Notes under the pieces: generated by a model
The model's database searches: none
What the model saw: the letters and a program-made list of their open reading frames with translations, nothing else
Told to the model about the DNA's origin: nothing
Translations under genes and position numbers: made by a program
Part shown: one piece after another, positions 1 to 64,000 of the stretch
How the letters are laid out: each line of letters opens with the position of its first letter
Position numbering within the stretch: the first letter of the stretch is position 1
Source: Vicinamibacterales bacterium
GTDB taxonomy: Bacteria; Acidobacteriota; Vicinamibacteria; Vicinamibacterales; CAVVIG01
Length of the DNA: 64,000 nucleotides
Reading direction: 5' to 3'
NCBI GenBank assembly: GCA_035537875.1
Contig: DATLLJ010000037.1
Coordinates: forward strand, 138,315-202,314

Positions 1-3000
1 CACCAGCTCCGGGTTGACGTTACGGATCGCCGCCAGGTACGTCGTACGCGGGCGCGTGTTCAACTCACCGAGGAGCGCGTAATTGCGGACTTCCGCCTGC
101 AGCCTGGCGACACGACTATTCGGGTCGTTGAGATCACCGAAGACAATCGCTTCGGCGGGGCAGGCTTGTTGACAGGCGGTGACCACCTCGCCATCGCGGA
201 TCCGTCGATCCTGTCTCTCGGTCTCGATCTTCGCGGCGTTGATCCGCTGAACGCAGTACGTGCACTTCTCCATGACGCCGCGGCTCCTGACCGTGACGTC
301 CGGATTGCGGACGAGCTTCAGACTCGGCGTCTCCCAGTCCTGATAGAGCAGGAAATTGAAGCGGCGCACCTTGTACGGGCAGTTGTTGGAGCAGTAGCGC
401 GTGCCGACACAGCGGTTGTACACCATGTCGTTGAGCCCTTCGTGGCTGTGCACGGTCGCGCCCACCGGACAGACCAGCTCACACGGCGCGTTCTCGCAGT
501 GCATGCAGGGCACCGGCTGAAAATACGTTTCGGGATTGCTCGCCGAGCCTCGGTAGTAGCTGTCAACGCGGATCCAGTGCATCTCCCGGCCGCGCAGCAC
601 CTCCGCCTTCCCGACGACCGGGATGTTGTTCTCGGCCTGACAGCCGATCACGCAGGCGTTGCACCCGGTGCAGGCGTTGATGTCGATCGCCATGCCCCAC
701 TTGTAGCCCTCGTATTTCCACTCCGGATAGAGCGTGAGCGTACGGGGCGGCATGGCCTCGATGCCGGGGCTCTCGTGCACGGCTTGCGGATCGCGCAGGA
801 ACGCGTCACGGGTCGCGGCGCGCACCATGTTTCGACCCTCCATCAGGTGGTGATACTGCGTGCAGGCGAGAGACAAGCGATCGCCGGTCTTGACGACTTG
901 CACATCGGTGGCAAACCACGGTTCGTCAGTCGTCCTGATGGCGTGCGCATTGAAGCCGGCGCCGACGGCGTGACGCCCACCTCTCGTGCGTCCGTACCCC
1001 ATGTGGACCGTCAGGCAGTCGTCCGCATGACCGACCACCACGAACAGCGGGCCGCGGACCATCCGGCCGCGATGGCGAATCTCGACCACGTCGCTGACGA
1101 GCTCACCGCCTTCGAAGGTCTCCGCGTATTCACCCATCAGGCGACCAGCAGTCGCAGGGCTGACGAGCACCGCGTTGTCCCAGGTCAACTTCGTGAGGGG
1201 TTTGGGCAGCTCCTGAAGCCAGCCGTTGTTGGCGAAGCGTCCGTCGAGCACCGACGGATCGTTTCGGAAGACCAGGTCGAGGTCCGTGGAAGATAGCCGC
1301 TCGCTTGGGATAGCCGCTTCGCGTGCGGCCAGCGGGAAGGCGGCGGGAGTGAACGCCGTGTCGGGGACAACCCCGTCGTGGAGCCATTGCCGCCACGTCG
1401 CTTCGAACTCCAACGCCGTCCGATCGTTTGCCGTCGTCCTGTTCGCGGCCAATCCCGTCTTCTGCATCCAGTATTCCCGAACGATGTCGTACCCGGAGCG
1501 CCCGGGTCGATCGCTCGTCGCGGCCATCAACTCGTGCGCAGACTTGCCGTCGTAAAGCGGAGCGATGAGCGGCTGCACGATGGAAACCGTGCCGTCGTAC
1601 GCTCGCGCGTCGCTCCACGACTCGAGGAAATGCGCTTCCGGAATGTGCCAGTGGCACAGGGCCGACGTCTCGTCGTCGTACAAGCTGAGGTGAGCACAGA
1701 AGGGAACCTTGCTCATCGCCGCCGCAAACTGGAGATCCGCCGGCGCCGTGTAAGCCGGATTCCCACCCAGGATGAGAAGCGCGTCGACACGGCCGGCCGT
1801 CATGTCAGCGGCCAGCGTGCGAAGGGATTGAAGCTGATCGGTCGGCTCCGCCTCAACCGGCTCGGTGTAGACAACCGTCCGCCCCGCGTTGCCGAGCGCC
1901 GCGTTGATCCCATGGGTGAGGGCATGGACCGACGGCGGCTGCCCCTCACCCGCTATGACGAGGCTCCGCCCCTGCTGTGCCCGAAGATCTCGCACGACCG
2001 CATCGATCCAGCGACGCGCGGATTCGGACAACGTCGACGAATCGGCCGCCAGGTTCGCCACCCCGACCCCGGCGGCAATCAGCCTGGCGGCCACTTCGAT
2101 GTCGCGGGGCCTCATCGGCAAACGATGGTCGGCGCGCGCTCCGGTGGAGCTCGGCGCGCTTTCGATCGCGTACAGCCGGCTCATGCCGGCGGCTGCCTCC
2201 GGACGTCGACGGGCCGAGAAATCGCGTGTGTAGCGAAGGCAGCCGGGACCGCGAGAGAGCACGTCGGCGTCGAGGGCGAGGACGAGGTCGGCGTTCTCGA
2301 AGCGATACTGATGCCCGACGTACCGTCCGAACGCGAGACGTGCTCCCGTGCGCGCGTTGTCGTCGCTGACCGCATCCCACTGATGCCATCTCGCGTTGGG
2401 ATACCGTGCGAGGAGGTCGCGAATCTGCGCGGCAAGAGTCGGCGAGCTCACCGTTTCAGTCAGTATCCGGAGGCCGCTTCCGCCGATGGGGCTCTGCGCC
2501 TGGAGCATCGAACGGATCGCGCCAAGAAACCGGGGCCATGGGCGGATCTCCCCGAGATTCAGCAAGGTCTGCGAGCGATCGGGGTCGTAGAGGTCGAGGA
2601 TCGCGGCCTGCGCGAAGATGTCTGTCGCTCCCACACTGCCCGGATGCAGCGGATTGCCTTCGATCTTCGTGGGCCGCCCCTCGTGGCTTTCGACGAGCAG
2701 GCCGGTCGCCACCCCACCGAGGGTCATGGCTGTGGCGAAGTACAGCGGCCTGCCGGGGACGATCTCTTCAGGCTGGCGCACGTAGGGGACGATCTTTTCC
2801 GCGGGCTGGCGCGTGCACGCCGTCAGGCCCGCGAGAGCCACCGAAGCACCCATCAGCTTCAAGAACTTCCGCCGCGCAACCGGATCGGCCAACGCGTCGA
2901 GGTCGGGAAGCAGACTGGGGAACTCGTTCTGGAGTCGTTCACGGAATGCGGGATCGCCCGCGCGCTCGTCGAGAGTCCGCCACCACTCTCCCTGTCCATC

Positions 3001-3042
3001 GCGCAGCCCGGACGGCGACACGTCTCGTCCCTCGCACGTCAT
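1..3042 (-). CDS. actB: Alternative complex III subunit ActB (molybdopterin-oxidoreductase-like domain fused to a 4Fe-4S ferredoxin-like domain); 3' end cut by the window edge
   Basis: Absent from the ORF track because there is no stop in the window. My translation from ATG 3042 gives MTCEGRD...RRKFLKLMGASVALAGL (twin-arginine signal) and ...HEGRPTKIEGNPLHPGS. Further downstream are Cys clusters CTGCNACVIGC (near 650-690) and CQQACPAEAIVFGD (near 140-180). The frame is consistent at 3042, 693 and 3. ATGA overlap with the actA stop. Confidence 0.85.
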   Translation of the reverse strand, partial: MTCEGRDVSPSGLRDGQGEWWRTLDERAGDPAFRERLQNEFPSLLPDLDALADPVARRKFLKLMGASVALAGLTACTRQPAEKIVPYVRQPEEIVPGRPLYFATAMTLGGVATGLLVESHEGRPTKIEGNPLHPGSVGATDIFAQAAILDLYDPDRSQTLLNLGEIRPWPRFLGAIRSMLQAQSPIGGSGLRILTETVSSPTLAAQIRDLLARYPNARWHQWDAVSDDNARTGARLAFGRYVGHQYRFENADLVLALDADVLSRGPGCLRYTRDFSARRRPEAAAGMSRLYAIESAPSSTGARADHRLPMRPRDIEVAARLIAAGVGVANLAADSSTLSESARRWIDAVVRDLRAQQGRSLVIAGEGQPPSVHALTHGINAALGNAGRTVVYTEPVEAEPTDQLQSLRTLAADMTAGRVDALLILGGNPAYTAPADLQFAAAMSKVPFCAHLSLYDDETSALCHWHIPEAHFLESWSDARAYDGTVSIVQPLIAPLYDGKSAHELMAATSDRPGRSGYDIVREYWMQKTGLAANRTTANDRTALEFEATWRQWLHDGVVPDTAFTPAAFPLAAREAAIPSERLSSTDLDLVFRNDPSVLDGRFANNGWLQELPKPLTKLTWDNAVLVSPATAGRLMGEYAETFEGGELVSDVVEIRHRGRMVRGPLFVVVGHADDCLTVHMGYGRTRGGRHAVGAGFNAHAIRTTDEPWFATDVQVVKTGDRLSLACTQYHHLMEGRNMVRAATRDAFLRDPQAVHESPGIEAMPPRTLTLYPEWKYEGYKWGMAIDINACTGCNACVIGCQAENNIPVVGKAEVLRGREMHWIRVDSYYRGSASNPETYFQPVPCMHCENAPCELVCPVGATVHSHEGLNDMVYNRCVGTRYCSNNCPYKVRRFNFLLYQDWETPSLKLVRNPDVTVRSRGVMEKCTYCVQRINAAKIETERQDRRIRDGEVVTACQQACPAEAIVFGDLNDPNSRVARLQAEVRNYALLGELNTRPRTTYLAAIRNVNPELV

Positions 3043-3689
3043 TGGTGACACGTCGAACAGCTCGTGAGCTTCTGGATTTGGTATGCAGCCACGAGCTCCT
3101 CGCCTAGTTCGAGCTGGTTGGGCGGGGGCACGTAGTCGACGCGAAAGACGGCCTCCCGGGGCCGGACGTACTGTTCTGGCCGCCGGTGGCAATCGACACA
3201 CCAGTCCATCTGCAGAGACTGTTCCTGGTACATGAGCGGCATGCGATCGACCTGGCCGTGGCAGGTCGTGCAGCCCACTCCCTTGTAGACGTGGATGCTG
3301 TGGTCGAAGCGGACGAAGTCCGGCAAGTCGTGAACCCGCGTCCACTCAATGGGCAGGCCCGATCGGAAGCTTTGGCGGACCGGTTCGAGAAACGGGCTGT
3401 TGGAAAAGATCTGCGAATGGCACGCCATGCAGGTCTTGGTGGGGGGAATGCCGGCAAACGAGGAGTCTTCGACCGACGTGTGGCAGTAGCGGCAGTCGAT
3501 GCCGTTACCGCCGACGTGACGTTCGTGGCTGAACTGCAGCGGCTGCTCGCGCGCGACGCGGGCCTGGGTCATCCACGACGAACGGTTCACCTTGTCGAAG
3601 ATGCCGAGCAGGCCGGCGATGAAGAAGATCGCGCCGAAAATCGTGACCTTCGCGATGGTATTCGCGCTGCGATGAAAGATCTGCGACAT
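3039..3689 (-). CDS. actA: Alternative complex III pentaheme cytochrome c subunit ActA
   Basis: 216 aa with an N-terminal TM anchor (VTIFGAIFFIAGLLGIF). Five CxxCH motifs: CRYCH, CMACH, CTTCH, CVDCH, CSTCH. Immediately upstream of actB. Confidence 0.85.
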   Translation of the reverse strand: MSQIFHRSANTIAKVTIFGAIFFIAGLLGIFDKVNRSSWMTQARVAREQPLQFSHERHVGGNGIDCRYCHTSVEDSSFAGIPPTKTCMACHSQIFSNSPFLEPVRQSFRSGLPIEWTRVHDLPDFVRFDHSIHVYKGVGCTTCHGQVDRMPLMYQEQSLQMDWCVDCHRRPEQYVRPREAVFRVDYVPPPNQLELGEELVAAYQIQKLTSCSTCHQ

Positions 3690-3813
3690 CGGTCGATGCG
3701 ATCGGTGCGAGGCGAGCGGCGCGGCGTCGGCAGACTGCCGCCACAGGAGAGGCGCGTCGGTCGACGAAACAGATCGAGCTTACTCCGGCGCGGGCGCGAT
3801 CGCGACACTAAAT

Positions 3814-3829
3814 TGTGAAACATTTCACT
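3814..3829. promoter_or_regulatory. CRP/FNR-family-type palindrome TGTGA-N6-TCACT in the divergent intergenic region
   Basis: tgtgaaacatttcact contains the perfect inverted repeat GTGAAA-ca-TTTCAC. It sits in an AT-rich patch about 125 nt from both the actA start (3689) and the 3956 gene start. Confidence 0.4.
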
Positions 3830-3955
3830 TATCGCGCCACCTGAGCAGTAGATCGCCCCCCGGTCCCGCCATAATAAGAAAGGAGAAGCGGCGGAGCCGC
3901 CGGCCCGCGGCGCGGCCAACGGCCGCGCCAGCAAGGCAGGAAGAGGACGCGAGGC

Positions 3956-4402
3956 ATGAGCGACGGCGATCGAAAATATCGGCAACGGGGCTACCAGGAC
4001 ACGCCCAAGGAAAGCGGACCCCGGCGCAGCCAGCCGGCCGAGCGCGCGCCGCGCGCCCCGGGTCGACAACTTCAGGACGCCGCTGGTCCTCGCACCCCCA
4101 ACCTGATGGCATCACACGAGGTGTTCCGCTGCGCGCGCTGCGGAAACCTCCTCACGCTGCCAGTCGCACTCGACGGGCGGTGCGGCCGCTGCGGCGTCGA
4201 TCTTCATTGCTGCATTCAGTGCGTCTCGTTCGACACCGGCGCACGGTTCGAATGCTCGCAAGCCGGTCTCCCCGCCCGCGTGACTCCCAAAGATGCGCGC
4301 AACGCGTGCACGCTCTTCGCCGCCCGCATGACCGTCGAGCGTCAGACCGGTACGCCGGGACCGACGAGCGCGCGCCAGGCGTTCGACGATCTCTTCAAGT
4401 AG
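3956..4402 (+). CDS. Hypothetical Cys-rich (zinc-ribbon-like) protein
   Basis: 148 aa with a basic, disordered N-terminus, then CARCGN...CGRCG...CCIQC Cys pairs. ATG start preceded by aggaagagga. Confidence 0.6.
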   Translation: MSDGDRKYRQRGYQDTPKESGPRRSQPAERAPRAPGRQLQDAAGPRTPNLMASHEVFRCARCGNLLTLPVALDGRCGRCGVDLHCCIQCVSFDTGARFECSQAGLPARVTPKDARNACTLFAARMTVERQTGTPGPTSARQAFDDLFK

Positions 4403-4467
4403 GGGGAGGTCGGAGGTTGGGGGCTAGAGGTTAGGGTTAGAGGTCAGAGGTTAGAGGTCAGGGGGTC
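4401..4467 (+). repeat. Purine-rich tandem array of about 7-nt period (units AGAGGTY / AGGGTT / AGGGGGTC)
   Basis: agggggaggtcggaggttgggggctagaggttagggttagaggtcagaggttagaggtcagggggtc. It fills the whole gap between stop 4402 and ATG 4476. Confidence 0.8.
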
Positions 4468-4475
4468 AAACAAAA

Positions 4476-5159
4476 ATGTCCTTGCTTTCTCCGGCCGACC
4501 AGCAACGTCTCCGTGAATCGTTTGCAGAGATGACGCGGCGGGTCCGGCTGCTGTTCTTCACCCAGACCCTCGACTGCGAGACGTGCCTGCAGACGCGACA
4601 GATACTGGACGAGCTGCCGGCGCTCACCGACAACGTGATCATCGAAGAAGTGAACTTCGTTCTCGACAAGGAACGGGTGCAAGAATACGGCATCGACCGT
4701 GTGCCGGCCGTTGCGATTGCTTACGACATCGACGGCGCCGTGACGGACTCTCGGATCAGGTTTCTGGGGACCCCGTCGGGGTACGAGTTCATTTCACTCG
4801 TGCACGCCATATTGCTGGCGGGCGGACGCGAGTCCATCCTGACGCCTGAGAATCGCATCCGGGTGGCTGGGATGACGACCCCGATCACGATGCACGTCTT
4901 CACGACACCGACTTGACCGCACTGCCCCAGGGCCGTGAGCCTGGCACACGAAATGGCCTTCGCGAATCCCGCGATTACGGCCTACGCAGTCGAAGCGACG
5001 GAGTTTCCGGATCTGGCCCGGCGCTACATGGTGACCGGGGTGCCGAAGACCGTGGTCACGGCTTCGGCCGGCGCCGCGCCGGTCGAGATTCTTGGAGCGG
5101 TTCCGCAGGACGACTTCATCGAGCAGACACTGTCGGCTTCCTCGAATCAGCTGTCGTGA
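4476..5159 (+). CDS. PDO-type (glutaredoxin-like, double thioredoxin fold) protein disulfide oxidoreductase. In-frame TGA at 4914-4916 read as selenocysteine (UPHC in place of CPxC).
   Basis: ORFs 4476..4916 and 4935..5159 are in the same frame and are separated only by TGA plus 6 codons. Read-through gives ...ITMHVFTTPT-U-PHCPRAVSLAHEMAFANP...VTGVPKTVV. The N-terminal half has its own CETC motif. Confidence 0.7.
4923..4946 (+). other. Candidate bacterial SECIS hairpin
   Basis: Stem ccagg (4927-4931) pairs with cctgg (4940-4944), and tg/ca pairs lie outside a CC bulge. The 8-nt apical loop gccgtgag starts 16 nt after the UGA. Confidence 0.4.
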
Positions 5160-6730
5160 GACGCTCGCTTCTTGCTCTGGCCCTCGCCGTTGCGACAGTT
5201 GTCGCGCCGTTCAGGGCCGCAGAGGCGATCCGCTACCGCTTCACTTTTCCCAGGCCGGCCGAGCAATGGATGCAGGTCGAAGGGAGTTTCGCCGAGCTGG
5301 GAGAGAACCCTCTCGAGCTCGTGATGAGTCGGTCGTCCCCCGGACGCTACGCCGAGCACGATTTCGCGAGAAACGTATATGACGTGCACGCCTACGCGGT
5401 CGACGGCCGCGAGCTGCGAATCGAGCGCGGGGGCCGTTCGGAGTGGGTTGTGCCGACGCACTCGGGCAATGTGACGCTCAGATACAAGGTGTACGGCAAT
5501 CGACTCGACGGTACGTACCTGGCGATCGACGGAACCCACGCGCATATAAACATGCCGGCCGCGCTCTTGTGGGCGCGGGGACTCGCCGATCGTCCGGCAA
5601 CGTTGACGTTCGAAGCGCCGGGGAACACGCGCTGGGATGTCGCGACACAACTGTACCCGGGTGCGACGCCCGGTGAGTTCACGGCGCCCAACCTCCAGTA
5701 CTTGATCGACAGCCCGGTCGAGTTCGGCCCCATCATGCTCGAACCGTTCGTCGTCGGGCCACGGATGTTTCGCTTCGCGGCGCACCACACCGGCACCAGG
5801 ATGGAGCTTCAGTCGCTGGTCGAGGATGTCGCGGACATCGTGGCGGAGCAGAGTGCGATCTTCGGGGAATTCCCCGTCTTCGAGACAGGGACGTACACGT
5901 TCATCGCCGACTACCTGTCTTACGCCGCCGGCGACGCGATGGAGCATCGCAACAGCACCGTCATGACGTCGCCTGGCACGATCGGGAATGCGCGGCGGGA
6001 ACTGCTGGATTCCGCATCCCACGAGTTCTTTCACGTATGGAACGTCGAGCGCATCCGGCCTCGAAGCCTCGAACCGTTCGATCTCGAGCGGCCGAACCCG
6101 TCGGGGGAGCTGTGGCTCGCGGAGGGCTTCACCCAGTACTACGGTCCGCTCACGTTACAGCGCGTCGGCCTGCTGGAGGTCGGCGATACGGCGAGAATGT
6201 TCACCACGGTCCTGAACGCCGTATCGGCCGGCGCCGGCCGGTTGGCGCACTCTGCAGAGGAGGTCAGCCGGCGAGCGGTTGACGAGGATCCGAACGGGCG
6301 CCCACCATCAGGAGTGGTTTCATACTATCCGCTCGGCGCAGCCATCGCGCTGGCGCTCGATCTGTCGCTGCGGAGCCGCCGGGGACCGCAATTGAGCCTC
6401 GACGATTTCATGCGTGAAATGTGGGTGCGATTCGGCAAGCCCGGCGGTGCCAGACCCGGCTACGTCGATCGACCCTATACGACGGCCGATGTGGAAGCCA
6501 CGCTCGCATCGGTGACGGGCGATCCCGGGTTTGCCCGTGATTTCGTGGGTCGCTACATTCAGGGATACGAGATAGCGGACTATCGAAGCCTGCTCGCGCC
6601 GGCCGGATTCCTGGTGCGACCAGCTCCGCGCGGGCGACTCGAGGTCGTTCCGATTGAGATGACGGGCGGATCGCTCACGGCATCGCAGCAGACGTTTCGC
6701 CGGGACTGGCTTGGCCCCAAAACAAGGTAA
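5156..6730 (+). CDS. M61 family (glycyl aminopeptidase-like) metallopeptidase, secreted
   Basis: HEFFH zinc motif (SASHEFFHVWNVERIRP) and signal-like N-terminus VRRSLLALALAVATVVAPFRAAEA. Start set at in-frame GTG 5156, which overlaps the preceding stop (GTGA). The track's 4913 start would overlap the PDO gene. Confidence 0.8.
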   Translation: MRRSLLALALAVATVVAPFRAAEAIRYRFTFPRPAEQWMQVEGSFAELGENPLELVMSRSSPGRYAEHDFARNVYDVHAYAVDGRELRIERGGRSEWVVPTHSGNVTLRYKVYGNRLDGTYLAIDGTHAHINMPAALLWARGLADRPATLTFEAPGNTRWDVATQLYPGATPGEFTAPNLQYLIDSPVEFGPIMLEPFVVGPRMFRFAAHHTGTRMELQSLVEDVADIVAEQSAIFGEFPVFETGTYTFIADYLSYAAGDAMEHRNSTVMTSPGTIGNARRELLDSASHEFFHVWNVERIRPRSLEPFDLERPNPSGELWLAEGFTQYYGPLTLQRVGLLEVGDTARMFTTVLNAVSAGAGRLAHSAEEVSRRAVDEDPNGRPPSGVVSYYPLGAAIALALDLSLRSRRGPQLSLDDFMREMWVRFGKPGGARPGYVDRPYTTADVEATLASVTGDPGFARDFVGRYIQGYEIADYRSLLAPAGFLVRPAPRGRLEVVPIEMTGGSLTASQQTFRRDWLGPKTR

Positions 6731-6742
6731 GAGGTCGATCAC

Positions 6743-7345
6743 ATGGCACTGCCGTGGCTCTCCGTCGTCGATACGCTGCTCGATCTCACCAGTCTGGCGC
6801 TGAGCCGGAAGTCGCGTCGTCCCCAGGAAGACGCCGAACCGCAAACCCTGCCTGGCAGGGCGCTCGGCCACCTCGAAACGAGGTTGACCGGCGTCGTCAT
6901 GGCGGCGCTGAAAGAGGCGTTCGATCGCGACGCCAGCCGGCTGGAACTCGAGCGCGAACAGGCCGAGCGCGAGCGTGTTCGCGCCGAACGGCTGCTCAGG
7001 CTCGAATTGTGGCGTCAGGCCGGCGATCGGGAGATCGGTCGGCTGCGTCTGCTTGCCGGGGTCGCGGTGGGCAGCTGGGTGGGCACTTTGCTGTTTTCGA
7101 CCCGCTTGATGGGTGGTCCGGTCGGCGCACGCGTGATGTTGGGTGTCGGATGGCTTTTGCTTCTGGCTGCGCTGTCGTTTTCCTTCGCCGCTCAAAGTCG
7201 GATCAGCGGCGCGCTCGCCCGCGTGGATGAGACAGCCGCTCAAATGCGTCGAGACGAACTGATGGCTGGCCCTCTGGGTGCGATGGTGCCGTGGCTCATT
7301 GTCCTCGGACTGGCAGTGATAGGGCTGGCTGTGTTGATCGGTTGA
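6743..7345 (+). CDS. Hypothetical membrane protein (charged coiled-coil-like N-terminus, 3-4 C-terminal TM helices)
   Basis: 200 aa with ELEREQAERERVRAERLLRLE, then hydrophobic segments LLAGVAVGSWVGTLLF, VMLGVGWLLLLAALSF and VPWLIVLGLAVIGLAVLI. Confidence 0.55.
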   Translation: MALPWLSVVDTLLDLTSLALSRKSRRPQEDAEPQTLPGRALGHLETRLTGVVMAALKEAFDRDASRLELEREQAERERVRAERLLRLELWRQAGDREIGRLRLLAGVAVGSWVGTLLFSTRLMGGPVGARVMLGVGWLLLLAALSFSFAAQSRISGALARVDETAAQMRRDELMAGPLGAMVPWLIVLGLAVIGLAVLIG

Positions 7346-7367
7346 GGGGGCGCGCGGGCCCCCTCAA
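7342..7367. terminator. GC-rich hairpin between convergent genes (possible bidirectional terminator)
   Basis: ttgagggggc (7342-7351) pairs perfectly with gccccctcaa (7358-7367), with loop gcgcgg. There is no clear U-tract. Confidence 0.5.
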
Positions 7368-7378
7368 GAGACGATCGG

Positions 7379-7912
7379 TCAGACCCTCGCGGGAACCGGC
7401 GCCTTGGCGGTCAGCGCCGCCGCGACTTTGCCGGACGCCATCCCGAATACAGCGCCGAGCGCCATCGAGATAGCCACGAGCAGGAAGGCGTTCGCCAGGC
7501 TCGCCGAGAAGAGGTTGTCCAAGGTGAGAGCGCCTTGCGTCTGCAGCAGGTAGGCAAAGGTTGCGGCGTACCCGTAGACGCTGGCCGGGATGGCAGACAG
7601 CGCAGGAATCTGGGCCGCGAGGCACATCCCCAGCACGGTCAATCCGACCACGATGCCTGCCCAGACCGGCAGCGTCAGCGAGTTCGCCATCGGGACCGAA
7701 AGGATGACGACGGCGGCCACCCAGGCGCAGAACGCACCGAACGTATTGCAGACGATGGTGTTCCTCAGGGCAGCGTCGTTGCCGCCGGCATGGAAGTAGC
7801 ACGCCCACGCGAGAAATCCGGCCCAGATTAGCAAGCTGGTGTTCAGGTACAGAGTCGTAGCGATCGCGCCAAGAACCCCAATGCTCACCGACAGAGCGAC
7901 GAGTGATGACAT
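7379..7912 (-). CDS. DUF1097-like inner membrane protein
   Basis: 177 aa, almost entirely hydrophobic with about 5-6 TM helices. GGGAGG lies upstream of the ATG. Confidence 0.6.
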   Translation of the reverse strand: MSSLVALSVSIGVLGAIATTLYLNTSLLIWAGFLAWACYFHAGGNDAALRNTIVCNTFGAFCAWVAAVVILSVPMANSLTLPVWAGIVVGLTVLGMCLAAQIPALSAIPASVYGYAATFAYLLQTQGALTLDNLFSASLANAFLLVAISMALGAVFGMASGKVAAALTAKAPVPARV

Positions 7913-8069
7913 CGTGATGCCTCCCTCTGAAGAGCCGGTTGCGGAGCGCGCCTTCTCCCGGCTCGCTGGGGAGACGGCGTGGCGGGCTGATGAGCCGAAA
8001 AGGAAGGCTGGTTTAGCACACCCTCCCCCAGGGCTGTCAAATTAGGGAGGGCCGGGCGTCAGGGGTGAC

Positions 8070-8348
8070 CTAGATGAGGCGCCAGGCGCCGGGGGCGATA
8101 CCTTCAGTGACCGACGTGACCCACCATTCGTCCTCGTCATCGAGCAGCAGTCGTCCGGCAACGGCGAGAACTCCATCGCCATACCCGCTGGCGCGGGCTG
8201 CCACGAGCATCGGGACGGCATCGCCCGGCAGGACACCCGGAAGCGGTCCGACGCCCGCCGCCGAGCTCTCCTGCCGGCGCAGAGTGATCCTTTCCGCCTG
8301 CTCCTCGGTCAGCGAATACAGCACAACCTGTCCGATATCAGGCAGCAT
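8070..8348 (-). CDS. Hypothetical small protein
   Basis: 92-aa ORF with a true ATG, downstream of the oxidase gene on the same strand. No recognisable motif. Confidence 0.4.
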   Translation of the reverse strand: MLPDIGQVVLYSLTEEQAERITLRRQESSAAGVGPLPGVLPGDAVPMLVAARASGYGDGVLAVAGRLLLDDEDEWWVTSVTEGIAPGAWRLI

Positions 8349-8454
8349 GGTCAGTCAACGCCACGATGGGGTCATTCTAGACGCCGGCCCGCCCGACGGT
8401 CACGGCCGCCGGTGTGCCGGACGCGAAGGAGCTCGCCCCGGCGGCGAACCTGTT

Positions 8455-10059
8455 TCACGTACGCGGAAAGAGTACACCGGGAGCGAGCTTCCACTCCGGA
8501 TCGAGCGCCCGTTTGACGGCGCGCATCTCCTCCACGCCCTGCCGACCGAACAGTTCCTCGAGGAGACGCTGTTTGCCGCGATTCCGACCCACGCCGTGCT
8601 CGGCCAGTGGAGATCCCCCGAGCGTGATGACTTTCCGTCCGAGCTCCAGGATTGCCATCCGGCCGGCCTCGACGTCGGGGAACGAACGCGGCAGCAGGTT
8701 CGGGTGCAGGTTCCCGTCCGAGATGTGGCCCCAGACAGCCACGTCGAGCCGGCGTCTCCCGAATTCCCGGTCACAACAGCCGAGGAATTCCTCGATGTGC
8801 TCGAAAGGGACGATCAAATCGCCCGCGGTCTTCTCGATACGCGCATCGACCGTCTGTTTGGCTCGTCCGATGCGCGCATTGACCGAGGCCGGAAGTTGTT
8901 CGCGCAGTGCAAGAAACTGCGCCATCCTCGCGCGATCGCCAGGTACGGCGATCAGGATGTCGCCGCATGCTCCGGCGGCATCGAGCATCCGGACGAATCG
9001 CCCGAGCGGCGTGTCGATCCGTGCGGTCTCGCTCGCGCTCGAGATCTGCTCGTACGCCAGCGCGCTCGCCATGGGCGGGAGCTCCAGCGTGATCAACAGG
9101 GCAGTGGCGGTACCGTCAGGCCAGGTCACGCCTGTTTTCCGATCGATGCCGTCTTCACGCGCCAGCTCGAGGCAACGTGCATCCAGGTGCTCAATCGCCG
9201 AGACGTCGATTCCGGAGGGGTCTTTGGTGCGCCACGTTTCCCGCGCCGCGTCGCGCAGGCGCCGCACACATGAGACCGCCGCGTTCCGCACGCCGAACGG
9301 CACGAAGGCGAGACACCAGGCGGGCCTCGGAGACACGACGCGCAAGCTGACGTTGACGATGACTCCGAGCGTGCCCTCGGCGCCGATGAAGAGATCGACC
9401 AGGTCCATACCAGGAGCGGCGAAGTAGCCAGCCGAGACCTTCGGCACATTCGGCATCGCATAGTTCGGGACCGGTACGCGGACCGGACCGCTGTCCAGAC
9501 AGACTTCAAAGTAGCCGTTGGGGTGCGCGTGGACGCGACCCCGCTCGATCTCGAGGACGTCGCCAGTCGGCAAGACCACCGTGATCGCCTCGACCCACCG
9601 GCGGGTACTCCCATACTTGAATGTGGCGGCGCCGGCGGCGTTCGTTGCCACCGTTCCGCCGACGAACGCGCCCGAAAACGTCGGGCCGGCCGGGTAGTAA
9701 CGCCCGGAAGCCGTGAGAGCTGCGTCCAGTTCCGCGAGCGAAACACCCGCTTCGACCATCACGCGGTCGGTGCCGACATCGATGATCCGACCAAAGGCCG
9801 CCGTGCTCAGGACGACATCGCCGTCGGGGGTCGCGCCCCCCGTCAGCGATGACTGGGCGCCGATGGGGAGCACGGTCCGTGACGATCGGAGAGCGGCAGC
9901 GATTTCGGCCTCCGTGGTGGGGACGACGAGCGCCGAGGCGTGCCCACGCACGTGGGCGGCATCTTCACTGACCGACAGGAGCCGATCGGAGTCGGTAATT
10001 CTATCCGGCGCACGCGCGGCGCCTTTCGGCGGCCGCGCAAGGATGCGGTGGGTGGACAT
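8455..10059 (-). CDS. FAD-linked oxidase (GlcD / D-lactate dehydrogenase-like, FAD_binding_4 family)
   Basis: From ATG 10059: MSTHRIL...VVPTTEAEIAAALR...LPIGAQSSLTGGATP...GGTVATNAAG...AEHGVG. The upstream part of the 708-aa track ORF is Arg/His-rich and overlaps the divergent gene. Confidence 0.8.
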   Translation of the reverse strand: MSTHRILARPPKGAARAPDRITDSDRLLSVSEDAAHVRGHASALVVPTTEAEIAAALRSSRTVLPIGAQSSLTGGATPDGDVVLSTAAFGRIIDVGTDRVMVEAGVSLAELDAALTASGRYYPAGPTFSGAFVGGTVATNAAGAATFKYGSTRRWVEAITVVLPTGDVLEIERGRVHAHPNGYFEVCLDSGPVRVPVPNYAMPNVPKVSAGYFAAPGMDLVDLFIGAEGTLGVIVNVSLRVVSPRPAWCLAFVPFGVRNAAVSCVRRLRDAARETWRTKDPSGIDVSAIEHLDARCLELAREDGIDRKTGVTWPDGTATALLITLELPPMASALAYEQISSASETARIDTPLGRFVRMLDAAGACGDILIAVPGDRARMAQFLALREQLPASVNARIGRAKQTVDARIEKTAGDLIVPFEHIEEFLGCCDREFGRRRLDVAVWGHISDGNLHPNLLPRSFPDVEAGRMAILELGRKVITLGGSPLAEHGVGRNRGKQRLLEELFGRQGVEEMRAVKRALDPEWKLAPGVLFPRT

Positions 10060-10101
10060 CGGCGACCATGGTAACCGCGAAGCCGATATACTTCCTCCGA
10101 C

Positions 10102-11565
10102 GTGCCTTTCGCGCCCGAGTACGTCGCGCTGGTCCTCGGCGAGAACTTCGACGATGCGAAGAAGCAGTTTCTGTCGCCGTTGATGGCGATCCAGCTCGCC
10201 CACCTCGTGATGCTCTCTGCGCAGGGCATCGTTGCCTCCGAGGACGCGCATGCGTTGCGCGAGGCGCTCGATGCCGTCTCGCAGACGGACCTTCGGCAAC
10301 AGGCATTCGACGGCTCGTTCGAGGATCTGTTCTTTCTGATCAATCGGCTCGTGGTCGAGCGGTGCGGGGAGAGCGTCGCGGGCCGGCTCCACACCGCGCG
10401 GTCGCGCAACGACATCGACATGACGATGTACCGGATGCGGCAGCGCGACCTGATTCTGGATCTGCTGGAAGCCACGCTGACCCTGCGGAGCTCGCTCGTC
10501 GAGCTGGCCGGGACTCATCTCGAAACCGTCTTCGCGGTGCATACGCATACTCAGCGGGCCCAGCCGACCACGGTGGCGCACTATCTGCTCGGTGTCATCG
10601 AGCAGATCGAGCGGGACGGCATGCGACTGAAAGGCGCTTTCGAGCGAACCAATCGATGTCCCCTCGGTTCATGTGCGATTACCGGCACCGGATTCCCGAT
10701 TGATCGGCACCTTACGGCCGAGCTCCTTGGCTTCGATGGTCCTACGGGGAATACGTTCGGCAGCATCGCCACCGTCGATTACCTGCTGGAGAGCGTATCG
10801 GCGATGACCGTGTTGCTCGTCGGCCTCGGCCGCTTCGTCCAGGACTTGCTGCTGTGGTCGGCTTCGGAGTTCAATTACATGCGGATCGGGGACGGCTTCG
10901 TGCAGTGCAGCAGCATCATGCCGCAGAAACGGAACCCGGTCGCGCTCGAGCACGCGCGGGCGATCGCGAGCACGGGGGTCGGACGAAGCCAGGCAATCGT
11001 GATGGCCGTCCACAACACGCCGTTCGGCGACATCGTCGACACGGAGGACGATCTGCAACCTCTCGTTTTTGCCGCCTTTGACGATGCACGTCGGTCAGTC
11101 AGACTCATGGCGGCCGTCATGGCGAGCGCCGAGTTCGACGCGCAACGTCTCGAACAGCGGGCCGGCGAAGGCTGGACGACGCTCACGGAGCTGGCCGACA
11201 CGCTGGTGCGTGACTGGAATCTCCCGTTTGCGAAAGCCCATGCGGTGTCTGCCCGGCTCGTGACGGCCGGCGAGCGGCCGCCCAAGCGGCCTGTGGCCGA
11301 GCTGTTGAAGGAAGTGGTGAGCGAGCTGGAGATCGATCCCCGGGTGGCGTCGAGTTACACGACCGAGCGGCTCAATGAGATCCTCAGCCCCCGGCACTTC
11401 GTCGACGTTCGACAAACGCCTGGCGGGCCGGCCCCTTCTGAAACGAGTCGAGCCCTCGTCGCCTCGCGCGAGGCGCTGGTCCATGACGGCCTCTGGCTGA
11501 GCGCGCGACGTGACGCGATCCAGGCGGCAGCCGACCTTCTCGCGGCGCGGAGCCGGGCGCTCTAG
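10102..11565 (+). CDS. Argininosuccinate lyase family (fumarate-lyase superfamily) protein, atypical N-terminus
   Basis: TARSRNDIDMT, HTHTQRAQPTT and the signature SSIMPQKRNP. GTG start. Lacks the usual WGGRF-type N-terminus of ArgH. Confidence 0.75.
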   Translation: MPFAPEYVALVLGENFDDAKKQFLSPLMAIQLAHLVMLSAQGIVASEDAHALREALDAVSQTDLRQQAFDGSFEDLFFLINRLVVERCGESVAGRLHTARSRNDIDMTMYRMRQRDLILDLLEATLTLRSSLVELAGTHLETVFAVHTHTQRAQPTTVAHYLLGVIEQIERDGMRLKGAFERTNRCPLGSCAITGTGFPIDRHLTAELLGFDGPTGNTFGSIATVDYLLESVSAMTVLLVGLGRFVQDLLLWSASEFNYMRIGDGFVQCSSIMPQKRNPVALEHARAIASTGVGRSQAIVMAVHNTPFGDIVDTEDDLQPLVFAAFDDARRSVRLMAAVMASAEFDAQRLEQRAGEGWTTLTELADTLVRDWNLPFAKAHAVSARLVTAGERPPKRPVAELLKEVVSELEIDPRVASSYTTERLNEILSPRHFVDVRQTPGGPAPSETSRALVASREALVHDGLWLSARRDAIQAAADLLAARSRAL

Positions 11566-11579
11566 CAGTTACTCCGTTC

Positions 11580-11663
11580 ATGACATCCAGCTACGTCAAG
11601 GTGCTGCTCCTCGAGCTCGTGGTGCTGGCCGCCCTCTGGTGGTTGCAGCAAGCCTTCATTTGA
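11580..11663 (+). CDS. Possible 27-aa single-TM micro-protein upstream of the SSS transporter
   Basis: ATG 11580: MTSSYVKVLLLELVVLAALWWLQQAFI, stop 11661-11663, 6 nt before the transporter ATG. Too short for the ORF track. Confidence 0.3.
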   Translation: MTSSYVKVLLLELVVLAALWWLQQAFI

Positions 11664-11669
11664 TCCTCG

Positions 11670-13370
11670 ATGCACCCTTTCGACTGGCTCGTCCTCGTCA
11701 GCTTCATCGTCTGGATCGTCTACGACGGTCTCAGACGGGTCAAGGACAGCCACGAGCTCGACGGCTACCTCCTGGCGAAGCGGAGCATTCCGTGGTGGGC
11801 TGCGGGGCTCTCGGTGATGGCCACCCAGCTGAGCGCCATCACCATGATCGGCACCACCGGGCAGGGCTACACGGACGGGATGCGATTCATCCAGTTCTAT
11901 TTCGGCCTGCCGTTGGCGATGATCGTCCTCTCGCTGACGCTTGTGCCGTTCTTTTACAGGGCGGGCGTGTACACCGCCTATGAGTATCTGGAGCGCCGGT
12001 TCGACGCCAAGACGCGGACCTTCACCAGTTTCCTGTTCCTCATCTCGCGTGGCATGTCGTGTGGAGCGGTTATCTCGGCTCCGGCTGTCGTCCTGTCGCT
12101 GATTCTCGGCTGGGATTTGACGCTGACGACGCTGGCCATCGCCGTGCCCGCCGTCATCTACACCATGGTCGGGGGCGTTCAGGCGGTGACATGGACCGAC
12201 GTGAAGATCATGGTGCTGATCGTGTTTGGTCTGCTGGCGCTCATCGTCACGGCCATCGGCGGCTACCCGCAGGACATCGGCCTCGTCGGTGGACTGGAGG
12301 TGGCGGCGGCGGCTGGCAGGTTACGCGTCTTCGAGTTCTCCTTCGATCTGACCAATCAGTACACGTTCTGGTCTGGCACGATCGCCGCGCTCTTTCTGTT
12401 CTGCTCCTATTTCGGGACCGATCAAAGCCAGGTACAGCGATTCCTGACGGCCCGGTCGGTGGACGAGGCTCGGCATTCGCTGCTGATGAGCGCGTACTGG
12501 AAGATTCCGCTGCAGGTGCTCGTGCTTCTCCTTGGTGTGCTCGTCTTCGTCTTCTATACCTTCAATCAACCGCCGCTCCTCTTCAGCAGCGTTCAGCAGG
12601 AACGGCTGCGCGAGGGACCGCGCGCAGCCGAGTATGCGCAGCTGCAGGCTCGGTTTGAAGGGATCTTTGCGGCCCGCCGGGCGTCGGCGGGCGAGCTGGC
12701 CGCCGCCCGTCGGGGCACCGACCACGGACGAATCGTTGCGGCTGAGGCCGCTTTCCTCGAGCGCGAAGCGGAGGTGCAGGAGCTCCGCACCCGTGCGGCG
12801 ACGATGGTGAAGGAAACGACCGGAGACTCCTCGTTCACGGACGTGAACTACATCATTCCGACGTTCATCCTTACCCAGTTGCCGATCGGCCTGGTCGGCC
12901 TGCTGATTGTCGCGATCATTCTGGCGGCAACGGATACCATCGCGGGAGAGCTCAACTCGCTGTCCACCGCGACCGTGATCGATTTCTACAAGCGGTGGCT
13001 GCGCCCGACCGGTTCCGACGCGCATTACCTGGCCATTTCCCGGGCGGCGACCGGTTTCTGGGGGTTGTTTGCGTGCTTCGTTGGCGTCTGGGCGGCGGAG
13101 CTCGGTTCACTGATCGAAGTCGTGAACCGGTTCGGATCCTTCTTCTACGGATCGATCCTCGGCGTCTTCATCCTCGCGATCGCCTTTCGCTCGACGACCG
13201 GCAATGGGGCGTTCGTCGGTCTTTTCGCGGGCATGGCCTCGGTGGCCTGGTTTGCGAGCTTCACCAGAGTCGCGTTCCTCTGGCACAACGTCATCGGTGC
13301 CGTCGTAGTGGTGATTGCGGGTTTGGCCGTGAGCGCGATCGACCGTCGGCGGACGTCCTTCGTCCCCTAA
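11670..13370 (+). CDS. Sodium:solute symporter (SSS) family transporter
   Basis: 566 aa with multiple TM helices and an N-terminal pattern LLAKRSIPWWAAGLSVMATQLSAITMIGTTGQGY. It contains a hydrophilic Arg/Ala/Glu-rich insertion of roughly 90 aa. Confidence 0.85.
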   Translation: MHPFDWLVLVSFIVWIVYDGLRRVKDSHELDGYLLAKRSIPWWAAGLSVMATQLSAITMIGTTGQGYTDGMRFIQFYFGLPLAMIVLSLTLVPFFYRAGVYTAYEYLERRFDAKTRTFTSFLFLISRGMSCGAVISAPAVVLSLILGWDLTLTTLAIAVPAVIYTMVGGVQAVTWTDVKIMVLIVFGLLALIVTAIGGYPQDIGLVGGLEVAAAAGRLRVFEFSFDLTNQYTFWSGTIAALFLFCSYFGTDQSQVQRFLTARSVDEARHSLLMSAYWKIPLQVLVLLLGVLVFVFYTFNQPPLLFSSVQQERLREGPRAAEYAQLQARFEGIFAARRASAGELAAARRGTDHGRIVAAEAAFLEREAEVQELRTRAATMVKETTGDSSFTDVNYIIPTFILTQLPIGLVGLLIVAIILAATDTIAGELNSLSTATVIDFYKRWLRPTGSDAHYLAISRAATGFWGLFACFVGVWAAELGSLIEVVNRFGSFFYGSILGVFILAIAFRSTTGNGAFVGLFAGMASVAWFASFTRVAFLWHNVIGAVVVVIAGLAVSAIDRRRTSFVP

Positions 13371-14848
13371 AGAGCCGGCGCGGGGCCGAATACGTCGTCG
13401 ATCGTCAAGACCTTGATCTCGCCGAGCTTCAACGCCTGAATTCCCGGCTCGATGACCTTGCGATCGCCGGTGATGACGATCACCGCCCGGGCCGGGTGGA
13501 TGTACTTGTCGGCGACGCGCTGGACGTCGGCGGCAGTCACCGCCTCGATGCTGGGCACGTACTTCGAAAAGTAGTCGTCGGGCAGCCGATACACGATGGC
13601 GTCCTCGATCTGCCGGGAAATGGCAGTCGTCGTTTCGAAACCGGAAGGATACCGCAGGGAGATGTAGTTCTTGGCGCGGCTGAGCTCTTCTGGCGGGGGA
13701 GCCTTGAGCATGCCGTTCAGCTCGTTAAAAAACTCGGTGAGCGATTCCGACGTCTTGTCGGTCTGCACGCCGGCGGCCGCGAGAAACGGGCCCGCAGAGG
13801 CGCGCATGTCGAATCCCGAGCTCGCTCCGTAGGTGTATCCGTTCCTTTCCCGCAGGTTCAAGTTCAGCCGCGACGAGAACGAGCCGCCGAGGATGGTGTT
13901 GGCGACCTGGATCGGGAAATAGTCCGGCGTCGAGCGGGCGACACCAACCCATCCGATGCGGATCTGGGACTGTGGCGCGCCAGGCTTGTCGACAATGTAA
14001 ACCGTGCGCGTCTGCAGCTCGGGCACGACCGGCATCGTCGGCGAAGGACGTGCCGGCGTCTCGGTCTTCCATCCGCCGAAGCTCGATTCGAGCAGCGGCA
14101 GCACCTTCTCCATGGTCACATCACCGACGACGATCAGCGCGGCGTTTGCGGGCTGAAATGCCGTCGCGTAAAAAGCGCGGAGGTCTGAGGTCGTGAAAGC
14201 CTTCAGGGTGGCCGCCGTGCCGTTGACCGAGGTTCCGTAGCGATGGGCGGAGCCGTACAACACCCGATTGAACGCCGTGGCGTTGATCGTGGCGGGGTTG
14301 TCGCGGGCCTGCAGGATGCTCGTGAGCCGTTCCTGACGCAGTCGGTTGAGCTCGTCATCCGGGAAGGTCGGCCTGAGCGCCACATCGGCCATGAGCGGCA
14401 GCGCGTCGGCCAACCTGGCTACTGGAACGTGGAGCCGAACCGCGGACGAATCGATTCCAGCGGCCGCACTGACGTCGGCGCCGAGAAAGTCGATGGCATC
14501 GGCGAGCTCGAGCGAAGAACGCGATCCGGCGCCCTCGAGCAGCATCGAGGCCGTCAACGTTGCGACGCCGAATTTGTCGGCGGGATCGTCGGCGCTGCCG
14601 CGAAGAACCACGAGGTTGACCTGGGCGACCGGCACTTCGTGCAGCTCGACCAGCCAGACGGGCACGCCGTTGGACAGCTGGCGCTTCTGGACCGTCGGCA
14701 GCCGAACCGGCGGAGGTGTGCCGATTTGTGGTGGTCGCGAGCGGTCGGGCGGGGCCTGCTGAGCCGTCAGCACGGCCGACAGCGCGAGGAGCGCCACCGA
14801 GGCGAGAAGCCTGACCTTATTCCTATCTTTGTATCGGCGCAGCTTCAT
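13367..14848 (-). CDS. M16 family peptidase, probably the non-catalytic partner subunit
   Basis: 493 aa with a signal peptide and M16-like fold regions, but I see no HxxEH motif. Directly downstream of the catalytic M16 gene. Confidence 0.75.
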   Translation of the reverse strand: MKLRRYKDRNKVRLLASVALLALSAVLTAQQAPPDRSRPPQIGTPPPVRLPTVQKRQLSNGVPVWLVELHEVPVAQVNLVVLRGSADDPADKFGVATLTASMLLEGAGSRSSLELADAIDFLGADVSAAAGIDSSAVRLHVPVARLADALPLMADVALRPTFPDDELNRLRQERLTSILQARDNPATINATAFNRVLYGSAHRYGTSVNGTAATLKAFTTSDLRAFYATAFQPANAALIVVGDVTMEKVLPLLESSFGGWKTETPARPSPTMPVVPELQTRTVYIVDKPGAPQSQIRIGWVGVARSTPDYFPIQVANTILGGSFSSRLNLNLRERNGYTYGASSGFDMRASAGPFLAAAGVQTDKTSESLTEFFNELNGMLKAPPPEELSRAKNYISLRYPSGFETTTAISRQIEDAIVYRLPDDYFSKYVPSIEAVTAADVQRVADKYIHPARAVIVITGDRKVIEPGIQALKLGEIKVLTIDDVFGPAPAL

Positions 14849-14854
14849 CTCACG

Positions 14855-16186
14855 TCACTTTTCAGGCTGAACGATAAGCTCGACGCGTCGATCGAGCGGC
14901 AGGAATGCCGCCGCGGCCGCGCGAACATCCGAAACCGAGAGGGCCCGGTAGCGGGCGACATCTTCGTTGAAGTAATCCGGGTCACCGGTCTTCACGAAGT
15001 ATCCGTTGATCTGATCGGCCTTGCCCCCGAACCCGCCGACCCGCTCCATCCTGTTGTAGAAGGACGCTTCAAACTGGTTGATCGCGCGCTCGATCTCGCG
15101 TGCGGTCGGGCCTTCCTGCTGCAGCGTGGCAATCTCGTCGTCGATGAGCTTTTGAAGCTCCTCCACGGTGTGGCCGGGGCGCGGTGTCGCGACGATCTCG
15201 AACGTCGAGGCCAGATCCATCGATCCCTGGAAGGCGGAGACGTCCTGCGCAATCTGCAGCTCGTACACGAGACGCTTGTACAAGCGCGAGTTCTTGCCGC
15301 CCGCGAGAACGTCGGCGACGATGTCCAGTGCCGCGTCTCCTGGCTCGAAGTGTCGAGGCGTCAGCCACGCCAATGTGAGGCGCGGAAGCTGCACGCGGTC
15401 GGTCATCAACTTCCGCTGCACACGCGTCAGCGACACGCCCGGAATCGTCATCGGTTTCGGAGGCGGCGCCGATTTGACGTCGCTGAAATACTTCTCCACG
15501 AGCTGCCGCGTGCGCACCGGGTCGATGTCCCCGGCGACGACGAGGCTGGCGTTCGACGGGGCATAGTACGACCGGAAGAAATTGACGACGTCTTCGTAGC
15601 TGGCGGCGCTCAAGTCCTCCATGTATCCGATCACCGGCCAGTGGTAGGGGTGGCCCTCAGGGAAGAGCATCTCGTTCAAGGCGATCTCCGCCAGGCCGTA
15701 CGGTCGGTTCTCGTAGCTCTGACGCCGTTCGTTCTTGACGACGTCGCGCTGCAGGTCCACCGTCTTCGGGGTCATCGCGTCGAGCAGAAATCCCATGCGA
15801 TCCGATTCGAGGAAGAGCGCGAGCTCGAGGGCGTTCGACGGGACGTCGATGTAGTAGTTGGTCCGATCGTTGGCCGTGGACGCGTTGTTGCCGCCGCCGA
15901 CCGATTCAAGTCGCGTATCGAACTCACCATACGGGACGTGGCCTGACCCCATGAACATCAGATGCTCGAACAGATGCGCGAAGCCGGTTCGCCCGGGGAG
16001 CTCGTTTGCCGACCCCACCCGGTACCAGGTGTTGACGGTGACGATCGGCACGCTGTGATCCTCGTGCAGGATGACCCGCAGTCCATTCGGCAGGGTGAAC
16101 TGCGAGTACGTGACTTCGAGGGGTGGCGCCTGGGCAAAGGCCGACGAGGCAAGGGCCAGTACGAGCAGGACTGGAGCGACCTTCAT
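14855..16186 (-). CDS. M16 family (pitrilysin-like) zinc peptidase, catalytic subunit
   Basis: Signal peptide MKVAPVLLVLALASSAFA and inverted zinc motif HxxEH in GFAHLFEHLMF. Confidence 0.85.
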   Translation of the reverse strand: MKVAPVLLVLALASSAFAQAPPLEVTYSQFTLPNGLRVILHEDHSVPIVTVNTWYRVGSANELPGRTGFAHLFEHLMFMGSGHVPYGEFDTRLESVGGGNNASTANDRTNYYIDVPSNALELALFLESDRMGFLLDAMTPKTVDLQRDVVKNERRQSYENRPYGLAEIALNEMLFPEGHPYHWPVIGYMEDLSAASYEDVVNFFRSYYAPSNASLVVAGDIDPVRTRQLVEKYFSDVKSAPPPKPMTIPGVSLTRVQRKLMTDRVQLPRLTLAWLTPRHFEPGDAALDIVADVLAGGKNSRLYKRLVYELQIAQDVSAFQGSMDLASTFEIVATPRPGHTVEELQKLIDDEIATLQQEGPTAREIERAINQFEASFYNRMERVGGFGGKADQINGYFVKTGDPDYFNEDVARYRALSVSDVRAAAAAFLPLDRRVELIVQPEK

Positions 16187-16220
16187 GGAAGCGATTTTAC
16201 TCCGGCGCCGAACGAGCCGC

Positions 16221-16255
16221 CCGCCGTTTCAGCTGGTCCTTTGTGTCCGTCGAGC
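16221..16255 (+). promoter_or_regulatory. 35-nt motif copy A (upstream of purE)
   Basis: ccgccgtttcagctggtcctttgtgtccgtcgagc. It shares 25/35 ungapped identities with copy B, including an 11-nt and an 8-nt perfect block at identical spacing. Confidence 0.5.
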
Positions 16256-16276
16256 CGTTCGTGATGAAATAGCCGC

Positions 16277-16768
16277 ATGCCGGATCCGGCTCCTCTCGTG
16301 GGCATCATCATGGGCAGCACGTCGGACTGGGATACCATGCGTCACGCGGCAGAGATGCTCGAGCGCTTCGGCGTGCCCCACGAGACGAAGGTCGTCTCCG
16401 CCCATCGCACGCCGTCCCTGATGGCCGAGTACGCATCGACGGCCGCCGGCCGAGGGCTCGTGGTGATCGTCGCCGGTGCGGGCGGCGCCGCCCATCTTCC
16501 GGGTATGGTCGCTTCGCATACCCTCCTGCCCGTCATCGGCGTACCGGTGCAGAGCGCCGCGCTCAGCGGGCTCGATTCCCTGCTGTCGATCGTGCAGATG
16601 CCGAAAGGGGTGCCGGTTGCCACGGTTGCGATTGGCGCGTCGGGAGCGGCGAACGCTGGCCTGCTGGCCGTGGCAATCCTCGCCACGTCGCGCCCGGAGC
16701 TTCGGACGAAGCTACAGACCTACCGTGACGAAATGGCAGCCGACGTCGGTCGCGCGTCGCTCTCGTGA
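16277..16768 (+). CDS. purE: N5-carboxyaminoimidazole ribonucleotide mutase
   Basis: [11 protein letters not shown]...VSAHRTP...[12 protein letters not shown]...PVIGVP, 163 aa. Confidence 0.95.
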
Positions 16769-16778
16769 GAGTCGGCTA

Positions 16779-16813
16779 CCGCCGTTTCAAGCTGTCATCT
16801 GACCTCGTCGAGC
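16779..16813 (+). promoter_or_regulatory. 35-nt motif copy B (between purE and purK)
   Basis: ccgccgtttcaagctgtcatctgacctcgtcgagc, in the same orientation as copy A. It ends 10 nt before the purK ATG. Confidence 0.5.
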
Positions 16814-16823
16814 TGCCATTTCA

Positions 16824-17966
16824 ATGTCCGATGTGATACTTCCCGGCGCGACGATTGGCGTGCTCGGCGGAGGCCAGCTGGGTCGCATGTTTGCCATCGC
16901 CGCCCGGCGTCTCGGCTACCGCGTTCACACGCTTGCGCCGGAGGACGACACCCCCACGGGACAGATCGCCGACGTGGAAATCAATGCCGAGTACGATGAC
17001 CTCGACGCCGTCCGCGCGTTCGCGAAGGGCGTGGACGTCGTGACGTTCGAATTCGAAAACGTATCAGCAGCGGCCACCGCCGCAGCGGAAGAGCAGGCGA
17101 TCGTGCGCCCGAGCGGCCGCGCGCTCTTCCTGACGCAGCACCGCATCCGCGAAAAGACGTTTCTCGCCGACCGCGGGCTGCCAGTCACGCCATTTGCGGC
17201 GGTGACGTCCCAACGGGACCTCGACGAGGCCGTCGCCCGAATCGGGTGTCCGGCGGTGTTGAAGACGGCGAGCTTCGGTTACGACGGAAAAGGGCAGCAT
17301 CCGATCGCGAGCCCCGCGGAGGGGGCGCGCGCGTGGCAGGCGCTCGGGGGTCGCGAGGCCGTCCTCGAGGCGTTCATCGACCTCGACTCCGAAATCTCAG
17401 TGGTTGCGGCCCGTGGCGTCGACGGCGCAATCGTCCCCTTCACTCCGTTTGGCAACACGCATCGTCGCCACATCCTCGACGTTTCGGTAGCGCCCGCCCC
17501 CGTGTCGTCCGAGACGGCGCGCCAGGCCGTGAGCCTGACGCGCGGCGTGCTCGAGGCGCTCGACTACATCGGTATCCTGTGCGTGGAGTTCTTCGTGGCG
17601 CGGGACGGCCGGCTCCTGATCAACGAGCTGGCTCCCAGGCCCCACAACTCGGGCCACCTGACGTTCGACGCGTGCCGGACGAGCCAGTTCGAACAGCAAC
17701 TGAGAGCGATCTGCGGGTTGCCCCTGGGATCGTCCGAGCTGCTGCAGCCGGCGGCCATGGCCAATCTGCTCGGCGATCTCTGGACGAACGGAGAACCCGA
17801 CTGGCGGGCGGCTTTGGCGGTCCCGGAGGTAAAACTGCACCTGTACGGAAAAACGGTGCCGCGCCCCGGCCGTAAGATGGGGCATCTCACGGCGCTGGCC
17901 GCATCGCCAGACGAGGCCAAAGCATTAGTGCTGCGCGCGCGCGACGCACTCCTCTCGAAGGCGTGA
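16824..17966 (+). CDS. purK: N5-carboxyaminoimidazole ribonucleotide synthase (ATP-grasp)
   Basis: IGVLGGGQLGRM...CPAVLKT...GYDGKGQ...NELAPRPHNSGH...GRKMGHLT, 380 aa. Confidence 0.9.
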   Translation: MSDVILPGATIGVLGGGQLGRMFAIAARRLGYRVHTLAPEDDTPTGQIADVEINAEYDDLDAVRAFAKGVDVVTFEFENVSAAATAAAEEQAIVRPSGRALFLTQHRIREKTFLADRGLPVTPFAAVTSQRDLDEAVARIGCPAVLKTASFGYDGKGQHPIASPAEGARAWQALGGREAVLEAFIDLDSEISVVAARGVDGAIVPFTPFGNTHRRHILDVSVAPAPVSSETARQAVSLTRGVLEALDYIGILCVEFFVARDGRLLINELAPRPHNSGHLTFDACRTSQFEQQLRAICGLPLGSSELLQPAAMANLLGDLWTNGEPDWRAALAVPEVKLHLYGKTVPRPGRKMGHLTALAASPDEAKALVLRARDALLSKA

Positions 17967-17983
17967 CCGACGGTTCGTACTCG

Positions 17984-18953
17984 TCATCGCCCGTCGTGTT
18001 CCTCAATCTGCGGATACATCGCCGAGTGCTTCAATCCAGCATGACGTTTGCCGTACACGGCCGGGACATCCCGAGTCACATCGCTCGGGATTGTGAGCGC
18101 AAGGGTCAGCGTGACGGCGAAGGCCAGCCTTCGCCAGTCGGGGCCTGAAGACAGCTGCCGATCGGCTCCCGCCGGCGGCGTGGCCTCATCAACCGTCTTT
18201 CGCATCCAGCTGCGCGCCAGCAGGGCGGCCCCGAAAACCGACATGGCGATATTGAACGTCTGGCCCGTCGGCAACCCGAACAGCGTGATCGGGTACTCCC
18301 GAAACAGATCGATCGGAATTCTGAGGCTCGCATACAAGAAGGTAAAGAGCGCCCCGAGTCGACCGGGAGGCACATCCCGACGCCTCACCATCATCAGGAT
18401 TGGAATCAGCGTGAAGTTCTTGAGCCCGTCATAGAGCACGACAGGGTGACGAAGGCCGTCGGCTTCTGGAAACTTCACGGCCCACGGCACATCGGTCAGG
18501 CTGCCGACGATCTGGCCGTCGATGAAGTTGCCGATTCGGCCGCATCCGAGGATCACGGCGGCCGGGATGGCCAGCGCGTCCAGCACCGGGCGGAACGGCA
18601 CACGCCGAATCCAGCAAAAGAGGAGCACGCCCGCGAAGCCGCCGACAATGAGGCCGTGCGTCGCCAGGCCGCCGATCCAGACAGCTGGAATGAGAGCCAG
18701 ATGTTCCCGGTAGAAATCCCATTCGTTGTTGAACACGACGAGCGAGCGGCCGCCGATGAGCGTGCCCACCGCCAGGAACAGCGTCAGGTCGTAGACCGAC
18801 CGCAGGGAGAGCCCGAGCTTCGCGCGGTTCCGTCTGAGGAAAAGATGGGCGTTGAGGAACCCGAGTGAGTAAGTGAGGCCGTACCACCAACACGTGGATG
18901 CCCAAGACCGAGAGGATAATCGGATCGAAGTCGTGCACGTGCCCGTCAAGCAC
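17984..18953 (-). CDS. lgt: Prolipoprotein diacylglyceryl transferase with an apparent +1 frameshift near 18887-18893
   Basis: The main frame has WYGLTYSLGFL...GRIGNFIDGQ...HPVVLYDGL. The conserved Lgt N-terminus (V)LDGHVHDFDPIILSVLGIHV lies in the adjacent frame, starting at GTG 18953 behind a GGGGGAGGG SD. The span is 970 nt, which is not divisible by 3. Confidence 0.75.
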
Positions 18954-19029
18954 AGCCGGACCCTCCCCCTGATATGAATGCGACAATCGGAGCGAAAATG
19001 GCTCATACGAGTCGCGCACCCGTGTGTCA

Positions 19030-19542
19030 ATGAACCTGTCGTTGAAGAACTGCGTGGTGAGGCCCTGGCGGTCGAGTGATCTCGATACCCTGGTGAAGTA
19101 CGCCAACAACCGCCGCATCTGGCTGAACCTTCGCGACCGCTTTCCACACCCGTACACGACGCGGGACGGCCGCGCCTTTCTCCAGCACGTACAGCAGCAA
19201 TTGCCGCTGACATCGTTCGCGGTGGCGGTGAACGGCGAAGCGGCAGGTGGAATCGGCTTTCAACTGCAAGCCGACGTCGAACGGGTGTCAGCCGAGATCG
19301 GTTACTGGCTCGGCGAACCGTTCTGGGGCAGGGGCATCATCACCGAAGCGCTCGTTGCGGTCACCGCTCATGCGATCGCCGCCCACGGGCTGACCCGCGT
19401 CTACGCGATGCCATTCGCCTGGAATGCGGCTTCGTGCCGCGTGCTCGAAAAAGCAGGGTACGTGCTCGAAGGCCGGCTTCGGAACAGCGCCATCAAGGAC
19501 GGGCGGATCACCGATCAGCTGCAGTACGCGTTCAATCCTTGA
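19030..19542 (+). CDS. GNAT family N-acetyltransferase (RimJ/RimL-like)
   Basis: VRPWRSSDLDTLVKYANN...IGYWLGEPFWGRGIITEA...NAASCRVLEKAGYVLEG. ATG at 19030 (the track starts at GTG 19024). Confidence 0.8.
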   Translation: MNLSLKNCVVRPWRSSDLDTLVKYANNRRIWLNLRDRFPHPYTTRDGRAFLQHVQQQLPLTSFAVAVNGEAAGGIGFQLQADVERVSAEIGYWLGEPFWGRGIITEALVAVTAHAIAAHGLTRVYAMPFAWNAASCRVLEKAGYVLEGRLRNSAIKDGRITDQLQYAFNP

Positions 19543-20452
19543 CCGGAGCGTCGGGGCTGATCTCGTCGCTCCTGATGTTTTCGTCGGTGGACACGTCGAA
19601 TCGTCTGAATCGTTCGTAGGTTGCAATGGCGGTCACGCGCGTGCCGTTGTCGAACTTGTACTCTTCCTGCATTTCGAACGGCACCGCGATCTCGAACCGC
19701 TCGTCATATCGAAACAACGATGTGATCCGCGCACGGAGGCTTGGCTGGTCGAGCAGGACTTCGGTCTTCAGGATGCGGCCGGTCTCCGCCTCTACCCAGA
19801 CGCGGCCGTGCGCGAACAAATCCAGATCGGAGCGCCCCCTGACGATGGATGGTCGCGCATCCTCCTGGTACTCGATGACCCAGACGTCGGGCCCCACCTT
19901 CGGGTCGATCCTGCCGAGCGAGTATTTGAAACGCTGTTGCATGTCGGCCTGCAGGACGACCACGCCGAGCACCGGGTTGTTGACGGTGCGCTTCATGTTG
20001 CCGAGATTGTAGCGGGCGCTCTCATCCTGAATGCGATTGGCCTGCTGCAGCGAATTGAGGGACGGATTGAGGAACAGCCTCGCCAGCCGTTGTTCGCGGT
20101 CGCGAACCGGCTGCGCGTCGACTTCGAACACATCCCGGAATGGCACCCAGTCCTGCGCCGTGCTCACGGACACCAGCAGGAAGTCCGACTTCAGCCGCCG
20201 GTTCCGCGCCGTCGCACCCGGTCGTCCGATGAGCGCCGGGCTTTGCATCGGAACGCTCGAATCCTGCAGGTATGTTTCCTCGGCGACGACGTTCGAGAAC
20301 TTGTCGAGAAAATCGAGCACATACCACCCAGCGCGCCCGAGGAGGAGCTCGATGGTGATGCGGTCGGTTCCGGACTCCTGGCCGAGGAGAGTGGACCCGG
20401 CGGTGCACAGTGCGACAGCCAGCACGCAAAAGCGGCGCATTCCAACTGCCAT
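19532..20452 (-). CDS. Hypothetical secreted protein
   Basis: 306 aa with signal peptide MAVGMRRFCVLAVALCTAGSTLLG. Non-repetitive, balanced composition with no motif recognised. Confidence 0.55.
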   Translation of the reverse strand: MAVGMRRFCVLAVALCTAGSTLLGQESGTDRITIELLLGRAGWYVLDFLDKFSNVVAEETYLQDSSVPMQSPALIGRPGATARNRRLKSDFLLVSVSTAQDWVPFRDVFEVDAQPVRDREQRLARLFLNPSLNSLQQANRIQDESARYNLGNMKRTVNNPVLGVVVLQADMQQRFKYSLGRIDPKVGPDVWVIEYQEDARPSIVRGRSDLDLFAHGRVWVEAETGRILKTEVLLDQPSLRARITSLFRYDERFEIAVPFEMQEEYKFDNGTRVTAIATYERFRRFDVSTDENIRSDEISPDAPVKD

Positions 20453-20528
20453 CGTAGCAGGAGTTCACCCGGGGGCCTACGGTCCCTGTTCCCTTGGAGT
20501 TGTCCGCGCCAAGCCTGGCTCGGAAGCT

Positions 20529-21488
20529 TTAAGGCCTGATTTCGCGCGTCTTGGACACCGGCGGCCCCTGCCGCCCGGCCCCGTTCACATGGGGACCCAG
20601 CACGGTGGTGATAAAGCGATGGATGGGAGTCTCCACGTCGAGCGCGCGTCCCATTCGAACCACGGCGCCACTCAACCAGGGAAGTTCGAGCCGCCTCTGA
20701 TGCTCGAGATCCGCCAGCATCGACGACTCCGACTGCCGGGGCAGCTGCTGGATGAGCCGCATGAGGTCGTCGAAGTAACTGCGCGCCAGGTCGATGCCGC
20801 TGGCACGGGCGACGGCCATCGATTCGACCACTGCCGCCTGCCACATCGCGAGCAGGTCCGGATCGTCGCGGATCACGCCGACCGGACACCTCGTCACCGC
20901 GGTGATGCCGCTCATGGCGGACAGGTGCACGAACTTCGACCAGATCTCCACCACGATCTGCGTGCTCAGCGTAGAACTGACACCCGCGTCGAGGCACACT
21001 TCGAGGAGCCGCTCGAGTCGCGGCGTGCGGGCGCCGTCCAGCTCGCCAAAAATAATCCGATCGAGCGCAACGTGGCGGATCACACCTGGTTCCGAAATCG
21101 ACGCCTGGACGTACGTTGTCCCAGCGGCCAGATGGCGGCGAGGGACGGCAGCCGCCATCATGTCCACGCTCTCCACGCCGTTCTGAAACGAGATGACGAC
21201 GGTCTCGCTCCCGATGAGCGGAGGCAGGAGCGGAAGCGCCGACACGGTGTCGTAGAGCTTGACCGCGACGAACACGGCGTCCACGGGCCCGATGGTCGTC
21301 GAATCGTCGGTCGCCGTCAGCCGCTCCAAATGGAGATTCCCCTGCGGGCTCTCGATCCGCAGGCCATTGGCGCGCAAGGCTGCCAGATGAGCGCCGCGCG
21401 CCACGAACGCGACGTCGGCCCCCGCCGCCGCGAGCCGGCCGCCAAAATAACCGCCCACCCCGCCGCTGCCGACGATGGCAATTCGCAT
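20529..21488 (-). CDS. panE: 2-dehydropantoate 2-reductase (ketopantoate reductase, ApbA/PanE family)
   Basis: MRIAIVGSGGVGGYFGGRLAAAGADVAFVARG Rossmann N-terminus, family-typical length (319 aa) and a middle FQNG motif. Confidence 0.75.
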   Translation of the reverse strand: MRIAIVGSGGVGGYFGGRLAAAGADVAFVARGAHLAALRANGLRIESPQGNLHLERLTATDDSTTIGPVDAVFVAVKLYDTVSALPLLPPLIGSETVVISFQNGVESVDMMAAAVPRRHLAAGTTYVQASISEPGVIRHVALDRIIFGELDGARTPRLERLLEVCLDAGVSSTLSTQIVVEIWSKFVHLSAMSGITAVTRCPVGVIRDDPDLLAMWQAAVVESMAVARASGIDLARSYFDDLMRLIQQLPRQSESSMLADLEHQRRLELPWLSGAVVRMGRALDVETPIHRFITTVLGPHVNGAGRQGPPVSKTREIRP

Positions 21489-21505
21489 GGGGGAATTCTA
21501 CGGTG

Positions 21506-22303
21506 TCAGGCCGGCAGCGGCAGGAGCTTCTCTACGGGCTCGCGCCACAGCTGAATGAGGACGGGTCGGACGGCGTCGGGTTCGCCGCTCGTGAAAAACT
21601 CGACCGGCTCGATCGCGCCTGCGCCGTCGTCAGCGACCGGACGTCGGGCAGCCAGCACTCTGGCGGTCTGCCGCGCGACGGCTGCCGCGCTGTCGAAGAG
21701 GGTGACCGACGGGCCAACGACCTGTTTGATCGCATCCTGCAGGAAGTTGTAGTGCGTGCAGCCGAGCACGATGCCGTCGGCGCCGCGATCGATGAGGGGC
21801 GCCGTATACCTTTTCAACAGCTCGATGGTGTGCGGGCCCGTCAAATCGCCCCGTTCGACCTGCTCAACGAGTCCGGGACACGGCTGCGTGATCACTTCGA
21901 TGCCGTCGGCGTTGCGTTCGATGAGGTTGACGACGCGTTCGCCGGCCAGCGTTGCACCCGTGGCCAGAATGCCCACGACGCGGCTGCGTGTGGCGCGAGC
22001 GGCCGGCTTGATGGCCGGCTCCATGCCGACGATCGGCACCTGCGCGAACTGCGTGCGGAGCATGTCGACGGCGTGCGTCGTGGCGGTGTTGCATGCCACT
22101 ACGACGGCCTCCGCGCGGCGCTCTTCCACGAGGAATCGCACGATCGCCAGCGATCGTTCCCGGATGATCTCGGGGGGCTTGGTGCCGTACGGCACATACT
22201 TCGAGTCGGCGGCATACATCAGCGTGTCATAAGGCAGGATGGTTCGCAGCTCGCGCAGCACACACAGGCCGCCGAGGCCGGAATCGAACACGCCGATACT
22301 CAC
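21506..22303 (-). CDS. murI: Glutamate racemase
   Basis: From GTG 22303: VSIGVFDSGLGGLCVL...YVPYG...VVVACNTAT...IVLGCTHY (both catalytic Cys motifs). Confidence 0.9.
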   Translation of the reverse strand: MSIGVFDSGLGGLCVLRELRTILPYDTLMYAADSKYVPYGTKPPEIIRERSLAIVRFLVEERRAEAVVVACNTATTHAVDMLRTQFAQVPIVGMEPAIKPAARATRSRVVGILATGATLAGERVVNLIERNADGIEVITQPCPGLVEQVERGDLTGPHTIELLKRYTAPLIDRGADGIVLGCTHYNFLQDAIKQVVGPSVTLFDSAAAVARQTARVLAARRPVADDGAGAIEPVEFFTSGEPDAVRPVLIQLWREPVEKLLPLPA

Positions 22304-22380
22304 GCGGCGATTGTAGTACGGGTCCCGGTCGGCTCTCGCCGGCCCAGCCCCTCGGTGGGATCGAAGTAGAATGCCGTGGC

Positions 22381-23607
22381 ATGACGAAGTACGGTCGATC
22401 GCCGTGGATCGAACTTGCGCCGAAGTCACGCGTGCCCTCGTACCCGCAGCAACGCGGGCCGCTCGAAACCTCCGTCGTCGTCGTCGGCGGCGGGCTCACG
22501 GGGTGCGCGACTGCCTATGCCTTCGCCGCCGCCGGCGTGAATGCCGTGCTGGTCGAGGCCTCGCGCATCGGCCGCGGAGGAACGGGGCTGGCGACGGGAT
22601 GGATCGCCGGTGATCCGGGTGTGTCCTTTGTCGAGGTCGACAGATCGCTCGGGCGTGCGGCGGCGCGACATGCGTTTCGCGCGTGGCGGCGGGCGGCGCT
22701 CGACTTGACCGCGCTCGTGCGGCGCCTCGGGATCCCCTGCGATCTGCGCGCTGGGAGCACGGCGACCGTGGCGCTGACCCCCGATCAGGCGACGCGCCTT
22801 CGTCGAGAGCAGAAGATTCGCCGAGACGCGGGCCTGGAGGCGCCGCTGCTGAACGCGCGGGCGGTCAGGGCCGAGCTCGCCCTCGATGGCGTCGCGGCCA
22901 TTCGAGAACACGCCAGCGGTGTGGTGGATCCCTATCGTGCGTGTCTCGGACTGGCTGCCGCGGCGGCGGCGCGAGGCGTGCGCATCTTCGAGAAGTCGGA
23001 GGTCCGCAAGATCAGTTTCACGCGACGGATCGTCGATGTCATCACCGCTGGCGGTTCGATTCGCGCGAACCGAGTGGTCGTCGCGACGGGTTTTCCGACC
23101 GCTCTGTTCAAGTCGCTGCGGAGACATTTCTGGTTCCGCACCGCTTACTTGGCGATGAGCGACAGAGTGCCGGCGGTCATCCGCAAGCAGCTCGGGCGCC
23201 GCGACGCCATCGTCCGCGACCTCGCGAGCCCGCCGCACGTGGTTCGATGGGTGGGCGATGACCGGTTGCTGGTCGGGGGAGCAGACCTTGAAACGCCGCC
23301 CGATCGTCAACGGGAACGAATCATCCCGCAGCGGACGGGACAGTTGATGTACGAGCTCTCGACGCTCTATCCAGACATCTCAGGTATTCTTCCGCAATAC
23401 GGGTGGGACGCCCCGTACGCGCGGACGTCGGACGGCCTGCCGTACATCGGACCCCATCGGAATTTTCCACATCATCTGTTCGCCTTCGGCGACTCGAGCC
23501 ACAGCGTCACGGGCGCGTTTTTGGCGAGCCGGGCGCTGCTGCGCCACCACCTGGACGAGCTCGAGCCTGTCGACCGCTTCTTCAGTTTCACGCGTCATGG
23601 CGATTGA
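22381..23607 (+). CDS. FAD-dependent oxidoreductase (DAO / glycine oxidase-like family)
   Basis: VVVVGGGLTGCATAYAFAAAG dinucleotide-binding motif, 408 aa. 11-nt overlap with bshB1. Confidence 0.75.
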   Translation: MTKYGRSPWIELAPKSRVPSYPQQRGPLETSVVVVGGGLTGCATAYAFAAAGVNAVLVEASRIGRGGTGLATGWIAGDPGVSFVEVDRSLGRAAARHAFRAWRRAALDLTALVRRLGIPCDLRAGSTATVALTPDQATRLRREQKIRRDAGLEAPLLNARAVRAELALDGVAAIREHASGVVDPYRACLGLAAAAAARGVRIFEKSEVRKISFTRRIVDVITAGGSIRANRVVVATGFPTALFKSLRRHFWFRTAYLAMSDRVPAVIRKQLGRRDAIVRDLASPPHVVRWVGDDRLLVGGADLETPPDRQRERIIPQRTGQLMYELSTLYPDISGILPQYGWDAPYARTSDGLPYIGPHRNFPHHLFAFGDSSHSVTGAFLASRALLRHHLDELEPVDRFFSFTRHGD

Positions 23608-24301
23608 TCTCCTCGTCTTCGGTCCCCACCCCGACGACATCGAAATCGGCGCGGGCGGTATCGTCGCGCTGCACGTGTCACTCGGGTTCGACGTGGGCTT
23701 GTGCGACCTCACGGTTGGCGAGATGGGGAGCAACGGCACGGTGGAGGAGCGGTTGAAGGAGTCGGAAGCCGCGCGCGAGGCTCTGGGCGCCTCGTGGCGG
23801 GAGAACCTCCATCTGCCCGATCGGCACATCGGGAAAGATCCGGCGCATCTGGATGCAGTGGTCGCATTCATCCGGCGGCACCAGCCGCGCGTGGTGGCTG
23901 CGCCGTACTGGGCCGATCGACATCCCGATCATGCGGCGGCCAGCGCACTGGTCACGGAGGCGGTGTTCAACAGCGGCCTGAGAAGATATCGGGCCGAGGC
24001 CGGGGAAGCGTGGAAGGTCGAGTGGGTCTGCTACTACTTCATCAACGACAGCGCTTCGCCTTCGTTTGTCGTTGACGTCACGCCGCACTATGCTCGAAAG
24101 CGCCGGGCGCTCGACTGCCACATCAGCCAGTTTCAGGCGGGACCCCAGGCCGTCGGGACGCGTCTTAATACACCGGTGTTCCGGCAGCTCATCGAGAGTC
24201 GCGACGCCCAGTTCGGCGCCCTGGCAGGGGTGGCGTGGGCAGAGGGTTTCGTCGTCCGGGAGCCGGTCGTGCGGCGAACCCTGTTCAGAGAAGCGACGTG
24301 A
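23597..24301 (+). CDS. bshB1: N-acetyl-alpha-D-glucosaminyl L-malate deacetylase (PIG-L/LmbE family)
   Basis: LLVFGPHPDDIEIGAGG...CDLTVGEMGSNG...PYWADRHPDHAAA...AEGF is collinear with Bacillus BshB1 as I remember it. Directly upstream of bshA. Confidence 0.8.
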   Translation: MAIDLLVFGPHPDDIEIGAGGIVALHVSLGFDVGLCDLTVGEMGSNGTVEERLKESEAAREALGASWRENLHLPDRHIGKDPAHLDAVVAFIRRHQPRVVAAPYWADRHPDHAAASALVTEAVFNSGLRRYRAEAGEAWKVEWVCYYFINDSASPSFVVDVTPHYARKRRALDCHISQFQAGPQAVGTRLNTPVFRQLIESRDAQFGALAGVAWAEGFVVREPVVRRTLFREAT

Positions 24302-24302
24302 C

Positions 24303-25478
24303 ATGAGGATTGGGATCGTCTGCTATGCCTCGGTCGGTGGAAGCGGCATCATCGCGACCGAGCTCGGGAAGACGCTCGCGGCGCGCGGCCACGACGTTCA
24401 CATCCTGAGCAGCGACACGCCCTTTCGGCTGTCGGGCTATCAGCCGGGGCTGACATTTCATCGCGTCGAAACGCCCGCGTACCCGCTTTTTCGCGAGCCG
24501 CAATACCTGTTGTCGCTCGCGAACAAGATTGTACAGGTCGCGCGTCACGAGCAGCTCGACATCGTGCATGCCCACTATGCGGTCCCGCACGCCACCGCGG
24601 CGTACCTCGCGCGTCAGATTCTGCGAGCGGGGCACGGGCCGGTCCCGGCGACGATTACGACGCTGCACGGCACCGACATCACGCTGCTCGGCAGCGACCG
24701 ATCGTATTCGGAGACCGTCGCCTTCTGTATCGACGAGTCCGACGGGGTGACGGCGGTCTCGGAAAGTCTCAGGGCTGACACGTGCCGGGAGCTCGCGGTC
24801 CGCACCGATATCAAGGTCATTCCGAATTTTCTCAACTGCGCGGCGCATCACCGCGTCGACGCGTCAGGCGTTCGCAAGCGGCTGATCGGGGACGATGAGG
24901 CCAAAGTGGCGATTCACGTGTCCAATTTCAGGCCGGTGAAGCGCGTCATGGCCGTCGTCGACGTCTTCGATCGCATCAGACGTGAAGTGCCCGCGCACCT
25001 GCTGATGGTGGGCGACGGCCCCGAGTTGGATGCGGCGTCCCGGCTGGCGCAGGAGCGAGGGTTGGAGGGTCAGGTGCATTTCCTGGGGGAACAGGACCAG
25101 GTGCTGCCGCTGCTCTCGATCGCCGATCTGTTCCTGCTCCCGTCGGCGCAGGAGAGTTTCGGGCTCGCGGCCCTCGAGGCGATGGCATGCGAGGTGCCGG
25201 TCGTCGCGTCCAATGTCGGGGGACTCCCGGAGGTCATCGACCACGGCAGGACCGGCTTTCTGCACCCGATGGACGACTTGGACGGAATGGCCCGGTCCGC
25301 CGTAAGGTTGCTGACCGACAGCCACCTTCATGATCAGATGGCGGCCGCAGGCCTCGCGAAAGTCCGCAGACACTTCTGCGAAGAGAAGATCGTCCCGCTT
25401 TACGAAGGGTTCTACGAGGAAGTCTGGGCACGGGTGGGATCTGGAAAGGCGCGCCCCAGCCGCCCCTCCAGACTGTAA
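24303..25478 (+). CDS. bshA: N-acetyl-alpha-D-glucosaminyl L-malate synthase (GT4)
   Basis: MRIGIVCYASVGGSGIIATELGK...HAHYAVPHA...TLHGTDIT...HVSNFRPVKR...ESFGLAALEAMACEVPVVASNVGGLPEV closely parallels Bacillus BshA. The ATG is 1 nt after the bshB1 stop. Confidence 0.85.
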   Translation: MRIGIVCYASVGGSGIIATELGKTLAARGHDVHILSSDTPFRLSGYQPGLTFHRVETPAYPLFREPQYLLSLANKIVQVARHEQLDIVHAHYAVPHATAAYLARQILRAGHGPVPATITTLHGTDITLLGSDRSYSETVAFCIDESDGVTAVSESLRADTCRELAVRTDIKVIPNFLNCAAHHRVDASGVRKRLIGDDEAKVAIHVSNFRPVKRVMAVVDVFDRIRREVPAHLLMVGDGPELDAASRLAQERGLEGQVHFLGEQDQVLPLLSIADLFLLPSAQESFGLAALEAMACEVPVVASNVGGLPEVIDHGRTGFLHPMDDLDGMARSAVRLLTDSHLHDQMAAAGLAKVRRHFCEEKIVPLYEGFYEEVWARVGSGKARPSRPSRL

Positions 25479-25488
25479 GATTGCCGCT

Positions 25489-28254
25489 ATGAAGCGCTCT
25501 TTCGCCCTGACGGCCGTGCTGGTGGCGCTTGCTCCCTTCGCTCTGGCGCAGCTGCGTGTGGCCCCGGTCGACTACGACCAGGGGCATGTCGCGCTCGGTC
25601 TCGTCCTCCGCCATCTCTCGAACACCGGCATCTACATGATGGCGACGGCCCATCCCGACGATGAGAACAACGGGCTGCTCGTCCTTCTCAATCGCGGCCT
25701 CGGCTATCGCACGGCGCTGGCGACCGCGACGCGCGGCAATGGCGGGCAGAACGAAATCGGCCCCGAACTGTTCGAAGCGTTGGGAGTGTTACGAACCGAG
25801 GAATTGGCGGCGCTGCACAGGTTCGACGGCGCGGAGCAGTACTTCACACGCGCGGTCGATTTTGGATACACGATCGATCTGGCAGAAACGAACCGACTGT
25901 GGGGACGCGACGAGATCATCGGCGACTACGTCCGCCTGATCCGGACGATCCGCCCCGATGTCATCAGCGCCCAGAATCCAAACGCGGTCGGTCCGGGCCA
26001 GCACGCCCATCACGCGTTGGCTGCGATGCTGTCGCACGAGGCGTACAAGGTTGCCGGCGATCCGACGAGGTATCCCGAGCAGATCAGTGAAGGGCTGCGG
26101 CCCTGGCAGCCCAGAAAGTTCTACTTCACCGTCGGCGGGCCAGGCGGCGGCGCGTCAAACGTGCCCGCGCGCGTGTGTCGGATCGATCTGGCTGTCTACG
26201 ACTCGCTGCTCGGACGAACCTTCTCCGAGATAGGAACCGAGGCGCGGAGCATGCACAAATGCCAGGGCCAGGCGCAGCTGCTCGCGCTTCCAGGCCCCTC
26301 GGCTGGAACCTTCACGCTCGCCGGCACGTCGATTCCCGGCCAGATGGACCTCGAGGAGAAGACGCTCTTCGACGGCGTCGACACGAGCATCGTCGGCCTG
26401 GCGAAGTTCGCGGGCTCCGCTCCATCAGCCGCTCTCGTCGAAGCCCTCAAGGGCATCGATACCAGCGTACAGACCGCGCAGATCAAATTCGACACGGAGG
26501 GCGACGCGATGACGCTGCCGCCGCTCCTATCGGGGCTGAGAGCCGTCCGCGCCTTGCGCAGCAGCTTGCCCGCGATGGCCATGGAGAGCGTCGCGCGCTA
26601 TGAGATCGACGTGCGTCTGGACCAGAAAGAGCGCGAGTTCCAGCAGGCCGTGATCGCGGCCAACGGTCTGCGCGTTGAAGCGCTCGCCGACGACGGCGTG
26701 GTGGTTCCGGGGCAAGGTGTACGGATCACGACGATCATCGCCAATCACGGCGTGATGGACGTAACCGTCAAGGACGTCAAGATCGACGGGTTCGCCGGTG
26801 ACGAGGCGTGTCGGCTCACCGCGGCCGTCGCCGGAGGTGGGCCCGGGGGTCAAGGTGCCGGAGCGGCTCAGGCCGGTCCGCCTATCTCGACGCTGAAGCG
26901 TGGTGACGTCGCTCGATGCACGCCTGCCCGCACCATCCCCGCAGATGCGAGGGTGACCGAGCCTTACTGGCATCGAGACGGCGAGGCCGGCCGCTACACG
27001 TTCGACACCGGTGCGCCGTTCGGCCTGCCGTTCCGACCGACGCCGTTTCGAATGCAGGTCAGTCTGGCGTTGCCGACCGGGGACGAAATCATCGAGAGCC
27101 TGCCCGTGCAGTACCGGTATGAAGGCGATATCTTCAGCGGCGAGAAGCGCATGGATCTGATGGTCACGCCGGCGTTCTCGGTCAAGGTGACGCCTGACAT
27201 CGCCATCATTCCCTCGGAATCGGTTCGCCCTGCGGCCGCTGGACGGCCCATTGCGACGCGCGAGCTCCGCGTCACCGTCGTGAACGACAACCCGGGAAAA
27301 GCCGCAGGTGCGGTACGGCTCGAGTTGCCGATGGGCTGGTCGGCGTCGCCGGCAGAGCAGGCGGTGACGTTCACGAGAGCCGACGAATCGCGGACCGTCC
27401 GGTTCCAGATCACGCCTGCAGCAACCGCGGCGGCCGGCGAATTCCGCGTGCGCGCGCTCGCGCAGTCGGGAGCACAGACCTTCGACCGTGGTTTCGACAT
27501 CATCGAGTACTCGCACATCCGCCGTCAGCATATCTACGCGACCGCCAGCGCGCGGTTGAAAGTGCTCGATGTCCGCACCGCGCCGGATCTGACGGTCGGC
27601 TACGTCATGGGATCCGGCGACGACGTCGCGCCTTTCATCGAGCAGCTGGGAGCGCGCGTCGAGATGCTCGGCGCCGACGCGCTTGCCTGGGGGGACCTGT
27701 CGCGGTTTGACACGATCGTGCTCGGCGTGCGCGCGTACGAGCGGCGCGACGACTTGCGCGCCAACAACAGCCGGCTGCTCGAATACGTGGAGAATGGCGG
27801 GACGGTCATCGTGCAGTACAACCGCGCCATGATCAATGACGCCTACGGGCCGTATCCGGCACAGATCACCAATAATCGCATCACCGACGAGAACGCCCCG
27901 GTGCGGATTCTCGAGCCGGCTCACCCGGTGTTCACGACACCGAACCGGTTGACCGAGGCTGCGTGGAGCGGGTGGGTGCAAGAGCGCGGCCTGAGTTTCC
28001 TCGGGGACAAGGACGCCCGCTATCGCGATCTCGTGGAACTGACCGATCCGTTTCCGAATAATCCGGGGCCGAAACGGGGGGCGCTCGTCGAAGCCGAGCA
28101 CGGAAAAGGTCGGTGGCTGTACGTCGCGCTCGGTTTGTGGCGGGAACTCCCCGCCGGCGTCGACGGCGCCTATCCCATCCTGGCAAACCTCATCAGCCTG
28201 GGGAAAGCGCCCGTGTCGCCACGGAGCCCCGCGCCGGCGACCTCCGTGCGTTGA
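25489..28254 (+). CDS. Large secreted PIG-L/LmbE-domain protein with a C-terminal class-I glutamine-amidotransferase-like (ThuA/DUF4159-like) domain
   Basis: Signal peptide MKRSFALTAVLVALAPFALAQ and an N-terminal MMATAHPDDENNG...HHA LmbE motif. The C-terminus has DTIVLGVRAYE...GGTVIVQYN...GKGRWLYVALGLWRELP. 921 aa. Confidence 0.7.
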   Translation: MKRSFALTAVLVALAPFALAQLRVAPVDYDQGHVALGLVLRHLSNTGIYMMATAHPDDENNGLLVLLNRGLGYRTALATATRGNGGQNEIGPELFEALGVLRTEELAALHRFDGAEQYFTRAVDFGYTIDLAETNRLWGRDEIIGDYVRLIRTIRPDVISAQNPNAVGPGQHAHHALAAMLSHEAYKVAGDPTRYPEQISEGLRPWQPRKFYFTVGGPGGGASNVPARVCRIDLAVYDSLLGRTFSEIGTEARSMHKCQGQAQLLALPGPSAGTFTLAGTSIPGQMDLEEKTLFDGVDTSIVGLAKFAGSAPSAALVEALKGIDTSVQTAQIKFDTEGDAMTLPPLLSGLRAVRALRSSLPAMAMESVARYEIDVRLDQKEREFQQAVIAANGLRVEALADDGVVVPGQGVRITTIIANHGVMDVTVKDVKIDGFAGDEACRLTAAVAGGGPGGQGAGAAQAGPPISTLKRGDVARCTPARTIPADARVTEPYWHRDGEAGRYTFDTGAPFGLPFRPTPFRMQVSLALPTGDEIIESLPVQYRYEGDIFSGEKRMDLMVTPAFSVKVTPDIAIIPSESVRPAAAGRPIATRELRVTVVNDNPGKAAGAVRLELPMGWSASPAEQAVTFTRADESRTVRFQITPAATAAAGEFRVRALAQSGAQTFDRGFDIIEYSHIRRQHIYATASARLKVLDVRTAPDLTVGYVMGSGDDVAPFIEQLGARVEMLGADALAWGDLSRFDTIVLGVRAYERRDDLRANNSRLLEYVENGGTVIVQYNRAMINDAYGPYPAQITNNRITDENAPVRILEPAHPVFTTPNRLTEAAWSGWVQERGLSFLGDKDARYRDLVELTDPFPNNPGPKRGALVEAEHGKGRWLYVALGLWRELPAGVDGAYPILANLISLGKAPVSPRSPAPATSVR

Positions 28255-29579
28255 TGTCTGCCGATCCCGTGTTGATCGTCGGCGCCGGCCCGGCCGGCGC
28301 GACGGCAGCGCTCAGCCTCGCGAAGGCCGGGGTGCCGGTCCGCTTGATCGACCGGGCGTCTTTCCCACGGAACAAGCCCTGTGGTGGCGGAATCAGCGTG
28401 CGCGTTCGTCGCCGGTTCCCGTATCTGCAGGATGCCTTGCGTCGGATTCCGGTTCACGAGCTGTCGCGGCTCTACCTCGAAGGCCCTGACGGCGAATCGG
28501 CGCTGATTGAATCCGACGTGCCGGCGGCGTTGATGATCCGCCGGCTCGAGTTCGACGCGTTGCTCGTCTCTCTGGCGGTCGAGGCGGGCGCGGAACTGAT
28601 CGCCGGTGTTGACATTGTGCAGGCCGCCGAGGGCCCGGCCAACGGTCGGGGCCGCGGACGGATTGCCTTGACGGCGCGGGACGGCCGGCGGTTTGAATCG
28701 TCCACGCTGATCGCCGCCGATGGCGTCCACAGCGTCGTCGCACGGCGTCTCGGTTTGAATCGTGGATGGCCGTCGACGTCCGTGGCGCTCGACATGATGG
28801 AGGAGACGCCGCGCGGCCTGCTCCGCGACGTCGATCCGTCCACGCTGTGGGTGGCGTACGGCTTCGCGCCAAAGGATTCACAGTCGAGGCCGCATGAGGC
28901 AGGGGCGCCGCCGACCTCGCGCCGGTCGGCCGAACGCGAGGCGCCCGAGGGGTATGCTTACATCTTCCCGAAGCGGGATCACGTCAACATCGGCATCGGG
29001 TACGTGCTGTCGTACTTCAAAGACTCCGTGGACCAGGCCCCGTACGAGCTGCAGCGGGATTTCGTCGATCGCCTCCGCACGCGCGGTGTCGTCGTGGGCG
29101 ACTCCGTTCGCGCCAACTTCACGCCGTTTCTCATTCCGGTTGGCGGTCCGTTGCGCAGACCCGGGCGCCGCCGCGTGCTGCTGGCCGGCGACGCGGGCGG
29201 ATTCGTCAACGGATTCACGGCCGAGGGTATCTATTACGCGATGGTCTCCGGAGAGCTCGCTGCGAGAACAGTCTCCGCTTCCTGGCCATCGACGGCCGCC
29301 GACCTGTGCGAACCGTACCGTCGCGCCGTGGACCGGGAAATGGGGGCCGAGCTGCGCGATTCGGTGCTCGTCCAGCGCTATCTTTTCGGCGACCGGCGAC
29401 GGATCGCCGCGGCCATCTCGGCGGCGCCGCGCCAGCGCTCGATGACGAAGCTCATTCTCGATTTAGCCATCGGCCGGCGATCGTATGCTGACGTGCGCCG
29501 CCGCATGTTTGCCAGGGTGCCGGTTCTGGCGGCGCGGCTCCTGTGGCAGCGCACGCAACGGAACCTGGGAATTGGGTAA
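28254..29579 (+). CDS. Geranylgeranyl-reductase-family FAD-dependent oxidoreductase
   Basis: From ATG 28254 (TGATG overlap): MSADPVLIVGAGPAGATAALSLAKAG...KPCGGGIS...AGDAGGFVNGFTAEGIYYAM. Confidence 0.75.
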   Translation: MSADPVLIVGAGPAGATAALSLAKAGVPVRLIDRASFPRNKPCGGGISVRVRRRFPYLQDALRRIPVHELSRLYLEGPDGESALIESDVPAALMIRRLEFDALLVSLAVEAGAELIAGVDIVQAAEGPANGRGRGRIALTARDGRRFESSTLIAADGVHSVVARRLGLNRGWPSTSVALDMMEETPRGLLRDVDPSTLWVAYGFAPKDSQSRPHEAGAPPTSRRSAEREAPEGYAYIFPKRDHVNIGIGYVLSYFKDSVDQAPYELQRDFVDRLRTRGVVVGDSVRANFTPFLIPVGGPLRRPGRRRVLLAGDAGGFVNGFTAEGIYYAMVSGELAARTVSASWPSTAADLCEPYRRAVDREMGAELRDSVLVQRYLFGDRRRIAAAISAAPRQRSMTKLILDLAIGRRSYADVRRRMFARVPVLAARLLWQRTQRNLGIG

Positions 29580-29696
29580 TCGGGTAATCGGGTAATCTGG
29601 TAATTGATTGGACGATTGAGCGCGACTGATCACACAATCTCGCAGCCAATCATCCAATCAATTATCCAATTACCCGATTACCCAATTACCCGATTC
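29568..29696. repeat. Imperfect inverted repeat of about 130 bp whose arms are tandem GGGTAATC-type octamers
   Basis: Left arm is attgggtaatcgggtaatcgggtaatctggtaattgattggacgattg. The reverse complement of the right arm is atcgggtaattgggtaatcgggtaattggataattgattggatgattg (about 41/48 identical). The repeat spans the entire intergenic gap and includes the TAA stop at 29577. Confidence 0.85.
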
Positions 29697-29700
29697 ACGT

Positions 29701-30684
29701 ATGCCGACTATTAAGCGTACGAAGTTCAAGCTCACCTCCGAGCAGCTGCTCGAGATGTTCTACTGGCTGAAGCTGATTCGGGCGTTTGACGAGCGTCTCA
29801 GCATCCTCGTCCGGCAGGGCAAGGTCCGCAGCGGGGTCTATACCGGTATCGGTCAGGAAGCCATCATCGTCGGCACCTGCTTCGGGCTGCGGCGCGAGGA
29901 CTACATCTGCCCCCTGCATCGCGATCTCGGTTCGTTCCTGATGAAAGGAGTGGACCCGAAGGTGATGATGTCCCAGATGTTCGCCAAGACCACCGGCCTG
30001 TCGCAGGGGCGTGATTCTGCGCTGCACAGCGGGGTCAACGAGCTGGGGATCTTCGGCAATACGAGCATGCTCGGTGCGAATCTCCCCGTTGCGGCCGGCC
30101 TGGCGCTGACCTTCAAGATGGAAAAGACCGACAACGTCGTCGTCGCCTATTTCGGCGAAGGCGCGAGCAACGTCGGTGACTTTCACGAAGCGCTGAACTT
30201 CGCCGGCGTGCAGCATCTGCCGATTGTGTTCGTGTGCGAGAACAACCTCTACGCCTACTCGGTCCCGGTCGAGCGGAGCATGGCAATCGACGACGTTGCC
30301 GATCGGGCGGAGAGTTACGGTTTCGAGGGAGTGGCCATCAACGGCAATGACGTGCTGGCCGTCTATCAGTCGACGCAGGGTGCGCTCGCCCGGGCTCGAA
30401 ACGGTCACGGGCCCACGCTCATCGAGTGCAAGACCTACCGGTGGCACGGCCATTCTGAGCACGACAAGGCCTTCTATCGGACGGACGAAGAGCTGGCGAT
30501 GTGGAAGAGCCGCGATCCGATTCCAACCTTCACGACGTTCCTCCTGGCGCGGAACGTACTGTCAACCGAGAAGTTGAAGGAGGTCGAGCAACGCGTGACC
30601 GCGACCATCGACGAGGCCGTCGAGTTCGCGCTGAACGCACCGGATCCTGCGCCCGAGGAGGCCGTGAGGGATCTGTATGCCTAA
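29701..30684 (+). CDS. Thiamine-diphosphate-dependent 2-oxoacid dehydrogenase E1 component, alpha subunit
   Basis: GQEAIIVG...YFGEGASNVGDFHEALNFA...VFVCENNLYA...YRWHGHSEHD, 327 aa. Confidence 0.85.
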   Translation: MPTIKRTKFKLTSEQLLEMFYWLKLIRAFDERLSILVRQGKVRSGVYTGIGQEAIIVGTCFGLRREDYICPLHRDLGSFLMKGVDPKVMMSQMFAKTTGLSQGRDSALHSGVNELGIFGNTSMLGANLPVAAGLALTFKMEKTDNVVVAYFGEGASNVGDFHEALNFAGVQHLPIVFVCENNLYAYSVPVERSMAIDDVADRAESYGFEGVAINGNDVLAVYQSTQGALARARNGHGPTLIECKTYRWHGHSEHDKAFYRTDEELAMWKSRDPIPTFTTFLLARNVLSTEKLKEVEQRVTATIDEAVEFALNAPDPAPEEAVRDLYA

Positions 30685-31660
30685 GGAGCTCACCTACCTC
30701 GAAGCCATCCGCGAGGCACTGTTCGAAGAAATGCGGCGCGATCCGAAAGTATTCGTGCTCGGCGAAGACGTGGGCGAGTACGGCGGCGCCTTCGGCGTCA
30801 CACAGGGACTGTTCGAAGAGTTCGGCGATGCCCGGGTCATCGACACGCCGATATCGGAGTCGGCGATCGTCGGGATCAGCATCGGCGCCTCGCAGCGCGG
30901 TTACCGGCCCGTGGCCGAGATGCAGTTCGCCGATTTCATCTCGTGCGGCTTCGACCAGATCGTCAATCAGGCGGCCACACTCCGATACCGGTACGGCGGA
31001 CGGACAAGCGTGCCCATCGTCATCCGCGCGCCGAGCGGCGGGAACGTGGGCGGCGGGCTCTATCATTCACAGAATCCGGAAGCCTGGTTCATTCATCGTC
31101 CCGGGCTGAAGGTAGTGGCCCCCTCCACTGCATACGACGCGAAGGGTCTGCTCAAGGCGGCCATTCGCGACGACAACCCCGTCATCTACTTCGAGCACAA
31201 GTACCTCTACCGTCGCGCGAAGGGTACCGTGCCCGAAGGCGATGAGATTGTGCCCATCGGCGTGGCCGCCACGCGCCGCGAGGGGGACGACATCACGCTC
31301 TTGACGTACGGTGCGATGGTCGCTCCGTCACTCGAAGCAGCTGACCGGCTGTCGAAGGACGGCGTAGAGGTCGAAGTGATCGATCTGCGGACGCTGTCCC
31401 CGTTCGACAAGGATGCGATTCTGCAATCGGTCGAGAAAACCAGTCGTGCGCTCGTTGTCCATGAGGACGTGCGGACGCTCGGGATCGGAGCTGAGCTGTC
31501 GGCCGTCATCACCGAAGAGCGGTTCGACTCGCTCGACGCACCGGTGATGCGGCTCACCTATCCCGACACACATCAGCCGTTCTCGCATGTCCTCGAGTCG
31601 TACAATCTGCCTGACGTCGACAAGATAACCACCGCCCTGCGCAGGCTCGCCGCGTACTAG
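30677..31660 (+). CDS. 2-oxoacid dehydrogenase E1 component, beta subunit
   Basis: LTYLEAIREAL...VFVLGEDVGEYGGAFGVT...DTPISE...RPVAEMQFADF...VVHED, 327 aa. 8-nt overlap with the alpha subunit gene. Confidence 0.85.
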   Translation: MPKELTYLEAIREALFEEMRRDPKVFVLGEDVGEYGGAFGVTQGLFEEFGDARVIDTPISESAIVGISIGASQRGYRPVAEMQFADFISCGFDQIVNQAATLRYRYGGRTSVPIVIRAPSGGNVGGGLYHSQNPEAWFIHRPGLKVVAPSTAYDAKGLLKAAIRDDNPVIYFEHKYLYRRAKGTVPEGDEIVPIGVAATRREGDDITLLTYGAMVAPSLEAADRLSKDGVEVEVIDLRTLSPFDKDAILQSVEKTSRALVVHEDVRTLGIGAELSAVITEERFDSLDAPVMRLTYPDTHQPFSHVLESYNLPDVDKITTALRRLAAY

Positions 31661-31724
31661 TGCCGATTGCCTGTCCAGAGCGGTGTCCAGTTCCGCATAA
31701 CGGATCGTCGCTGGTCCCTTGGCC

Positions 31725-32642
31725 TTATCCAGGCCCGGAGCCAAAGATCGCGGCGAGGGCCGTCTCGACCCGGCGGTACTTGAATGAAAAGCCGAGCGCG
31801 TCGGCTTTGGACGGCACGGCGCGCTGGCCGGTCAGGAGCAGACCGTCGGCCATCTCACCGAGCATCAGGCGCAGCGCGAACGCCGGCGTCGGGATCAAGG
31901 AGGGCCGGTGGAGCGCGCGGCCGAGCTCGCGCGCAAACACGGCGTTTGTCACCGGCTCCGGCCCCGTCGCGTTCACCGCCCCGGTGACCTGGTCATGTCG
32001 AACTATCCACTCGATGAGGCCGAGCCAGTCCTCACGGTGAATCCACGGCCAGTACTGCCGGCCCGAACCGAGTGGTCCGCCGGCGCCGATCTTGAAAGGC
32101 AGAAGCATCGCCGAAAGCGCACCGCCGTCGCGGGCGAGTACCAACCCCGTGCGAATGCAAACGACGCGGGTCCTGGAACTGACAGCCCGGCGAGCTTCGG
32201 TTTCCCACTGCATGCACACGTCTGCGAGAAAATCCGAGCCGGCCGGCGTCTCCTCGGTCACGATGTCGTCCCCATGCGGCCCGTAGAACCCCACGGCTGA
32301 TCCGCTCACGAACGTGTGCGGACGCCGCGAGGCGCGCTCGACTGCCGCGACGAGACTGCGCGTCGCACGGATACGACTCTCGAGAATCCGCTGCTTCTGC
32401 TCCGGGGACCAGCGCCGGCCGGCGATCGATTCGCCGGCGAGATTGACGACCACGTCTGACCCGTCGATTTCGCCCACCCAGCCGGTGGGATTGCCGTCCG
32501 GTGACCAGGTGATCGTGCGGTGCTGCGCCTGCCTCGGCTGGTCGCCTCGCGTGAGGACCACGACCTCGTGCCCTTCAGCAGTCAGGCTTGCCGCCAGAGG
32601 TCGGCCCAGAAATCCTGTTCCACCGGCGATGACGACCTTCAC
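31725..32642 (-). CDS. TIGR01777/YfcH-like NAD-dependent epimerase/dehydratase family protein (SDR with DUF1731-like C-terminus)
   Basis: GTG start, (M)KVVIAGGTGFLGRPLAASL, 305 aa. Confidence 0.7.
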   Translation of the reverse strand: MKVVIAGGTGFLGRPLAASLTAEGHEVVVLTRGDQPRQAQHRTITWSPDGNPTGWVGEIDGSDVVVNLAGESIAGRRWSPEQKQRILESRIRATRSLVAAVERASRRPHTFVSGSAVGFYGPHGDDIVTEETPAGSDFLADVCMQWETEARRAVSSRTRVVCIRTGLVLARDGGALSAMLLPFKIGAGGPLGSGRQYWPWIHREDWLGLIEWIVRHDQVTGAVNATGPEPVTNAVFARELGRALHRPSLIPTPAFALRLMLGEMADGLLLTGQRAVPSKADALGFSFKYRRVETALAAIFGSGPG

Positions 32643-32705
32643 GTCGTGGCTCTGCTCGTAGGGTATGCGATTTTCGAGGATTTGGCAGCGCTTGGAGGGC
32701 TGGCT

Positions 32706-33845
32706 TCAGAACGTGCGCCGCGCCACCCACTCCCGCAGCAGGGAATCGACGACGAGATAACGATCGCCTTCGCGGCTGATCAGATCCTCTCGGAGCAGGG
32801 AGCTGAGGGCGTACTGCACGCTCGACGCGCCGCCCAGCCGATGACGTTCGCGCACGTCGGCGGACAGCAGTTCCGTGCCTTCCTCCAGCACGACCGCGCG
32901 TAGAACGCCGCGTTGAGGCAGCGTCAGCCGTTGCCACGCCGCTTCGAACATCGTCTGGTGTTCCACGAGCAGGCGGCGGAGTGCCTGGTGAAGATCGTCG
33001 AGGGTGGCGCGGCGCCGGCCGCCGCTGCGGACCTCGTCCCACGTTTCGTGCGCGAGCCGCTGGACGTCATATGGAAGATTCCCGGCCAGATCGACGATGG
33101 CTGCGCCGAGCCCGGGCTCAGGCTTGACACCAGAACGTTGAAATCGCGAGTCGAGAAACGCGGCGAATTCGTCGGCGGGAATCTTCGCCAGACGGAGGAC
33201 GGGTCCTGCTTTGTAGAACGGTCGCCTGGGACCGAGCATCCGCTCCATGAGACTTGGTTCCGAGCCGGCGAAGACGTAGCCCACTTCACGCTGGTGCTGC
33301 ACGGCGGCTCGCAGCGCGTGCTCGACCGTGCCGCCGTTGAAGCCGCCGATCGCCTGGAACTCGTCGAGGGCGACGACGACCCGCTGCCCCCGGCTGTCGG
33401 CCAGCCGGGCGGGAAGCGCGAAGACCTCCTGCGCCAGCCTCGAGATCTCCCGGTCGGTGCGGGCCGTCGGAAAGGACACGGAGAGGCCGCCGAGCGCGCC
33501 AGCTTCCGTCCGCACTTCGGCGCGGGCCGATCGGACGGCCGTGCGCAGCCAGTCGCGCGCCTGGTCGCGCCTCGTCTCGGCCGAAGCGATCGCGCGCGCG
33601 TATCCCTCGAGAAACGCGACATACGAGCTGAAACTGCTGACGGTCACGTCGATCGCGAGGGCGCCCCGGCGCGTCATCGCCGCCAGGGCGTGCCGGATGA
33701 GCGAGGACTTGCCGTACCGCCGAGGAGAAATCAGAAACACCTTCTGTCCCGCAGCGAGATCGGCGACCAGCCGATCGAGCTCGACGACGCGGTCGGCGAA
33801 GGCGGGCGCCGGCACCACTTCGCCGTACACGAAAGGATTCTGCAT
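32706..33845 (-). CDS. Orphan P-loop ATPase (archaeal-ATPase/ATPase_2-like) with a C-terminal winged-helix-like domain
   Basis: Walker A in FLISPRRYGKSSLI and Walker B-like VVVALDEFQ. C-terminus LPQRGVLRAVV...YALSSLLREDLISREGDRY. Confidence 0.65.
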   Translation of the reverse strand: MQNPFVYGEVVPAPAFADRVVELDRLVADLAAGQKVFLISPRRYGKSSLIRHALAAMTRRGALAIDVTVSSFSSYVAFLEGYARAIASAETRRDQARDWLRTAVRSARAEVRTEAGALGGLSVSFPTARTDREISRLAQEVFALPARLADSRGQRVVVALDEFQAIGGFNGGTVEHALRAAVQHQREVGYVFAGSEPSLMERMLGPRRPFYKAGPVLRLAKIPADEFAAFLDSRFQRSGVKPEPGLGAAIVDLAGNLPYDVQRLAHETWDEVRSGGRRRATLDDLHQALRRLLVEHQTMFEAAWQRLTLPQRGVLRAVVLEEGTELLSADVRERHRLGGASSVQYALSSLLREDLISREGDRYLVVDSLLREWVARRTF

Positions 33846-33882
33846 TACGGTAATAGCTATAACCGATACGGATTATACCGTA
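33844..33882. promoter_or_regulatory. AT-rich patch with inverted repeat TTACGGTA...TACCGTAA at the ATPase gene start
   Basis: attacggtaatagctataaccgatacggattataccgtaacg. Its composition stands out against the GC-rich surroundings. Confidence 0.3.
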
Positions 33883-33885
33883 ACG

Positions 33886-35148
33886 TCAGTAATACCGCGG
33901 CGGCAGATCGAGAATGACGCGGCGTCGCACCAGCTCCGCCAGATCGGGCGGGACCTCGCCCGCGGCCAGCCGGGCGAGCGACCGAGCGTCGACGACGGCT
34001 TCGTCGGGCAGGTATTCACGGCAGGCGCCGAACTCGTCCGCGTAGTCTTCGGACGGGAACCGCAGGCGGAGGCGGACGCGGCTGCCGTCGGGGGAAGCCG
34101 TGTAGAGCGGGTTCACGCGCAGCTCGCCGCGGGTTCCAGGGCCGGCGTCGACCGAGTGAGCCCTGAAGATCTCCAGGCTCGCCGCGCCTCGTCCGGCCAC
34201 GATCGAAAGTGCCGGATCGCCGTCGAGCACGGCCGGAGGGTCGCGGCGGCCAAGATCGAGCGGACCACCCTTGACGACGTCGGCGAAGAGGGCGGATTCG
34301 GCGAAGAGGCGGGCGTCCAGCGTTTCGAACAGGTCGAGGTAGCCGACCGGCGGCAGCGGGTTTCCGTGAGAAGGGCTCCACACCGCCGCGTTATGCGCGT
34401 GACTGACCACCACGGCTCCAGGGACCGTGGGATCGGGAGCGTCGATCAGTCGGGCCATCTCCTGAATAAGCTGTCGTTTCGTCCAAATGAACATGAAGGC
34501 ATCGGCGCACATGGCGAAGCGGAAGGCGCCGCGCGCGAACGGCAACGGCCCGTTGGCGTCGCAGCAGACCGCTTCGCAGCCGGGCGCGGTGAATCGCCGC
34601 GCGAGCCAGATCTTGGAAAAATACAGATCGGCCAGGACCGGCAACGGCGAGGAGAGATCCGCCAGCGAACGCGTCAGGTGTCCCGTCCCTCCGCAGAGAT
34701 CGATGGCCCGTCCTCCTCCGCGAAGGGCGGTTTTGGCCACGGCGCGAACGAGTGAGTGGGCGACAACGTAACTGGGGTCGGAGAAACGATAGAGAAAGTA
34801 TCCGCCTTCGGGGCTGGGGTCGAGCGCCTGGACGAGTTCGCGAAACGTCACTGTCTCCGACAAGGCCATCTCATCGAAGCGCGCAGCGCGCTCCTCGGTC
34901 TGGAGATTGAGCATGAGGCGGCGCGCGAGCTCTGGACGGCCGGACTCGATGTGCGCCCGTGCGGCCACCGACGTGCCTTCGAGATGCATGACGGGAATGC
35001 CGTCGACGATGCCGAAGATGCAACAGTGGCAGCCGAGGATGCCGTCGAGGATTTCGTCACCGTCGCGGCGGTGAAACAGCGAGTCGACCAGACCGAGCCG
35101 ACCGCCGCAGTAGGGGCACCGGAGAATCTCCAGGCTGGCCAGGTGCAT
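33886..35148 (-). CDS. Trm112-like zinc-ribbon fused to a class I SAM-dependent methyltransferase
   Basis: LRCPYCGGRL...LGCHCCIFGIVDGIPVM, then SAM motif I AIDLCGGTGHLT. 420 aa. Its start is 1 nt after the stop of the upstream PIG-L gene. Confidence 0.7.
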   Translation of the reverse strand: MHLASLEILRCPYCGGRLGLVDSLFHRRDGDEILDGILGCHCCIFGIVDGIPVMHLEGTSVAARAHIESGRPELARRLMLNLQTEERAARFDEMALSETVTFRELVQALDPSPEGGYFLYRFSDPSYVVAHSLVRAVAKTALRGGGRAIDLCGGTGHLTRSLADLSSPLPVLADLYFSKIWLARRFTAPGCEAVCCDANGPLPFARGAFRFAMCADAFMFIWTKRQLIQEMARLIDAPDPTVPGAVVVSHAHNAAVWSPSHGNPLPPVGYLDLFETLDARLFAESALFADVVKGGPLDLGRRDPPAVLDGDPALSIVAGRGAASLEIFRAHSVDAGPGTRGELRVNPLYTASPDGSRVRLRLRFPSEDYADEFGACREYLPDEAVVDARSLARLAAGEVPPDLAELVRRRVILDLPPRYY

Positions 35149-35149
35149 C

Positions 35150-35956
35150 TCAGCTCCGCCGTCTCTTGATCAAAGGTTCACCGAGAGGCTCCAGCAAGGC
35201 ACACCCCGAGTGTGGACGCGCCCGGCGGAACTGCTCCGACCCGAGAAGCCGCTGCGCGTCCGCCTGGTTGATCCGACCGAACGGATCGCTGGCGCCCACC
35301 TGCGTCTGATGGCACAGCAGCGCCGCCACTTTCCGCGGGACCCAGGGGGTGACATCCACGATGAACGAAGGGCGCCGTGCCACGATGCCGAATGCGTTTG
35401 GCACGATACTCCAGAAGCCGGATGAAGGCCGTGACCAGCCGCCGGCGACGGCCGCCTCCACGATGCCGTGCATGACCCCTTTGGGCATTGTGACGTAATA
35501 GAGCGACGGCGCTGCATCGCCGAGCGACCGGACTGCAGTCATCGTCCGTTCGTGCACACCGATGTGATCGAGGTGCCAGTACAGTCCGTCCTCAGCGAAG
35601 GTGATGACGGCATCGACGCCGTAGTCACGGATCGCTGCGACGATCTCAGCGTGCAGCTCTGGCACGTCGGCCCATCGTAGATCGCCGTCGGGGTGATCGC
35701 GCATGATCACCTCGGCCACGCCAAGCACTCTTGCGGCTTCGTGAAGCTCCGCCGCCCGTGCCCGTCCGAGGTCGCCGTCTGGCACCAGCGCCGGGTCGCT
35801 GACCCATCCCCGTCTGCCGTAGGACGCACAGAGCAGCACCACACGGGCTCCGGCATCCGACAGACGCGCAAGCGTGCCGCCGCACGCGAGGGACTCATCG
35901 TCTGGATGCGCGAACACGGCGAGCACGGTCCGGCCGCTGAAATCAGCCGCGGCCAT
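35150..35956 (-). CDS. PIG-L/LmbE family deacetylase
   Basis: From ATG 35956: MAAADFSGRTVLAVFAHPDDESLACGG...HPDGDL...HLDH. 14-nt overlap with the GT4 gene. Confidence 0.8.
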   Translation of the reverse strand: MAAADFSGRTVLAVFAHPDDESLACGGTLARLSDAGARVVLLCASYGRRGWVSDPALVPDGDLGRARAAELHEAARVLGVAEVIMRDHPDGDLRWADVPELHAEIVAAIRDYGVDAVITFAEDGLYWHLDHIGVHERTMTAVRSLGDAAPSLYYVTMPKGVMHGIVEAAVAGGWSRPSSGFWSIVPNAFGIVARRPSFIVDVTPWVPRKVAALLCHQTQVGASDPFGRINQADAQRLLGSEQFRRARPHSGCALLEPLGEPLIKRRRS

Positions 35957-37010
35957 GATTCGCCCCCACGAGCCGCCGGTACACCGCTTCATACTGCTCG
36001 ACCATGCGATCGACGCCGAAGCGGGCCACCGCGCGATCGCGCACCTTTCGGCGATCGAGTCCGAATACCCGCGAAAGCCCGGCGGCCATCCCTTCCTCGT
36101 TCTCGAACACCATCCCCGTGACCCCGTCGTCGACAATCTCGCGCACGGCACCGCAATCGAGTGCCGCCACCGGGGTCCCGCAGGCCATGGCTTCCGCCAG
36201 GACGAGCCCGAACGGTTCGGGCGTCTGGACCGGGTAAAGCAAGGCGCGCGCGCCGCCGAGCAGATTCACCTTGGCAGAGTAATCCGCTTCTCCGGCAAAG
36301 ACGATCTGCGCGCCATCGACGAGGGGCGAGACGACCGTGCGGTAATACTCGTTCTCGGCCGCAGCCAGAATCAGGCGCGTGCCAGTGGTCCTCGCGATGT
36401 CGATGGCTTGAAGCACCCCCTTGCCCTCGGTGAACCGACCGAGAAACAGCAGGTAGTCGTCCGGGTCTGGCCGAAACGCGAGCGCGTTCGTGTCCACCGC
36501 ATGCAGAACGGTGCCGACGATGTTGAGGCCTTGCATCAGCCGGGCCTGTTCCGATGAGATCGCGACGAAGGCCGCTTCCGGATATTTCGACCACAAACCC
36601 ACTTCGTTGGGCGCGGGAGAGTAGTGCAGCGTTTGGAGGACGGGAGCGCGGGCGAGCCGGACGAATGCCAGCGCCATCGGGTAGTACTCGGCTTCGTAGT
36701 GGACGAGGTCGAAGTCCGCCGATCGTTCGATCGCTGCGGCGAGGTTCAAGAGCTCATAGAACTCCCATGGCCACATCTGCGGATCGTGGCTGTACCCGTG
36801 CGGGTAGATGGCGTGCAGGCGGGCCTGGGTCAAGGAGTCGCCGGTCGCGAAGAGCGTGACGTCGTGACCGCGCGCGACGAGACCCTCCGTGAGCAGCGAC
36901 GTCATGGTCTCGACAGAGCCCGAACGTGGCGGAGGAATCGTCGTCGAGACCGGCGCAATGTGCGCGATCCGCAGAACCTGCCGATCGCGGGCCTGCCGCT
37001 GGCGGCTCAT
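35943..37010 (-). CDS. Family 4 (GT-B) glycosyltransferase
   Basis: From ATG 37010: ...LRIAHIAPVSTTIPPPRSGSVE...FLGRFTEGKG...PEPFGLVLAEAMACGTPV. ATGA overlap with the upstream gene. Confidence 0.8.
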   Translation of the reverse strand: MSRQRQARDRQVLRIAHIAPVSTTIPPPRSGSVETMTSLLTEGLVARGHDVTLFATGDSLTQARLHAIYPHGYSHDPQMWPWEFYELLNLAAAIERSADFDLVHYEAEYYPMALAFVRLARAPVLQTLHYSPAPNEVGLWSKYPEAAFVAISSEQARLMQGLNIVGTVLHAVDTNALAFRPDPDDYLLFLGRFTEGKGVLQAIDIARTTGTRLILAAAENEYYRTVVSPLVDGAQIVFAGEADYSAKVNLLGGARALLYPVQTPEPFGLVLAEAMACGTPVAALDCGAVREIVDDGVTGMVFENEEGMAAGLSRVFGLDRRKVRDRAVARFGVDRMVEQYEAVYRRLVGANHGRG

Positions 37011-38125
37011 TCGCCAGCCTGCTCGATCAGCCGCGGGAGCACCGTGGCCGAATCGAAGTGTGCGTGCGCGAGGTCGGCCGCAGACTTCGCATGGTGGTCG
37101 TAATCGCGGTTCAGATCGTCGATCCCCCTCAGTGCGTCCTCGAGCGTCGAGAAAGCGAGGAGACCATGCCCGGACGGAAGATGGTCCGTCCAGCCCGTGT
37201 CCTGCACGAGAGCGGGTCGTCCGGAGGCCAGATAACACTCGGTCCGATCGCTGAACCATCCCGAGCGGGTCGCCACGTATGTATGCTTGGCGACTCCGAA
37301 TTCGGCTTTGGAGCGATGGATGAAGTCACGGTACGCCGCCGGCGTGCGAGAGACGCTCATCGCGTCCACCGTGTCCCAACCCCGATCGCGCAGCAGCTGT
37401 TGCGGTCCGTTGATCGCCAGCTCGAACCGCTGCGGTGTCCGCGATGGCATGTCGATGAATCTGAGAAACTCCTGATCCTTGTTGCCGCCGACGTCGGTGA
37501 AGCTCTCGATCTGCCACGTCATGACACTCGTGAACCGGTCGCCGGGGGGCAGGCTCGTCCGCCAGTCATCGAGCGTGACCGGCTGCCACGTCTTGTGCCA
37601 GGTGAAGGTGCCGGTGGGCACCGGCGACCGTTCCGTTCCGATGTTCGACCCGAACGTGAACAGGTGGTCGAAGCGCTCGAAGAACGCGACGTACCACGGT
37701 TCGGCTTTCGCGATGGCCAGTTGCGTGAAGGCCGGATCCGAGTCGATGAAGATCTTGCGTGGGATTCTGAGATATTCGTCGCGCCAGAACCAGGATCCGC
37801 CGGAAAGATTGATGAACAGGTCGGCGTCCGAGGCATAGAGACGAACGTCCTCCGCGGAGCGCCCGTGGTAGCTACCGTCGTAGTTCACGAATGACCAGCG
37901 ATCGCCGAGGCCATGGGGATGGAGCGTGGCGTTGATATACGAGGTGCCGTACGAGGGATCGGTGGCGCGCGTGTTCTGCACCGGATCGTAGACACATTCC
38001 CCGGTGTCTTCGATGTAGAAGACCTCGTGTCCCAGCGCTCGAAGGCCGAGGAGGTACATCAGCGAACACCAGGTCACGCCGCCGAAAGGGTATCGCGCGA
38101 TGATGCCCGCGAAGAGAATCTTCAT
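37007..38125 (-). CDS. CgeB-like (Glyco_trans_1_2-type) putative glycosyltransferase
   Basis: MKILFAGIIARYPFGGVTWCSLMYLLGLRALGHEVFYIED. The C-terminus SKAEFGVAKHTYVATRSGWFSDRTECYLASGRPALVQDTG fits my memory of the CgeB/YkvP C-terminal domain. Confidence 0.5.
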   Translation of the reverse strand: MKILFAGIIARYPFGGVTWCSLMYLLGLRALGHEVFYIEDTGECVYDPVQNTRATDPSYGTSYINATLHPHGLGDRWSFVNYDGSYHGRSAEDVRLYASDADLFINLSGGSWFWRDEYLRIPRKIFIDSDPAFTQLAIAKAEPWYVAFFERFDHLFTFGSNIGTERSPVPTGTFTWHKTWQPVTLDDWRTSLPPGDRFTSVMTWQIESFTDVGGNKDQEFLRFIDMPSRTPQRFELAINGPQQLLRDRGWDTVDAMSVSRTPAAYRDFIHRSKAEFGVAKHTYVATRSGWFSDRTECYLASGRPALVQDTGWTDHLPSGHGLLAFSTLEDALRGIDDLNRDYDHHAKSAADLAHAHFDSATVLPRLIEQAGE

Positions 38126-38138
38126 GGAGCCAGGAGGG

Positions 38139-39974
38139 CTATCGTCGCGCCGCCTCGATCAACTCGTCGACCGTCTCTGGCTCGTCGAGCGATTTGCCGA
38201 CCGACAGCCGTGCGCACATGCGTCGGTAGAGCAGGCTCGTCTTCAAGAGGTCGTCGTGTCGACCGATGGCGCTGATCCGGCCGTTGTCCAGCACCAAGAT
38301 GCGATCGGCATCTCTGACCGTGGACAGCCGGTGAGCGATCACGATCGTCGTTCGCCCGGCCCTCAACCGTCGGAGGGCGGCGAAGACGATTTCCTCGGAG
38401 ATCGCGTCGAGCGACGAGGTCGGCTCGTCGAGAATGAGAATCGGCGCGTTCTTGAGGATGGCGCGGGCGACGCTGAGGCGCTGACGTTCGCCTCCGGAGA
38501 GGCTTCCACCTGCCTCGGCAATTTCGGTGTCGTAGCCTTTCGGCAGACGCGAGATGAACTCGTGCGCATGAGCCGCGCGAGCAGCACCTTCGATGTCCTC
38601 GCGCGTCGCGTCGAGGCGACCGTACCGGAGGTTGTCGGCGATCGTCCCGGAGAACAGCACCGGTTCCTGGAGCACGATGGCGATTCGCTCGCGCAACGAT
38701 CGCAGCTCGTACTGCCGCACGTCGAGACCGTCGACGAAAACCCCGCCAGCCGTGACATCGTAGAAGCGCGGAATCAGGCTGACCAGCGTGGTTTTGCCGG
38801 CGCCGGTCAGCCCGACGAGCGCAACCATCTCGCCGGGCGATGCCTGGAACGTGATGTCGTGCAGGACGGCCGTCCCGTCGGGATAACTGAAATCGACGTT
38901 CTTGAAGTGGATCTGACCGCGAATGGCGGAACTGTCGGCCGCATCTGGCCGATCGACAGCCTCCGGAATCTCGGCGAGCATGGCCCTGACGCGCTTGGCG
39001 CCGGCAAGAGCGCCCTGAAGCTGACCGGTGGTGTAGGCGATGGCGGACAGAGGGCCGTAAACGGCGCCAAGATAAGCGATCACGACGGTCAGATCGCCGA
39101 TGGTCATCTGTTGCTGCAGCACGCGCAGCCCGCCGACGAGCAGCACGACCGCCGTCCCAATGATGGTGATCGAGCTGATGACGATGGAGAAGACCGATTG
39201 GCGCCAGGTGAGATCGATCCGCGCCAGCATGGTGCGGTCGCCGGCGACCGCATATCTGGCTGTTTCGAACGCCTCGCGGGCGAAGCTCTTCACCAGTCGA
39301 ATCGCGGTAAACGTCTCGTGGAGCCGTCCGACGAGCTTCGATTCGAGCTCCTTGACCTGTTCCTCGCGCGTCATCAGCGTCGAGATGTAGTACCGGATGG
39401 AGAGATAGAGGAACGGCACCACCGCGAGCGACAAGAGCGCCACCGTCAGATCGAGCTTCAGCAGAATCGCGAACATCACCACCAGCGTCGCGACGGAAGT
39501 GACGAGCGGAAACCCGCCGATCAGCAGGTTCTCGATCGCATAAGCGTCCACGTCAACGCGGTAGACGGAGTCGCCCGTGCTCGTCCTGACGTGATGATGA
39601 AGACCGAGCGCCTGAAGATGCTGAAACAGACGATAACGCAGGTTGTAAACCATGCGCTGGCCGGCATCGACCTGCAGCTGCGTGCTGTACGCGGACACGA
39701 CCTGGTGGGTGAGTTGCAGCACCACGCCGGCGCCGACGAGCGAAACGAGCAGGCCCAGCGGGCTGCCAAAGCGGTCGATCTGCAGCCACTGAGCCAACGA
39801 GGGAGGGACCGGCTGGCCGACGAGCACGTAGTCGATGACAACTTTCAACACCCACGGCTCGAGCGCGCCGAGCGCGACCTCGAGCAGCAGGAGGCAGGCC
39901 ACGAATGCCATGCGCGCGCGGTACGGCCGGAGAAAGGAGAGCGACCAGCGGACCAGGGAGTAGGGCTCCGTCAC
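38139..39974 (-). CDS. ABC exporter, fused TMD-NBD (MsbA-like type I exporter)
   Basis: Six-TM N-terminal half. Walker A GLTGAGKTT, signature LSGGERQR, Walker B ILILDEPTSSLD. GTG start 4 nt after the upstream stop. Confidence 0.9.
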   Translation of the reverse strand: MTEPYSLVRWSLSFLRPYRARMAFVACLLLLEVALGALEPWVLKVVIDYVLVGQPVPPSLAQWLQIDRFGSPLGLLVSLVGAGVVLQLTHQVVSAYSTQLQVDAGQRMVYNLRYRLFQHLQALGLHHHVRTSTGDSVYRVDVDAYAIENLLIGGFPLVTSVATLVVMFAILLKLDLTVALLSLAVVPFLYLSIRYYISTLMTREEQVKELESKLVGRLHETFTAIRLVKSFAREAFETARYAVAGDRTMLARIDLTWRQSVFSIVISSITIIGTAVVLLVGGLRVLQQQMTIGDLTVVIAYLGAVYGPLSAIAYTTGQLQGALAGAKRVRAMLAEIPEAVDRPDAADSSAIRGQIHFKNVDFSYPDGTAVLHDITFQASPGEMVALVGLTGAGKTTLVSLIPRFYDVTAGGVFVDGLDVRQYELRSLRERIAIVLQEPVLFSGTIADNLRYGRLDATREDIEGAARAAHAHEFISRLPKGYDTEIAEAGGSLSGGERQRLSVARAILKNAPILILDEPTSSLDAISEEIVFAALRRLRAGRTTIVIAHRLSTVRDADRILVLDNGRISAIGRHDDLLKTSLLYRRMCARLSVGKSLDEPETVDELIEAARR

Positions 39975-39978
39975 CGGC

Positions 39979-42900
39979 TCACCCCCCGACCCGTCGGGTG
40001 GCGGAAGGACGCGCCGGCGGCGCCTGCACCAGGTTGGGAGCGATCCGGGGAATGATGAGCGGGACGATTGTGTCCTGGCCCGAGTCGGCGACGTAGAGCC
40101 AGCCGCGGCGAGGACCGTTGGTCGCGAAGGCCACGCGGGACGGTGCCGTGAATGCCAGGCGCCCGTCGTCGCTCATGTCGCGGATGATTCCGTCCGGGCC
40201 AACTGCGCGGACGCGGCCGTTGTAATAATCGGCGATGAAGACGGTCACCTTGCCTGTCGGGTCTGGGACCACAGCCACGCCGGCCGGGCCCGCGAGACGT
40301 GCCTCGGTGGCCGGTCCGTCGTCTCCCGAATAGCCCCAATCGCCACCAGCGACCGTGGTGATGTGATGCGTCCGGGCATCTACCTTGCGAACGCGGTTGT
40401 GATGCATGTCGGCGATGTACAGGTCGCCGCTGATGGGATCGAGGGCGACGTCGCTCGGCATGTTCAGCGTGGCGTTCAGTGCCGGACCGCCGTCACCGAC
40501 CTCCATCGCGTCACCAGGTTTACCGTTGCCCGCCACCGTGAAGATGAGGCCGGTCTTCGCGTCGATCATCCGGACTCGATAGTTCAGGGTGTCGGCGATG
40601 TAAATGTCCCCGCTCGACGCCACGGCGACAGCGCTCGGCGTGTTGAGCGCAGTCATCAGCGCGGGACGGCCATCGCCGTCATATCCGCTTTCGCCAGAGC
40701 CCGCGATGGTCATGATGACGCCGGTCGGTCGATCGACGCGACGGATCCGGTTGTTGTGGGAATCGGCGATGACCAGATCGCCGTCCGGTGCGATCGCGAC
40801 GCCGTTGGGGGTGTCGAGCTGAGCGGCAGTCGCCGCGGCGTAGTCACCCGAGAATCCGCTCCCGGCGTCGTGATTGCCGGCCACCGGCTCGATATTGTTG
40901 TTCAGCGCCCCAATTCGACGGACGAGATGGTTGTTGGTATCGGCAAGGTACACGTCCCCGTTCGACGCAACAACGACACCGCCTGGTGTATCGAGCCATG
41001 CCTCGATGGCCGGTCCGTAGTCGCCCGCATACCCCTTTTGGCCGCCAATCACCGGACCGGTCGCGGCGTCGCGCAGCATGAACGTGCTCGCGCCCAGCGA
41101 AAGGATCATCAACGCGAAGATCGTCGCGCTCCGGAGACCGTACATTCGAAGCAGCGAAGGGGTGACGATTGGAGGCCGGACCGGACCAGAGGGCATCTGG
41201 TGCATGCCCTGTTCGACGGTCACCTTGTTGAGGCTGCGCTTCAACACCGCAGCGGCCTGAGCCGTGTGCCAGAGCGCCGCGCCGACGATGAGGATCGTCG
41301 CGGCACCCGAGATCGCGCCGGCGGCGGGCCATCTGAGCGCCAGTCCGAATGCCGCGGCGACAAACAGGGCGAGTCCCAGCCCGAGGGCGCTCACCACACC
41401 CAGCATTGCGGGACGGAGATGCGTGCTGACGCGAAGCATCGATTTGCCGTCGCCGTGGTCCTCCACGAGGGCGCGGGCGTCGATCCAGGCCCATCGCCCG
41501 ACGGGAATGCTCAGATCGCGATCGTCCGACCATCCCTCGTCGATCTCGATGGTTCGGACGGCGCGAGATCTCCGTAGCCAGTCGACGAGTTGAGACAGCA
41601 CCCGCTCGGACGAGGTCCACGTTTCGCTCCAGAACCGATCCTCGATGACTGTTCCGAGCAGGAGGAGAATTGCGCGCCACGCCTCGGCCACCGACGGTCG
41701 TGGACCGCCGCTCTTCTGCGCCACCGGATGAGGCAGGGGGACTTCCGGAGGCGAGAGGACTCCGCGGACCCTGCCGACGGCGCGCGCGAGCGGCTGAATG
41801 AAATGCAGGTAGGCAACCGCCGCGCGGTACCACAGCTTGCTTCCCGGCAGCGAATGCACCTGCGACCGCATCGCGTACGTGAGGTTCTTCACGATCGTCG
41901 ATGACACGCCGATCAGGCCGGTGGCGAGCAGGAGCGCGGCCGCCCAGTCGTGATTTCCGACCGCTGCCACGCCCAGGCCGCTGAGCGTCAGGAGGAACGA
42001 GAGGGCCTGCCACCGAATCGAGTGCGGCAGAAACGCGAAGGGATGCACATCGGTCCGGTAGACCGAGGGAAACGGAGACGACCCCCAGACCCCCGCGTTG
42101 ATCTTCGTGCCTGACAGCGATCGCACGAACGGCAGCGGACTGTAGATGCGTCCCCGCCACAGCATATGACCATCGAGGAACTTCTCCGGGTGGTGTGCCA
42201 TCAGCCACGTTTCGCCTTCTCCGTAGCCGATCTGCTGCTTCCAATACGCCCTGATGGACGAGCGATGGTGGTGCCAAACGAGGGCCGCCGCAGCGAAGCC
42301 GATCTTCCAGCCCCGCGCCTGCAGCCGCCAGCACGCGTCCACATCGTCGCCGGCGCGGAGATAGACGGGGTTGAAGCCGCCGATCGCCAGGAGGGCATCG
42401 CGGCGAAACGCCATGTTGCACCCTGGCACGTGCTCGGCCGTGCGATCGTCGAGCAGGACATGAGTCGGCTCGCCCGGCGCCCGGGCAATGCACTGCGCCA
42501 TGGGCGGATCGTCATCAGGGACGACATTGGGTCCGCCGGAGCCGACCACGTCGGAGGTCAGGAACGGCTGGACGAGAAACGTGAGCCAGTCGGGGTCGAC
42601 GCGCGCATCGGCGTCCGTGTACGCCACGATCTCGCCGGTCGCTTCGGCCAGGCCGACATTGCGTGCGGCGCTCAGCCCGCGATTCGGTGTGTCGATGACT
42701 CGGACGAACGGATACCCGCGACCAATCTCGCTGGTTCGATCTCTCGAGCCGTCGTTGACGAGAATGACTTCGTAGGTCGGATACGTCAGCTTCCCAAGCG
42801 ACTCCAGGCAGTCGTCCAGCGTGGCGGCCGCGTTGAAGGCACAGACGATGACGGACACATGAGGCCAGGCCGCGCGAGCCTCCGGCGGAAACGGGGCGTC

Positions 42901-43881
42901 CTCGAATGCGGCAGATACGGCGATCGCCGCCGGTTTGGGATTGCGATCGCGATCGACCAGGCCGAAGGCCCAGTCCTCGACCGGATGCCCGCCGCGCCAC
43001 CATTCATCCGTCCACGCGTAGGCGATCGCTCCGCAGGCCCCTTCCTCGAAGGCGGCGCGGATGTGAGTCGCCGTGATTTCTGCCTGCCCCGACTCGCCCT
43101 CTCGAATGCTGTCGGCACCCGCCTCGGCGAGAAGCAGCGGTTTGTGGCCGGCGATGTGCTGGAGACGGCAGAGATACGCGCGAAGCTCGGGCTCGCGATG
43201 GAGGTACACGTTGAACGCGCAGAGGTCGAAGAACGACAGATCGAGAAATTCGGTGGGGGGAAAATTGACGTAGGTGAAGAGGCTCTCGGGCGATTGCGCC
43301 TTCGCCGCATGATAGAGATCCCGCAGAAAATTCTCGACCCGCACTCTGCCATGCCACCGGACGACCCCGGGCGGAATTTCGTTGCCGAGGGCGAGGAGCA
43401 GGACCGCTGGATGACGTGCCAGATCCGCCACCTGTTTGACGATGTCGCGGCGGATCCTCCGGGCCAGCTTCCGGTCGTCGAGGAACGCAACGTGCTGTGA
43501 CCAGGGCAGCCCGACCATCAAGCGAAGGCCGTGCCGGGCGGCTTCATCCAGCAGGTCTTCTCTGGGCGGCGTATAAGTTCTGACGGTGTTGATGCCGAAC
43601 TCGGCCATCAAGCGGAAGTCTTCTGATACGCGCTGCGGGTCGGGAAACTGATAGCCGTCCGAATCCGGAGCAAAGGTTCCGTACGTCACACCCTTGACGA
43701 GGAACCGCTCGCCGACACTCTCGAGCTCGTGTGGCAACCCGGCCTGTCGCAGGAACTTGCCGTCTGTGGCGATTCGCGCAGCCGGTTCCGGGGGAACTCG
43801 GATTCGCGTGGCCGGAACGCCGGGCTTGGATTGGACGGCGATGCTCAAATCAGATCCGTCAGATATAGGCCGCGCAACCAA
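39979..43881 (-). CDS. 1300-aa multidomain membrane protein: TIM-barrel glycoside-hydrolase-like domain + GT2 glycosyltransferase + polytopic TM region + six-bladed NHL-repeat propeller
   Basis: The GH-like part has GINTVRTY...LGNEIP...LLAEAG. The GT2 part has VSVIVCAFNAA...ILVNDGSRD...YTDADA...GDDVD...RAYWKQQIGYGEG. There are several TM helices, then repeats such as DVYLADTNNHLVRRI, LVIADSHNNRIRRVD, IYIADTLNYRVRMID, LYIADMHHNRVRKVD, VFIADYYNGRVRAV and WLYVADSGQD. TTG start (no ATG nearby). Confidence 0.75.
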   Translation of the reverse strand: MVARPISDGSDLSIAVQSKPGVPATRIRVPPEPAARIATDGKFLRQAGLPHELESVGERFLVKGVTYGTFAPDSDGYQFPDPQRVSEDFRLMAEFGINTVRTYTPPREDLLDEAARHGLRLMVGLPWSQHVAFLDDRKLARRIRRDIVKQVADLARHPAVLLLALGNEIPPGVVRWHGRVRVENFLRDLYHAAKAQSPESLFTYVNFPPTEFLDLSFFDLCAFNVYLHREPELRAYLCRLQHIAGHKPLLLAEAGADSIREGESGQAEITATHIRAAFEEGACGAIAYAWTDEWWRGGHPVEDWAFGLVDRDRNPKPAAIAVSAAFEDAPFPPEARAAWPHVSVIVCAFNAAATLDDCLESLGKLTYPTYEVILVNDGSRDRTSEIGRGYPFVRVIDTPNRGLSAARNVGLAEATGEIVAYTDADARVDPDWLTFLVQPFLTSDVVGSGGPNVVPDDDPPMAQCIARAPGEPTHVLLDDRTAEHVPGCNMAFRRDALLAIGGFNPVYLRAGDDVDACWRLQARGWKIGFAAAALVWHHHRSSIRAYWKQQIGYGEGETWLMAHHPEKFLDGHMLWRGRIYSPLPFVRSLSGTKINAGVWGSSPFPSVYRTDVHPFAFLPHSIRWQALSFLLTLSGLGVAAVGNHDWAAALLLATGLIGVSSTIVKNLTYAMRSQVHSLPGSKLWYRAAVAYLHFIQPLARAVGRVRGVLSPPEVPLPHPVAQKSGGPRPSVAEAWRAILLLLGTVIEDRFWSETWTSSERVLSQLVDWLRRSRAVRTIEIDEGWSDDRDLSIPVGRWAWIDARALVEDHGDGKSMLRVSTHLRPAMLGVVSALGLGLALFVAAAFGLALRWPAAGAISGAATILIVGAALWHTAQAAAVLKRSLNKVTVEQGMHQMPSGPVRPPIVTPSLLRMYGLRSATIFALMILSLGASTFMLRDAATGPVIGGQKGYAGDYGPAIEAWLDTPGGVVVASNGDVYLADTNNHLVRRIGALNNNIEPVAGNHDAGSGFSGDYAAATAAQLDTPNGVAIAPDGDLVIADSHNNRIRRVDRPTGVIMTIAGSGESGYDGDGRPALMTALNTPSAVAVASSGDIYIADTLNYRVRMIDAKTGLIFTVAGNGKPGDAMEVGDGGPALNATLNMPSDVALDPISGDLYIADMHHNRVRKVDARTHHITTVAGGDWGYSGDDGPATEARLAGPAGVAVVPDPTGKVTVFIADYYNGRVRAVGPDGIIRDMSDDGRLAFTAPSRVAFATNGPRRGWLYVADSGQDTIVPLIIPRIAPNLVQAPPARPSATRRVGG

Positions 43882-43917
43882 TAATGCGGCAAATATCTAT
43901 TGTATAAGACGTTAGGC

Positions 43918-44613
43918 CTAGTTTTCAGGAGCATCAGCGGAAACCGCCAACCTGCCCGTGTAGAGGGCCATCCCCACCACCGCGTCGACGCCTAACTCGT
44001 GAAGGTCGTCGATTTCGCGCTGGGTCGTAATGCCACCCGCCGCCGTAATGGGCCGGCTGGTAGCCTGGCGCACAGCCCTAATCGCCTCCATGTTGGTCCC
44101 GCCCATCAGACCTTCCGCGTCGACGTGCGTATAGAGGAACTCCCCGCAGAACGGCTCGAGCGCGCGGACGGCATCCACGGCCGTCAGCGGCAGCGACGTT
44201 TTCCATCCATGGATCACGACCTGGCCCCCGCGACTGTCGACGGCCGCGATGATCCGCTCCAGCCCGACCGCCCCGGCCAGCGAGCGGGCGAACACGAGAT
44301 CGGGCCGCCCGTCTTTGAAAAGCGATGAGCCGGCGATAACCTGCCTGGCGCCCGCCGCCAGCACGTCCTGGGCGCGCGTGACAGTGCGGATCCCACCGCC
44401 AACCCGGCAGGAGAGGCGACCAGCAATCTGGCGCACGAGGTCGAGGTTGTCCCCGACCCCCATCGCGGCGTCCAGATCGATGACCTGGACTTTCGGAAAC
44501 CGCGCGAACCGCCGAACCCAGCGAAACACATCGTCGTCTCTGATGGCGAGACGCTCGCCCTGAACGAGCTGCACCACGGCGCCTTCTTTCAGATCGATCG
44601 ACGGGATCAGCAT
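43918..44613 (-). CDS. hisA: ProFAR isomerase (HisA family)
   Basis: MLIPSIDLKEGAVVQL...VIDLDAA...GGGIR...GGIT. (beta/alpha)8 HisA/HisF-like. Last gene of the his operon. Confidence 0.8.
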   Translation of the reverse strand: MLIPSIDLKEGAVVQLVQGERLAIRDDDVFRWVRRFARFPKVQVIDLDAAMGVGDNLDLVRQIAGRLSCRVGGGIRTVTRAQDVLAAGARQVIAGSSLFKDGRPDLVFARSLAGAVGLERIIAAVDSRGGQVVIHGWKTSLPLTAVDAVRALEPFCGEFLYTHVDAEGLMGGTNMEAIRAVRQATSRPITAAGGITTQREIDDLHELGVDAVVGMALYTGRLAVSADAPEN

Positions 44614-44634
44614 CGACGTGACCGCTCCGCCAGT

Positions 44635-45390
44635 TCAGAGGCGGACCGGAATGCCCCTTCCTTGCAAGTGTTCTTTGAGGCTGCGAACACTGGTTTCGGC
44701 GTAATGAAAGATCGACGCGGCGAGCGCGGCGTCGGCTCGTCCCGCTGTGAACACCTCGACGAAGTGGTCCAGGGATCCCGCCCCGCCCGACGCGATGACT
44801 GGTATCGACACCGCTGCCGACACGGCTGCGGTCAATGGGCAGTCGAAACCGACCTTGGTGCCGTCACGATCGATGGAGGTCAGCAGAATCTCTCCTGCGC
44901 CGCGCGCCTCGGCCTCGCGCGCCCACTCCACGGCATCGCGTCCCGCCGCGCTCTGGCCGCTGCGTGCATACACGGCGAATCCCTCGCCCGCCCGCTTCGC
45001 ATCGATGGCCACCACAACCGCCTGGCTGCCGTACCGCTCGGCCAATGTCGTGATCAGGGCAGGATCCGACAGCGCAGCCGTGTTCAGGCTGACCTTGTCG
45101 GCGCCAGCCTCGACCGCAGCGGCGGCGTCGGCCTCGGTCCGAATTCCGCCGCCTACGGCGAGTGGAATGAACAACTCGCGCGCGACGGCGTGGATGGTCT
45201 CGGCGAGCGCGCGACGCTGTTCGAGCGTGGCGGTAATGTCGAGGATGACGAGCTCGTCGATGCCTTCTGTGTTGTACCGGCGCGCGAGCTCAGCCGGGTC
45301 GCCGGCCGACCGCAGCCCTTCGAAGTTCACCCCTTTGACGACGTGACCGTTGCGAACGTCGAGGCAGGCGATGATCCGCTTGGACAGCAT
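44635..45390 (-). CDS. hisF: Imidazole glycerol phosphate synthase, cyclase subunit
   Basis: [23 protein letters not shown]...[10 protein letters not shown]...GGGIR...[10 protein letters not shown]...ASGGAG. Confidence 0.95.
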
Positions 45391-45396
45391 GGGATA

Positions 45397-46020
45397 TCAG
45401 CAGGGCTCTCGAGACGCCCTGACGAAATTTCGCAGGATCGTCAGACCCACTTCGCCCGACTTTTCCGGATGAAACTGCACTCCCGCCACGTGGCCGCGCT
45501 GGACGACGGATGCGAACGGCTCGCCGTGTTCGGTCACCGCAACCGTGTCAAGCGTGACGGGTGCGACGTAACTGTGCGTGAAGTAGACCTGCGCCCCAGA
45601 GGGGATTCCAGCCACGATCGGCGCGTCGCGTTGGATGCGGATATTGTTCCATCCGACATGTGGAACTTTGACGGCGCCTCCGTTCTCGGCCGAGCCGCCT
45701 GACAGTCGATAACACGAGCCGGGCAGCAGGCCCAGTCCCGGGCAGTCAGGTGCTTCGTCGCTGCCCGCAAACAGCCACTGCAGACCGAGGCAGATGCCAA
45801 GGAGGGGACGGCCTGCGGCGACACGCCCTCGTATGGCCTCAACCCATCCACGATCGAGCGCCGAGGTCGCGCCGAAGTGCCCGACGCCCGGAACGACTAT
45901 GGCATCCGCGATATCGAGGTCGCCCGGCGCGCCAGGGTCATACAGCTCGGCGCCGATGGCGGCGAATGCCTTGCGCACCGAGGTCAGGTTACCTGCTTTG
46001 TAGTCGATGAGCGCGATCAC
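45397..46020 (-). CDS. hisH: Imidazole glycerol phosphate synthase, glutamine amidotransferase subunit
   Basis: From GTG 46020 (GTGA overlap with the hisB stop): [15 protein letters not shown]...VVPGVGHF...GICLGLQ...FHPEKS. Confidence 0.9.
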
Positions 46021-46604
46021 AGCAGGCCCTTGGTGCTCGGCAGCATCCGTGCGAGCTGTTTGTCTTTCGAACACGCCACACGTAACGCGCGCGCGAAGGC
46101 CTTGAAGACCGCCTCTATGTGGTGATGGCTGGATCGCCCGTAGAGAACTTTCACGTGCACGTTCGCGCGAGCGCCGAGCGCGAAGCCGTCGAAGAAATCG
46201 TGGACGAGCTCGGTCTGGAGATCTCCGACACGCACGACTCTGACCTTCAGATCCACGACGGCATGAGGTCGTCCGCCGAGGTCCACGGCGGCGACGGCCA
46301 AGGTTTCGTCCATGGGCATGACGAAGTAGCCGGCTCGATTGATGCCGCGCCGCGTTCCGACGGCGCGCGCGACGGCTTCGCCCAGGGCGATACCCATGTC
46401 TTCGACGGTATGGTGCTGATCGACATCGAGGTCGCCCTGGGCGTCGACGCGAAGGTCGAATCCGCCATGCCGCGCAAAGAGCTCGAGCATGTGGTCCAGA
46501 AACCTTATGCCAGTATGGATGGCGTACCGGCCACGGCCCTCGAGCCCGAGGCGAACCACAATCTGCGTTTCCTTCGTCCGTCGCTCGATCAGGGCGCGGC
46601 GCAC
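46017..46604 (-). CDS. hisB: Imidazoleglycerol-phosphate dehydratase (monofunctional)
   Basis: [14 protein letters not shown]...[10 protein letters not shown]...[14 protein letters not shown]...[12 protein letters not shown]. Start proposed at GTG 46604. Confidence 0.9.
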
Positions 46605-47632
46605 AACACCTCTTCCATGGCTGCGATGAACCGGCGCGTGTGCTCGACGATGCCGGTCGCGATCCGGACACATCCGGCGCAGCCAGGCTCGGACGATCGA
46701 TCGCGAACGAAGATCCCTCGGGCAGCCACTCCCTCGACCAGCGCCTTCAGGCGATCCCCCGGGCACACAAGGACGAAGTTCGCGTCGCTCGGCACGTACC
46801 GCAATCCCAGTCGCTCGCAGGCCGCGTACAGCAGGGCCTTCGATTCACGGGTCTGGCGCAGATAGTCCTGCAGGTAATCCTGGTCGGCGAGCGCCGCCTG
46901 CACCGCTGCCACGGCCGCGATACTGACGCTGTAGACCGGTATCGCCGCGCGCACCGGGTTCAACACCTCCGCAGCGCCGACCAGGCAGCCGATGCGCAAG
47001 CCGGCGAGGCCGAAGGCTTTGGAAAAGGTGCGCCCGACGATCACGTTGGGAAAGGCCGCGAGTTCGGGTATGAAGGTCACTCCCGAGAACTCATGGTAAG
47101 CCTCGTCCACGAACACCACCGCCTCTGACGGTACTTGCCGCGCCACCTCTCGAATCGCCCCGAGGGGCATCGATACCCCTGTTGGATTGTTTGGATTGGT
47201 CAAGAAGACCACGCGTGTGCGCGGCGTGATCGCCGACAGGACCTCGTCGAGCGCGAAGCTGAAGTCATCGCGCGGCATGACCTGGACCAGGCGCCCTCCC
47301 ACAACCTCGGTGTCGACTCGATAGATCTCGAACGCGGGCTCCGGGACGACGGCTTCGGGGATCGGCCCGCCGATCGGCGGCCGCAGATACGCGACAGCCA
47401 GCCCCATGATTCCCTCGTCGAGCCCGTTGGTCAGCGCCAGCCGCCCGGGATCGACGCCGAGGTAATGCGCACAGGCACTGGTCGCTGCGGCGTACGGTGG
47501 ATAAAAGCCGATCTCGTCTGCGCGCAGTCGGGCAAGCGCGTCGAGGACGCGCGGCGAACAGCCTGCGGTGTTCTCGTTCTGGTGGAGCCGCAACCCGTCG
47601 TACAGCTCTGGAGGCTTGTCGTAAGCGGTCAT
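46589..47632 (-). CDS. hisC: Histidinol-phosphate aminotransferase
   Basis: LHQNEN...NPNNPTG...VFVDEAY...[15 protein letters not shown], 347 aa. Confidence 0.9.
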
Positions 47633-48873
47633 CGCAGACGTACCTCGATCGATTCGGCGTGCGCAGTCAGCCCCTCCGCGCGCGCGAGCGGCACGATGGT
47701 CGGGCGCAGCCGGGTCAGACCAGCCTTGGTGACGCGCTGAACCAGCATGACCCGCATGAAATCGGCAGCGCTCAAGCCTCCACGAAAACGGGCGGCACCG
47801 GAGGTCGGCAAGACATGATTCGAGCCGGTCGCATAGTCGCCGGCGGCCTGCGCCGTGTAGGGGCCGACAAACACAGCGCCGGCAACCAGACGCTGGCGCG
47901 TGAGCGACTCACGGTCGAGGACAAGGTGCTCCGGAGCGAAACGGTTCGCCAGAGCGACGGCGTCTTCGGCGGAACTGGCGACGATGATCGCGCCATGTGA
48001 AGCGAGCGAACGCCCAACGACGTCCAGACCTGCGGCTTGACGCGAGACGGCGCGGGACACGCGTTCGGCAAACGGGCGGCTCCACGTGATCAGAATCGAG
48101 CGGGCGTCGGGATCGTGCTCCGCTTGCGCCACGAGATCGGCGGCGATCCAGGCCGGGTCCCCGCTGGCGGCGACGATGACAGTCTCCGTCGGCCCGGCAT
48201 AAAAATCGATGGCGCAGTCGCCGGCCACGAGAGACTTCGCAGCGGCGACGTACTTGTTCCCGGGGCCGACGATCTTGTCCACACGCGGTACGGTGGCCGT
48301 TCCGTACGCGAGCGCGGCAACCGCGTGGGCGCCGCCGACGCGGAAGAGTCGGCTCACACCGGCTTCGAGCGCCGCCGCCATCACGACGGGCTCGGGCCGC
48401 GGGCACACCGCGATGACCTCCGCAACACCGGCGACCCGCGCGGGCACGGCGGTCATCAGCAGCGACGAGGGGAGCGGGAAGCGCCCGCCGGGCACATAAC
48501 AGCCGACGCTCGCAATAGGTTCGACCCGCTGCTCGACGGTTACTCCCGGTGTCACCTGCACGTCCCAGTGTCGGGGAATCTGCTTGAAAGCGACGCGGGC
48601 AATGTTTCGGGCGGCCTCCTGCAGCGCCCGCCGCACGCGTGGATCGACCTGCCGGGCGCGGTCGCGCATCTCGTCCGGCGTCACCTCGAACGGGGGCGAG
48701 GTGCCGTCGAACCTGCGCGCAAAGGCCGCGAGCGCCCGATCGCCGCCTGCGCGCACCCGGTCCACGATGGTCCGCACCCGCCGGTCGAGGGCGTGATCCC
48801 CAGCGGCGCGGCGCGTCAGCAGGCGTTCGACCGCGCGAGTGTCGCCGGCCCTGACGATGGTCAACCGCTTCAC
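47629..48873 (-). CDS. hisD: Histidinol dehydrogenase
   Basis: GCYVPGG..YPSS-like segment (VGCYVPGGRFPLPSSLLM), AQAEHDPDA and DYATGSNHVLPT. GTG start. Confidence 0.9.
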   Translation of the reverse strand: MKRLTIVRAGDTRAVERLLTRRAAGDHALDRRVRTIVDRVRAGGDRALAAFARRFDGTSPPFEVTPDEMRDRARQVDPRVRRALQEAARNIARVAFKQIPRHWDVQVTPGVTVEQRVEPIASVGCYVPGGRFPLPSSLLMTAVPARVAGVAEVIAVCPRPEPVVMAAALEAGVSRLFRVGGAHAVAALAYGTATVPRVDKIVGPGNKYVAAAKSLVAGDCAIDFYAGPTETVIVAASGDPAWIAADLVAQAEHDPDARSILITWSRPFAERVSRAVSRQAAGLDVVGRSLASHGAIIVASSAEDAVALANRFAPEHLVLDRESLTRQRLVAGAVFVGPYTAQAAGDYATGSNHVLPTSGAARFRGGLSAADFMRVMLVQRVTKAGLTRLRPTIVPLARAEGLTAHAESIEVRLR

Positions 48874-48934
48874 GTGGCTCCCTTCCTGCCGCGCTCACTC
48901 ATCGGTGTGTCTCTTTCCCGCGACCCAACGCAGC

Positions 48935-49822
48935 CTACAACACGATCTTGTTGAGCGGGTATTCGACGATGCCCTGCGCGCGCGCCGCCTTGAGCTTCGG
49001 AATCAGATCGCGCACCGTCCGCTCCTCGATGATCGTGTTGACGGCCACCCACTCTTCGTCGCTCAGCGACGAGATGGTCGGTCGTTGCAGCGCCGGCAGC
49101 AACGAGAGCACCATCGCCAAATCCTGCCGCCGCACGTTGAGCATCAACCCCACCCGTCCGTGCGCTTCGATTGCGGCTTTGAGCAGCAGGGCCACGTTTT
49201 CGATCTTGGTGCGCTTCCACATGTCGCCGAGCGCGGTGTGGTTGGCGATGAGCTGCGTGTTCGATTCCATCACGGTGTCGAGAATACGAAGCCGGTTCGC
49301 GCGCAGCGTCGAACCCGTTTCCGTCGCTTCAACGATGCCGTCGGCGAGCACGGGTGGCTTGACTTCGGTGGCGCCCCAGGAGAACTCGACGTGCGCCTTC
49401 ACGCCGTGACGCTTGAAGTAGGCGCGCGTGACGCGCACCAGCTCGGTGGCGATCGTCTTGTCGCCGAAATCCGTCGGCGATCGCAGGGATGAGTCCTCAG
49501 GTGCGGCGAGCACCCACCGGACTTTTCCAAAGCTCTGTTTCGCATAGACGAGATCGGCAATACTCGTCAGCACGCCGGTCGTGCCGTCACCGAGCTCGTG
49601 CTCGGCGATCCAGTCCTGACCCGTCAGCCCCGCGTCGAGCACGCCGTCCGAGACGTAGCGCGCCATCTCCTGAGCCCGGATCAGCATGCATTCGATCTCG
49701 GGGTCGTCCACGGTGGGGAAGTACGATCTCGAGCTGACGTACAGGTTGAACCCGGCGCGCGCGAACAGTTGAACGGTCGCGTCCTGAAGCGACCCCTTGG
49801 GGATGCCGAGTTTGAGTTTCAT
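48935..49822 (-). CDS. hisG: ATP phosphoribosyltransferase, long form with C-terminal regulatory domain
   Basis: [16 protein letters not shown]...[24 protein letters not shown]. 295 aa. Confidence 0.9.
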
Positions 49823-50154
49823 ACGAGGGTACCTTCAGCCGTCATGCGGCGGAAAAAACAGGTGCGCTCTCCGGTATGGCACACCTTTTCGTCGCCCAGG
49901 CATTTCACCCTGACGAGGACCGTGTCTTCATCGCAGTCGACGAGGATGTCGACGACCTGCAGGCGGTTCCCTGATGTTTCCCCCTTCACCCACAGCGCAT
50001 TGCGCGTTCGGCTGAAGAAGGTGGCGAAGCCGCTGCTCCGCGTCAGGGCCAGCGCCTGGTCGTTCATGAAGCCGACCATGAGGACCTCGCCGGTCTCGGA
50101 GTCCTGGATGACTGCCGGGATGAGGCCTGCGAGTTTCGAGTAGTCGATTGCCAT
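49819..50154 (-). CDS. hisI: Phosphoribosyl-AMP cyclohydrolase (HisI domain only, no HisE fusion)
   Basis: From ATG 50154: [31 protein letters not shown]...WVKGETSGN...DCDEDTVL...[10 protein letters not shown]. 111 aa. Confidence 0.9.
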
Positions 50155-50170
50155 AAAGAAACCTGCCCAA

Positions 50171-50200
50171 CAAACAAAAACCCCGCCGGTTTCGGCGGGG
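50171..50200 (-). terminator. Intrinsic terminator of the his leader (attenuator)
   Basis: Minus-strand RNA CCCCGCCG-AAAC-CGGCGGGG followed by UUUUUGUUUG. It lies 34 nt after the leader stop and 16 nt before the hisI ATG. Confidence 0.75.
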
Positions 50201-50234
50201 TGGCATGTCGTTTCGTCCTGATCGACCGAGGACC

Positions 50235-50315
50235 CTAGACCACGCGCAACTCCGCCACGGCCGGCCCGAAGGCGGCGTGATGGTGATGGGTTGCGTGGTG
50301 GTGAGGTGTGAACAT
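50235..50315 (-). CDS. His-rich leader peptide of the his operon (hisL-like)
   Basis: ATG 50315: MFTPHHHATHHHHAAFGPAVAELRVV stop. Seven His within residues 5-13. Too short for the ORF track. Confidence 0.7.
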   Translation of the reverse strand: MFTPHHHATHHHHAAFGPAVAELRVV

Positions 50316-50325
50316 CGAACGCCTG

Positions 50326-50355
50326 AGCGTAGTGCATCGGCCGATGTTGTGTCAA
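50326..50355 (-). promoter_or_regulatory. Sigma70-like promoter for the his leader
   Basis: Minus strand TTGACA (50355-50350), 18-nt spacer, TACGCT (50331-50326). Only 10 nt separate the -10 from the leader ATG and there is no SD, so the transcript would be nearly leaderless. Confidence 0.4.
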
Positions 50356-50474
50356 CGACGTGCCCGCTCGAGCGACGCAACGGCTAGGGCGATTCGAGCG
50401 AGGGGCGGGCGATGATGCGCGTGGTGGGTGCCGGCCACGTGCGGACCAGTCGTCGCATCGGTCAGTTGGTGGTA

Positions 50475-50504
50475 TTGACTATTGTACTAGTACATTAGTA
50501 TAAT
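50475..50504 (+). promoter_or_regulatory. Sigma70-like promoter with an embedded perfect 12-bp palindrome (likely YtrA-type autoregulatory operator)
   Basis: TTGACT (50475-50480), TGTACTAGTACA (50483-50494), TATAAT (50499-50504). The -10 overlaps the annotated ATG at 50503. Confidence 0.55.
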
Positions 50505-50898
50505 GACGGGTGTGAGCGTGGTAACCATCGACCCGCGCGACCGGACGCCGATTTACGCGCAGCTCGACCGGGGGTTGCGCGCGGCCGTGGCGTCGGGCCG
50601 GCTGAGGCCCGGCGATCAGCTGCCCACCGTCCGGCAGCTCGCCGTGGAGCTTCGTATCAACGCGAACACGGTGGCTCGGGTCTATGCCGAGCTCGAACGG
50701 GGTGGGGTGCTCGAGACCCGCCGCGGCGTCGGATCCTTCATCAGCGCGTCGGCCCGGAGCGAGGCGAGGCCTGCGCAGGAGCGTACCAGACGGCTTCGTG
50801 CTTTTGCGACGCGGGTTCTCGCGGATGCAGAGGCGGCCGGCTTCACCATCGGCGACGTGCTCGCCGAGCTTGCCACCCATCGACAGAAAGGAGCATGA
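50503..50898 (+). CDS. GntR family transcriptional regulator, YtrA subfamily (short C-terminal domain)
   Basis: PIYAQLDRGLRAAVASGRLRPGDQLPTVRQLAVELRINANTVARVYAELERGGVLETRRGVGSF. 131 aa. The true start may be in-frame GTG 50512 or 50518 if the promoter call is right. Confidence 0.8.
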   Translation: MTGVSVVTIDPRDRTPIYAQLDRGLRAAVASGRLRPGDQLPTVRQLAVELRINANTVARVYAELERGGVLETRRGVGSFISASARSEARPAQERTRRLRAFATRVLADAEAAGFTIGDVLAELATHRQKGA

Positions 50899-51830
50899 CC
50901 GTGGCTTCCACGATCGACAGCTCGAATCGCTCTCAGGTCAACGTCGTTGCCATCGCGGTGTTGCTCGGCTCGCTCGTCTGGGGAGCGCTCGTGTCGTGGG
51001 CGATCCGCAGCCCCATCGCTCTGATTGTGATGGGCGTCGTGGGGGCGATCGCGATGCAGTCTCCCAAGGTGGCACAGCAATGGGAACGCGCGGTGGTGCT
51101 GCGGCTCGGACGTTTCTCGGGCCTGCGAGGCCCGGGTCTCTTCTGGATCGTGCCTTTTGTCGATGCGGTCTCCTCGTGGATCGACCAGCGCACGATCACG
51201 ACGAGTTTCGCGGCCGAACAGACGCTGACCTCGGATACGGTGCCGGTGAACGTGGACGCGGTGCTCTTCTGGATGGTGCACGACGCGGAGAAGGCTGCGC
51301 TCGAAGTGCAGGACTACGAGCGCGCGGTCAGCTGGGCGGCGCAGACCGGGCTTCGCGACATCATCGGCCGCACGGCGCTGACCGATCTGCTGCGCGGTCG
51401 CGAGCGGATTGAGACCGAGCTGCAACAGCTCATCGACGTCCGTTCCAACCCCTGGGGCATCACCGTGCAGTCGGTCGAAATGCGGGACGTCGTCATTCCC
51501 AGCGCCCTGCAGGACGCGATGTCGCGGGAGGCGCAGGCGGCGCGGGAGAAACAGGCCCGCATCATCCTGGGTCAGGCGGAGATGGAGATCGCGCGCTCGT
51601 TTCAGGAGGCGGCGAAGGCGTACCAACACAATCCAGTTGCGCTTCATCTTCGCGCGATGAACATGCTCTACGAAGGACTGAAGGAAAAAGGCGCGCTGAT
51701 GCTCATCCCGAGCAGTGCCGTCGAATCGATGGGGATGGGCGGGCTCATGGGCGCGGCCGCCTTGAGGCAGGAGAGGCTCGTTGGGGGCGGTGACGACGAC
51801 GCAACAGGTCGAGCTCGGGACAAAACGTAG
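50895..51830 (+). CDS. SPFH/Band 7 (stomatin-like, slipin) membrane protein
   Basis: N-terminal TM helices, then QWERAVVLRLGRF...GPGLFWIVPFVD...TLTSDTVPVNVDAV...RAMNMLYE. ATGA overlap with the regulator stop. Confidence 0.85.
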   Translation: MTVASTIDSSNRSQVNVVAIAVLLGSLVWGALVSWAIRSPIALIVMGVVGAIAMQSPKVAQQWERAVVLRLGRFSGLRGPGLFWIVPFVDAVSSWIDQRTITTSFAAEQTLTSDTVPVNVDAVLFWMVHDAEKAALEVQDYERAVSWAAQTGLRDIIGRTALTDLLRGRERIETELQQLIDVRSNPWGITVQSVEMRDVVIPSALQDAMSREAQAAREKQARIILGQAEMEIARSFQEAAKAYQHNPVALHLRAMNMLYEGLKEKGALMLIPSSAVESMGMGGLMGAAALRQERLVGGGDDDATGRARDKT

Positions 51831-51876
51831 CCGGCTTTACCTGGACTGGCCTGAGTGTGGTCGGCGGCTTCATGTC

Positions 51877-54420
51877 ATGACCTTCACCCGCGAGTCTCTC
51901 GTCGTCATCCTTTGGCGGGACGCGCGCCACGCGATCCGGACGCTGCTTCGGTCGCCTGGCTTTGCAGCGGTCTCGATCGCGACACTCGGTCTCGGCATCG
52001 GGGCGAATACCGCCGTCTTCGGCCTCGTGAACGGATTGCTTCTGCGAACGCTGCCGGTAAGAGACCCTCAACGTCTTGTCACCATTTCGTCAGATTTCGC
52101 CAGCAGCCGCGGATTCACTGCCGGCGTCGGCTGGAATTATGCGATGTGGGACCGTCTCCAGCAGCGGGCAGACGCCTTCGACGGCGGTTTTGCCTGGTCG
52201 ACCGAGCGATTCAATTTGGCAGAGAGGGGAGAGACTCAACCCGTAGACGGCGTCTTTGTTTCAGGGCAGTTCTTCCGCGTGCTGGGGGTTCAGCCGCTCC
52301 TCGGACGTGCATTCACCGAGGCTGACGATGTGCGCGGCGGCGGACGGGACGGACCGGTCGTGGTCATCAGTTACGGGCTGTGGCAGCGGCGCTTCAGCGG
52401 AGCCAAAGATGTCATCGGGTCGCCGCTCCTCGTCGACGGTGCTCCATTCACGATTGTCGGCGTCACGCCGCCTGACTTCTTCGGAATCGAGGTTGGCCGG
52501 GTATTCGATGTCACCTTGCCGCTTGGGACAGAACCGCTGATCAACGGGAGGAGTGCGGCGATCGATCAGCCGCGGAGGCTTTCGCTGATCATCGTGCTGC
52601 GGCTGAAACGTGAACAATCGCGTGACGCGGCGACAGCAACGCTGCGCACGATGCAATCGCAAATTCTTGGCGATGCGCCGGAGCTGCCGCCGTTTCTCAA
52701 GGAGCCGTTTACGCTCACGCCGGCTGGGTTCGGGACCTCCGGCGCCACCCACATGCCCGGATTGCGCCAGCAGTACGAGCGCCCGCTCATCACCATCCTC
52801 TTCGTGGTCGGGATCGTACTCTTGATTGCCTGTGTGAACCTCGCCAACCTCTTGCTCGCGCGTGCGTCGGCGCGTCGGCACGAGCTGAGCGTGCGTCTCG
52901 CGCTGGGTGCCACCACGTGGCAACTGGCTCGACAGCTTCTTGTCGAGAGTCTCGTCCTCGCGGCGAGCGGGGCGGTTGTCGGTTTGATGTTCGCGTCATG
53001 GGGCAGTGCTCTTCTCGCCGCGCAGTTGTCGGCCATGGCCGATCACGTGGCCTTGCCGCTATCGTTCGACTGGCGTGTCGCCGTCTTTACTGGGACGGTC
53101 ACCATAGCGACAGTCGCGATTCTTGGATTGGCGCCCGCGCTTCAGGCGGCGCGTGTCACACCTATCGAGGCACTGAAGGAATCGGGCATCTCCGTTCAAG
53201 GAATCGCAATCCGTCGCGGTCGCGGCGGAAGCCGCCACATGATGCCTTCGAGGACTCTCGTCATTGCGCAAGTGGCGGTATCGATCGTGCTCGTGGTGGT
53301 CGCAGGGCTCTTCGTACGAACATTCGAGCGGCTTGCGAATGTCCCGCTGGGGTTCGACCGCGACCGCGTTCTGCTTGTCAACGTGGAGACGGCACGTGTG
53401 CGGATCGATCCTGCGGATCGACACCCTTTCTATCATCAACTTGTCGCCGCCGTTCGTGCCGTTCCCGGCGTCTCCGAAGCCGCGGGCTCGATGTCTACGC
53501 CTGGTGGGGGCGGGGCTGCCAATCTCATGGTCGATGCGCGTGGCAGGGCGGCCTTCCCCGGGCAGCTGATCGCGAACGTCGTGACTCCACACTGGTTCGC
53601 GACGTTCGGGATCCCCCTCCGTGGCGGTCGCGACCTAACCGATCGCGACACGGCGCAATCGCCGCCTGTGGTCATCGTCAACGAGGCATTCGCGCGGCGC
53701 TTCTTTCCAGGCCGAACCGCCATCGGTCACACCTTTGTCGGGTCCGATCGCGCGTTTCTCGAGGGCAGAACCGCCGTCGGCATTGTCGGCGATGCACCGT
53801 ACGGGTCGCTGCACGATCCTGCGCCGCCCACAATCTACCTGCCTCTGGCACAGGCAGGTGGAGTCGAGCCGCCAGGCCGCACGAGTATCGTCCTCAGCGC
53901 CCGAGTACAAACCGGCTCGCCAACGTCACTCGCGCCGGGCATTGCCGTCGCGCTGACGGCTGTAGATCGCGACGTCGCGTTCAGCTTTCGACCACTGGCC
54001 AATCGCGTGGACGAATCACTGTTGCAGGAACGTCTCCTCGCGATGCTGTGCGGGTTTTTGGGCTTGCTGGCATTGTTTCTTTCGGGTCTTGGGCTCTACG
54101 GTGTGACGTCATACGCCGTGGCACGGCGTCGGGCGGAATTTGGCGTCCGCCTGGCGCTCGGCGCCGAGCGCGCTGACCTCGTCTGGCTGGTACTCCGGCA
54201 CAACACCATCGTCGTGATGACCGGAATTGCGCTCGGGCTTACCGTGTCGGCCGCGGTGACGCGATATCTCGATGCGCTGCTGTTTGGAGTGACGCCGCTC
54301 GATCCGTGGACGTTCGTCTGCGTATCGCTGACCTTCGGAATTGTGGCCACTATCGCCGCGTACTTGCCGGTCAGACGAGCGACCAGGATCGATCCAATGG
54401 CCTCGCTCCGGTGCGATTAG
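51877..54420 (+). CDS. ADOP-family duplicated MacB/FtsX-like ABC permease (no adjacent ATPase)
   Basis: From ATG 51877: ...WRDARHAIRTLLRSPGFAAVSIATLGLGIGANTAVFGLVNGLLLRTLPV. Two FtsX-type 4-TM modules, each preceded by a large periplasmic domain. 847 aa. Confidence 0.8.
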   Translation: MTFTRESLVVILWRDARHAIRTLLRSPGFAAVSIATLGLGIGANTAVFGLVNGLLLRTLPVRDPQRLVTISSDFASSRGFTAGVGWNYAMWDRLQQRADAFDGGFAWSTERFNLAERGETQPVDGVFVSGQFFRVLGVQPLLGRAFTEADDVRGGGRDGPVVVISYGLWQRRFSGAKDVIGSPLLVDGAPFTIVGVTPPDFFGIEVGRVFDVTLPLGTEPLINGRSAAIDQPRRLSLIIVLRLKREQSRDAATATLRTMQSQILGDAPELPPFLKEPFTLTPAGFGTSGATHMPGLRQQYERPLITILFVVGIVLLIACVNLANLLLARASARRHELSVRLALGATTWQLARQLLVESLVLAASGAVVGLMFASWGSALLAAQLSAMADHVALPLSFDWRVAVFTGTVTIATVAILGLAPALQAARVTPIEALKESGISVQGIAIRRGRGGSRHMMPSRTLVIAQVAVSIVLVVVAGLFVRTFERLANVPLGFDRDRVLLVNVETARVRIDPADRHPFYHQLVAAVRAVPGVSEAAGSMSTPGGGGAANLMVDARGRAAFPGQLIANVVTPHWFATFGIPLRGGRDLTDRDTAQSPPVVIVNEAFARRFFPGRTAIGHTFVGSDRAFLEGRTAVGIVGDAPYGSLHDPAPPTIYLPLAQAGGVEPPGRTSIVLSARVQTGSPTSLAPGIAVALTAVDRDVAFSFRPLANRVDESLLQERLLAMLCGFLGLLALFLSGLGLYGVTSYAVARRRAEFGVRLALGAERADLVWLVLRHNTIVVMTGIALGLTVSAAVTRYLDALLFGVTPLDPWTFVCVSLTFGIVATIAAYLPVRRATRIDPMASLRCD

Positions 54421-54452
54421 TAGGAAAGCAGCACGGCACTCTTAGTTCAGAG

Positions 54453-54490
54453 GTCCGGAAGGGCAGGCCAGCCTTCCTGCCTTCCCGGAC
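54453..54490. terminator. Hairpin between convergent genes (possible bidirectional terminator)
   Basis: gtccggaagggcagg (54453-54467) pairs imperfectly with cctgccttcccggac (54476-54490). Confidence 0.45.
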
Positions 54491-54511
54491 TTACCTGTCC
54501 GTCCCGCCGTT

Positions 54512-56011
<1,500 letters not shown>

Positions 56012-56053
56012 CTCTCTCTCCTTGGATTCAGGGCCTGGCTTCGCCAGGCGCTC

Positions 56054-57019
56054 TTAGCTCGCTCGTTGTGCCGTCGCCACGAAGAGTCCGGGCCCCTTCG
56101 CTTTGGGATCTGGCGGCAGGGGTGTCACGCGCGATTGTTCGAAGCCACTTCCAGTCAGCAGTCCGGTGATTTGCTCCTCCGAGAAGCCAAGCCATACGTG
56201 ACCCATCTGTTGCCGGTAGTTCTCGCGATCGTGCGGCAGCATGTCGGCGATGACGATACGCCCGCCACGCTTCAGGACGCGCGCCGCTTCGGCGAGCGCG
56301 CGTGCCGGTTCTGCGACATGGTGGAGCACGAGCATCAGCATCGCCGCGTCGAGCGCGCCGTCACCGCCAGGACTCACGGGATCGATCGGCAGCGCCTCGA
56401 GTTCGCCGCGCCGCAACTCGACGTTGTCGAAACGATGCAGCCGCTTCCTCGCCGCCTGCAGCATGGCCGACGAGCCGTCGACTGCGATAATCCGCGCCAC
56501 GAACGGCGCCAGGGCGGAGGCGACCTGTCCCGTTCCACAGCCGAGGTCACCGACCGTCCACGCCGCATCGGCGAACGCCGCGAACGCGGCCAGGTGGAAG
56601 CGGTCGCCAAACAGCTCGTCGCGCAGGCGGTCCCACTGTCCGGCGGACGAGGAGAAGAAATCCAGCGATGTCGTACGACGGGCCGCCAGCGCCGCCACGA
56701 GGCGTCGCTGATCCTGCCCGGCCGCCGCCGTCGGACCGACCTGATCCCGGACGAGCAGCCAGAGCCGCCGCTGTGCGGGATCCAATTCGTCTTTCGACAT
56801 CGCGTACAGCCGGCTCGTGCCTTCGGCACGTGAGGCGATCCATCCGCCGTCGACCAGCGCTTTGAGGTGGCGGCTCACGGTCGACTGAGGCAGCTGCGTG
56901 ATCGTGCACAGCTCGGACACCGTCAGCTCGTGGCGGTCGAGCAGCAGCAGGAGACGGCTGCGGGTCGTGTCGGCGAGCGACGCGAGGTGATCGATGATTA
57001 CGGGGACGCGTTCATTCAT
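56054..57019 (-). CDS. sahR: ArsR-type HTH fused to a SAM-methyltransferase-fold domain (SahR-like SAH-responsive regulator), copy 1
   Basis: LADTTRSRLLLLLDRHELTVSELCTITQLPQSTVSRHLKAL, then DLGCGTGQ...VLKRGGRIVIAD. Directly upstream of ahcY on the same strand. Confidence 0.6.
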   Translation of the reverse strand: MNERVPVIIDHLASLADTTRSRLLLLLDRHELTVSELCTITQLPQSTVSRHLKALVDGGWIASRAEGTSRLYAMSKDELDPAQRRLWLLVRDQVGPTAAAGQDQRRLVAALAARRTTSLDFFSSSAGQWDRLRDELFGDRFHLAAFAAFADAAWTVGDLGCGTGQVASALAPFVARIIAVDGSSAMLQAARKRLHRFDNVELRRGELEALPIDPVSPGGDGALDAAMLMLVLHHVAEPARALAEAARVLKRGGRIVIADMLPHDRENYRQQMGHVWLGFSEEQITGLLTGSGFEQSRVTPLPPDPKAKGPGLFVATAQRAS

Positions 57020-57088
57020 CCGTTAAACCGGATTGAAGGATACACTGGGTGCCCCGCTCGACGCAAGAGCCGCCGCAGCGGCCGTCAA

Positions 57089-57703
57089 CTAGTCGGGGGC
57101 GGGAGGCGGCGGGTTCTCGCAGATGGCGATGCCGGCGCCATTGCTGGGCTGGCCGGCGCAGTACTGGAGCACCGCGCGGCGCAGGTCGTCCCGCGCCGCC
57201 GCCTCAGCCGCTCCACGCTCGGCCTTGGTCGCGGATGCCACGGCCTTCTTGACGAGGTAGGTCCCCGCCAGCGTTTCGATGATGATGGTCATCAGCTCCG
57301 GCTGGTTGAACGCGGCATAGGGCTGCCGCAAGGGGTTCGACACCGACGGGAACATGACCCGCTGCATTTCGGCTGCGTACAGACCGCCGGCTGGAACCGG
57401 CCCGCCCGAGAAATCGAGAGTCGAGAGGATATCCTGCAGCCGGTTGCGCTCCTGCACCTCCACGCGGAACGTTGGCAGATCGCGCGGGCCCTGGATGGGA
57501 AACAACGGCGGTCGCTCGAGCTCTTTTCGAATGCGGTCGAGGGAGACGGGCAGTTCGAAGGCCGGCGCCAGGTTGGTGGACGGGGAAGACGTCTGGACGG
57601 GGGCCGTCGGTGCCGGTGGAGGAGCCTCGGGCGCAGCGGCTTCCTGAGCCCAAACGGTGGCCGTCGTCCCCAGCGCTACCAACAGCAGAGCCACCCCGCG
57701 CAT
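57089..57703 (-). CDS. Hypothetical secreted protein (Pro/Ala-rich linker after the signal peptide)
   Basis: MRGVALLLVALGTTATVWAQEAAAPEAPPPAP..., 204 aa. No motif recognised. Confidence 0.5.
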   Translation of the reverse strand: MRGVALLLVALGTTATVWAQEAAAPEAPPPAPTAPVQTSSPSTNLAPAFELPVSLDRIRKELERPPLFPIQGPRDLPTFRVEVQERNRLQDILSTLDFSGGPVPAGGLYAAEMQRVMFPSVSNPLRQPYAAFNQPELMTIIIETLAGTYLVKKAVASATKAERGAAEAAARDDLRRAVLQYCAGQPSNGAGIAICENPPPPAPD

Positions 57704-57788
57704 ACTCTTAGGTTAAGACTATCCTTTCAGCCTCCAGGTTTGCACGACCAACGCCATCGGGCGCATAAAATAATCGTTCAGGAACCGG

Positions 57789-58676
57789 GTGCCCGAGCTT
57801 CCCGACGTTGTCCTCTATATAGACGCCCTGCAGCGCCGTATCGTCGGACAGCGTCTGGAGCGTCTCAGCCTCTCGAGCCCTTTCGTTCTCCGATCCGTGG
57901 AACCCGGCATCGACTCGATTGTGAAAGAGACGGTCACCGGTATCCGCCGTTCGGGCAAGCGGATTGTGCTCCAGTTCGATCCAGACGTGTTCCTCGCGAT
58001 GCACCTCATGATCGCGGGGCGGCTACGCTGGCGCGAACCGGGTGAGAAGCCACGAATTGCTCCGCGGGCGCTCCTGGCGACCTTTGAGATGTCGAATGGC
58101 ACACTCCTGTTTACTGAGGCTGCCTCCCACAAGCGCGCGTCCATCCAGCTGCTTCGTGGCGAGACCGCCTTTCGCGCTCTCGACCGCGGCGGCATCGAGC
58201 CGCTGGAGGCGACGCCCGAGGCGTTTCACGAAGCGCTGACCCGCGAAAACCATACGCTCAAGCGCGCGCTCACCGACCCCCGAATGTTCAGCGGCATCGG
58301 CAACGCTTATTCGGACGAGATTCTGCACGCCGCCCGCCTGTCGCCGCTGAAACAGACAAGGGCGGTCACCGAGGCGGAGCGCGGTCGCCTGTACCACGCC
58401 ACGCGGGACACGCTCCAGCGGTGGATTGACCGGCTGCGTGCGGAACTGTCCGGTCGGTTCCCGGAGAAAGTCACCGCCTTCCACGATCAGATGGCCGTCC
58501 ACGGGCGATTCAGACTGCCTTGCCCCGACTGTGGCACGCCGGTGCAAAGAATTGTGTACGCCTCGAACGAGTGCAATTACTGCGCGCGGTGCCAGACCGG
58601 CGGACGGCTGCTGGCCGATCGGTCGCTGTCGAGGTTGCTTCGCGAGGACTGGCCGCGCTCGATTGACGAACTCTAA
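57789..58676 (+). CDS. Fpg/Nei family DNA glycosylase/AP lyase
   Basis: GTG start giving (M)PELPDV with catalytic Pro2/Glu3. H2TH region SGIGNAYSDEILH and a C-terminal zinc finger CPDCG...CARCQ. Confidence 0.85.
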   Translation: MPELPDVVLYIDALQRRIVGQRLERLSLSSPFVLRSVEPGIDSIVKETVTGIRRSGKRIVLQFDPDVFLAMHLMIAGRLRWREPGEKPRIAPRALLATFEMSNGTLLFTEAASHKRASIQLLRGETAFRALDRGGIEPLEATPEAFHEALTRENHTLKRALTDPRMFSGIGNAYSDEILHAARLSPLKQTRAVTEAERGRLYHATRDTLQRWIDRLRAELSGRFPEKVTAFHDQMAVHGRFRLPCPDCGTPVQRIVYASNECNYCARCQTGGRLLADRSLSRLLREDWPRSIDEL

Positions 58677-58679
58677 TCA

Positions 58680-58695
58680 ATGAATGTAGATTCAT
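58680..58695. promoter_or_regulatory. AT-rich inverted repeat ATGAAT-gtag-ATTCAT immediately upstream of sahR copy 2
   Basis: Perfect 6-bp arms. It sits in the 23-nt gap between the fpg stop (58676) and GTG 58700. Confidence 0.3.
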
Positions 58696-58699
58696 AGAT

Positions 58700-59641
58700 G
58701 TGAGAAGCGTCACCGCCCTGTACCGGGTGCTTGGCGACGAGGGGCGTCTGCGTCTGCTGCGGCTGCTGTCCCGCGAGCGGCTCAACGTGACCGAGCTGAC
58801 GGGCATTCTGGGCCTGGCGCAGTCGGGCGTCTCACGCCATCTCGGTCTGCTCAAAGACGCCGGGCTCGTCGAGGAAGAGAAGGACGGGGGATTCAGTTAC
58901 TACCGGCTCGCTGTGCCCCTGGCCTCCGATGGCGACAACCCTCTCCGTGCGCTCCTCGATCGCCAGTTCATCGCGTCGGCCGGCGATCCGGTACTGCGGG
59001 CCGACGATGCGCGGCTGTACGAGGTATTGCGGGTGCGGCAGGAGAACTTCGAGGCGCATGCTGGCCCCGATACCCGCGATGCGCGGCAGCTCGTGCCCGG
59101 CCGCAGCTGGGCGGCCTGGTCGCGCGCGCTCGGCCTGCTGCTGCCGCCGCTGAAGGTTGCCGACCTCGGCTGTGGCGAGGGGTACTTGACGCTGGAAGCC
59201 GCGCGCTGGGCATCCACGGTGATTGGGGTCGATCGGTCCGAGGCGGTGTTGAGCCGTGCGCGCCGTCTCGCAGCGCGGCGGGCGGTCAAGAATATTCTGT
59301 GGAAGCGTGGGGAACTCGAAAAGCTTCCCCTTCGAGACGGTCGAGTGGACGTGGCGCTGTTATCGCAGGCGCTGCATCACGCGCAGGATCCGTCGCGTGC
59401 GGTCGCCGAGGCGGTGCGTGTCGTGGTGCCGGGCGGCCGAATTCTGGTCCTGGATCTTCGGACGCACAGCGAGACCTGGGTCCGCGCCAAGCTCGGCGAT
59501 CGCATTCTCGGGTTCTCCGACGGGGAGCTCAGGCGCCTGCTGGTTTCGGCGGGTCTCCGAGACGTCAGGATTTCCGTCGGCGCACGGAAGAGCGGCGATC
59601 CATTCGTCGTTCTGGTCGCGTGCGGAGTGAAGCCGCAATGA
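58700..59641 (+). CDS. sahR: ArsR-type HTH fused to a SAM-methyltransferase-fold domain (SahR-like regulator), copy 2
   Basis: [41 protein letters not shown], then DLGCGEGY...[15 protein letters not shown] overlap with the metH start. Confidence 0.6.
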
Positions 59642-62600
59642 GCCGTCGCGTCCGCGGGATGCTCGACGTCCTGATGGCGAAGCGACTCCTCGTCCTCGAC
59701 GGGGCGATGGGGACGATGATCCAGCGCGAACGGCTCACCGAGGAAGAGTTTCGCGGCGAGCGGTTCAGACACCACCCGCGCGATCTCAAGGGCGACAACG
59801 ACCTGCTGGTGATCACTCGACCCGACGTGGTCAGCGGGATTCACCAGAAGTATCTCGAAGCCGGCAGCGACATCATCGAGACCAACACCTTCAACAGCAC
59901 GTCGATCGTTCAGGCGGACTACGGTCTCGAATCGCTGGCGTACGAGCTGAACGTGGCGGGTGCGCGGTTGGCCAGGCAGGCCTGCGACGAGTGGACGGCG
60001 CGCACCCCAGGGCAGCCGCGGTTCGTCGCGGGCGCGATCGGTCCGATGAACCGGACCCTGTCGATCTCGCCAGAAGTCAACAACCCGGCGTTCCGGGCGA
60101 CGACGTTCGACGAGATTCGGATTGCCTACACCGAACAGGTCCGAGGATTGATTGACGGTGGTGCCGACCTGCTCCTGGTCGAGACGGTGTTCGACACCCT
60201 CAATGCGAAGGCCGCTCTTGTGGCGATTCAGGAGGTCTTCGAGTCGACGTTGTCCGACCCTGAGACCCGGCCGCCCGTTATGGTGTCGGTGACGGTCACC
60301 GATCGCAGTGGACGCACCCTGTCGGGCCAGACGGTCGACGCGTTCTGGATCTCGATCTCCAACGTCAAGCCTTTCTCTGTTGGCGTCAACTGCGCGCTCG
60401 GCGCACGCGATATGCGGCCGTACCTCGCCGAGCTCGCGAGGATTGCCGACTGTTACGTCAGCTGCCACCCGAACGCGGGCCTTCCGAACGCCTTCGGGCT
60501 GTACGACGAGCAACCACACGAGACGGCCGCGTATCTTCGCGAATTCGCGCTCAGTGGTTTTGTCAACATCGTCGGCGGTTGCTGCGGCACGACTCCCGAG
60601 CACATTGCGGCGATCGCCGGCGCTGTACGCGACGTGGCGCCGAGACCTCGTCGGCCCGGCGGCCCGGGAGCAGGCGCCGAGTCGGACGGCACCGTTCGCC
60701 ATACCCAATTGTCGGGGCTGGAGGCGTTGACCATCCGCAGCGATTCGAATTTCCAGATGATCGGCGAGCGAACCAATGTGACGGGCTCGGCGAGGTTCGC
60801 GAGGCTGATCCGGGCCGGACAGTTCGCCGAGGCGGCGCAGGTGGCGCTGGACCAGGTCCGGGGAGGAGCCAACCTGATCGACATCAACATGGACGAAGGC
60901 ATGCTCGACTCCGAGCGCGCGATGACGGAGTTTCTCAACTACATCGCGACCGAACCGGAGATCGCGCGTGTGCCGTTCATGATCGACAGCTCCAAGTGGT
61001 CCGTCATCGTCGCCGGGCTGAAGTGTGTGCAGGGTAAGCCCGTCGTCAACTCGATCAGCCTGAAGGAAGGAGAAGACGATTTTCTTCGCAAGGCGGCCGT
61101 AATCAGGCAGTACGGGGCGGCGGTGGTCGTGATGGCGTTCGACGAACAGGGCCAGGCCGACACGATCGAGCGCAAGGTCTCAATTTGCCAGCGCGCGTAC
61201 CGGTTGCTGACCCGACAGGCCGGTTTCGATCCGTCGGACATCATCTTCGATCCCAACATCCTGGCGATCGCGACCGGGCTCGAAGAACACAACGCGTACG
61301 CCGTCAACTTCGTCGAAGCCACGCGCGTCATCAAGGCCACGTGTCCGGGCGTAAAGGTGAGCGGCGGCGTCAGCAACCTGTCGTTCTCGTTCCGTGGCAA
61401 CGAGCCAGTACGTGAGGCGATGCACTCGGCCTTTCTTTACCATGCCATCAGAGCGGGCCTGGACATGGGGATCGTCAACGCCGGGCAGCTCGTGGTGTAC
61501 GAGGACATTCCGCCGGACCTGCTGGAGCGCGTCGAAGACGTGATCTTCAACCGTCGAAGCGACGCGACCGAGCGGCTGATCGAGTTTGCCGCGACCGTGA
61601 AGGGCGGCGCCCAACGCAAGGAACAGGATTCGGCGTGGCGATCGGGCCCGGTGGCGGCCAGGTTATCTCACGCGCTGGTACACGGCATCACCGAGTTCCT
61701 GGACACCGACGTCGAGGAGGCGCGTCAGCTTTATCCGCGGCCGCTCGACGTCATCGAGGGGCCGTTGATGGACGGCATGAAAGTGGTCGGCGAGCTGTTC
61801 GGGGCGGGCAAGATGTTCCTGCCGCAGGTCGTCAAGAGCGCGCGGGCTATGAAGAAAGCCGTGGCGTATCTCGAGCCCTTCATGGAACGGGAAAAGGGAG
61901 GCGGGCAGCGGGCAAACGGAAAGATCGTCCTCGCCACGGTCAAGGGCGACGTTCACGACATCGGAAAGAACATCGTGGGAGTCGTGCTCGGATGCAACAA
62001 CTACGAGGTCATCGACCTGGGCGTCATGGTGCCGTGCGAGCGCATCCTTCGAACGGCCCGTGACGAAGGGGCCGATATCATCGGACTGAGCGGCCTCATC
62101 ACGCCATCGCTCGACGAGATGGTGGTCGTCGCCCAGGAGATGGAGCGCCAGCAGCTCCGCGTCCCGCTCCTGATCGGGGGCGCTACGACGAGCCCGCAGC
62201 ATACAGCGGTGAAGGTTGCGCCGGAGTACGGCCGGACCACGGTGCACGTCCTTGATGCGTCGCGTGTGGTGGACGTGGTCTCCAGCCTCCTGCGCGACGA
62301 GCGGCGTCCCGCCTTCGAAGGGGAAAATCGCGCCCTGCAGCTGCGCCTGCGAGAACAGCATGCCGCGCGCCGCGAGAGGCCGCTGCTGGGCTACGACGTG
62401 GCGCTGGCCAACCGGGCCCGCAGCGACTGGAAGAGTGTTCCAGTGGCCGTGCCCGCCTTTGTCGGACGCCGTGAGCTGCGCGACGTCGCGCTCGAAGAGC
62501 TGATCCCCTACATCGACTGGACGTTCTTCTTCGCAGCCTGGGAGCTGAAAGGGCGCTTTCCGGCGATTCTCGACCATCCACGGTACGGCAGCGCCGCCCG

Positions 62601-63366
62601 CGACCTTTACGCCACAGCCCGATCGCTTCTGGATCGGCTCGTCGCCGGAAAGCAGCTCAAAGCGAGCGGGGTGTACGGCTTCTGGCCCGCCTCGAGCGAA
62701 GGCGACGACATCATCGTGTACTCGGACCCCGACCGGTCCCGCGAGATCGTCCGCTTCAACATGTTGCGACAGCAGGAGCTGATGCCTGACGGAAAGCCGA
62801 ATCTGTCGCTCGCGGATTTCATCCGGCCACGGAGCGAGGAACCGCCATGCCCGGACTACCTCGGAGCGTTTGCGGTGACGGCAGGCCTTGGTGCCGACAG
62901 CCTGGTGGCGGACTACGAAGCGGCGAACGACGACTACTCGGCGATTCTCGTGAAGGCGCTCGCCGACAGGCTGGCCGAGGCGTTCGCCGCATATCTGCAC
63001 ACGCGCGCGCGGCGCGATTCGGGCATCGACGAGACGCTGAGCGCCGAGCAGATTGTCGCGGAGACACATCGTGGAATTCGGCCCGGGTTTGGATACCCCG
63101 CCTGCCCCGATCACAGCGAGAAGTTCAAGTTGTTCGACCTGCTGGACGCCACGCGAATAGGTCTGTCGCTGACCGAACATGCGGCGATGATCCCGGCCGC
63201 CAGTGTCTCCGGGCTGTACTTCGCGCATCCGCAAGCCAGGTACTTCACGGTGGGCCGGCTCGGTCCCGATCAGATCGCCGATTACGCCCGGCGAAAAGGG
63301 AAGCCACTTGAAGAGGTGGAGAGCTGGCTCTCTTCGAACCTCTCATACGGGCCTGCTCGATGCTGA
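59638..63366 (+). CDS. metH: Cobalamin-dependent methionine synthase
   Basis: From ATG 59638: [10 protein letters not shown] (Hcy domain), a pterin-binding region, the B12 motif [11 protein letters not shown], and a C-terminal activation domain ending [12 protein letters not shown]. 1242 aa. Confidence 0.95.
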
Positions 63367-63378
63367 GAGGGCCGTCTG

Positions 63379-64000
63379 TCACGCGTCTGGCTTCTCACTG
63401 CCTGTGGCGACTGGTCTCGAAGGATCGCTGACCCACTCGCTCCACGATCCGGGGTACAGCTTGGCCCCCTGGATCCCGGCATGTTCCAGCGCGAGCAGAT
63501 TATGAGAGGCCTGCACGCCCGAGCCGCAGTAGGAGACGATGTGATCGGGGGACACATCGCCTGTGACGGCGCGAAGCCTCTCGCGCAGGTCCTCGGGCGT
63601 GCGGAACCCCCCCCGGTCGTTGAGATTTCGCTGGAAGAAGTAACTCGCCGCGCCAGGAATGTGGCCCGCCACCAGATCCATCGGCTCGACCTCGCCACGG
63701 TATCGCTCGGGTGCGCGCGCATCGAGCACGCGCCAGTCCGACCGGGCCGAAACGGTCGCGACGGTGTCGGCGGTAACGGTCATGTCGGATCGGGCTGATC
63801 CGTGAAATTCGGCCGCGGGACGGGAGCTGTCGGACTCAGAGACGACACGACCTTCCTCAACCCATCTGGCGAAGCCGCCGTCGAGGACTGCGACGGCGTC
63901 GTGGCCCATCCACCGCAGCAGCCACCACAAGCGGCTGGCGAACATGCCCGTATCCTGATCGTAGGCGACTACCTGATGGTCGCCGATTCCGAAACGACCA
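63379..64000 (-). CDS. Tandem-rhodanese sulfurtransferase (3-mercaptopyruvate/thiosulfate sulfurtransferase-like); 5' end beyond the window
   Basis: Active-site loop SYCGSGVQASH and ...HIPGAASYFF... The reading frame continues open to position 64000 (...GIGDHQVVAYDQDTGMFASRLWW). Confidence 0.8.
   Translation of the reverse strand, partial: GRFGIGDHQVVAYDQDTGMFASRLWWLLRWMGHDAVAVLDGGFARWVEEGRVVSESDSSRPAAEFHGSARSDMTVTADTVATVSARSDWRVLDARAPERYRGEVEPMDLVAGHIPGAASYFFQRNLNDRGGFRTPEDLRERLRAVTGDVSPDHIVSYCGSGVQASHNLLALEHAGIQGAKLYPGSWSEWVSDPSRPVATGSEKPDA

Follow-up and report, generated by a model that had tools for sequence, protein, structure and literature searches.

The in-frame UGA at positions 4914-4916 of the window (the whole 64,000-nucleotide stretch of DNA that was analysed) is, on comparative grounds, in all likelihood a selenocysteine (Sec) codon at the active site of a protein disulfide oxidoreductase (PDO) of 227 residues that is encoded by one gene. 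The initial annotation had proposed this UGA as a candidate selenocysteine codon, and four lines of evidence support that reading: the match of the UGA to a cysteine in homologues, a TGA at the same place in the genomes of at least 120 species, selection on the codons downstream of it, and a hairpin specific to the Sec forms of the gene. The product of the window gene can with high confidence be predicted to be a cytoplasmic PDO (a 'glutaredoxin-like domain protein'), homologous to the N-terminal domain of AhpF.

The PDO gene and its protein family

The PDO frame opens with an ATG at 4476 and ends with a TGA stop at 5157-5159, and its sole internal stop is TGA 4914-4916. The two same-frame ORFs described initially (4476..4916 and 4935..5159, with only that TGA between them) are seen in the sequence, and translation reproduced the proposed read-through product, ...HVFTTPT-[TGA]-PHCPRAVSLAHEMAFANP...GVPKTVV..., in which T-P-T-[TGA]-P-H-C-P occupies residues 144-151 of 227. 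The automatic gene caller applied to the source contig split this gene into ORFs of 146 and 74 amino acids. The features of the locus, all on the forward (+) strand, are:

4476..5159 (+), complete coding sequence of the candidate selenoprotein PDO (translation and match to TIGR02187.2; 227 sense codons including UGA as Sec147)
4575..4586 (+), CxxC of the N-terminal thioredoxin-fold unit (C34-E-T-C37; alignment, invariant in 24/24; equivalent to CQYC of the P. furiosus PDO)
4914..4916 (+), in-frame UGA, candidate selenocysteine codon (U147; Cys in 23/23 homologues, TGA in the genomes of at least 120 species)
4914..4925 (+), U-P-H-C, redox motif in the C-terminal thioredoxin-fold unit (predicted Sec in place of the N-terminal, attacking Cys of CPHC)
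4927..4944 (+), candidate upper stem-loop of a bacterial SECIS (arms 4927-4931/4940-4944, loop 4932-4939)
5156..6730 (+), downstream gene for an M61 peptidase (gene call; Pfam PF17899/PF05299; start GTG 5156)

An independent gene caller agrees with the earlier observation that the next gene starts by a GTGA overlap at 5156: the GTG start of the M61 peptidase gene overlaps the PDO stop at 5157-5159, which implies translational coupling of this gene to a translated PDO C-terminus. The same DNA, with the TGA in it, is found in three assemblies (ERZ27256789, contig k141_2582277; ERZ27256926; and Logan SRR8536189), the read sets of which may overlap. Other same-frame ORF pairs of the window that are joined by a TGA (hisA/hisF, a pair of M16 peptidases, and an epimerase/ATPase pair) are ordinary adjacent genes and not selenoproteins.

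With Cys put at the TGA, the read-through product scored 232.9 bits (cutoff 185) against the NCBIfam equivalog model TIGR02187.2 (PDO_seleno_TRX, 'protein disulfide oxidoreductase'), residues 7-220 of the product lying on profile positions 3-208 of 209. Pfam detected the C-terminal thioredoxin/glutaredoxin unit, and a weaker similarity was found to the N-terminal domain of AhpF, the product also being aligned with the AhpF N-terminal domains 1ZYN and 1HYU. The PDO of P. furiosus (1A8L) aligned over the full length of the product (residues 1-222, E=2.4e-35), and the alignment with the solved PDOs 1A8L and 1J08 runs from end to end (residues 1-222 to 1-225). Judged by these alignments, the window protein is a predicted tandem of two thioredoxin-fold units extending over about 220-230 residues. 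In the alignment with 1A8L, CQYC corresponds to CETC and TPTCPYCP to TPT[U]PHCP. The PDO segment that had initially been given as VTPTCPYCP agrees with this alignment (...vfvTPTCPYCP... of 1A8L aligns with ...vftTPTCPHCP...), and the N-terminal unit does possess a CETC motif of its own, as had been stated (C34-E-T-C37 at 4575-4586).

A search of 5.8 billion proteins yielded 4412 homologues, the best of which share 64-77% identity with the product and are 213-281 residues long (mostly about 220-235); the named ones among these best homologues come from Acidobacteria or Vicinamibacterales. Cys occupies the TGA column in all 23 of the aligned homologues (64-77% identity), C34 and C37 are invariant in all 24 aligned sequences, and the invariant residues of the C-terminal part in this 23-homologue alignment are all intact in the window protein. 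Aligning the 227-residue read-through product with PDO homologues, which the initial annotation had suggested as a check, thus does match a Cys to the UGA, and its claim that the TGA falls exactly on the first catalytic Cys is borne out both by the 23 homologues and by 1A8L, the CPYC of which corresponds to U147-P-H-C150. No thioredoxin reductase gene was seen adjoining the PDO gene in the gene table of the contig.

The TGA form in other genomes

With a 29-nt degenerate pattern that encodes FTTPT-TGA-PHC, we searched a single genome of each GTDB species and found matches in at least 120 of these species-representative genomes, where about 0.03 matches were estimated to be expected by chance (1.2e12 positions searched); the recurrence of FTTPT-TGA-PHC is beyond chance. 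At 106 of the 120 listed loci the gene is complete, and its frame continues past the TGA for at least 60 conserved codons (typically 70-90). Most of the remaining loci are truncated where the fetched sequence stops, and L084 has a frameshift. The matches listed are MAGs assigned to Acidobacteriota (Vicinamibacterales, Terriglobia, Blastocatellia), Chloroflexota, Methylomirabilota/Rokubacteria, Bacillota and others, with Symbiobacteriaceae, Desulfitobacterium and Gemmatimonadota as further labels among them.

When the first 52 codons past the TGA were compared between the window gene and its nearest relatives, about 19-22 codons showed synonymous and 7-9 showed non-synonymous differences, or about two of the former for each of the latter. 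Going by this pattern of substitution, the codons after the TGA are translated and under purifying selection, which all but excludes a pseudogene, a sequencing error, and a reading as two genes. Among the nearest relatives of the window PDO, Sec forms are intermingled with Cys forms, and a rough neighbor-joining tree required about 12 changes between the Sec and Cys states (about 63 with shuffled labels), which suggests, as far as a rough tree can be read, that roughly a dozen or more switches from Sec to Cys or from Cys to Sec might have occurred in this protein.

The downstream hairpin in Sec and Cys forms

The hairpin that had been described downstream of the UGA, with a 5-bp stem ccagg/cctgg and an 8-nt loop, is present (ccagg 4927-4931, gccgtgag 4932-4939, cctgg 4940-4944). 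Its loop had been placed 16 nt after the UGA, within the range of bacterial SECIS elements, and this agrees with our count, in that the first base of the loop is the 16th nucleotide, although with 15 nt between the two the spacing is borderline. The bSECIS model of Zhang & Gladyshev 2005, in the passage of PMC13188914 that quotes it, allows 3-9 nt for the apical loop and 4-16 bp for the upper stem, and asks for a G at loop position 1 or 2 that is usually followed by G or U, a spacing of 16-37 nt from the UGA to the apical loop, and an energy of -7.5 kcal/mol or lower. The window hairpin lies within the size limits of this model (8-nt loop, 5-bp stem), and its energy of -8.2 kcal/mol, taken alone, is below the limit of -7.5 kcal/mol. 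The loop (GCCGUGAG) begins with G, as the model asks, followed by C and not by the G or U of the commoner GG/GU, and the conserved G-U is found at loop positions 4-5, which are G22-U23 when numbered from the U of the UGA (4935-4936). The register of the stem is 45, common to ten Vicinamibacterales-type loci.

In the RNA folding that had been proposed as a further check, the hairpin is not the predicted fold of the region (z-score of the 60-nt MFE, 0.20). Its ensemble probability is 1-4%, since GGCC 4931-4934 can pair elsewhere, and rival folds are better by 2 kcal/mol; on its own, the window hairpin is thermodynamically marginal. A search of Rfam with the whole window at the gathering threshold, and with 4880-5020 at E<=10, returned only noise and no SECIS family. 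Folding of the single sequence does not pick out the window hairpin, and support for it comes from the comparison with other loci.

For this comparison, the control set consisted of 104 metagenome loci that encode the same peptide with TGY (Cys) at the position of the TGA, nucleotides were numbered from the U of the UGA, and simple hairpins were taken in registers i+j = 44-47 with a loop enclosing G22-U23. The mean energy of the best hairpin was -7.3 kcal/mol in Sec forms vs -2.1 kcal/mol in Cys forms (p=6e-18), and a hairpin of -5 kcal/mol or better was found in 80% of the Sec forms vs 17% of the Cys forms. When the peptide context was identical (PHCPRAVxLA), the values were -8.4 (Sec) vs -1.5 kcal/mol (Cys; p=2e-13), and this persistence of the difference at an identical peptide means that the hairpin is encoded by the choice of synonymous codons. 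The Arg codon, e.g., is CGG in 83/112 Sec forms vs 17/90 Cys forms, the latter being dominated by CGC (54/90). At synonymous sites, C at nt 15 co-occurs with G at nt 30 in the Sec forms (Fisher, 4e-8), but not in the Cys forms (p=0.47). For the pair 17-30, 16 sequences have G-C and 9 have C-G, counted among sequences pre-selected for one register, so that these compensatory counts are informative and 100% pairing is not. In some lineages, both arms are altered together by amino-acid changes, e.g., CCGTCCGC-GGT-GCGGACGG in L031.

The mean MFE of this GC-rich coding region is about equal in Sec and Cys forms, and folding the whole 48 nt brings up rival structures that mask the difference between the hairpins; since generic MFE does not discriminate, we used register-specific scoring of hairpins and ensemble base-pair counts instead. 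A ribosome with the UGA in its A site, going by general knowledge of ribosome footprints, would cover nt 1-12. With these nucleotides removed in imitation of that state, Sec forms are expected to have 3.81 base pairs in registers 44-47 and Cys forms 0.67 (p=3e-18). One gap-free consensus structure for all Sec loci was tried and failed, because the stem register differs by lineage (i+j = 44, 45, 46 or 47): in the SECIS candidate, G22-U23 is constant and the register of the stem shifts by way of both synonymous and amino-acid changes. Taken together, the G22-U23 hairpin is specific to Sec forms and shows compensatory changes. It was absent in 14 of the Sec loci, mostly from Chloroflexota, in which there may be a second, non-consensus class of SECIS. 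In one class of Vicinamibacterales, a competing hairpin buries the UGA itself.

Alternative readings, meaning and known systems

No match to selA, selB or selD was obtained by tblastn with the E. coli proteins in the window and 223 PDO loci, and ARAGORN, which found the selC gene of E. coli as a positive control, reported no tRNA-Sec (selC) in the window, the 120 Sec loci or the Cys loci. The sel genes are likewise absent from the Pfam annotation of positions of about 128-207 kb (~79 kb) of the 289.6-kb contig, which comprises about 45 ORFs of the window and gene tables reaching 5.5 kb past its left and about 9.4 kb past its right end (the right flank of the contig, L231, was covered through the Pfam gene table only). 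This region contains only housekeeping genes (an ACIII-cytochrome oxidase cluster, purEK, the his operon, glycosyltransferases, ahcY, metH, a glnS-like gene, and prfC). That no sel genes were found in these stretches is neutral for the Sec reading, because sel genes need not adjoin the genes of selenoproteins; the phylum Acidobacteria as such is listed among those that use Sec (PMC1794560 Table 2; PMC12013277 Table 2).

Three other explanations of the internal TGA have to be weighed. A TGC or TGT might have been turned into TGA by a nonsense mutation, leaving a pseudogene, or by a sequencing or assembly error, and the locus would then yield a single-domain product of 146 residues or nothing functional. 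One base change suffices to turn TGY into TGA, gene callers do read TGA 4914-4916 as a stop, the hairpin of the window is weak, and ~79 kb of the contig showed no Sec machinery. However, a mutation or error of this kind is highly improbable given that the TGA stands at the same codon in at least 120 species and is identical in three assemblies, that 80 codons follow it with no stop or frameshift and with every invariant residue kept, that synonymous changes are in excess past it, that the downstream gene is coupled through the GTGA overlap, and that the hairpin of the TGA forms is missing from TGY forms of the same peptide. In the reading as two genes, 4476-4916 would encode an N-terminal thioredoxin-fold protein, and a separate C-terminal protein of 74 residues would start from GTG 4935. 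This reading has in its favour that the automatic gene caller calls both ORFs and that GTG 4935 could serve as a start codon. It would leave untranslated the 18 nt from the TGA to this GTG, although they encode PHCPRA, which is invariant in all homologues, and a protein beginning at V154 would be devoid of the entire redox motif. GTG 4935 is, moreover, the codon of the conserved Val154, the break falls exactly on the Cys codon in at least 120 species, and no homologue has a gap or intergenic spacer here, which makes two separate genes improbable in the extreme.

A third possibility dispenses with selenium: near-cognate Trp, Cys or Arg might be inserted at a leaky UGA-C, or the stop codon might be generally reassigned. 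UGA followed by C is a weak context for termination, which counts for such read-through, as does the Sec machinery not being found in the DNA searched. Reassignment of UGA is contradicted by TGA being the ordinary stop of most genes of the window. Against the insertion of a standard amino acid, the site would lose its activity if its catalytic residue were Trp or Arg, the hairpin specific to Sec forms shows a G-U, the feature recognised by SelB, at an fdhF-like distance, and both the TIGR02187 family and the phylum are documented as users of Sec; we therefore regard read-through without selenium as very unlikely.

If UGA 4914-4916 encodes selenocysteine, its recoding would follow the standard bacterial scheme, in which, with the UGA in the A site, the stem-loop 4927-4944 would form just outside the mRNA entry channel and expose G22-U23, and SelB carrying Sec-tRNA(Sec) would bind the loop and insert Sec in competition with RF2. 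Sec147 would take the role of the attacking Cys in the C-terminal CPHC, forming a selenenylsulfide with Cys150 during thiol-disulfide exchange, and the N-terminal CETC site would be left unchanged. The insertion of Sec, the binding of SelB, the presence of selABCD in the genome, and a catalytic benefit of Sec are what we infer here.

The value of these results lies foremost in annotation: gene callers break the PDO gene into meaningless ORFs of 146 and 74 residues, and the same mis-splitting very probably affects a hundred-plus other genomes. On the selenoprotein reading, the thiol-disulfide chemistry in the cytoplasm of abundant soil Acidobacteriota, and of their neighbours, would depend in part on selenium. 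The pairs of Sec and Cys forms, with the hairpin present vs absent, also provide a clean natural data set for the training of bacterial SECIS predictors. We would suggest, quite tentatively, that in the uncultured phyla of soil and groundwater (Acidobacteriota, Methylomirabilota, Chloroflexota) few selenoproteins might be as widespread as the Sec-PDO, and that its distribution and the plasticity of its SECIS are perhaps undescribed.

Neither a new mechanism nor a new family is involved, since Sec in the UxxC of TIGR02187 has been published since 2004 and the name of the NCBI model contains 'seleno'. The relevant passages of PMC13188914 and PMC9312934 treat TIGR02187 with UxxC as a predicted selenoprotein family and credit it to Kryukov & Gladyshev 2004; the family is graded as 'predicted with high confidence' (PMC13188914), was found by Zhang et al. 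2006 in Carboxydothermus hydrogenoformans and Symbiobacterium thermophilum (PMC1794560), and is exemplified by ABB15282.1 of C. hydrogenoformans. Whether the family was already catalogued, which the initial annotation could not tell, can therefore be answered: it has been on record as a selenoprotein family from 2004 onwards, and the window locus is an ordinary, though mis-split, addition to it from a poorly studied lineage. A literature search for Vicinamibacter and selenocysteine found no paper naming Vicinamibacteria for the TIGR02187 family, BSepDB mentions neither this family nor the phylum, and the family is also absent from the deep-Sep paper.

The catalogued TIGR02187 selenoproteins share with the window PDO the HMM family, a UxxC with one Sec, and the architecture of two thioredoxin folds, and Symbiobacteriaceae, the lineage of one of those reported in 2006, are also among the FTTPT-TGA-PHC matches listed. 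They differ in their hosts (thermophilic Firmicutes or Symbiobacterium, whereas the window derives from an uncultured, Vicinamibacteria-like acidobacteriote in a soil/sediment metagenome) and in the register of the SECIS, which varies by lineage. Among structurally known proteins, the nearest are the P. furiosus PDO 1A8L and the archaeal and Aquifex PDOs (1J08, 2AYT, 2YWM, 2HLS), and both CxxC sites align in 1A8L. PDOs of the 1A8L type are proteins of hyperthermophiles with Cys at both sites, and their structure has been solved and their activity measured, whereas the window PDO, predicted from its sequence, would have Sec at its C-terminal site.

The SECIS of E. coli fdhF, read from the genome, has a GGUC loop at nt 22-25 and an upper stem from nt 15, and resembles the candidate of the PDO genes in being a stem-loop within the coding sequence with the upper stem about 11-14 nt past the UGA, in a geometry that is equal within 1 nt. 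The G-U of the loop falls within nt 22-25 in fdhF and at nt 22-23 in the window hairpin, and in one class of PDO the GGUC loop is identical to that of fdhF. The two elements are not homologous in sequence, however: in the window hairpin the stem is 5 bp long, the loop (GCCGUGAG) 8 nt, and the bulged U is missing; the PDO stem register drifts between lineages (i+j = 44-47), and recognition by SelB is a prediction. Thioredoxins and glutaredoxins with Sec (UxxC; Treponema denticola, Geobacter, Clostridia; PMC13188914) likewise have the Sec at the N-terminal Cys of CxxC, but they are single-domain proteins of about 100 residues (PF00085/PF00462), whereas the window protein would be a two-domain PDO with Sec in its second domain only.

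Predicted alternative pairings around the Sec codon

Two tetramers in the window create a rival to the candidate SECIS hairpin (4927-4944) downstream of the in-frame UGA of the protein disulfide oxidoreductase (PDO) gene:

4931-4934, GGCC tetramer
4955-4958, GGCC tetramer

They would permit a long-range pairing of AGGGCC with GGCCUU, which in silico is more stable than the SECIS hairpin (-10.2 vs -8.2 kcal/mol), and because of this competitor the SECIS of the window may be weaker than those of its relatives. A different alternative was predicted in other Sec loci (numbering from the U of UGA), where UGACCGC at nt 1-7, a stretch that contains the Sec codon, fully complements GCGGUCA (nt 19-25). 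The result is a strong predicted hairpin in which the UGA is buried and which cannot coexist with that of the SECIS. Among the matches listed, this complementarity occurs in L005, L012, L013, L023 and about 30 further Sec loci of the Vicinamibacterales type; it is absent from the window's own sequence. The UGA-burying hairpin is specific to the Sec form, with 2.2 expected base pairs at registers 26-27 (the sum of the paired positions) in Sec loci vs 0.17 in Cys forms, as computed from whole-segment ensembles.

Among the matches listed, 14 Sec-PDO loci, mostly from Chloroflexota (the 14 include L007, L010, L024, L047, L052, L060, L068 and L086), lacked a simple hairpin around G22-U23. In the folds predicted for them, G22-U23 and part of the UGA are paired instead, and these loci may possess a different class of SECIS.

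Unexpected MAG assignments and a probably frameshifted locus

Sec-PDO genes were also observed in an archaeal MAG (Ca. Nitrosocosmicus, L067) and in a Bifidobacteriaceae MAG (L095). The local sequence of the former is of the Methylomirabilota type, its peptide being identical to that of L045, and that of the latter is of the Vicinamibacterales type; both occurrences likely reflect bin contamination. At L084 the frame departs about 45 nt past the TGA (...ASPPHHGVRG) and runs into a 590-codon ORF; the probable cause is a frameshift in this MAG or an error in its assembly.

Upstream array and gene neighbourhood

The PDO start codon is immediately preceded by a tandem array that was found only once in the window and consists of Shine-Dalgarno-like AGAGGTY units:

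4413-4458, heptamer array, GAGGTTA x6.7

Similar arrays likewise precede the Cys-form PDO genes of L210, L185 and L193, and GGTTCAR arrays lie 5' of those of L203 and L205.

Other features of the window are:

1-3689 (also L001, the source-contig stretch, 1-9214), minus strand, alternative complex III-like cluster
23348-28254 and 35150-37325, PIG-L/GT4 gene pairing (three PIG-L-family deacetylases, two GT4 glycosyltransferases)
54512-56053, ahcY
56054-57022, minus strand, ArsR-type HTH::SAM-methyltransferase fusion gene
58667-59641, plus strand, ArsR-type HTH::SAM-methyltransferase fusion gene
59638-63366, metH, its start overlapping as ATGA

The alternative complex III-like cluster (multihaem cytochrome c, a 1015-aa Fe-S subunit, NrfD, ActD and cytochrome c), accompanied by SCO1/SenC and COX2, lies upstream of the PDO gene in divergent orientation. 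The two fusion genes are paralogues, and ahcY and metH provide a methyl-cycle neighbourhood for both. One might speculate that the PIG-L/GT4 genes are connected to the redox partner of the PDO; their pairing recalls low-molecular-weight-thiol biosynthesis by BshA/BshB or MshA/MshB.

Follow-up and report, generated by a model that had tools for sequence, protein, structure and literature searches.

A probable leader-peptide histidine attenuator ahead of the hisIGDCBHFA operon in Vicinamibacteria-like Acidobacteriota

The hisL leader of Escherichia coli carries 7 consecutive His codons, and other known RNA control of his genes uses the T-box leader, a tRNA-sensing riboswitch that has a specifier loop and a T-box and contains no translated ORF. 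In the enterobacterial hisL system (Rfam His_leader, RF00514), a short ORF with His codons stands before the his operon and is followed by an intrinsic terminator, and the position of the ribosome is read out through alternative 1:2, 2:3 and 3:4 pairings of the leader RNA. In the Firmicutes, candidate his attenuators have been reported in the Bacillus cereus group, Peptostreptococcaceae and Erysipelotrichales (Ashniev et al. 2022, PMC9413887), and a His leader of hisS/hisZ has been reported in bacilli (Naville and Gautheret 2010, PMC2965389). In Actinobacteria, the regions ahead of his genes have been surveyed as well, and a conserved RNA element was not found there (PMC1262725). The leaderless poly-Cys short ORFs of mycobacteria are described as acting on translation by sequestration of the ribosome-binding site (Canestrari et al., bioRxiv 10.1101/834739). 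How genes are regulated in Acidobacteriota has hardly been explored, and our full-text search of open-access papers returned no description of a His leader peptide or of His attenuation in Acidobacteria or Acidobacteriota.

The locus described here lies on the minus strand of a 64-kb stretch of DNA (the window, in what follows), and it resembles enterobacterial hisL in having a short His-codon ORF before a his operon, an intrinsic terminator behind that ORF, and predicted alternative 1:2, 2:3 and 3:4 pairings that the ribosome position could read out (Table 1). We consider it very probable, judging from the sequence and from folding models, that the element is a functional His attenuator, which controls transcription of the hisIGDCBHFA operon through a leader peptide and the ribosome that translates it; the hisL-like architecture that an earlier note on this DNA had proposed is supported by its anatomy, its conservation, the covariation within its family and ribosome-masked folds. 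The locus also differs from enterobacterial hisL in several respects, since its His run is interrupted (HHHATHHHH), its operon begins with hisI rather than hisG, and its predicted promoter abuts the start codon and leaves no room for a Shine-Dalgarno sequence. Sequence or structure similarity to RF00514 was not detectable, with no match at the gathering score in the window and none at E<=10 in 49900-50700. The T-box likewise gave no match at the gathering score or at E<=10, which indicates that the element is not a T-box, and neither the window nor any of 20 related loci had a match to an Rfam family at gathering score. Weak Rfam matches to rnk_pseudo, anti-hemB and Trp_leader were set aside, as they represented merely the terminator hairpin. 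The Firmicutes His leaders (PMC9413887, PMC2965389) are similar in that a lineage-specific His peptide with a terminator and antiterminator was recognized by comparative genomics without an RF00514 match, but they belong to another phylum and to an unrelated sequence family, and the Firmicutes his attenuators have three to five consecutive His codons (PMC9413887), whereas the Acidobacteriota family has 4-7 His in 9 codons, usually interrupted.

Table 1. Positions of the leader elements and of the operon in the window; pairings and promoter hexamers are predictions
Feature	Position	Strand	Remarks
Predicted -35 hexamer TTGACA	50350..50355	minus	position conserved in family
Predicted -10 hexamer TACGCT	50326..50331	minus	family consensus TAGGCT/TACGCT; ends 10 nt before leader ATG
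Leader ORF (hisL analogue)	50235..50315	minus	26 codons plus stop, MFTPHHHATHHHHAAFGPAVAELRVV; homologous to 34 relatives (leave-one-out nhmmer profile)
Region 1, regulatory His codons 5-7 and 10-13	50277..50303	minus	CACCACCACGCAACCC, predicted to be able to pair with region 2 without ribosome
Local hairpin GCCGCC-UUCG-GG(C)CGGC	50260..50276	minus	directly after His run; predicted fold
Region 2, antiterminator 5' strand	50239..50257	minus	UGGCGGAGUUGCGCGUGGU; last 7 leader codons; partly mimics terminator 3' arm
Hairpin GUCCU-CGGUCGAUC-AGGAC	50215..50233	minus	caps antiterminator helix; sequence not conserved across family
Region 3, antiterminator 3' strand	50193..50211	minus	ACGACAUGCCACCCCGCCG; overlaps terminator 5' arm
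Intrinsic terminator (3:4)	50169..50201	minus	ACCCCGCCG-AAAC-CGGCGGGGU plus UUUUGUUUGUU; 9-bp stem, 8 G-C pairs, U-tract (consensus scan)
hisIGDCBHFA operon (hisI, hisG, hisD, hisC, hisB, hisH, hisF, hisA)	43918..50154	minus	ORF list and Pfam scan

In the sequence, the ATG at 50315 (minus strand) opens exactly the 26-codon ORF upstream of hisI that the earlier note had described, with the codons ATG TTC ACA CCT CAC CAC CAC GCA ACC CAT CAC CAT CAC GCC GCC TTC GGG CCG GCC GTG GCG GAG TTG CGC GTG GTC and a TAG stop at 50237-50235. The 7 His in 9 codons counted there are CAC CAC CAC at 50303-50295 and CAT CAC CAT CAC at 50288-50277. The spacing also agrees, as the stop codon is followed by 34 nt, then by CCCCGCCG-AAAC-CGGCGGGG and TTTTTGTTTG, and 16 nt later by the hisI ATG at 50154. 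The first gene, hisI, occupies 50154-49819, and the Pfam domains follow contiguously on the minus strand in the order PRA-CH (HisI), HisG and HisG_C, histidinol dehydrogenase, class I/II aminotransferase (HisC), IGPD (HisB), GATase (HisH) and two His_biosynth proteins (HisF, HisA). The operon thus opens with hisI, in contrast to the enterobacterial gene order, which begins with hisG. The HisI protein is of the monofunctional kind, with 111 aa and PRA-CH as its sole domain, and because the operon, from 43918 to 50154, encodes no PRA-PH (hisE) domain, hisE must be elsewhere. Upstream of the leader lies a divergent gene for a GntR-family regulator (50503-50898), followed by one for an SPFH/Band 7 protein, according to Pfam. 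Since this GntR-like gene is divergent, the terminator cannot belong to a preceding gene, and its reading as the end of the upstream gene was ruled out; its place is downstream of an apparent divergent promoter region.

Within the window, the combination is exceptional. Whether the cut-off is set at 6 or at 7 His in 9 codons, the six frames contain a single such stretch, which is that of the leader ORF; 20 shuffles of the window (65% G+C) gave zero stretches with at least 6 His in 9 codons. Under stringent terminator criteria (stem of at least 7, at least 5 G-C pairs and at least 6 T in the tail), just two terminator-like hairpins were found in the 64 kb, and the one in the leader is clearly better. 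The best terminator of the window therefore stands in a 5' leader directly behind the sole poly-His frame and ahead of the his operon. Because the sole 7-His-in-9 stretch and the strongest intrinsic terminator fall at one place, this locus is not a product of chance. The leader hairpin (50201-50180) has a predicted energy of -19 to -22 kcal/mol, and 25 nt lie between the end of the terminator and the hisI AUG. The second stringent hairpin (47895-47874, minus) is located within the hisD coding region. As canonical intrinsic terminators are very rare in the window, most of its genes evidently end without a classical terminator. Two other His-rich frames (11831, plus; 39186, minus) lie within long ORFs, have no more than 5 His and show no stringent terminator-like hairpin nearby, and we took them to be chance occurrences. 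The same applies to a family-profile match at 39190-39105 (minus, E=0.0026), which coincides with a 5-His-in-9 frame inside long ORFs.

To examine relatives, the HisI protein was used as a query against one genome per GTDB species and JGI metagenomes, hisI was located at 160 loci, and the 400 nt upstream were searched for a short ORF with at least 4 His in 9 codons and for a terminator. The closest HisI matches were MAGs labelled Vicinamibacterales, Vicinamibacteria or Acidobacteriota, with 65-80% identity, and the best matches thus bear out the Acidobacteriota lineage on which the earlier note had hung its claim of an unusual host. An identical HisI protein was found solely on metagenome contigs, including one in JGI 3300038441. 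Among the 51 usable loci with HisI at least 61% identical, 44 have the His ORF with a downstream terminator, 5 have the His ORF only and 2 have neither, while for the 101 usable loci with more distant HisI these numbers are 3, 6 and 92, respectively. The earlier note had staked its reading beforehand on the His-rich micro-ORF being kept in relatives, and it is kept at 49 of the 51 close loci and is absent at 92 of the 101 distant ones; the background of windows with at least 5 His is 0.008 per 400 nt outside hisI upstream regions. A profile HMM built from 34 relatives, with the window left out, matched the window end to end from 50315 to 50172 (E=6.6e-18), so the element belongs to a conserved homologous family. 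The leader peptides of relatives, such as MFVATRRHHVHHHHGRHGRSVELRVR, MFLRHHHVHHHGSCGCGPAELHAI and MSTVLHHAHHHHHGHLAGWEHCAR, again carry 4-7 His in 9 codons in mostly interrupted runs, and at the peptide level the His run alone is conserved.

Several loci depart from this pattern. Two of the close relatives (L017 and L115) have no detectable His ORF, and L017 retains the terminator; five others (L088, L096, L100, L113 and L117) have the His ORF and no terminator by the criteria used. These exceptions may be due to decay, to the thresholds of the detector, or to a different output mechanism. Conversely, the nine distant loci with a His ORF come from Bryobacterales (L019, L021, L024, L025), Armatimonadota (L016), Chthoniobacterales (L022) and metagenome contigs (L121, L123, L126), and they may well be real too, being either homologous to the Vicinamibacteria family or convergent with it. 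L014 is also among the distant loci with His-rich micro-ORFs before hisI, of which MLNRSVSRHRHHHHRHPLPRRAAV and LLSILVAQHHHHHVVNHCGASE are examples, and the terminators in this group are strong in some members and weak in others.

We found covariation for the 3:4 and 2:3 pairings and weakly for 1:2. For the terminator (3:4), RNAalifold on 35 aligned sequences returned a consensus consisting solely of the 9-bp terminator helix, with compensatory changes at 5 of its 9 pairs, e.g., C-G to U-A twice and C-G to G-C once. For the antiterminator (2:3), we preferred alignment-free duplex permutation tests to column covariation, because the pairing register shifts from lineage to lineage and the alignment places the window out of step. 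Among 41 sequences, the 3' part of the leader paired with its own terminator region with a mean energy of -27.6 kcal/mol, compared with -23.9 +/- 0.49 for permuted partners, and 0 of 20,000 permutations attained the observed value; the family mean z against dinucleotide shuffles was -1.9. The nature of the covariation can be seen in individual lineages: where the terminator has CCCCGCC, the leader has GGCGGAG or CCGGCAGGA, and where the terminator has GGCCTCGCCGA, the leader has TCGGCGGGCC. The same correspondence is found at L013 (terminator GGCCCGCC, leader GGGTGGGCC) and at L016 (terminator CACCGC, leader GCGGTG). In the MAFFT register, 77% of cells were paired for the antiterminator helix and the hairpin after the His run together, against at most 48% in slid controls. 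The antiterminator helix alone was 76% paired, but with a change on both sides in just 2 of 8 pairs, which is partly due to the shifted registers used by the lineages. For the hairpin that follows the His run, two-sided changes were seen at 6 of 6 aligned pairs in the family alignment, in which the copy of the window is placed by MAFFT in a shifted register, and by analogy with enterobacterial leaders this hairpin may serve as an RNA polymerase pause hairpin.

Ribosome-masked folds, in which the RNA up to 12 nt past the A-site codon was removed and the remainder was folded as it stands prior to synthesis of the terminator 3' arm, were used to follow the effect of the ribosome. When the ribosome was placed on a His codon of the window, UGGCGG.GU.GCG.GU.GU of region 2 paired with AC.AC.UGC.AC.CCGCCG of region 3, capped by the GUCCU...AGGAC hairpin, which was located at 50233-50215 between the arms, just where the earlier note had drawn it. 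The pairing of CGGCCGUGG with CCACCCCGCCG claimed there (CGGC/GCCG plus GUGGCG/UGCCAC) was recovered in the ViennaRNA minimum-energy fold with the ribosome on His codon 13. The 5' arm of the terminator was sequestered at 8 and 6 of its 9 nt with the ribosome on the first and the last His codon, respectively, at 4 of 9 with the ribosome on the stop codon, and at 0 of 9 without a ribosome; a ribosome at the stop codon covers region 2, and in the masked fold of the window the terminator alone can form. Over 41 non-identical family members, the mean sequestered share of this arm was 0.81 at the first His, 0.70 at the last His, 0.26 at the stop codon and 0.62 without a ribosome. The modelled 2:3 geometry of the window fits the classical scheme, in which region 2 is free at a His stall and blocked at the stop codon.

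The duplex of the window itself is less convincing. Its own 2:3 duplex (-22.3 kcal/mol) does not exceed dinucleotide shuffles in strength (z=-0.65), and with 82% of cross-family partners the pairing is as good as with its own partner or better; G+C-rich sequence pairs readily by chance. The antiterminator of the window is imperfect and is not significant by itself, and the unconstrained fold of the 196-nt leader (z=-1.39) is uninformative alone. The mutually exclusive antiterminator that the earlier note had drawn for this DNA thus stands at the level of the family, where it is borne out by covariation with the terminator and by the ribosome-masked folds; in the window alone, its pairing strength is not above that of shuffled controls.

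In the fold without a ribosome, CACCACCACGCAACCC of the His-codon region in the window pairs with GGAGUUGCGCGUGGU, and the terminator arm is fully unsequestered. The energy of this 1:2 duplex ranks second among 41 partners in the window, and over the family the cognate mean is -21.97 against -20.73 +/- 0.48 for permuted partners, with 125 of 20,000 permutations reaching the observed value. However, this 1:2 protection differs among the family members, many of which are predicted to sequester the 5' arm even without a ribosome (0.62). The terminated fold is more stable than the best antiterminated fold by 11.7-12.5 kcal/mol with a stalled ribosome and by about 20-21 kcal/mol without stalling. 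Since the terminated fold stays more stable at equilibrium, read-through must be kinetic, with the antiterminator forming first. The same holds for the trp and his attenuators of E. coli, in which the terminated fold is likewise more stable at equilibrium.

These elements suggest the following mechanism, in which actual termination and the response to histidine are what we infer. Transcription would start a few nt upstream of the leader AUG, and a ribosome would translate the 26-codon leader. When His-tRNA(His) is ample, the ribosome would reach the UAG and cover region 2, the terminator hairpin would then form, and RNA polymerase would stop at the U-tract ahead of hisI. Under a shortage of charged tRNA(His), the ribosome would stall on the seven His codons and leave region 2 free to pair with region 3, which contains the 5' arm of the terminator, and this 2:3 pairing would block the terminator and allow read-through into hisI. 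Without a ribosome, the His-codon region of the window sequence would pair with region 2, and termination would again be favoured.

The start of the leader has features of its own. Ahead of the leader start codon, 36 of the 41 family members carry the pattern TTGnnn-17/18 nt-TAnnnT, which occurs at 23 of 5000 random positions, and the gap between hexamer and start codon is 8-10 nt in 33 of the 36 promoter matches. The leader promoter was missing from the output of the sigma-70 scan, because TACGCT matches TATAAT at 3 of 6 positions, and it was recovered through its conservation in the family. Since the -10 hexamer ends 10 nt before the ATG, a normal distance from -10 to the transcription start, which we place from promoter spacing, would give a 5' UTR of about 2-4 nt, and no Shine-Dalgarno sequence is visible before the leader ATG. 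We thus take near-leaderless initiation of the sensing leader ORF to be probable. A TANNNT motif near the start codon was interpreted as a sign of leaderless genes by Zheng et al. (2011, PMC3160421), who put the share of such genes at 9.7-19.4% in three Acidobacteria. A promoter that abuts the start codon also supports translation of the His frame.

The probable near-leaderless start is also a reason to consider that the leader ORF senses histidine while control is mainly translational or exerted via Rho instead of the intrinsic terminator; stalling of the ribosome would undo a structure occluding the hisI ribosome-binding site, or uncoupled translation would admit Rho. The promoter spacing recalls the mycobacterial Cys attenuators, in which the transcript opens with a short sensing ORF enriched in the amino acid that the downstream genes produce, and ribosome stalling there remodels the RNA that follows (bioRxiv 10.1101/834739). 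The five close loci with a His ORF and no terminator by the criteria used, as well as several Bryobacterales-like loci with weak terminators only, also speak for such an output. However, we regard it as improbable, because a strong G+C-rich hairpin with a U-tract is kept in 44 of the 51 close loci, with compensatory changes. In addition, the terminator ends 25 nt ahead of the hisI AUG, and the stretch between the U-tract and this AUG is unpaired in all predicted folds of the window. The window element differs from the mycobacterial ones, which are described as acting on translation, in having a canonical intrinsic terminator, and near-leaderless initiation is suggested here by promoter spacing.

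It is highly improbable, in our view, that the ORF encodes a functional small protein, e.g., a metal-binding peptide, or that the transcript is a trans-acting small RNA, with its position before hisI incidental or attenuation secondary. A His run would bind metals, and attenuator-derived RNAs and leader peptides with functions in trans are known, e.g., rnTrpL and peTrpL of Sinorhizobium (PMC6614838, PMC7298713). However, the peptide is poorly conserved beyond the His run, the conserved part being the nucleotides complementary to the terminator arm, and among the loci examined the element occurs solely upstream of hisI. The idea that a G+C-rich intergenic region with CAC/CAT repeats and a hairpin arose by chance and has no regulatory role is scarcely credible, for although the antiterminator of the window is indistinguishable from shuffled controls and the whole-leader z is only -1.39, the element is unique in the window, kept at 49 of the 51 close loci but at 9 of the 101 distant ones, and matched by its family profile at E=6.6e-18, and the comparative data, including the family covariation, already contradict it.

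With leader-peptide attenuation of the his operon as the preferred reading, the novelty lies in the lineage, in the RNA family and in a leader that probably starts without a Shine-Dalgarno sequence, and the mechanism is the textbook one. From sequence comparison, the element appears to represent a new and uncatalogued sequence family in Vicinamibacteria-like Acidobacteriota. We see roughly even odds for the wider proposal of an undescribed his attenuator RNA family, not in Rfam, that would extend throughout Vicinamibacteria, with related or convergent elements in Bryobacterales, Armatimonadota and Chthoniobacterales, and whose sensing ORF would begin about 2-4 nt from the transcription start. 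The family offers a concrete and well-conserved cis-regulatory RNA with about 50 examples and a clear and testable mechanism, and it would extend classical leader-peptide attenuation to another phylum. Genetic work on Acidobacteriota may also gain from it a part that responds to histidine. The predicted promoter abutting the start codon poses the testable question of how RNA polymerase is kept in step with a ribosome that has no Shine-Dalgarno sequence to bind. If the sensing ORF is truly near-leaderless, the regulatory ribosome would have to load in leaderless fashion on the nascent 5' end, without a Shine-Dalgarno sequence, and the first ribosome would be coupled to RNA polymerase in a manner that is not known from amino-acid attenuators of the terminator type.

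The 187-nt divergent intergenic region (50316-50502) appears to hold two back-to-back promoters, of which the his leader promoter on the minus strand is predicted as above. On the plus strand, a near-consensus sigma-70 site, TTGACT-18-TATAAT, is found at 50475-50504 with 11 of 12 matches, and its TATAAT has two bases in common with the ATG (50503) of the GntR-like gene. Because of this overlap, the site is not the promoter of the GntR-like gene if the ATG at 50503 is the true start. The family could be entered in Rfam and built into annotation pipelines, which at present overlook the micro-ORF or merge it into an over-long hisI. In the window, the ORF list holds a TTG-started ORF of 178 aa (50355-49819, minus) that spans the leader, the terminator and hisI, and an automatic gene caller could over-extend hisI and thereby hide the attenuator.
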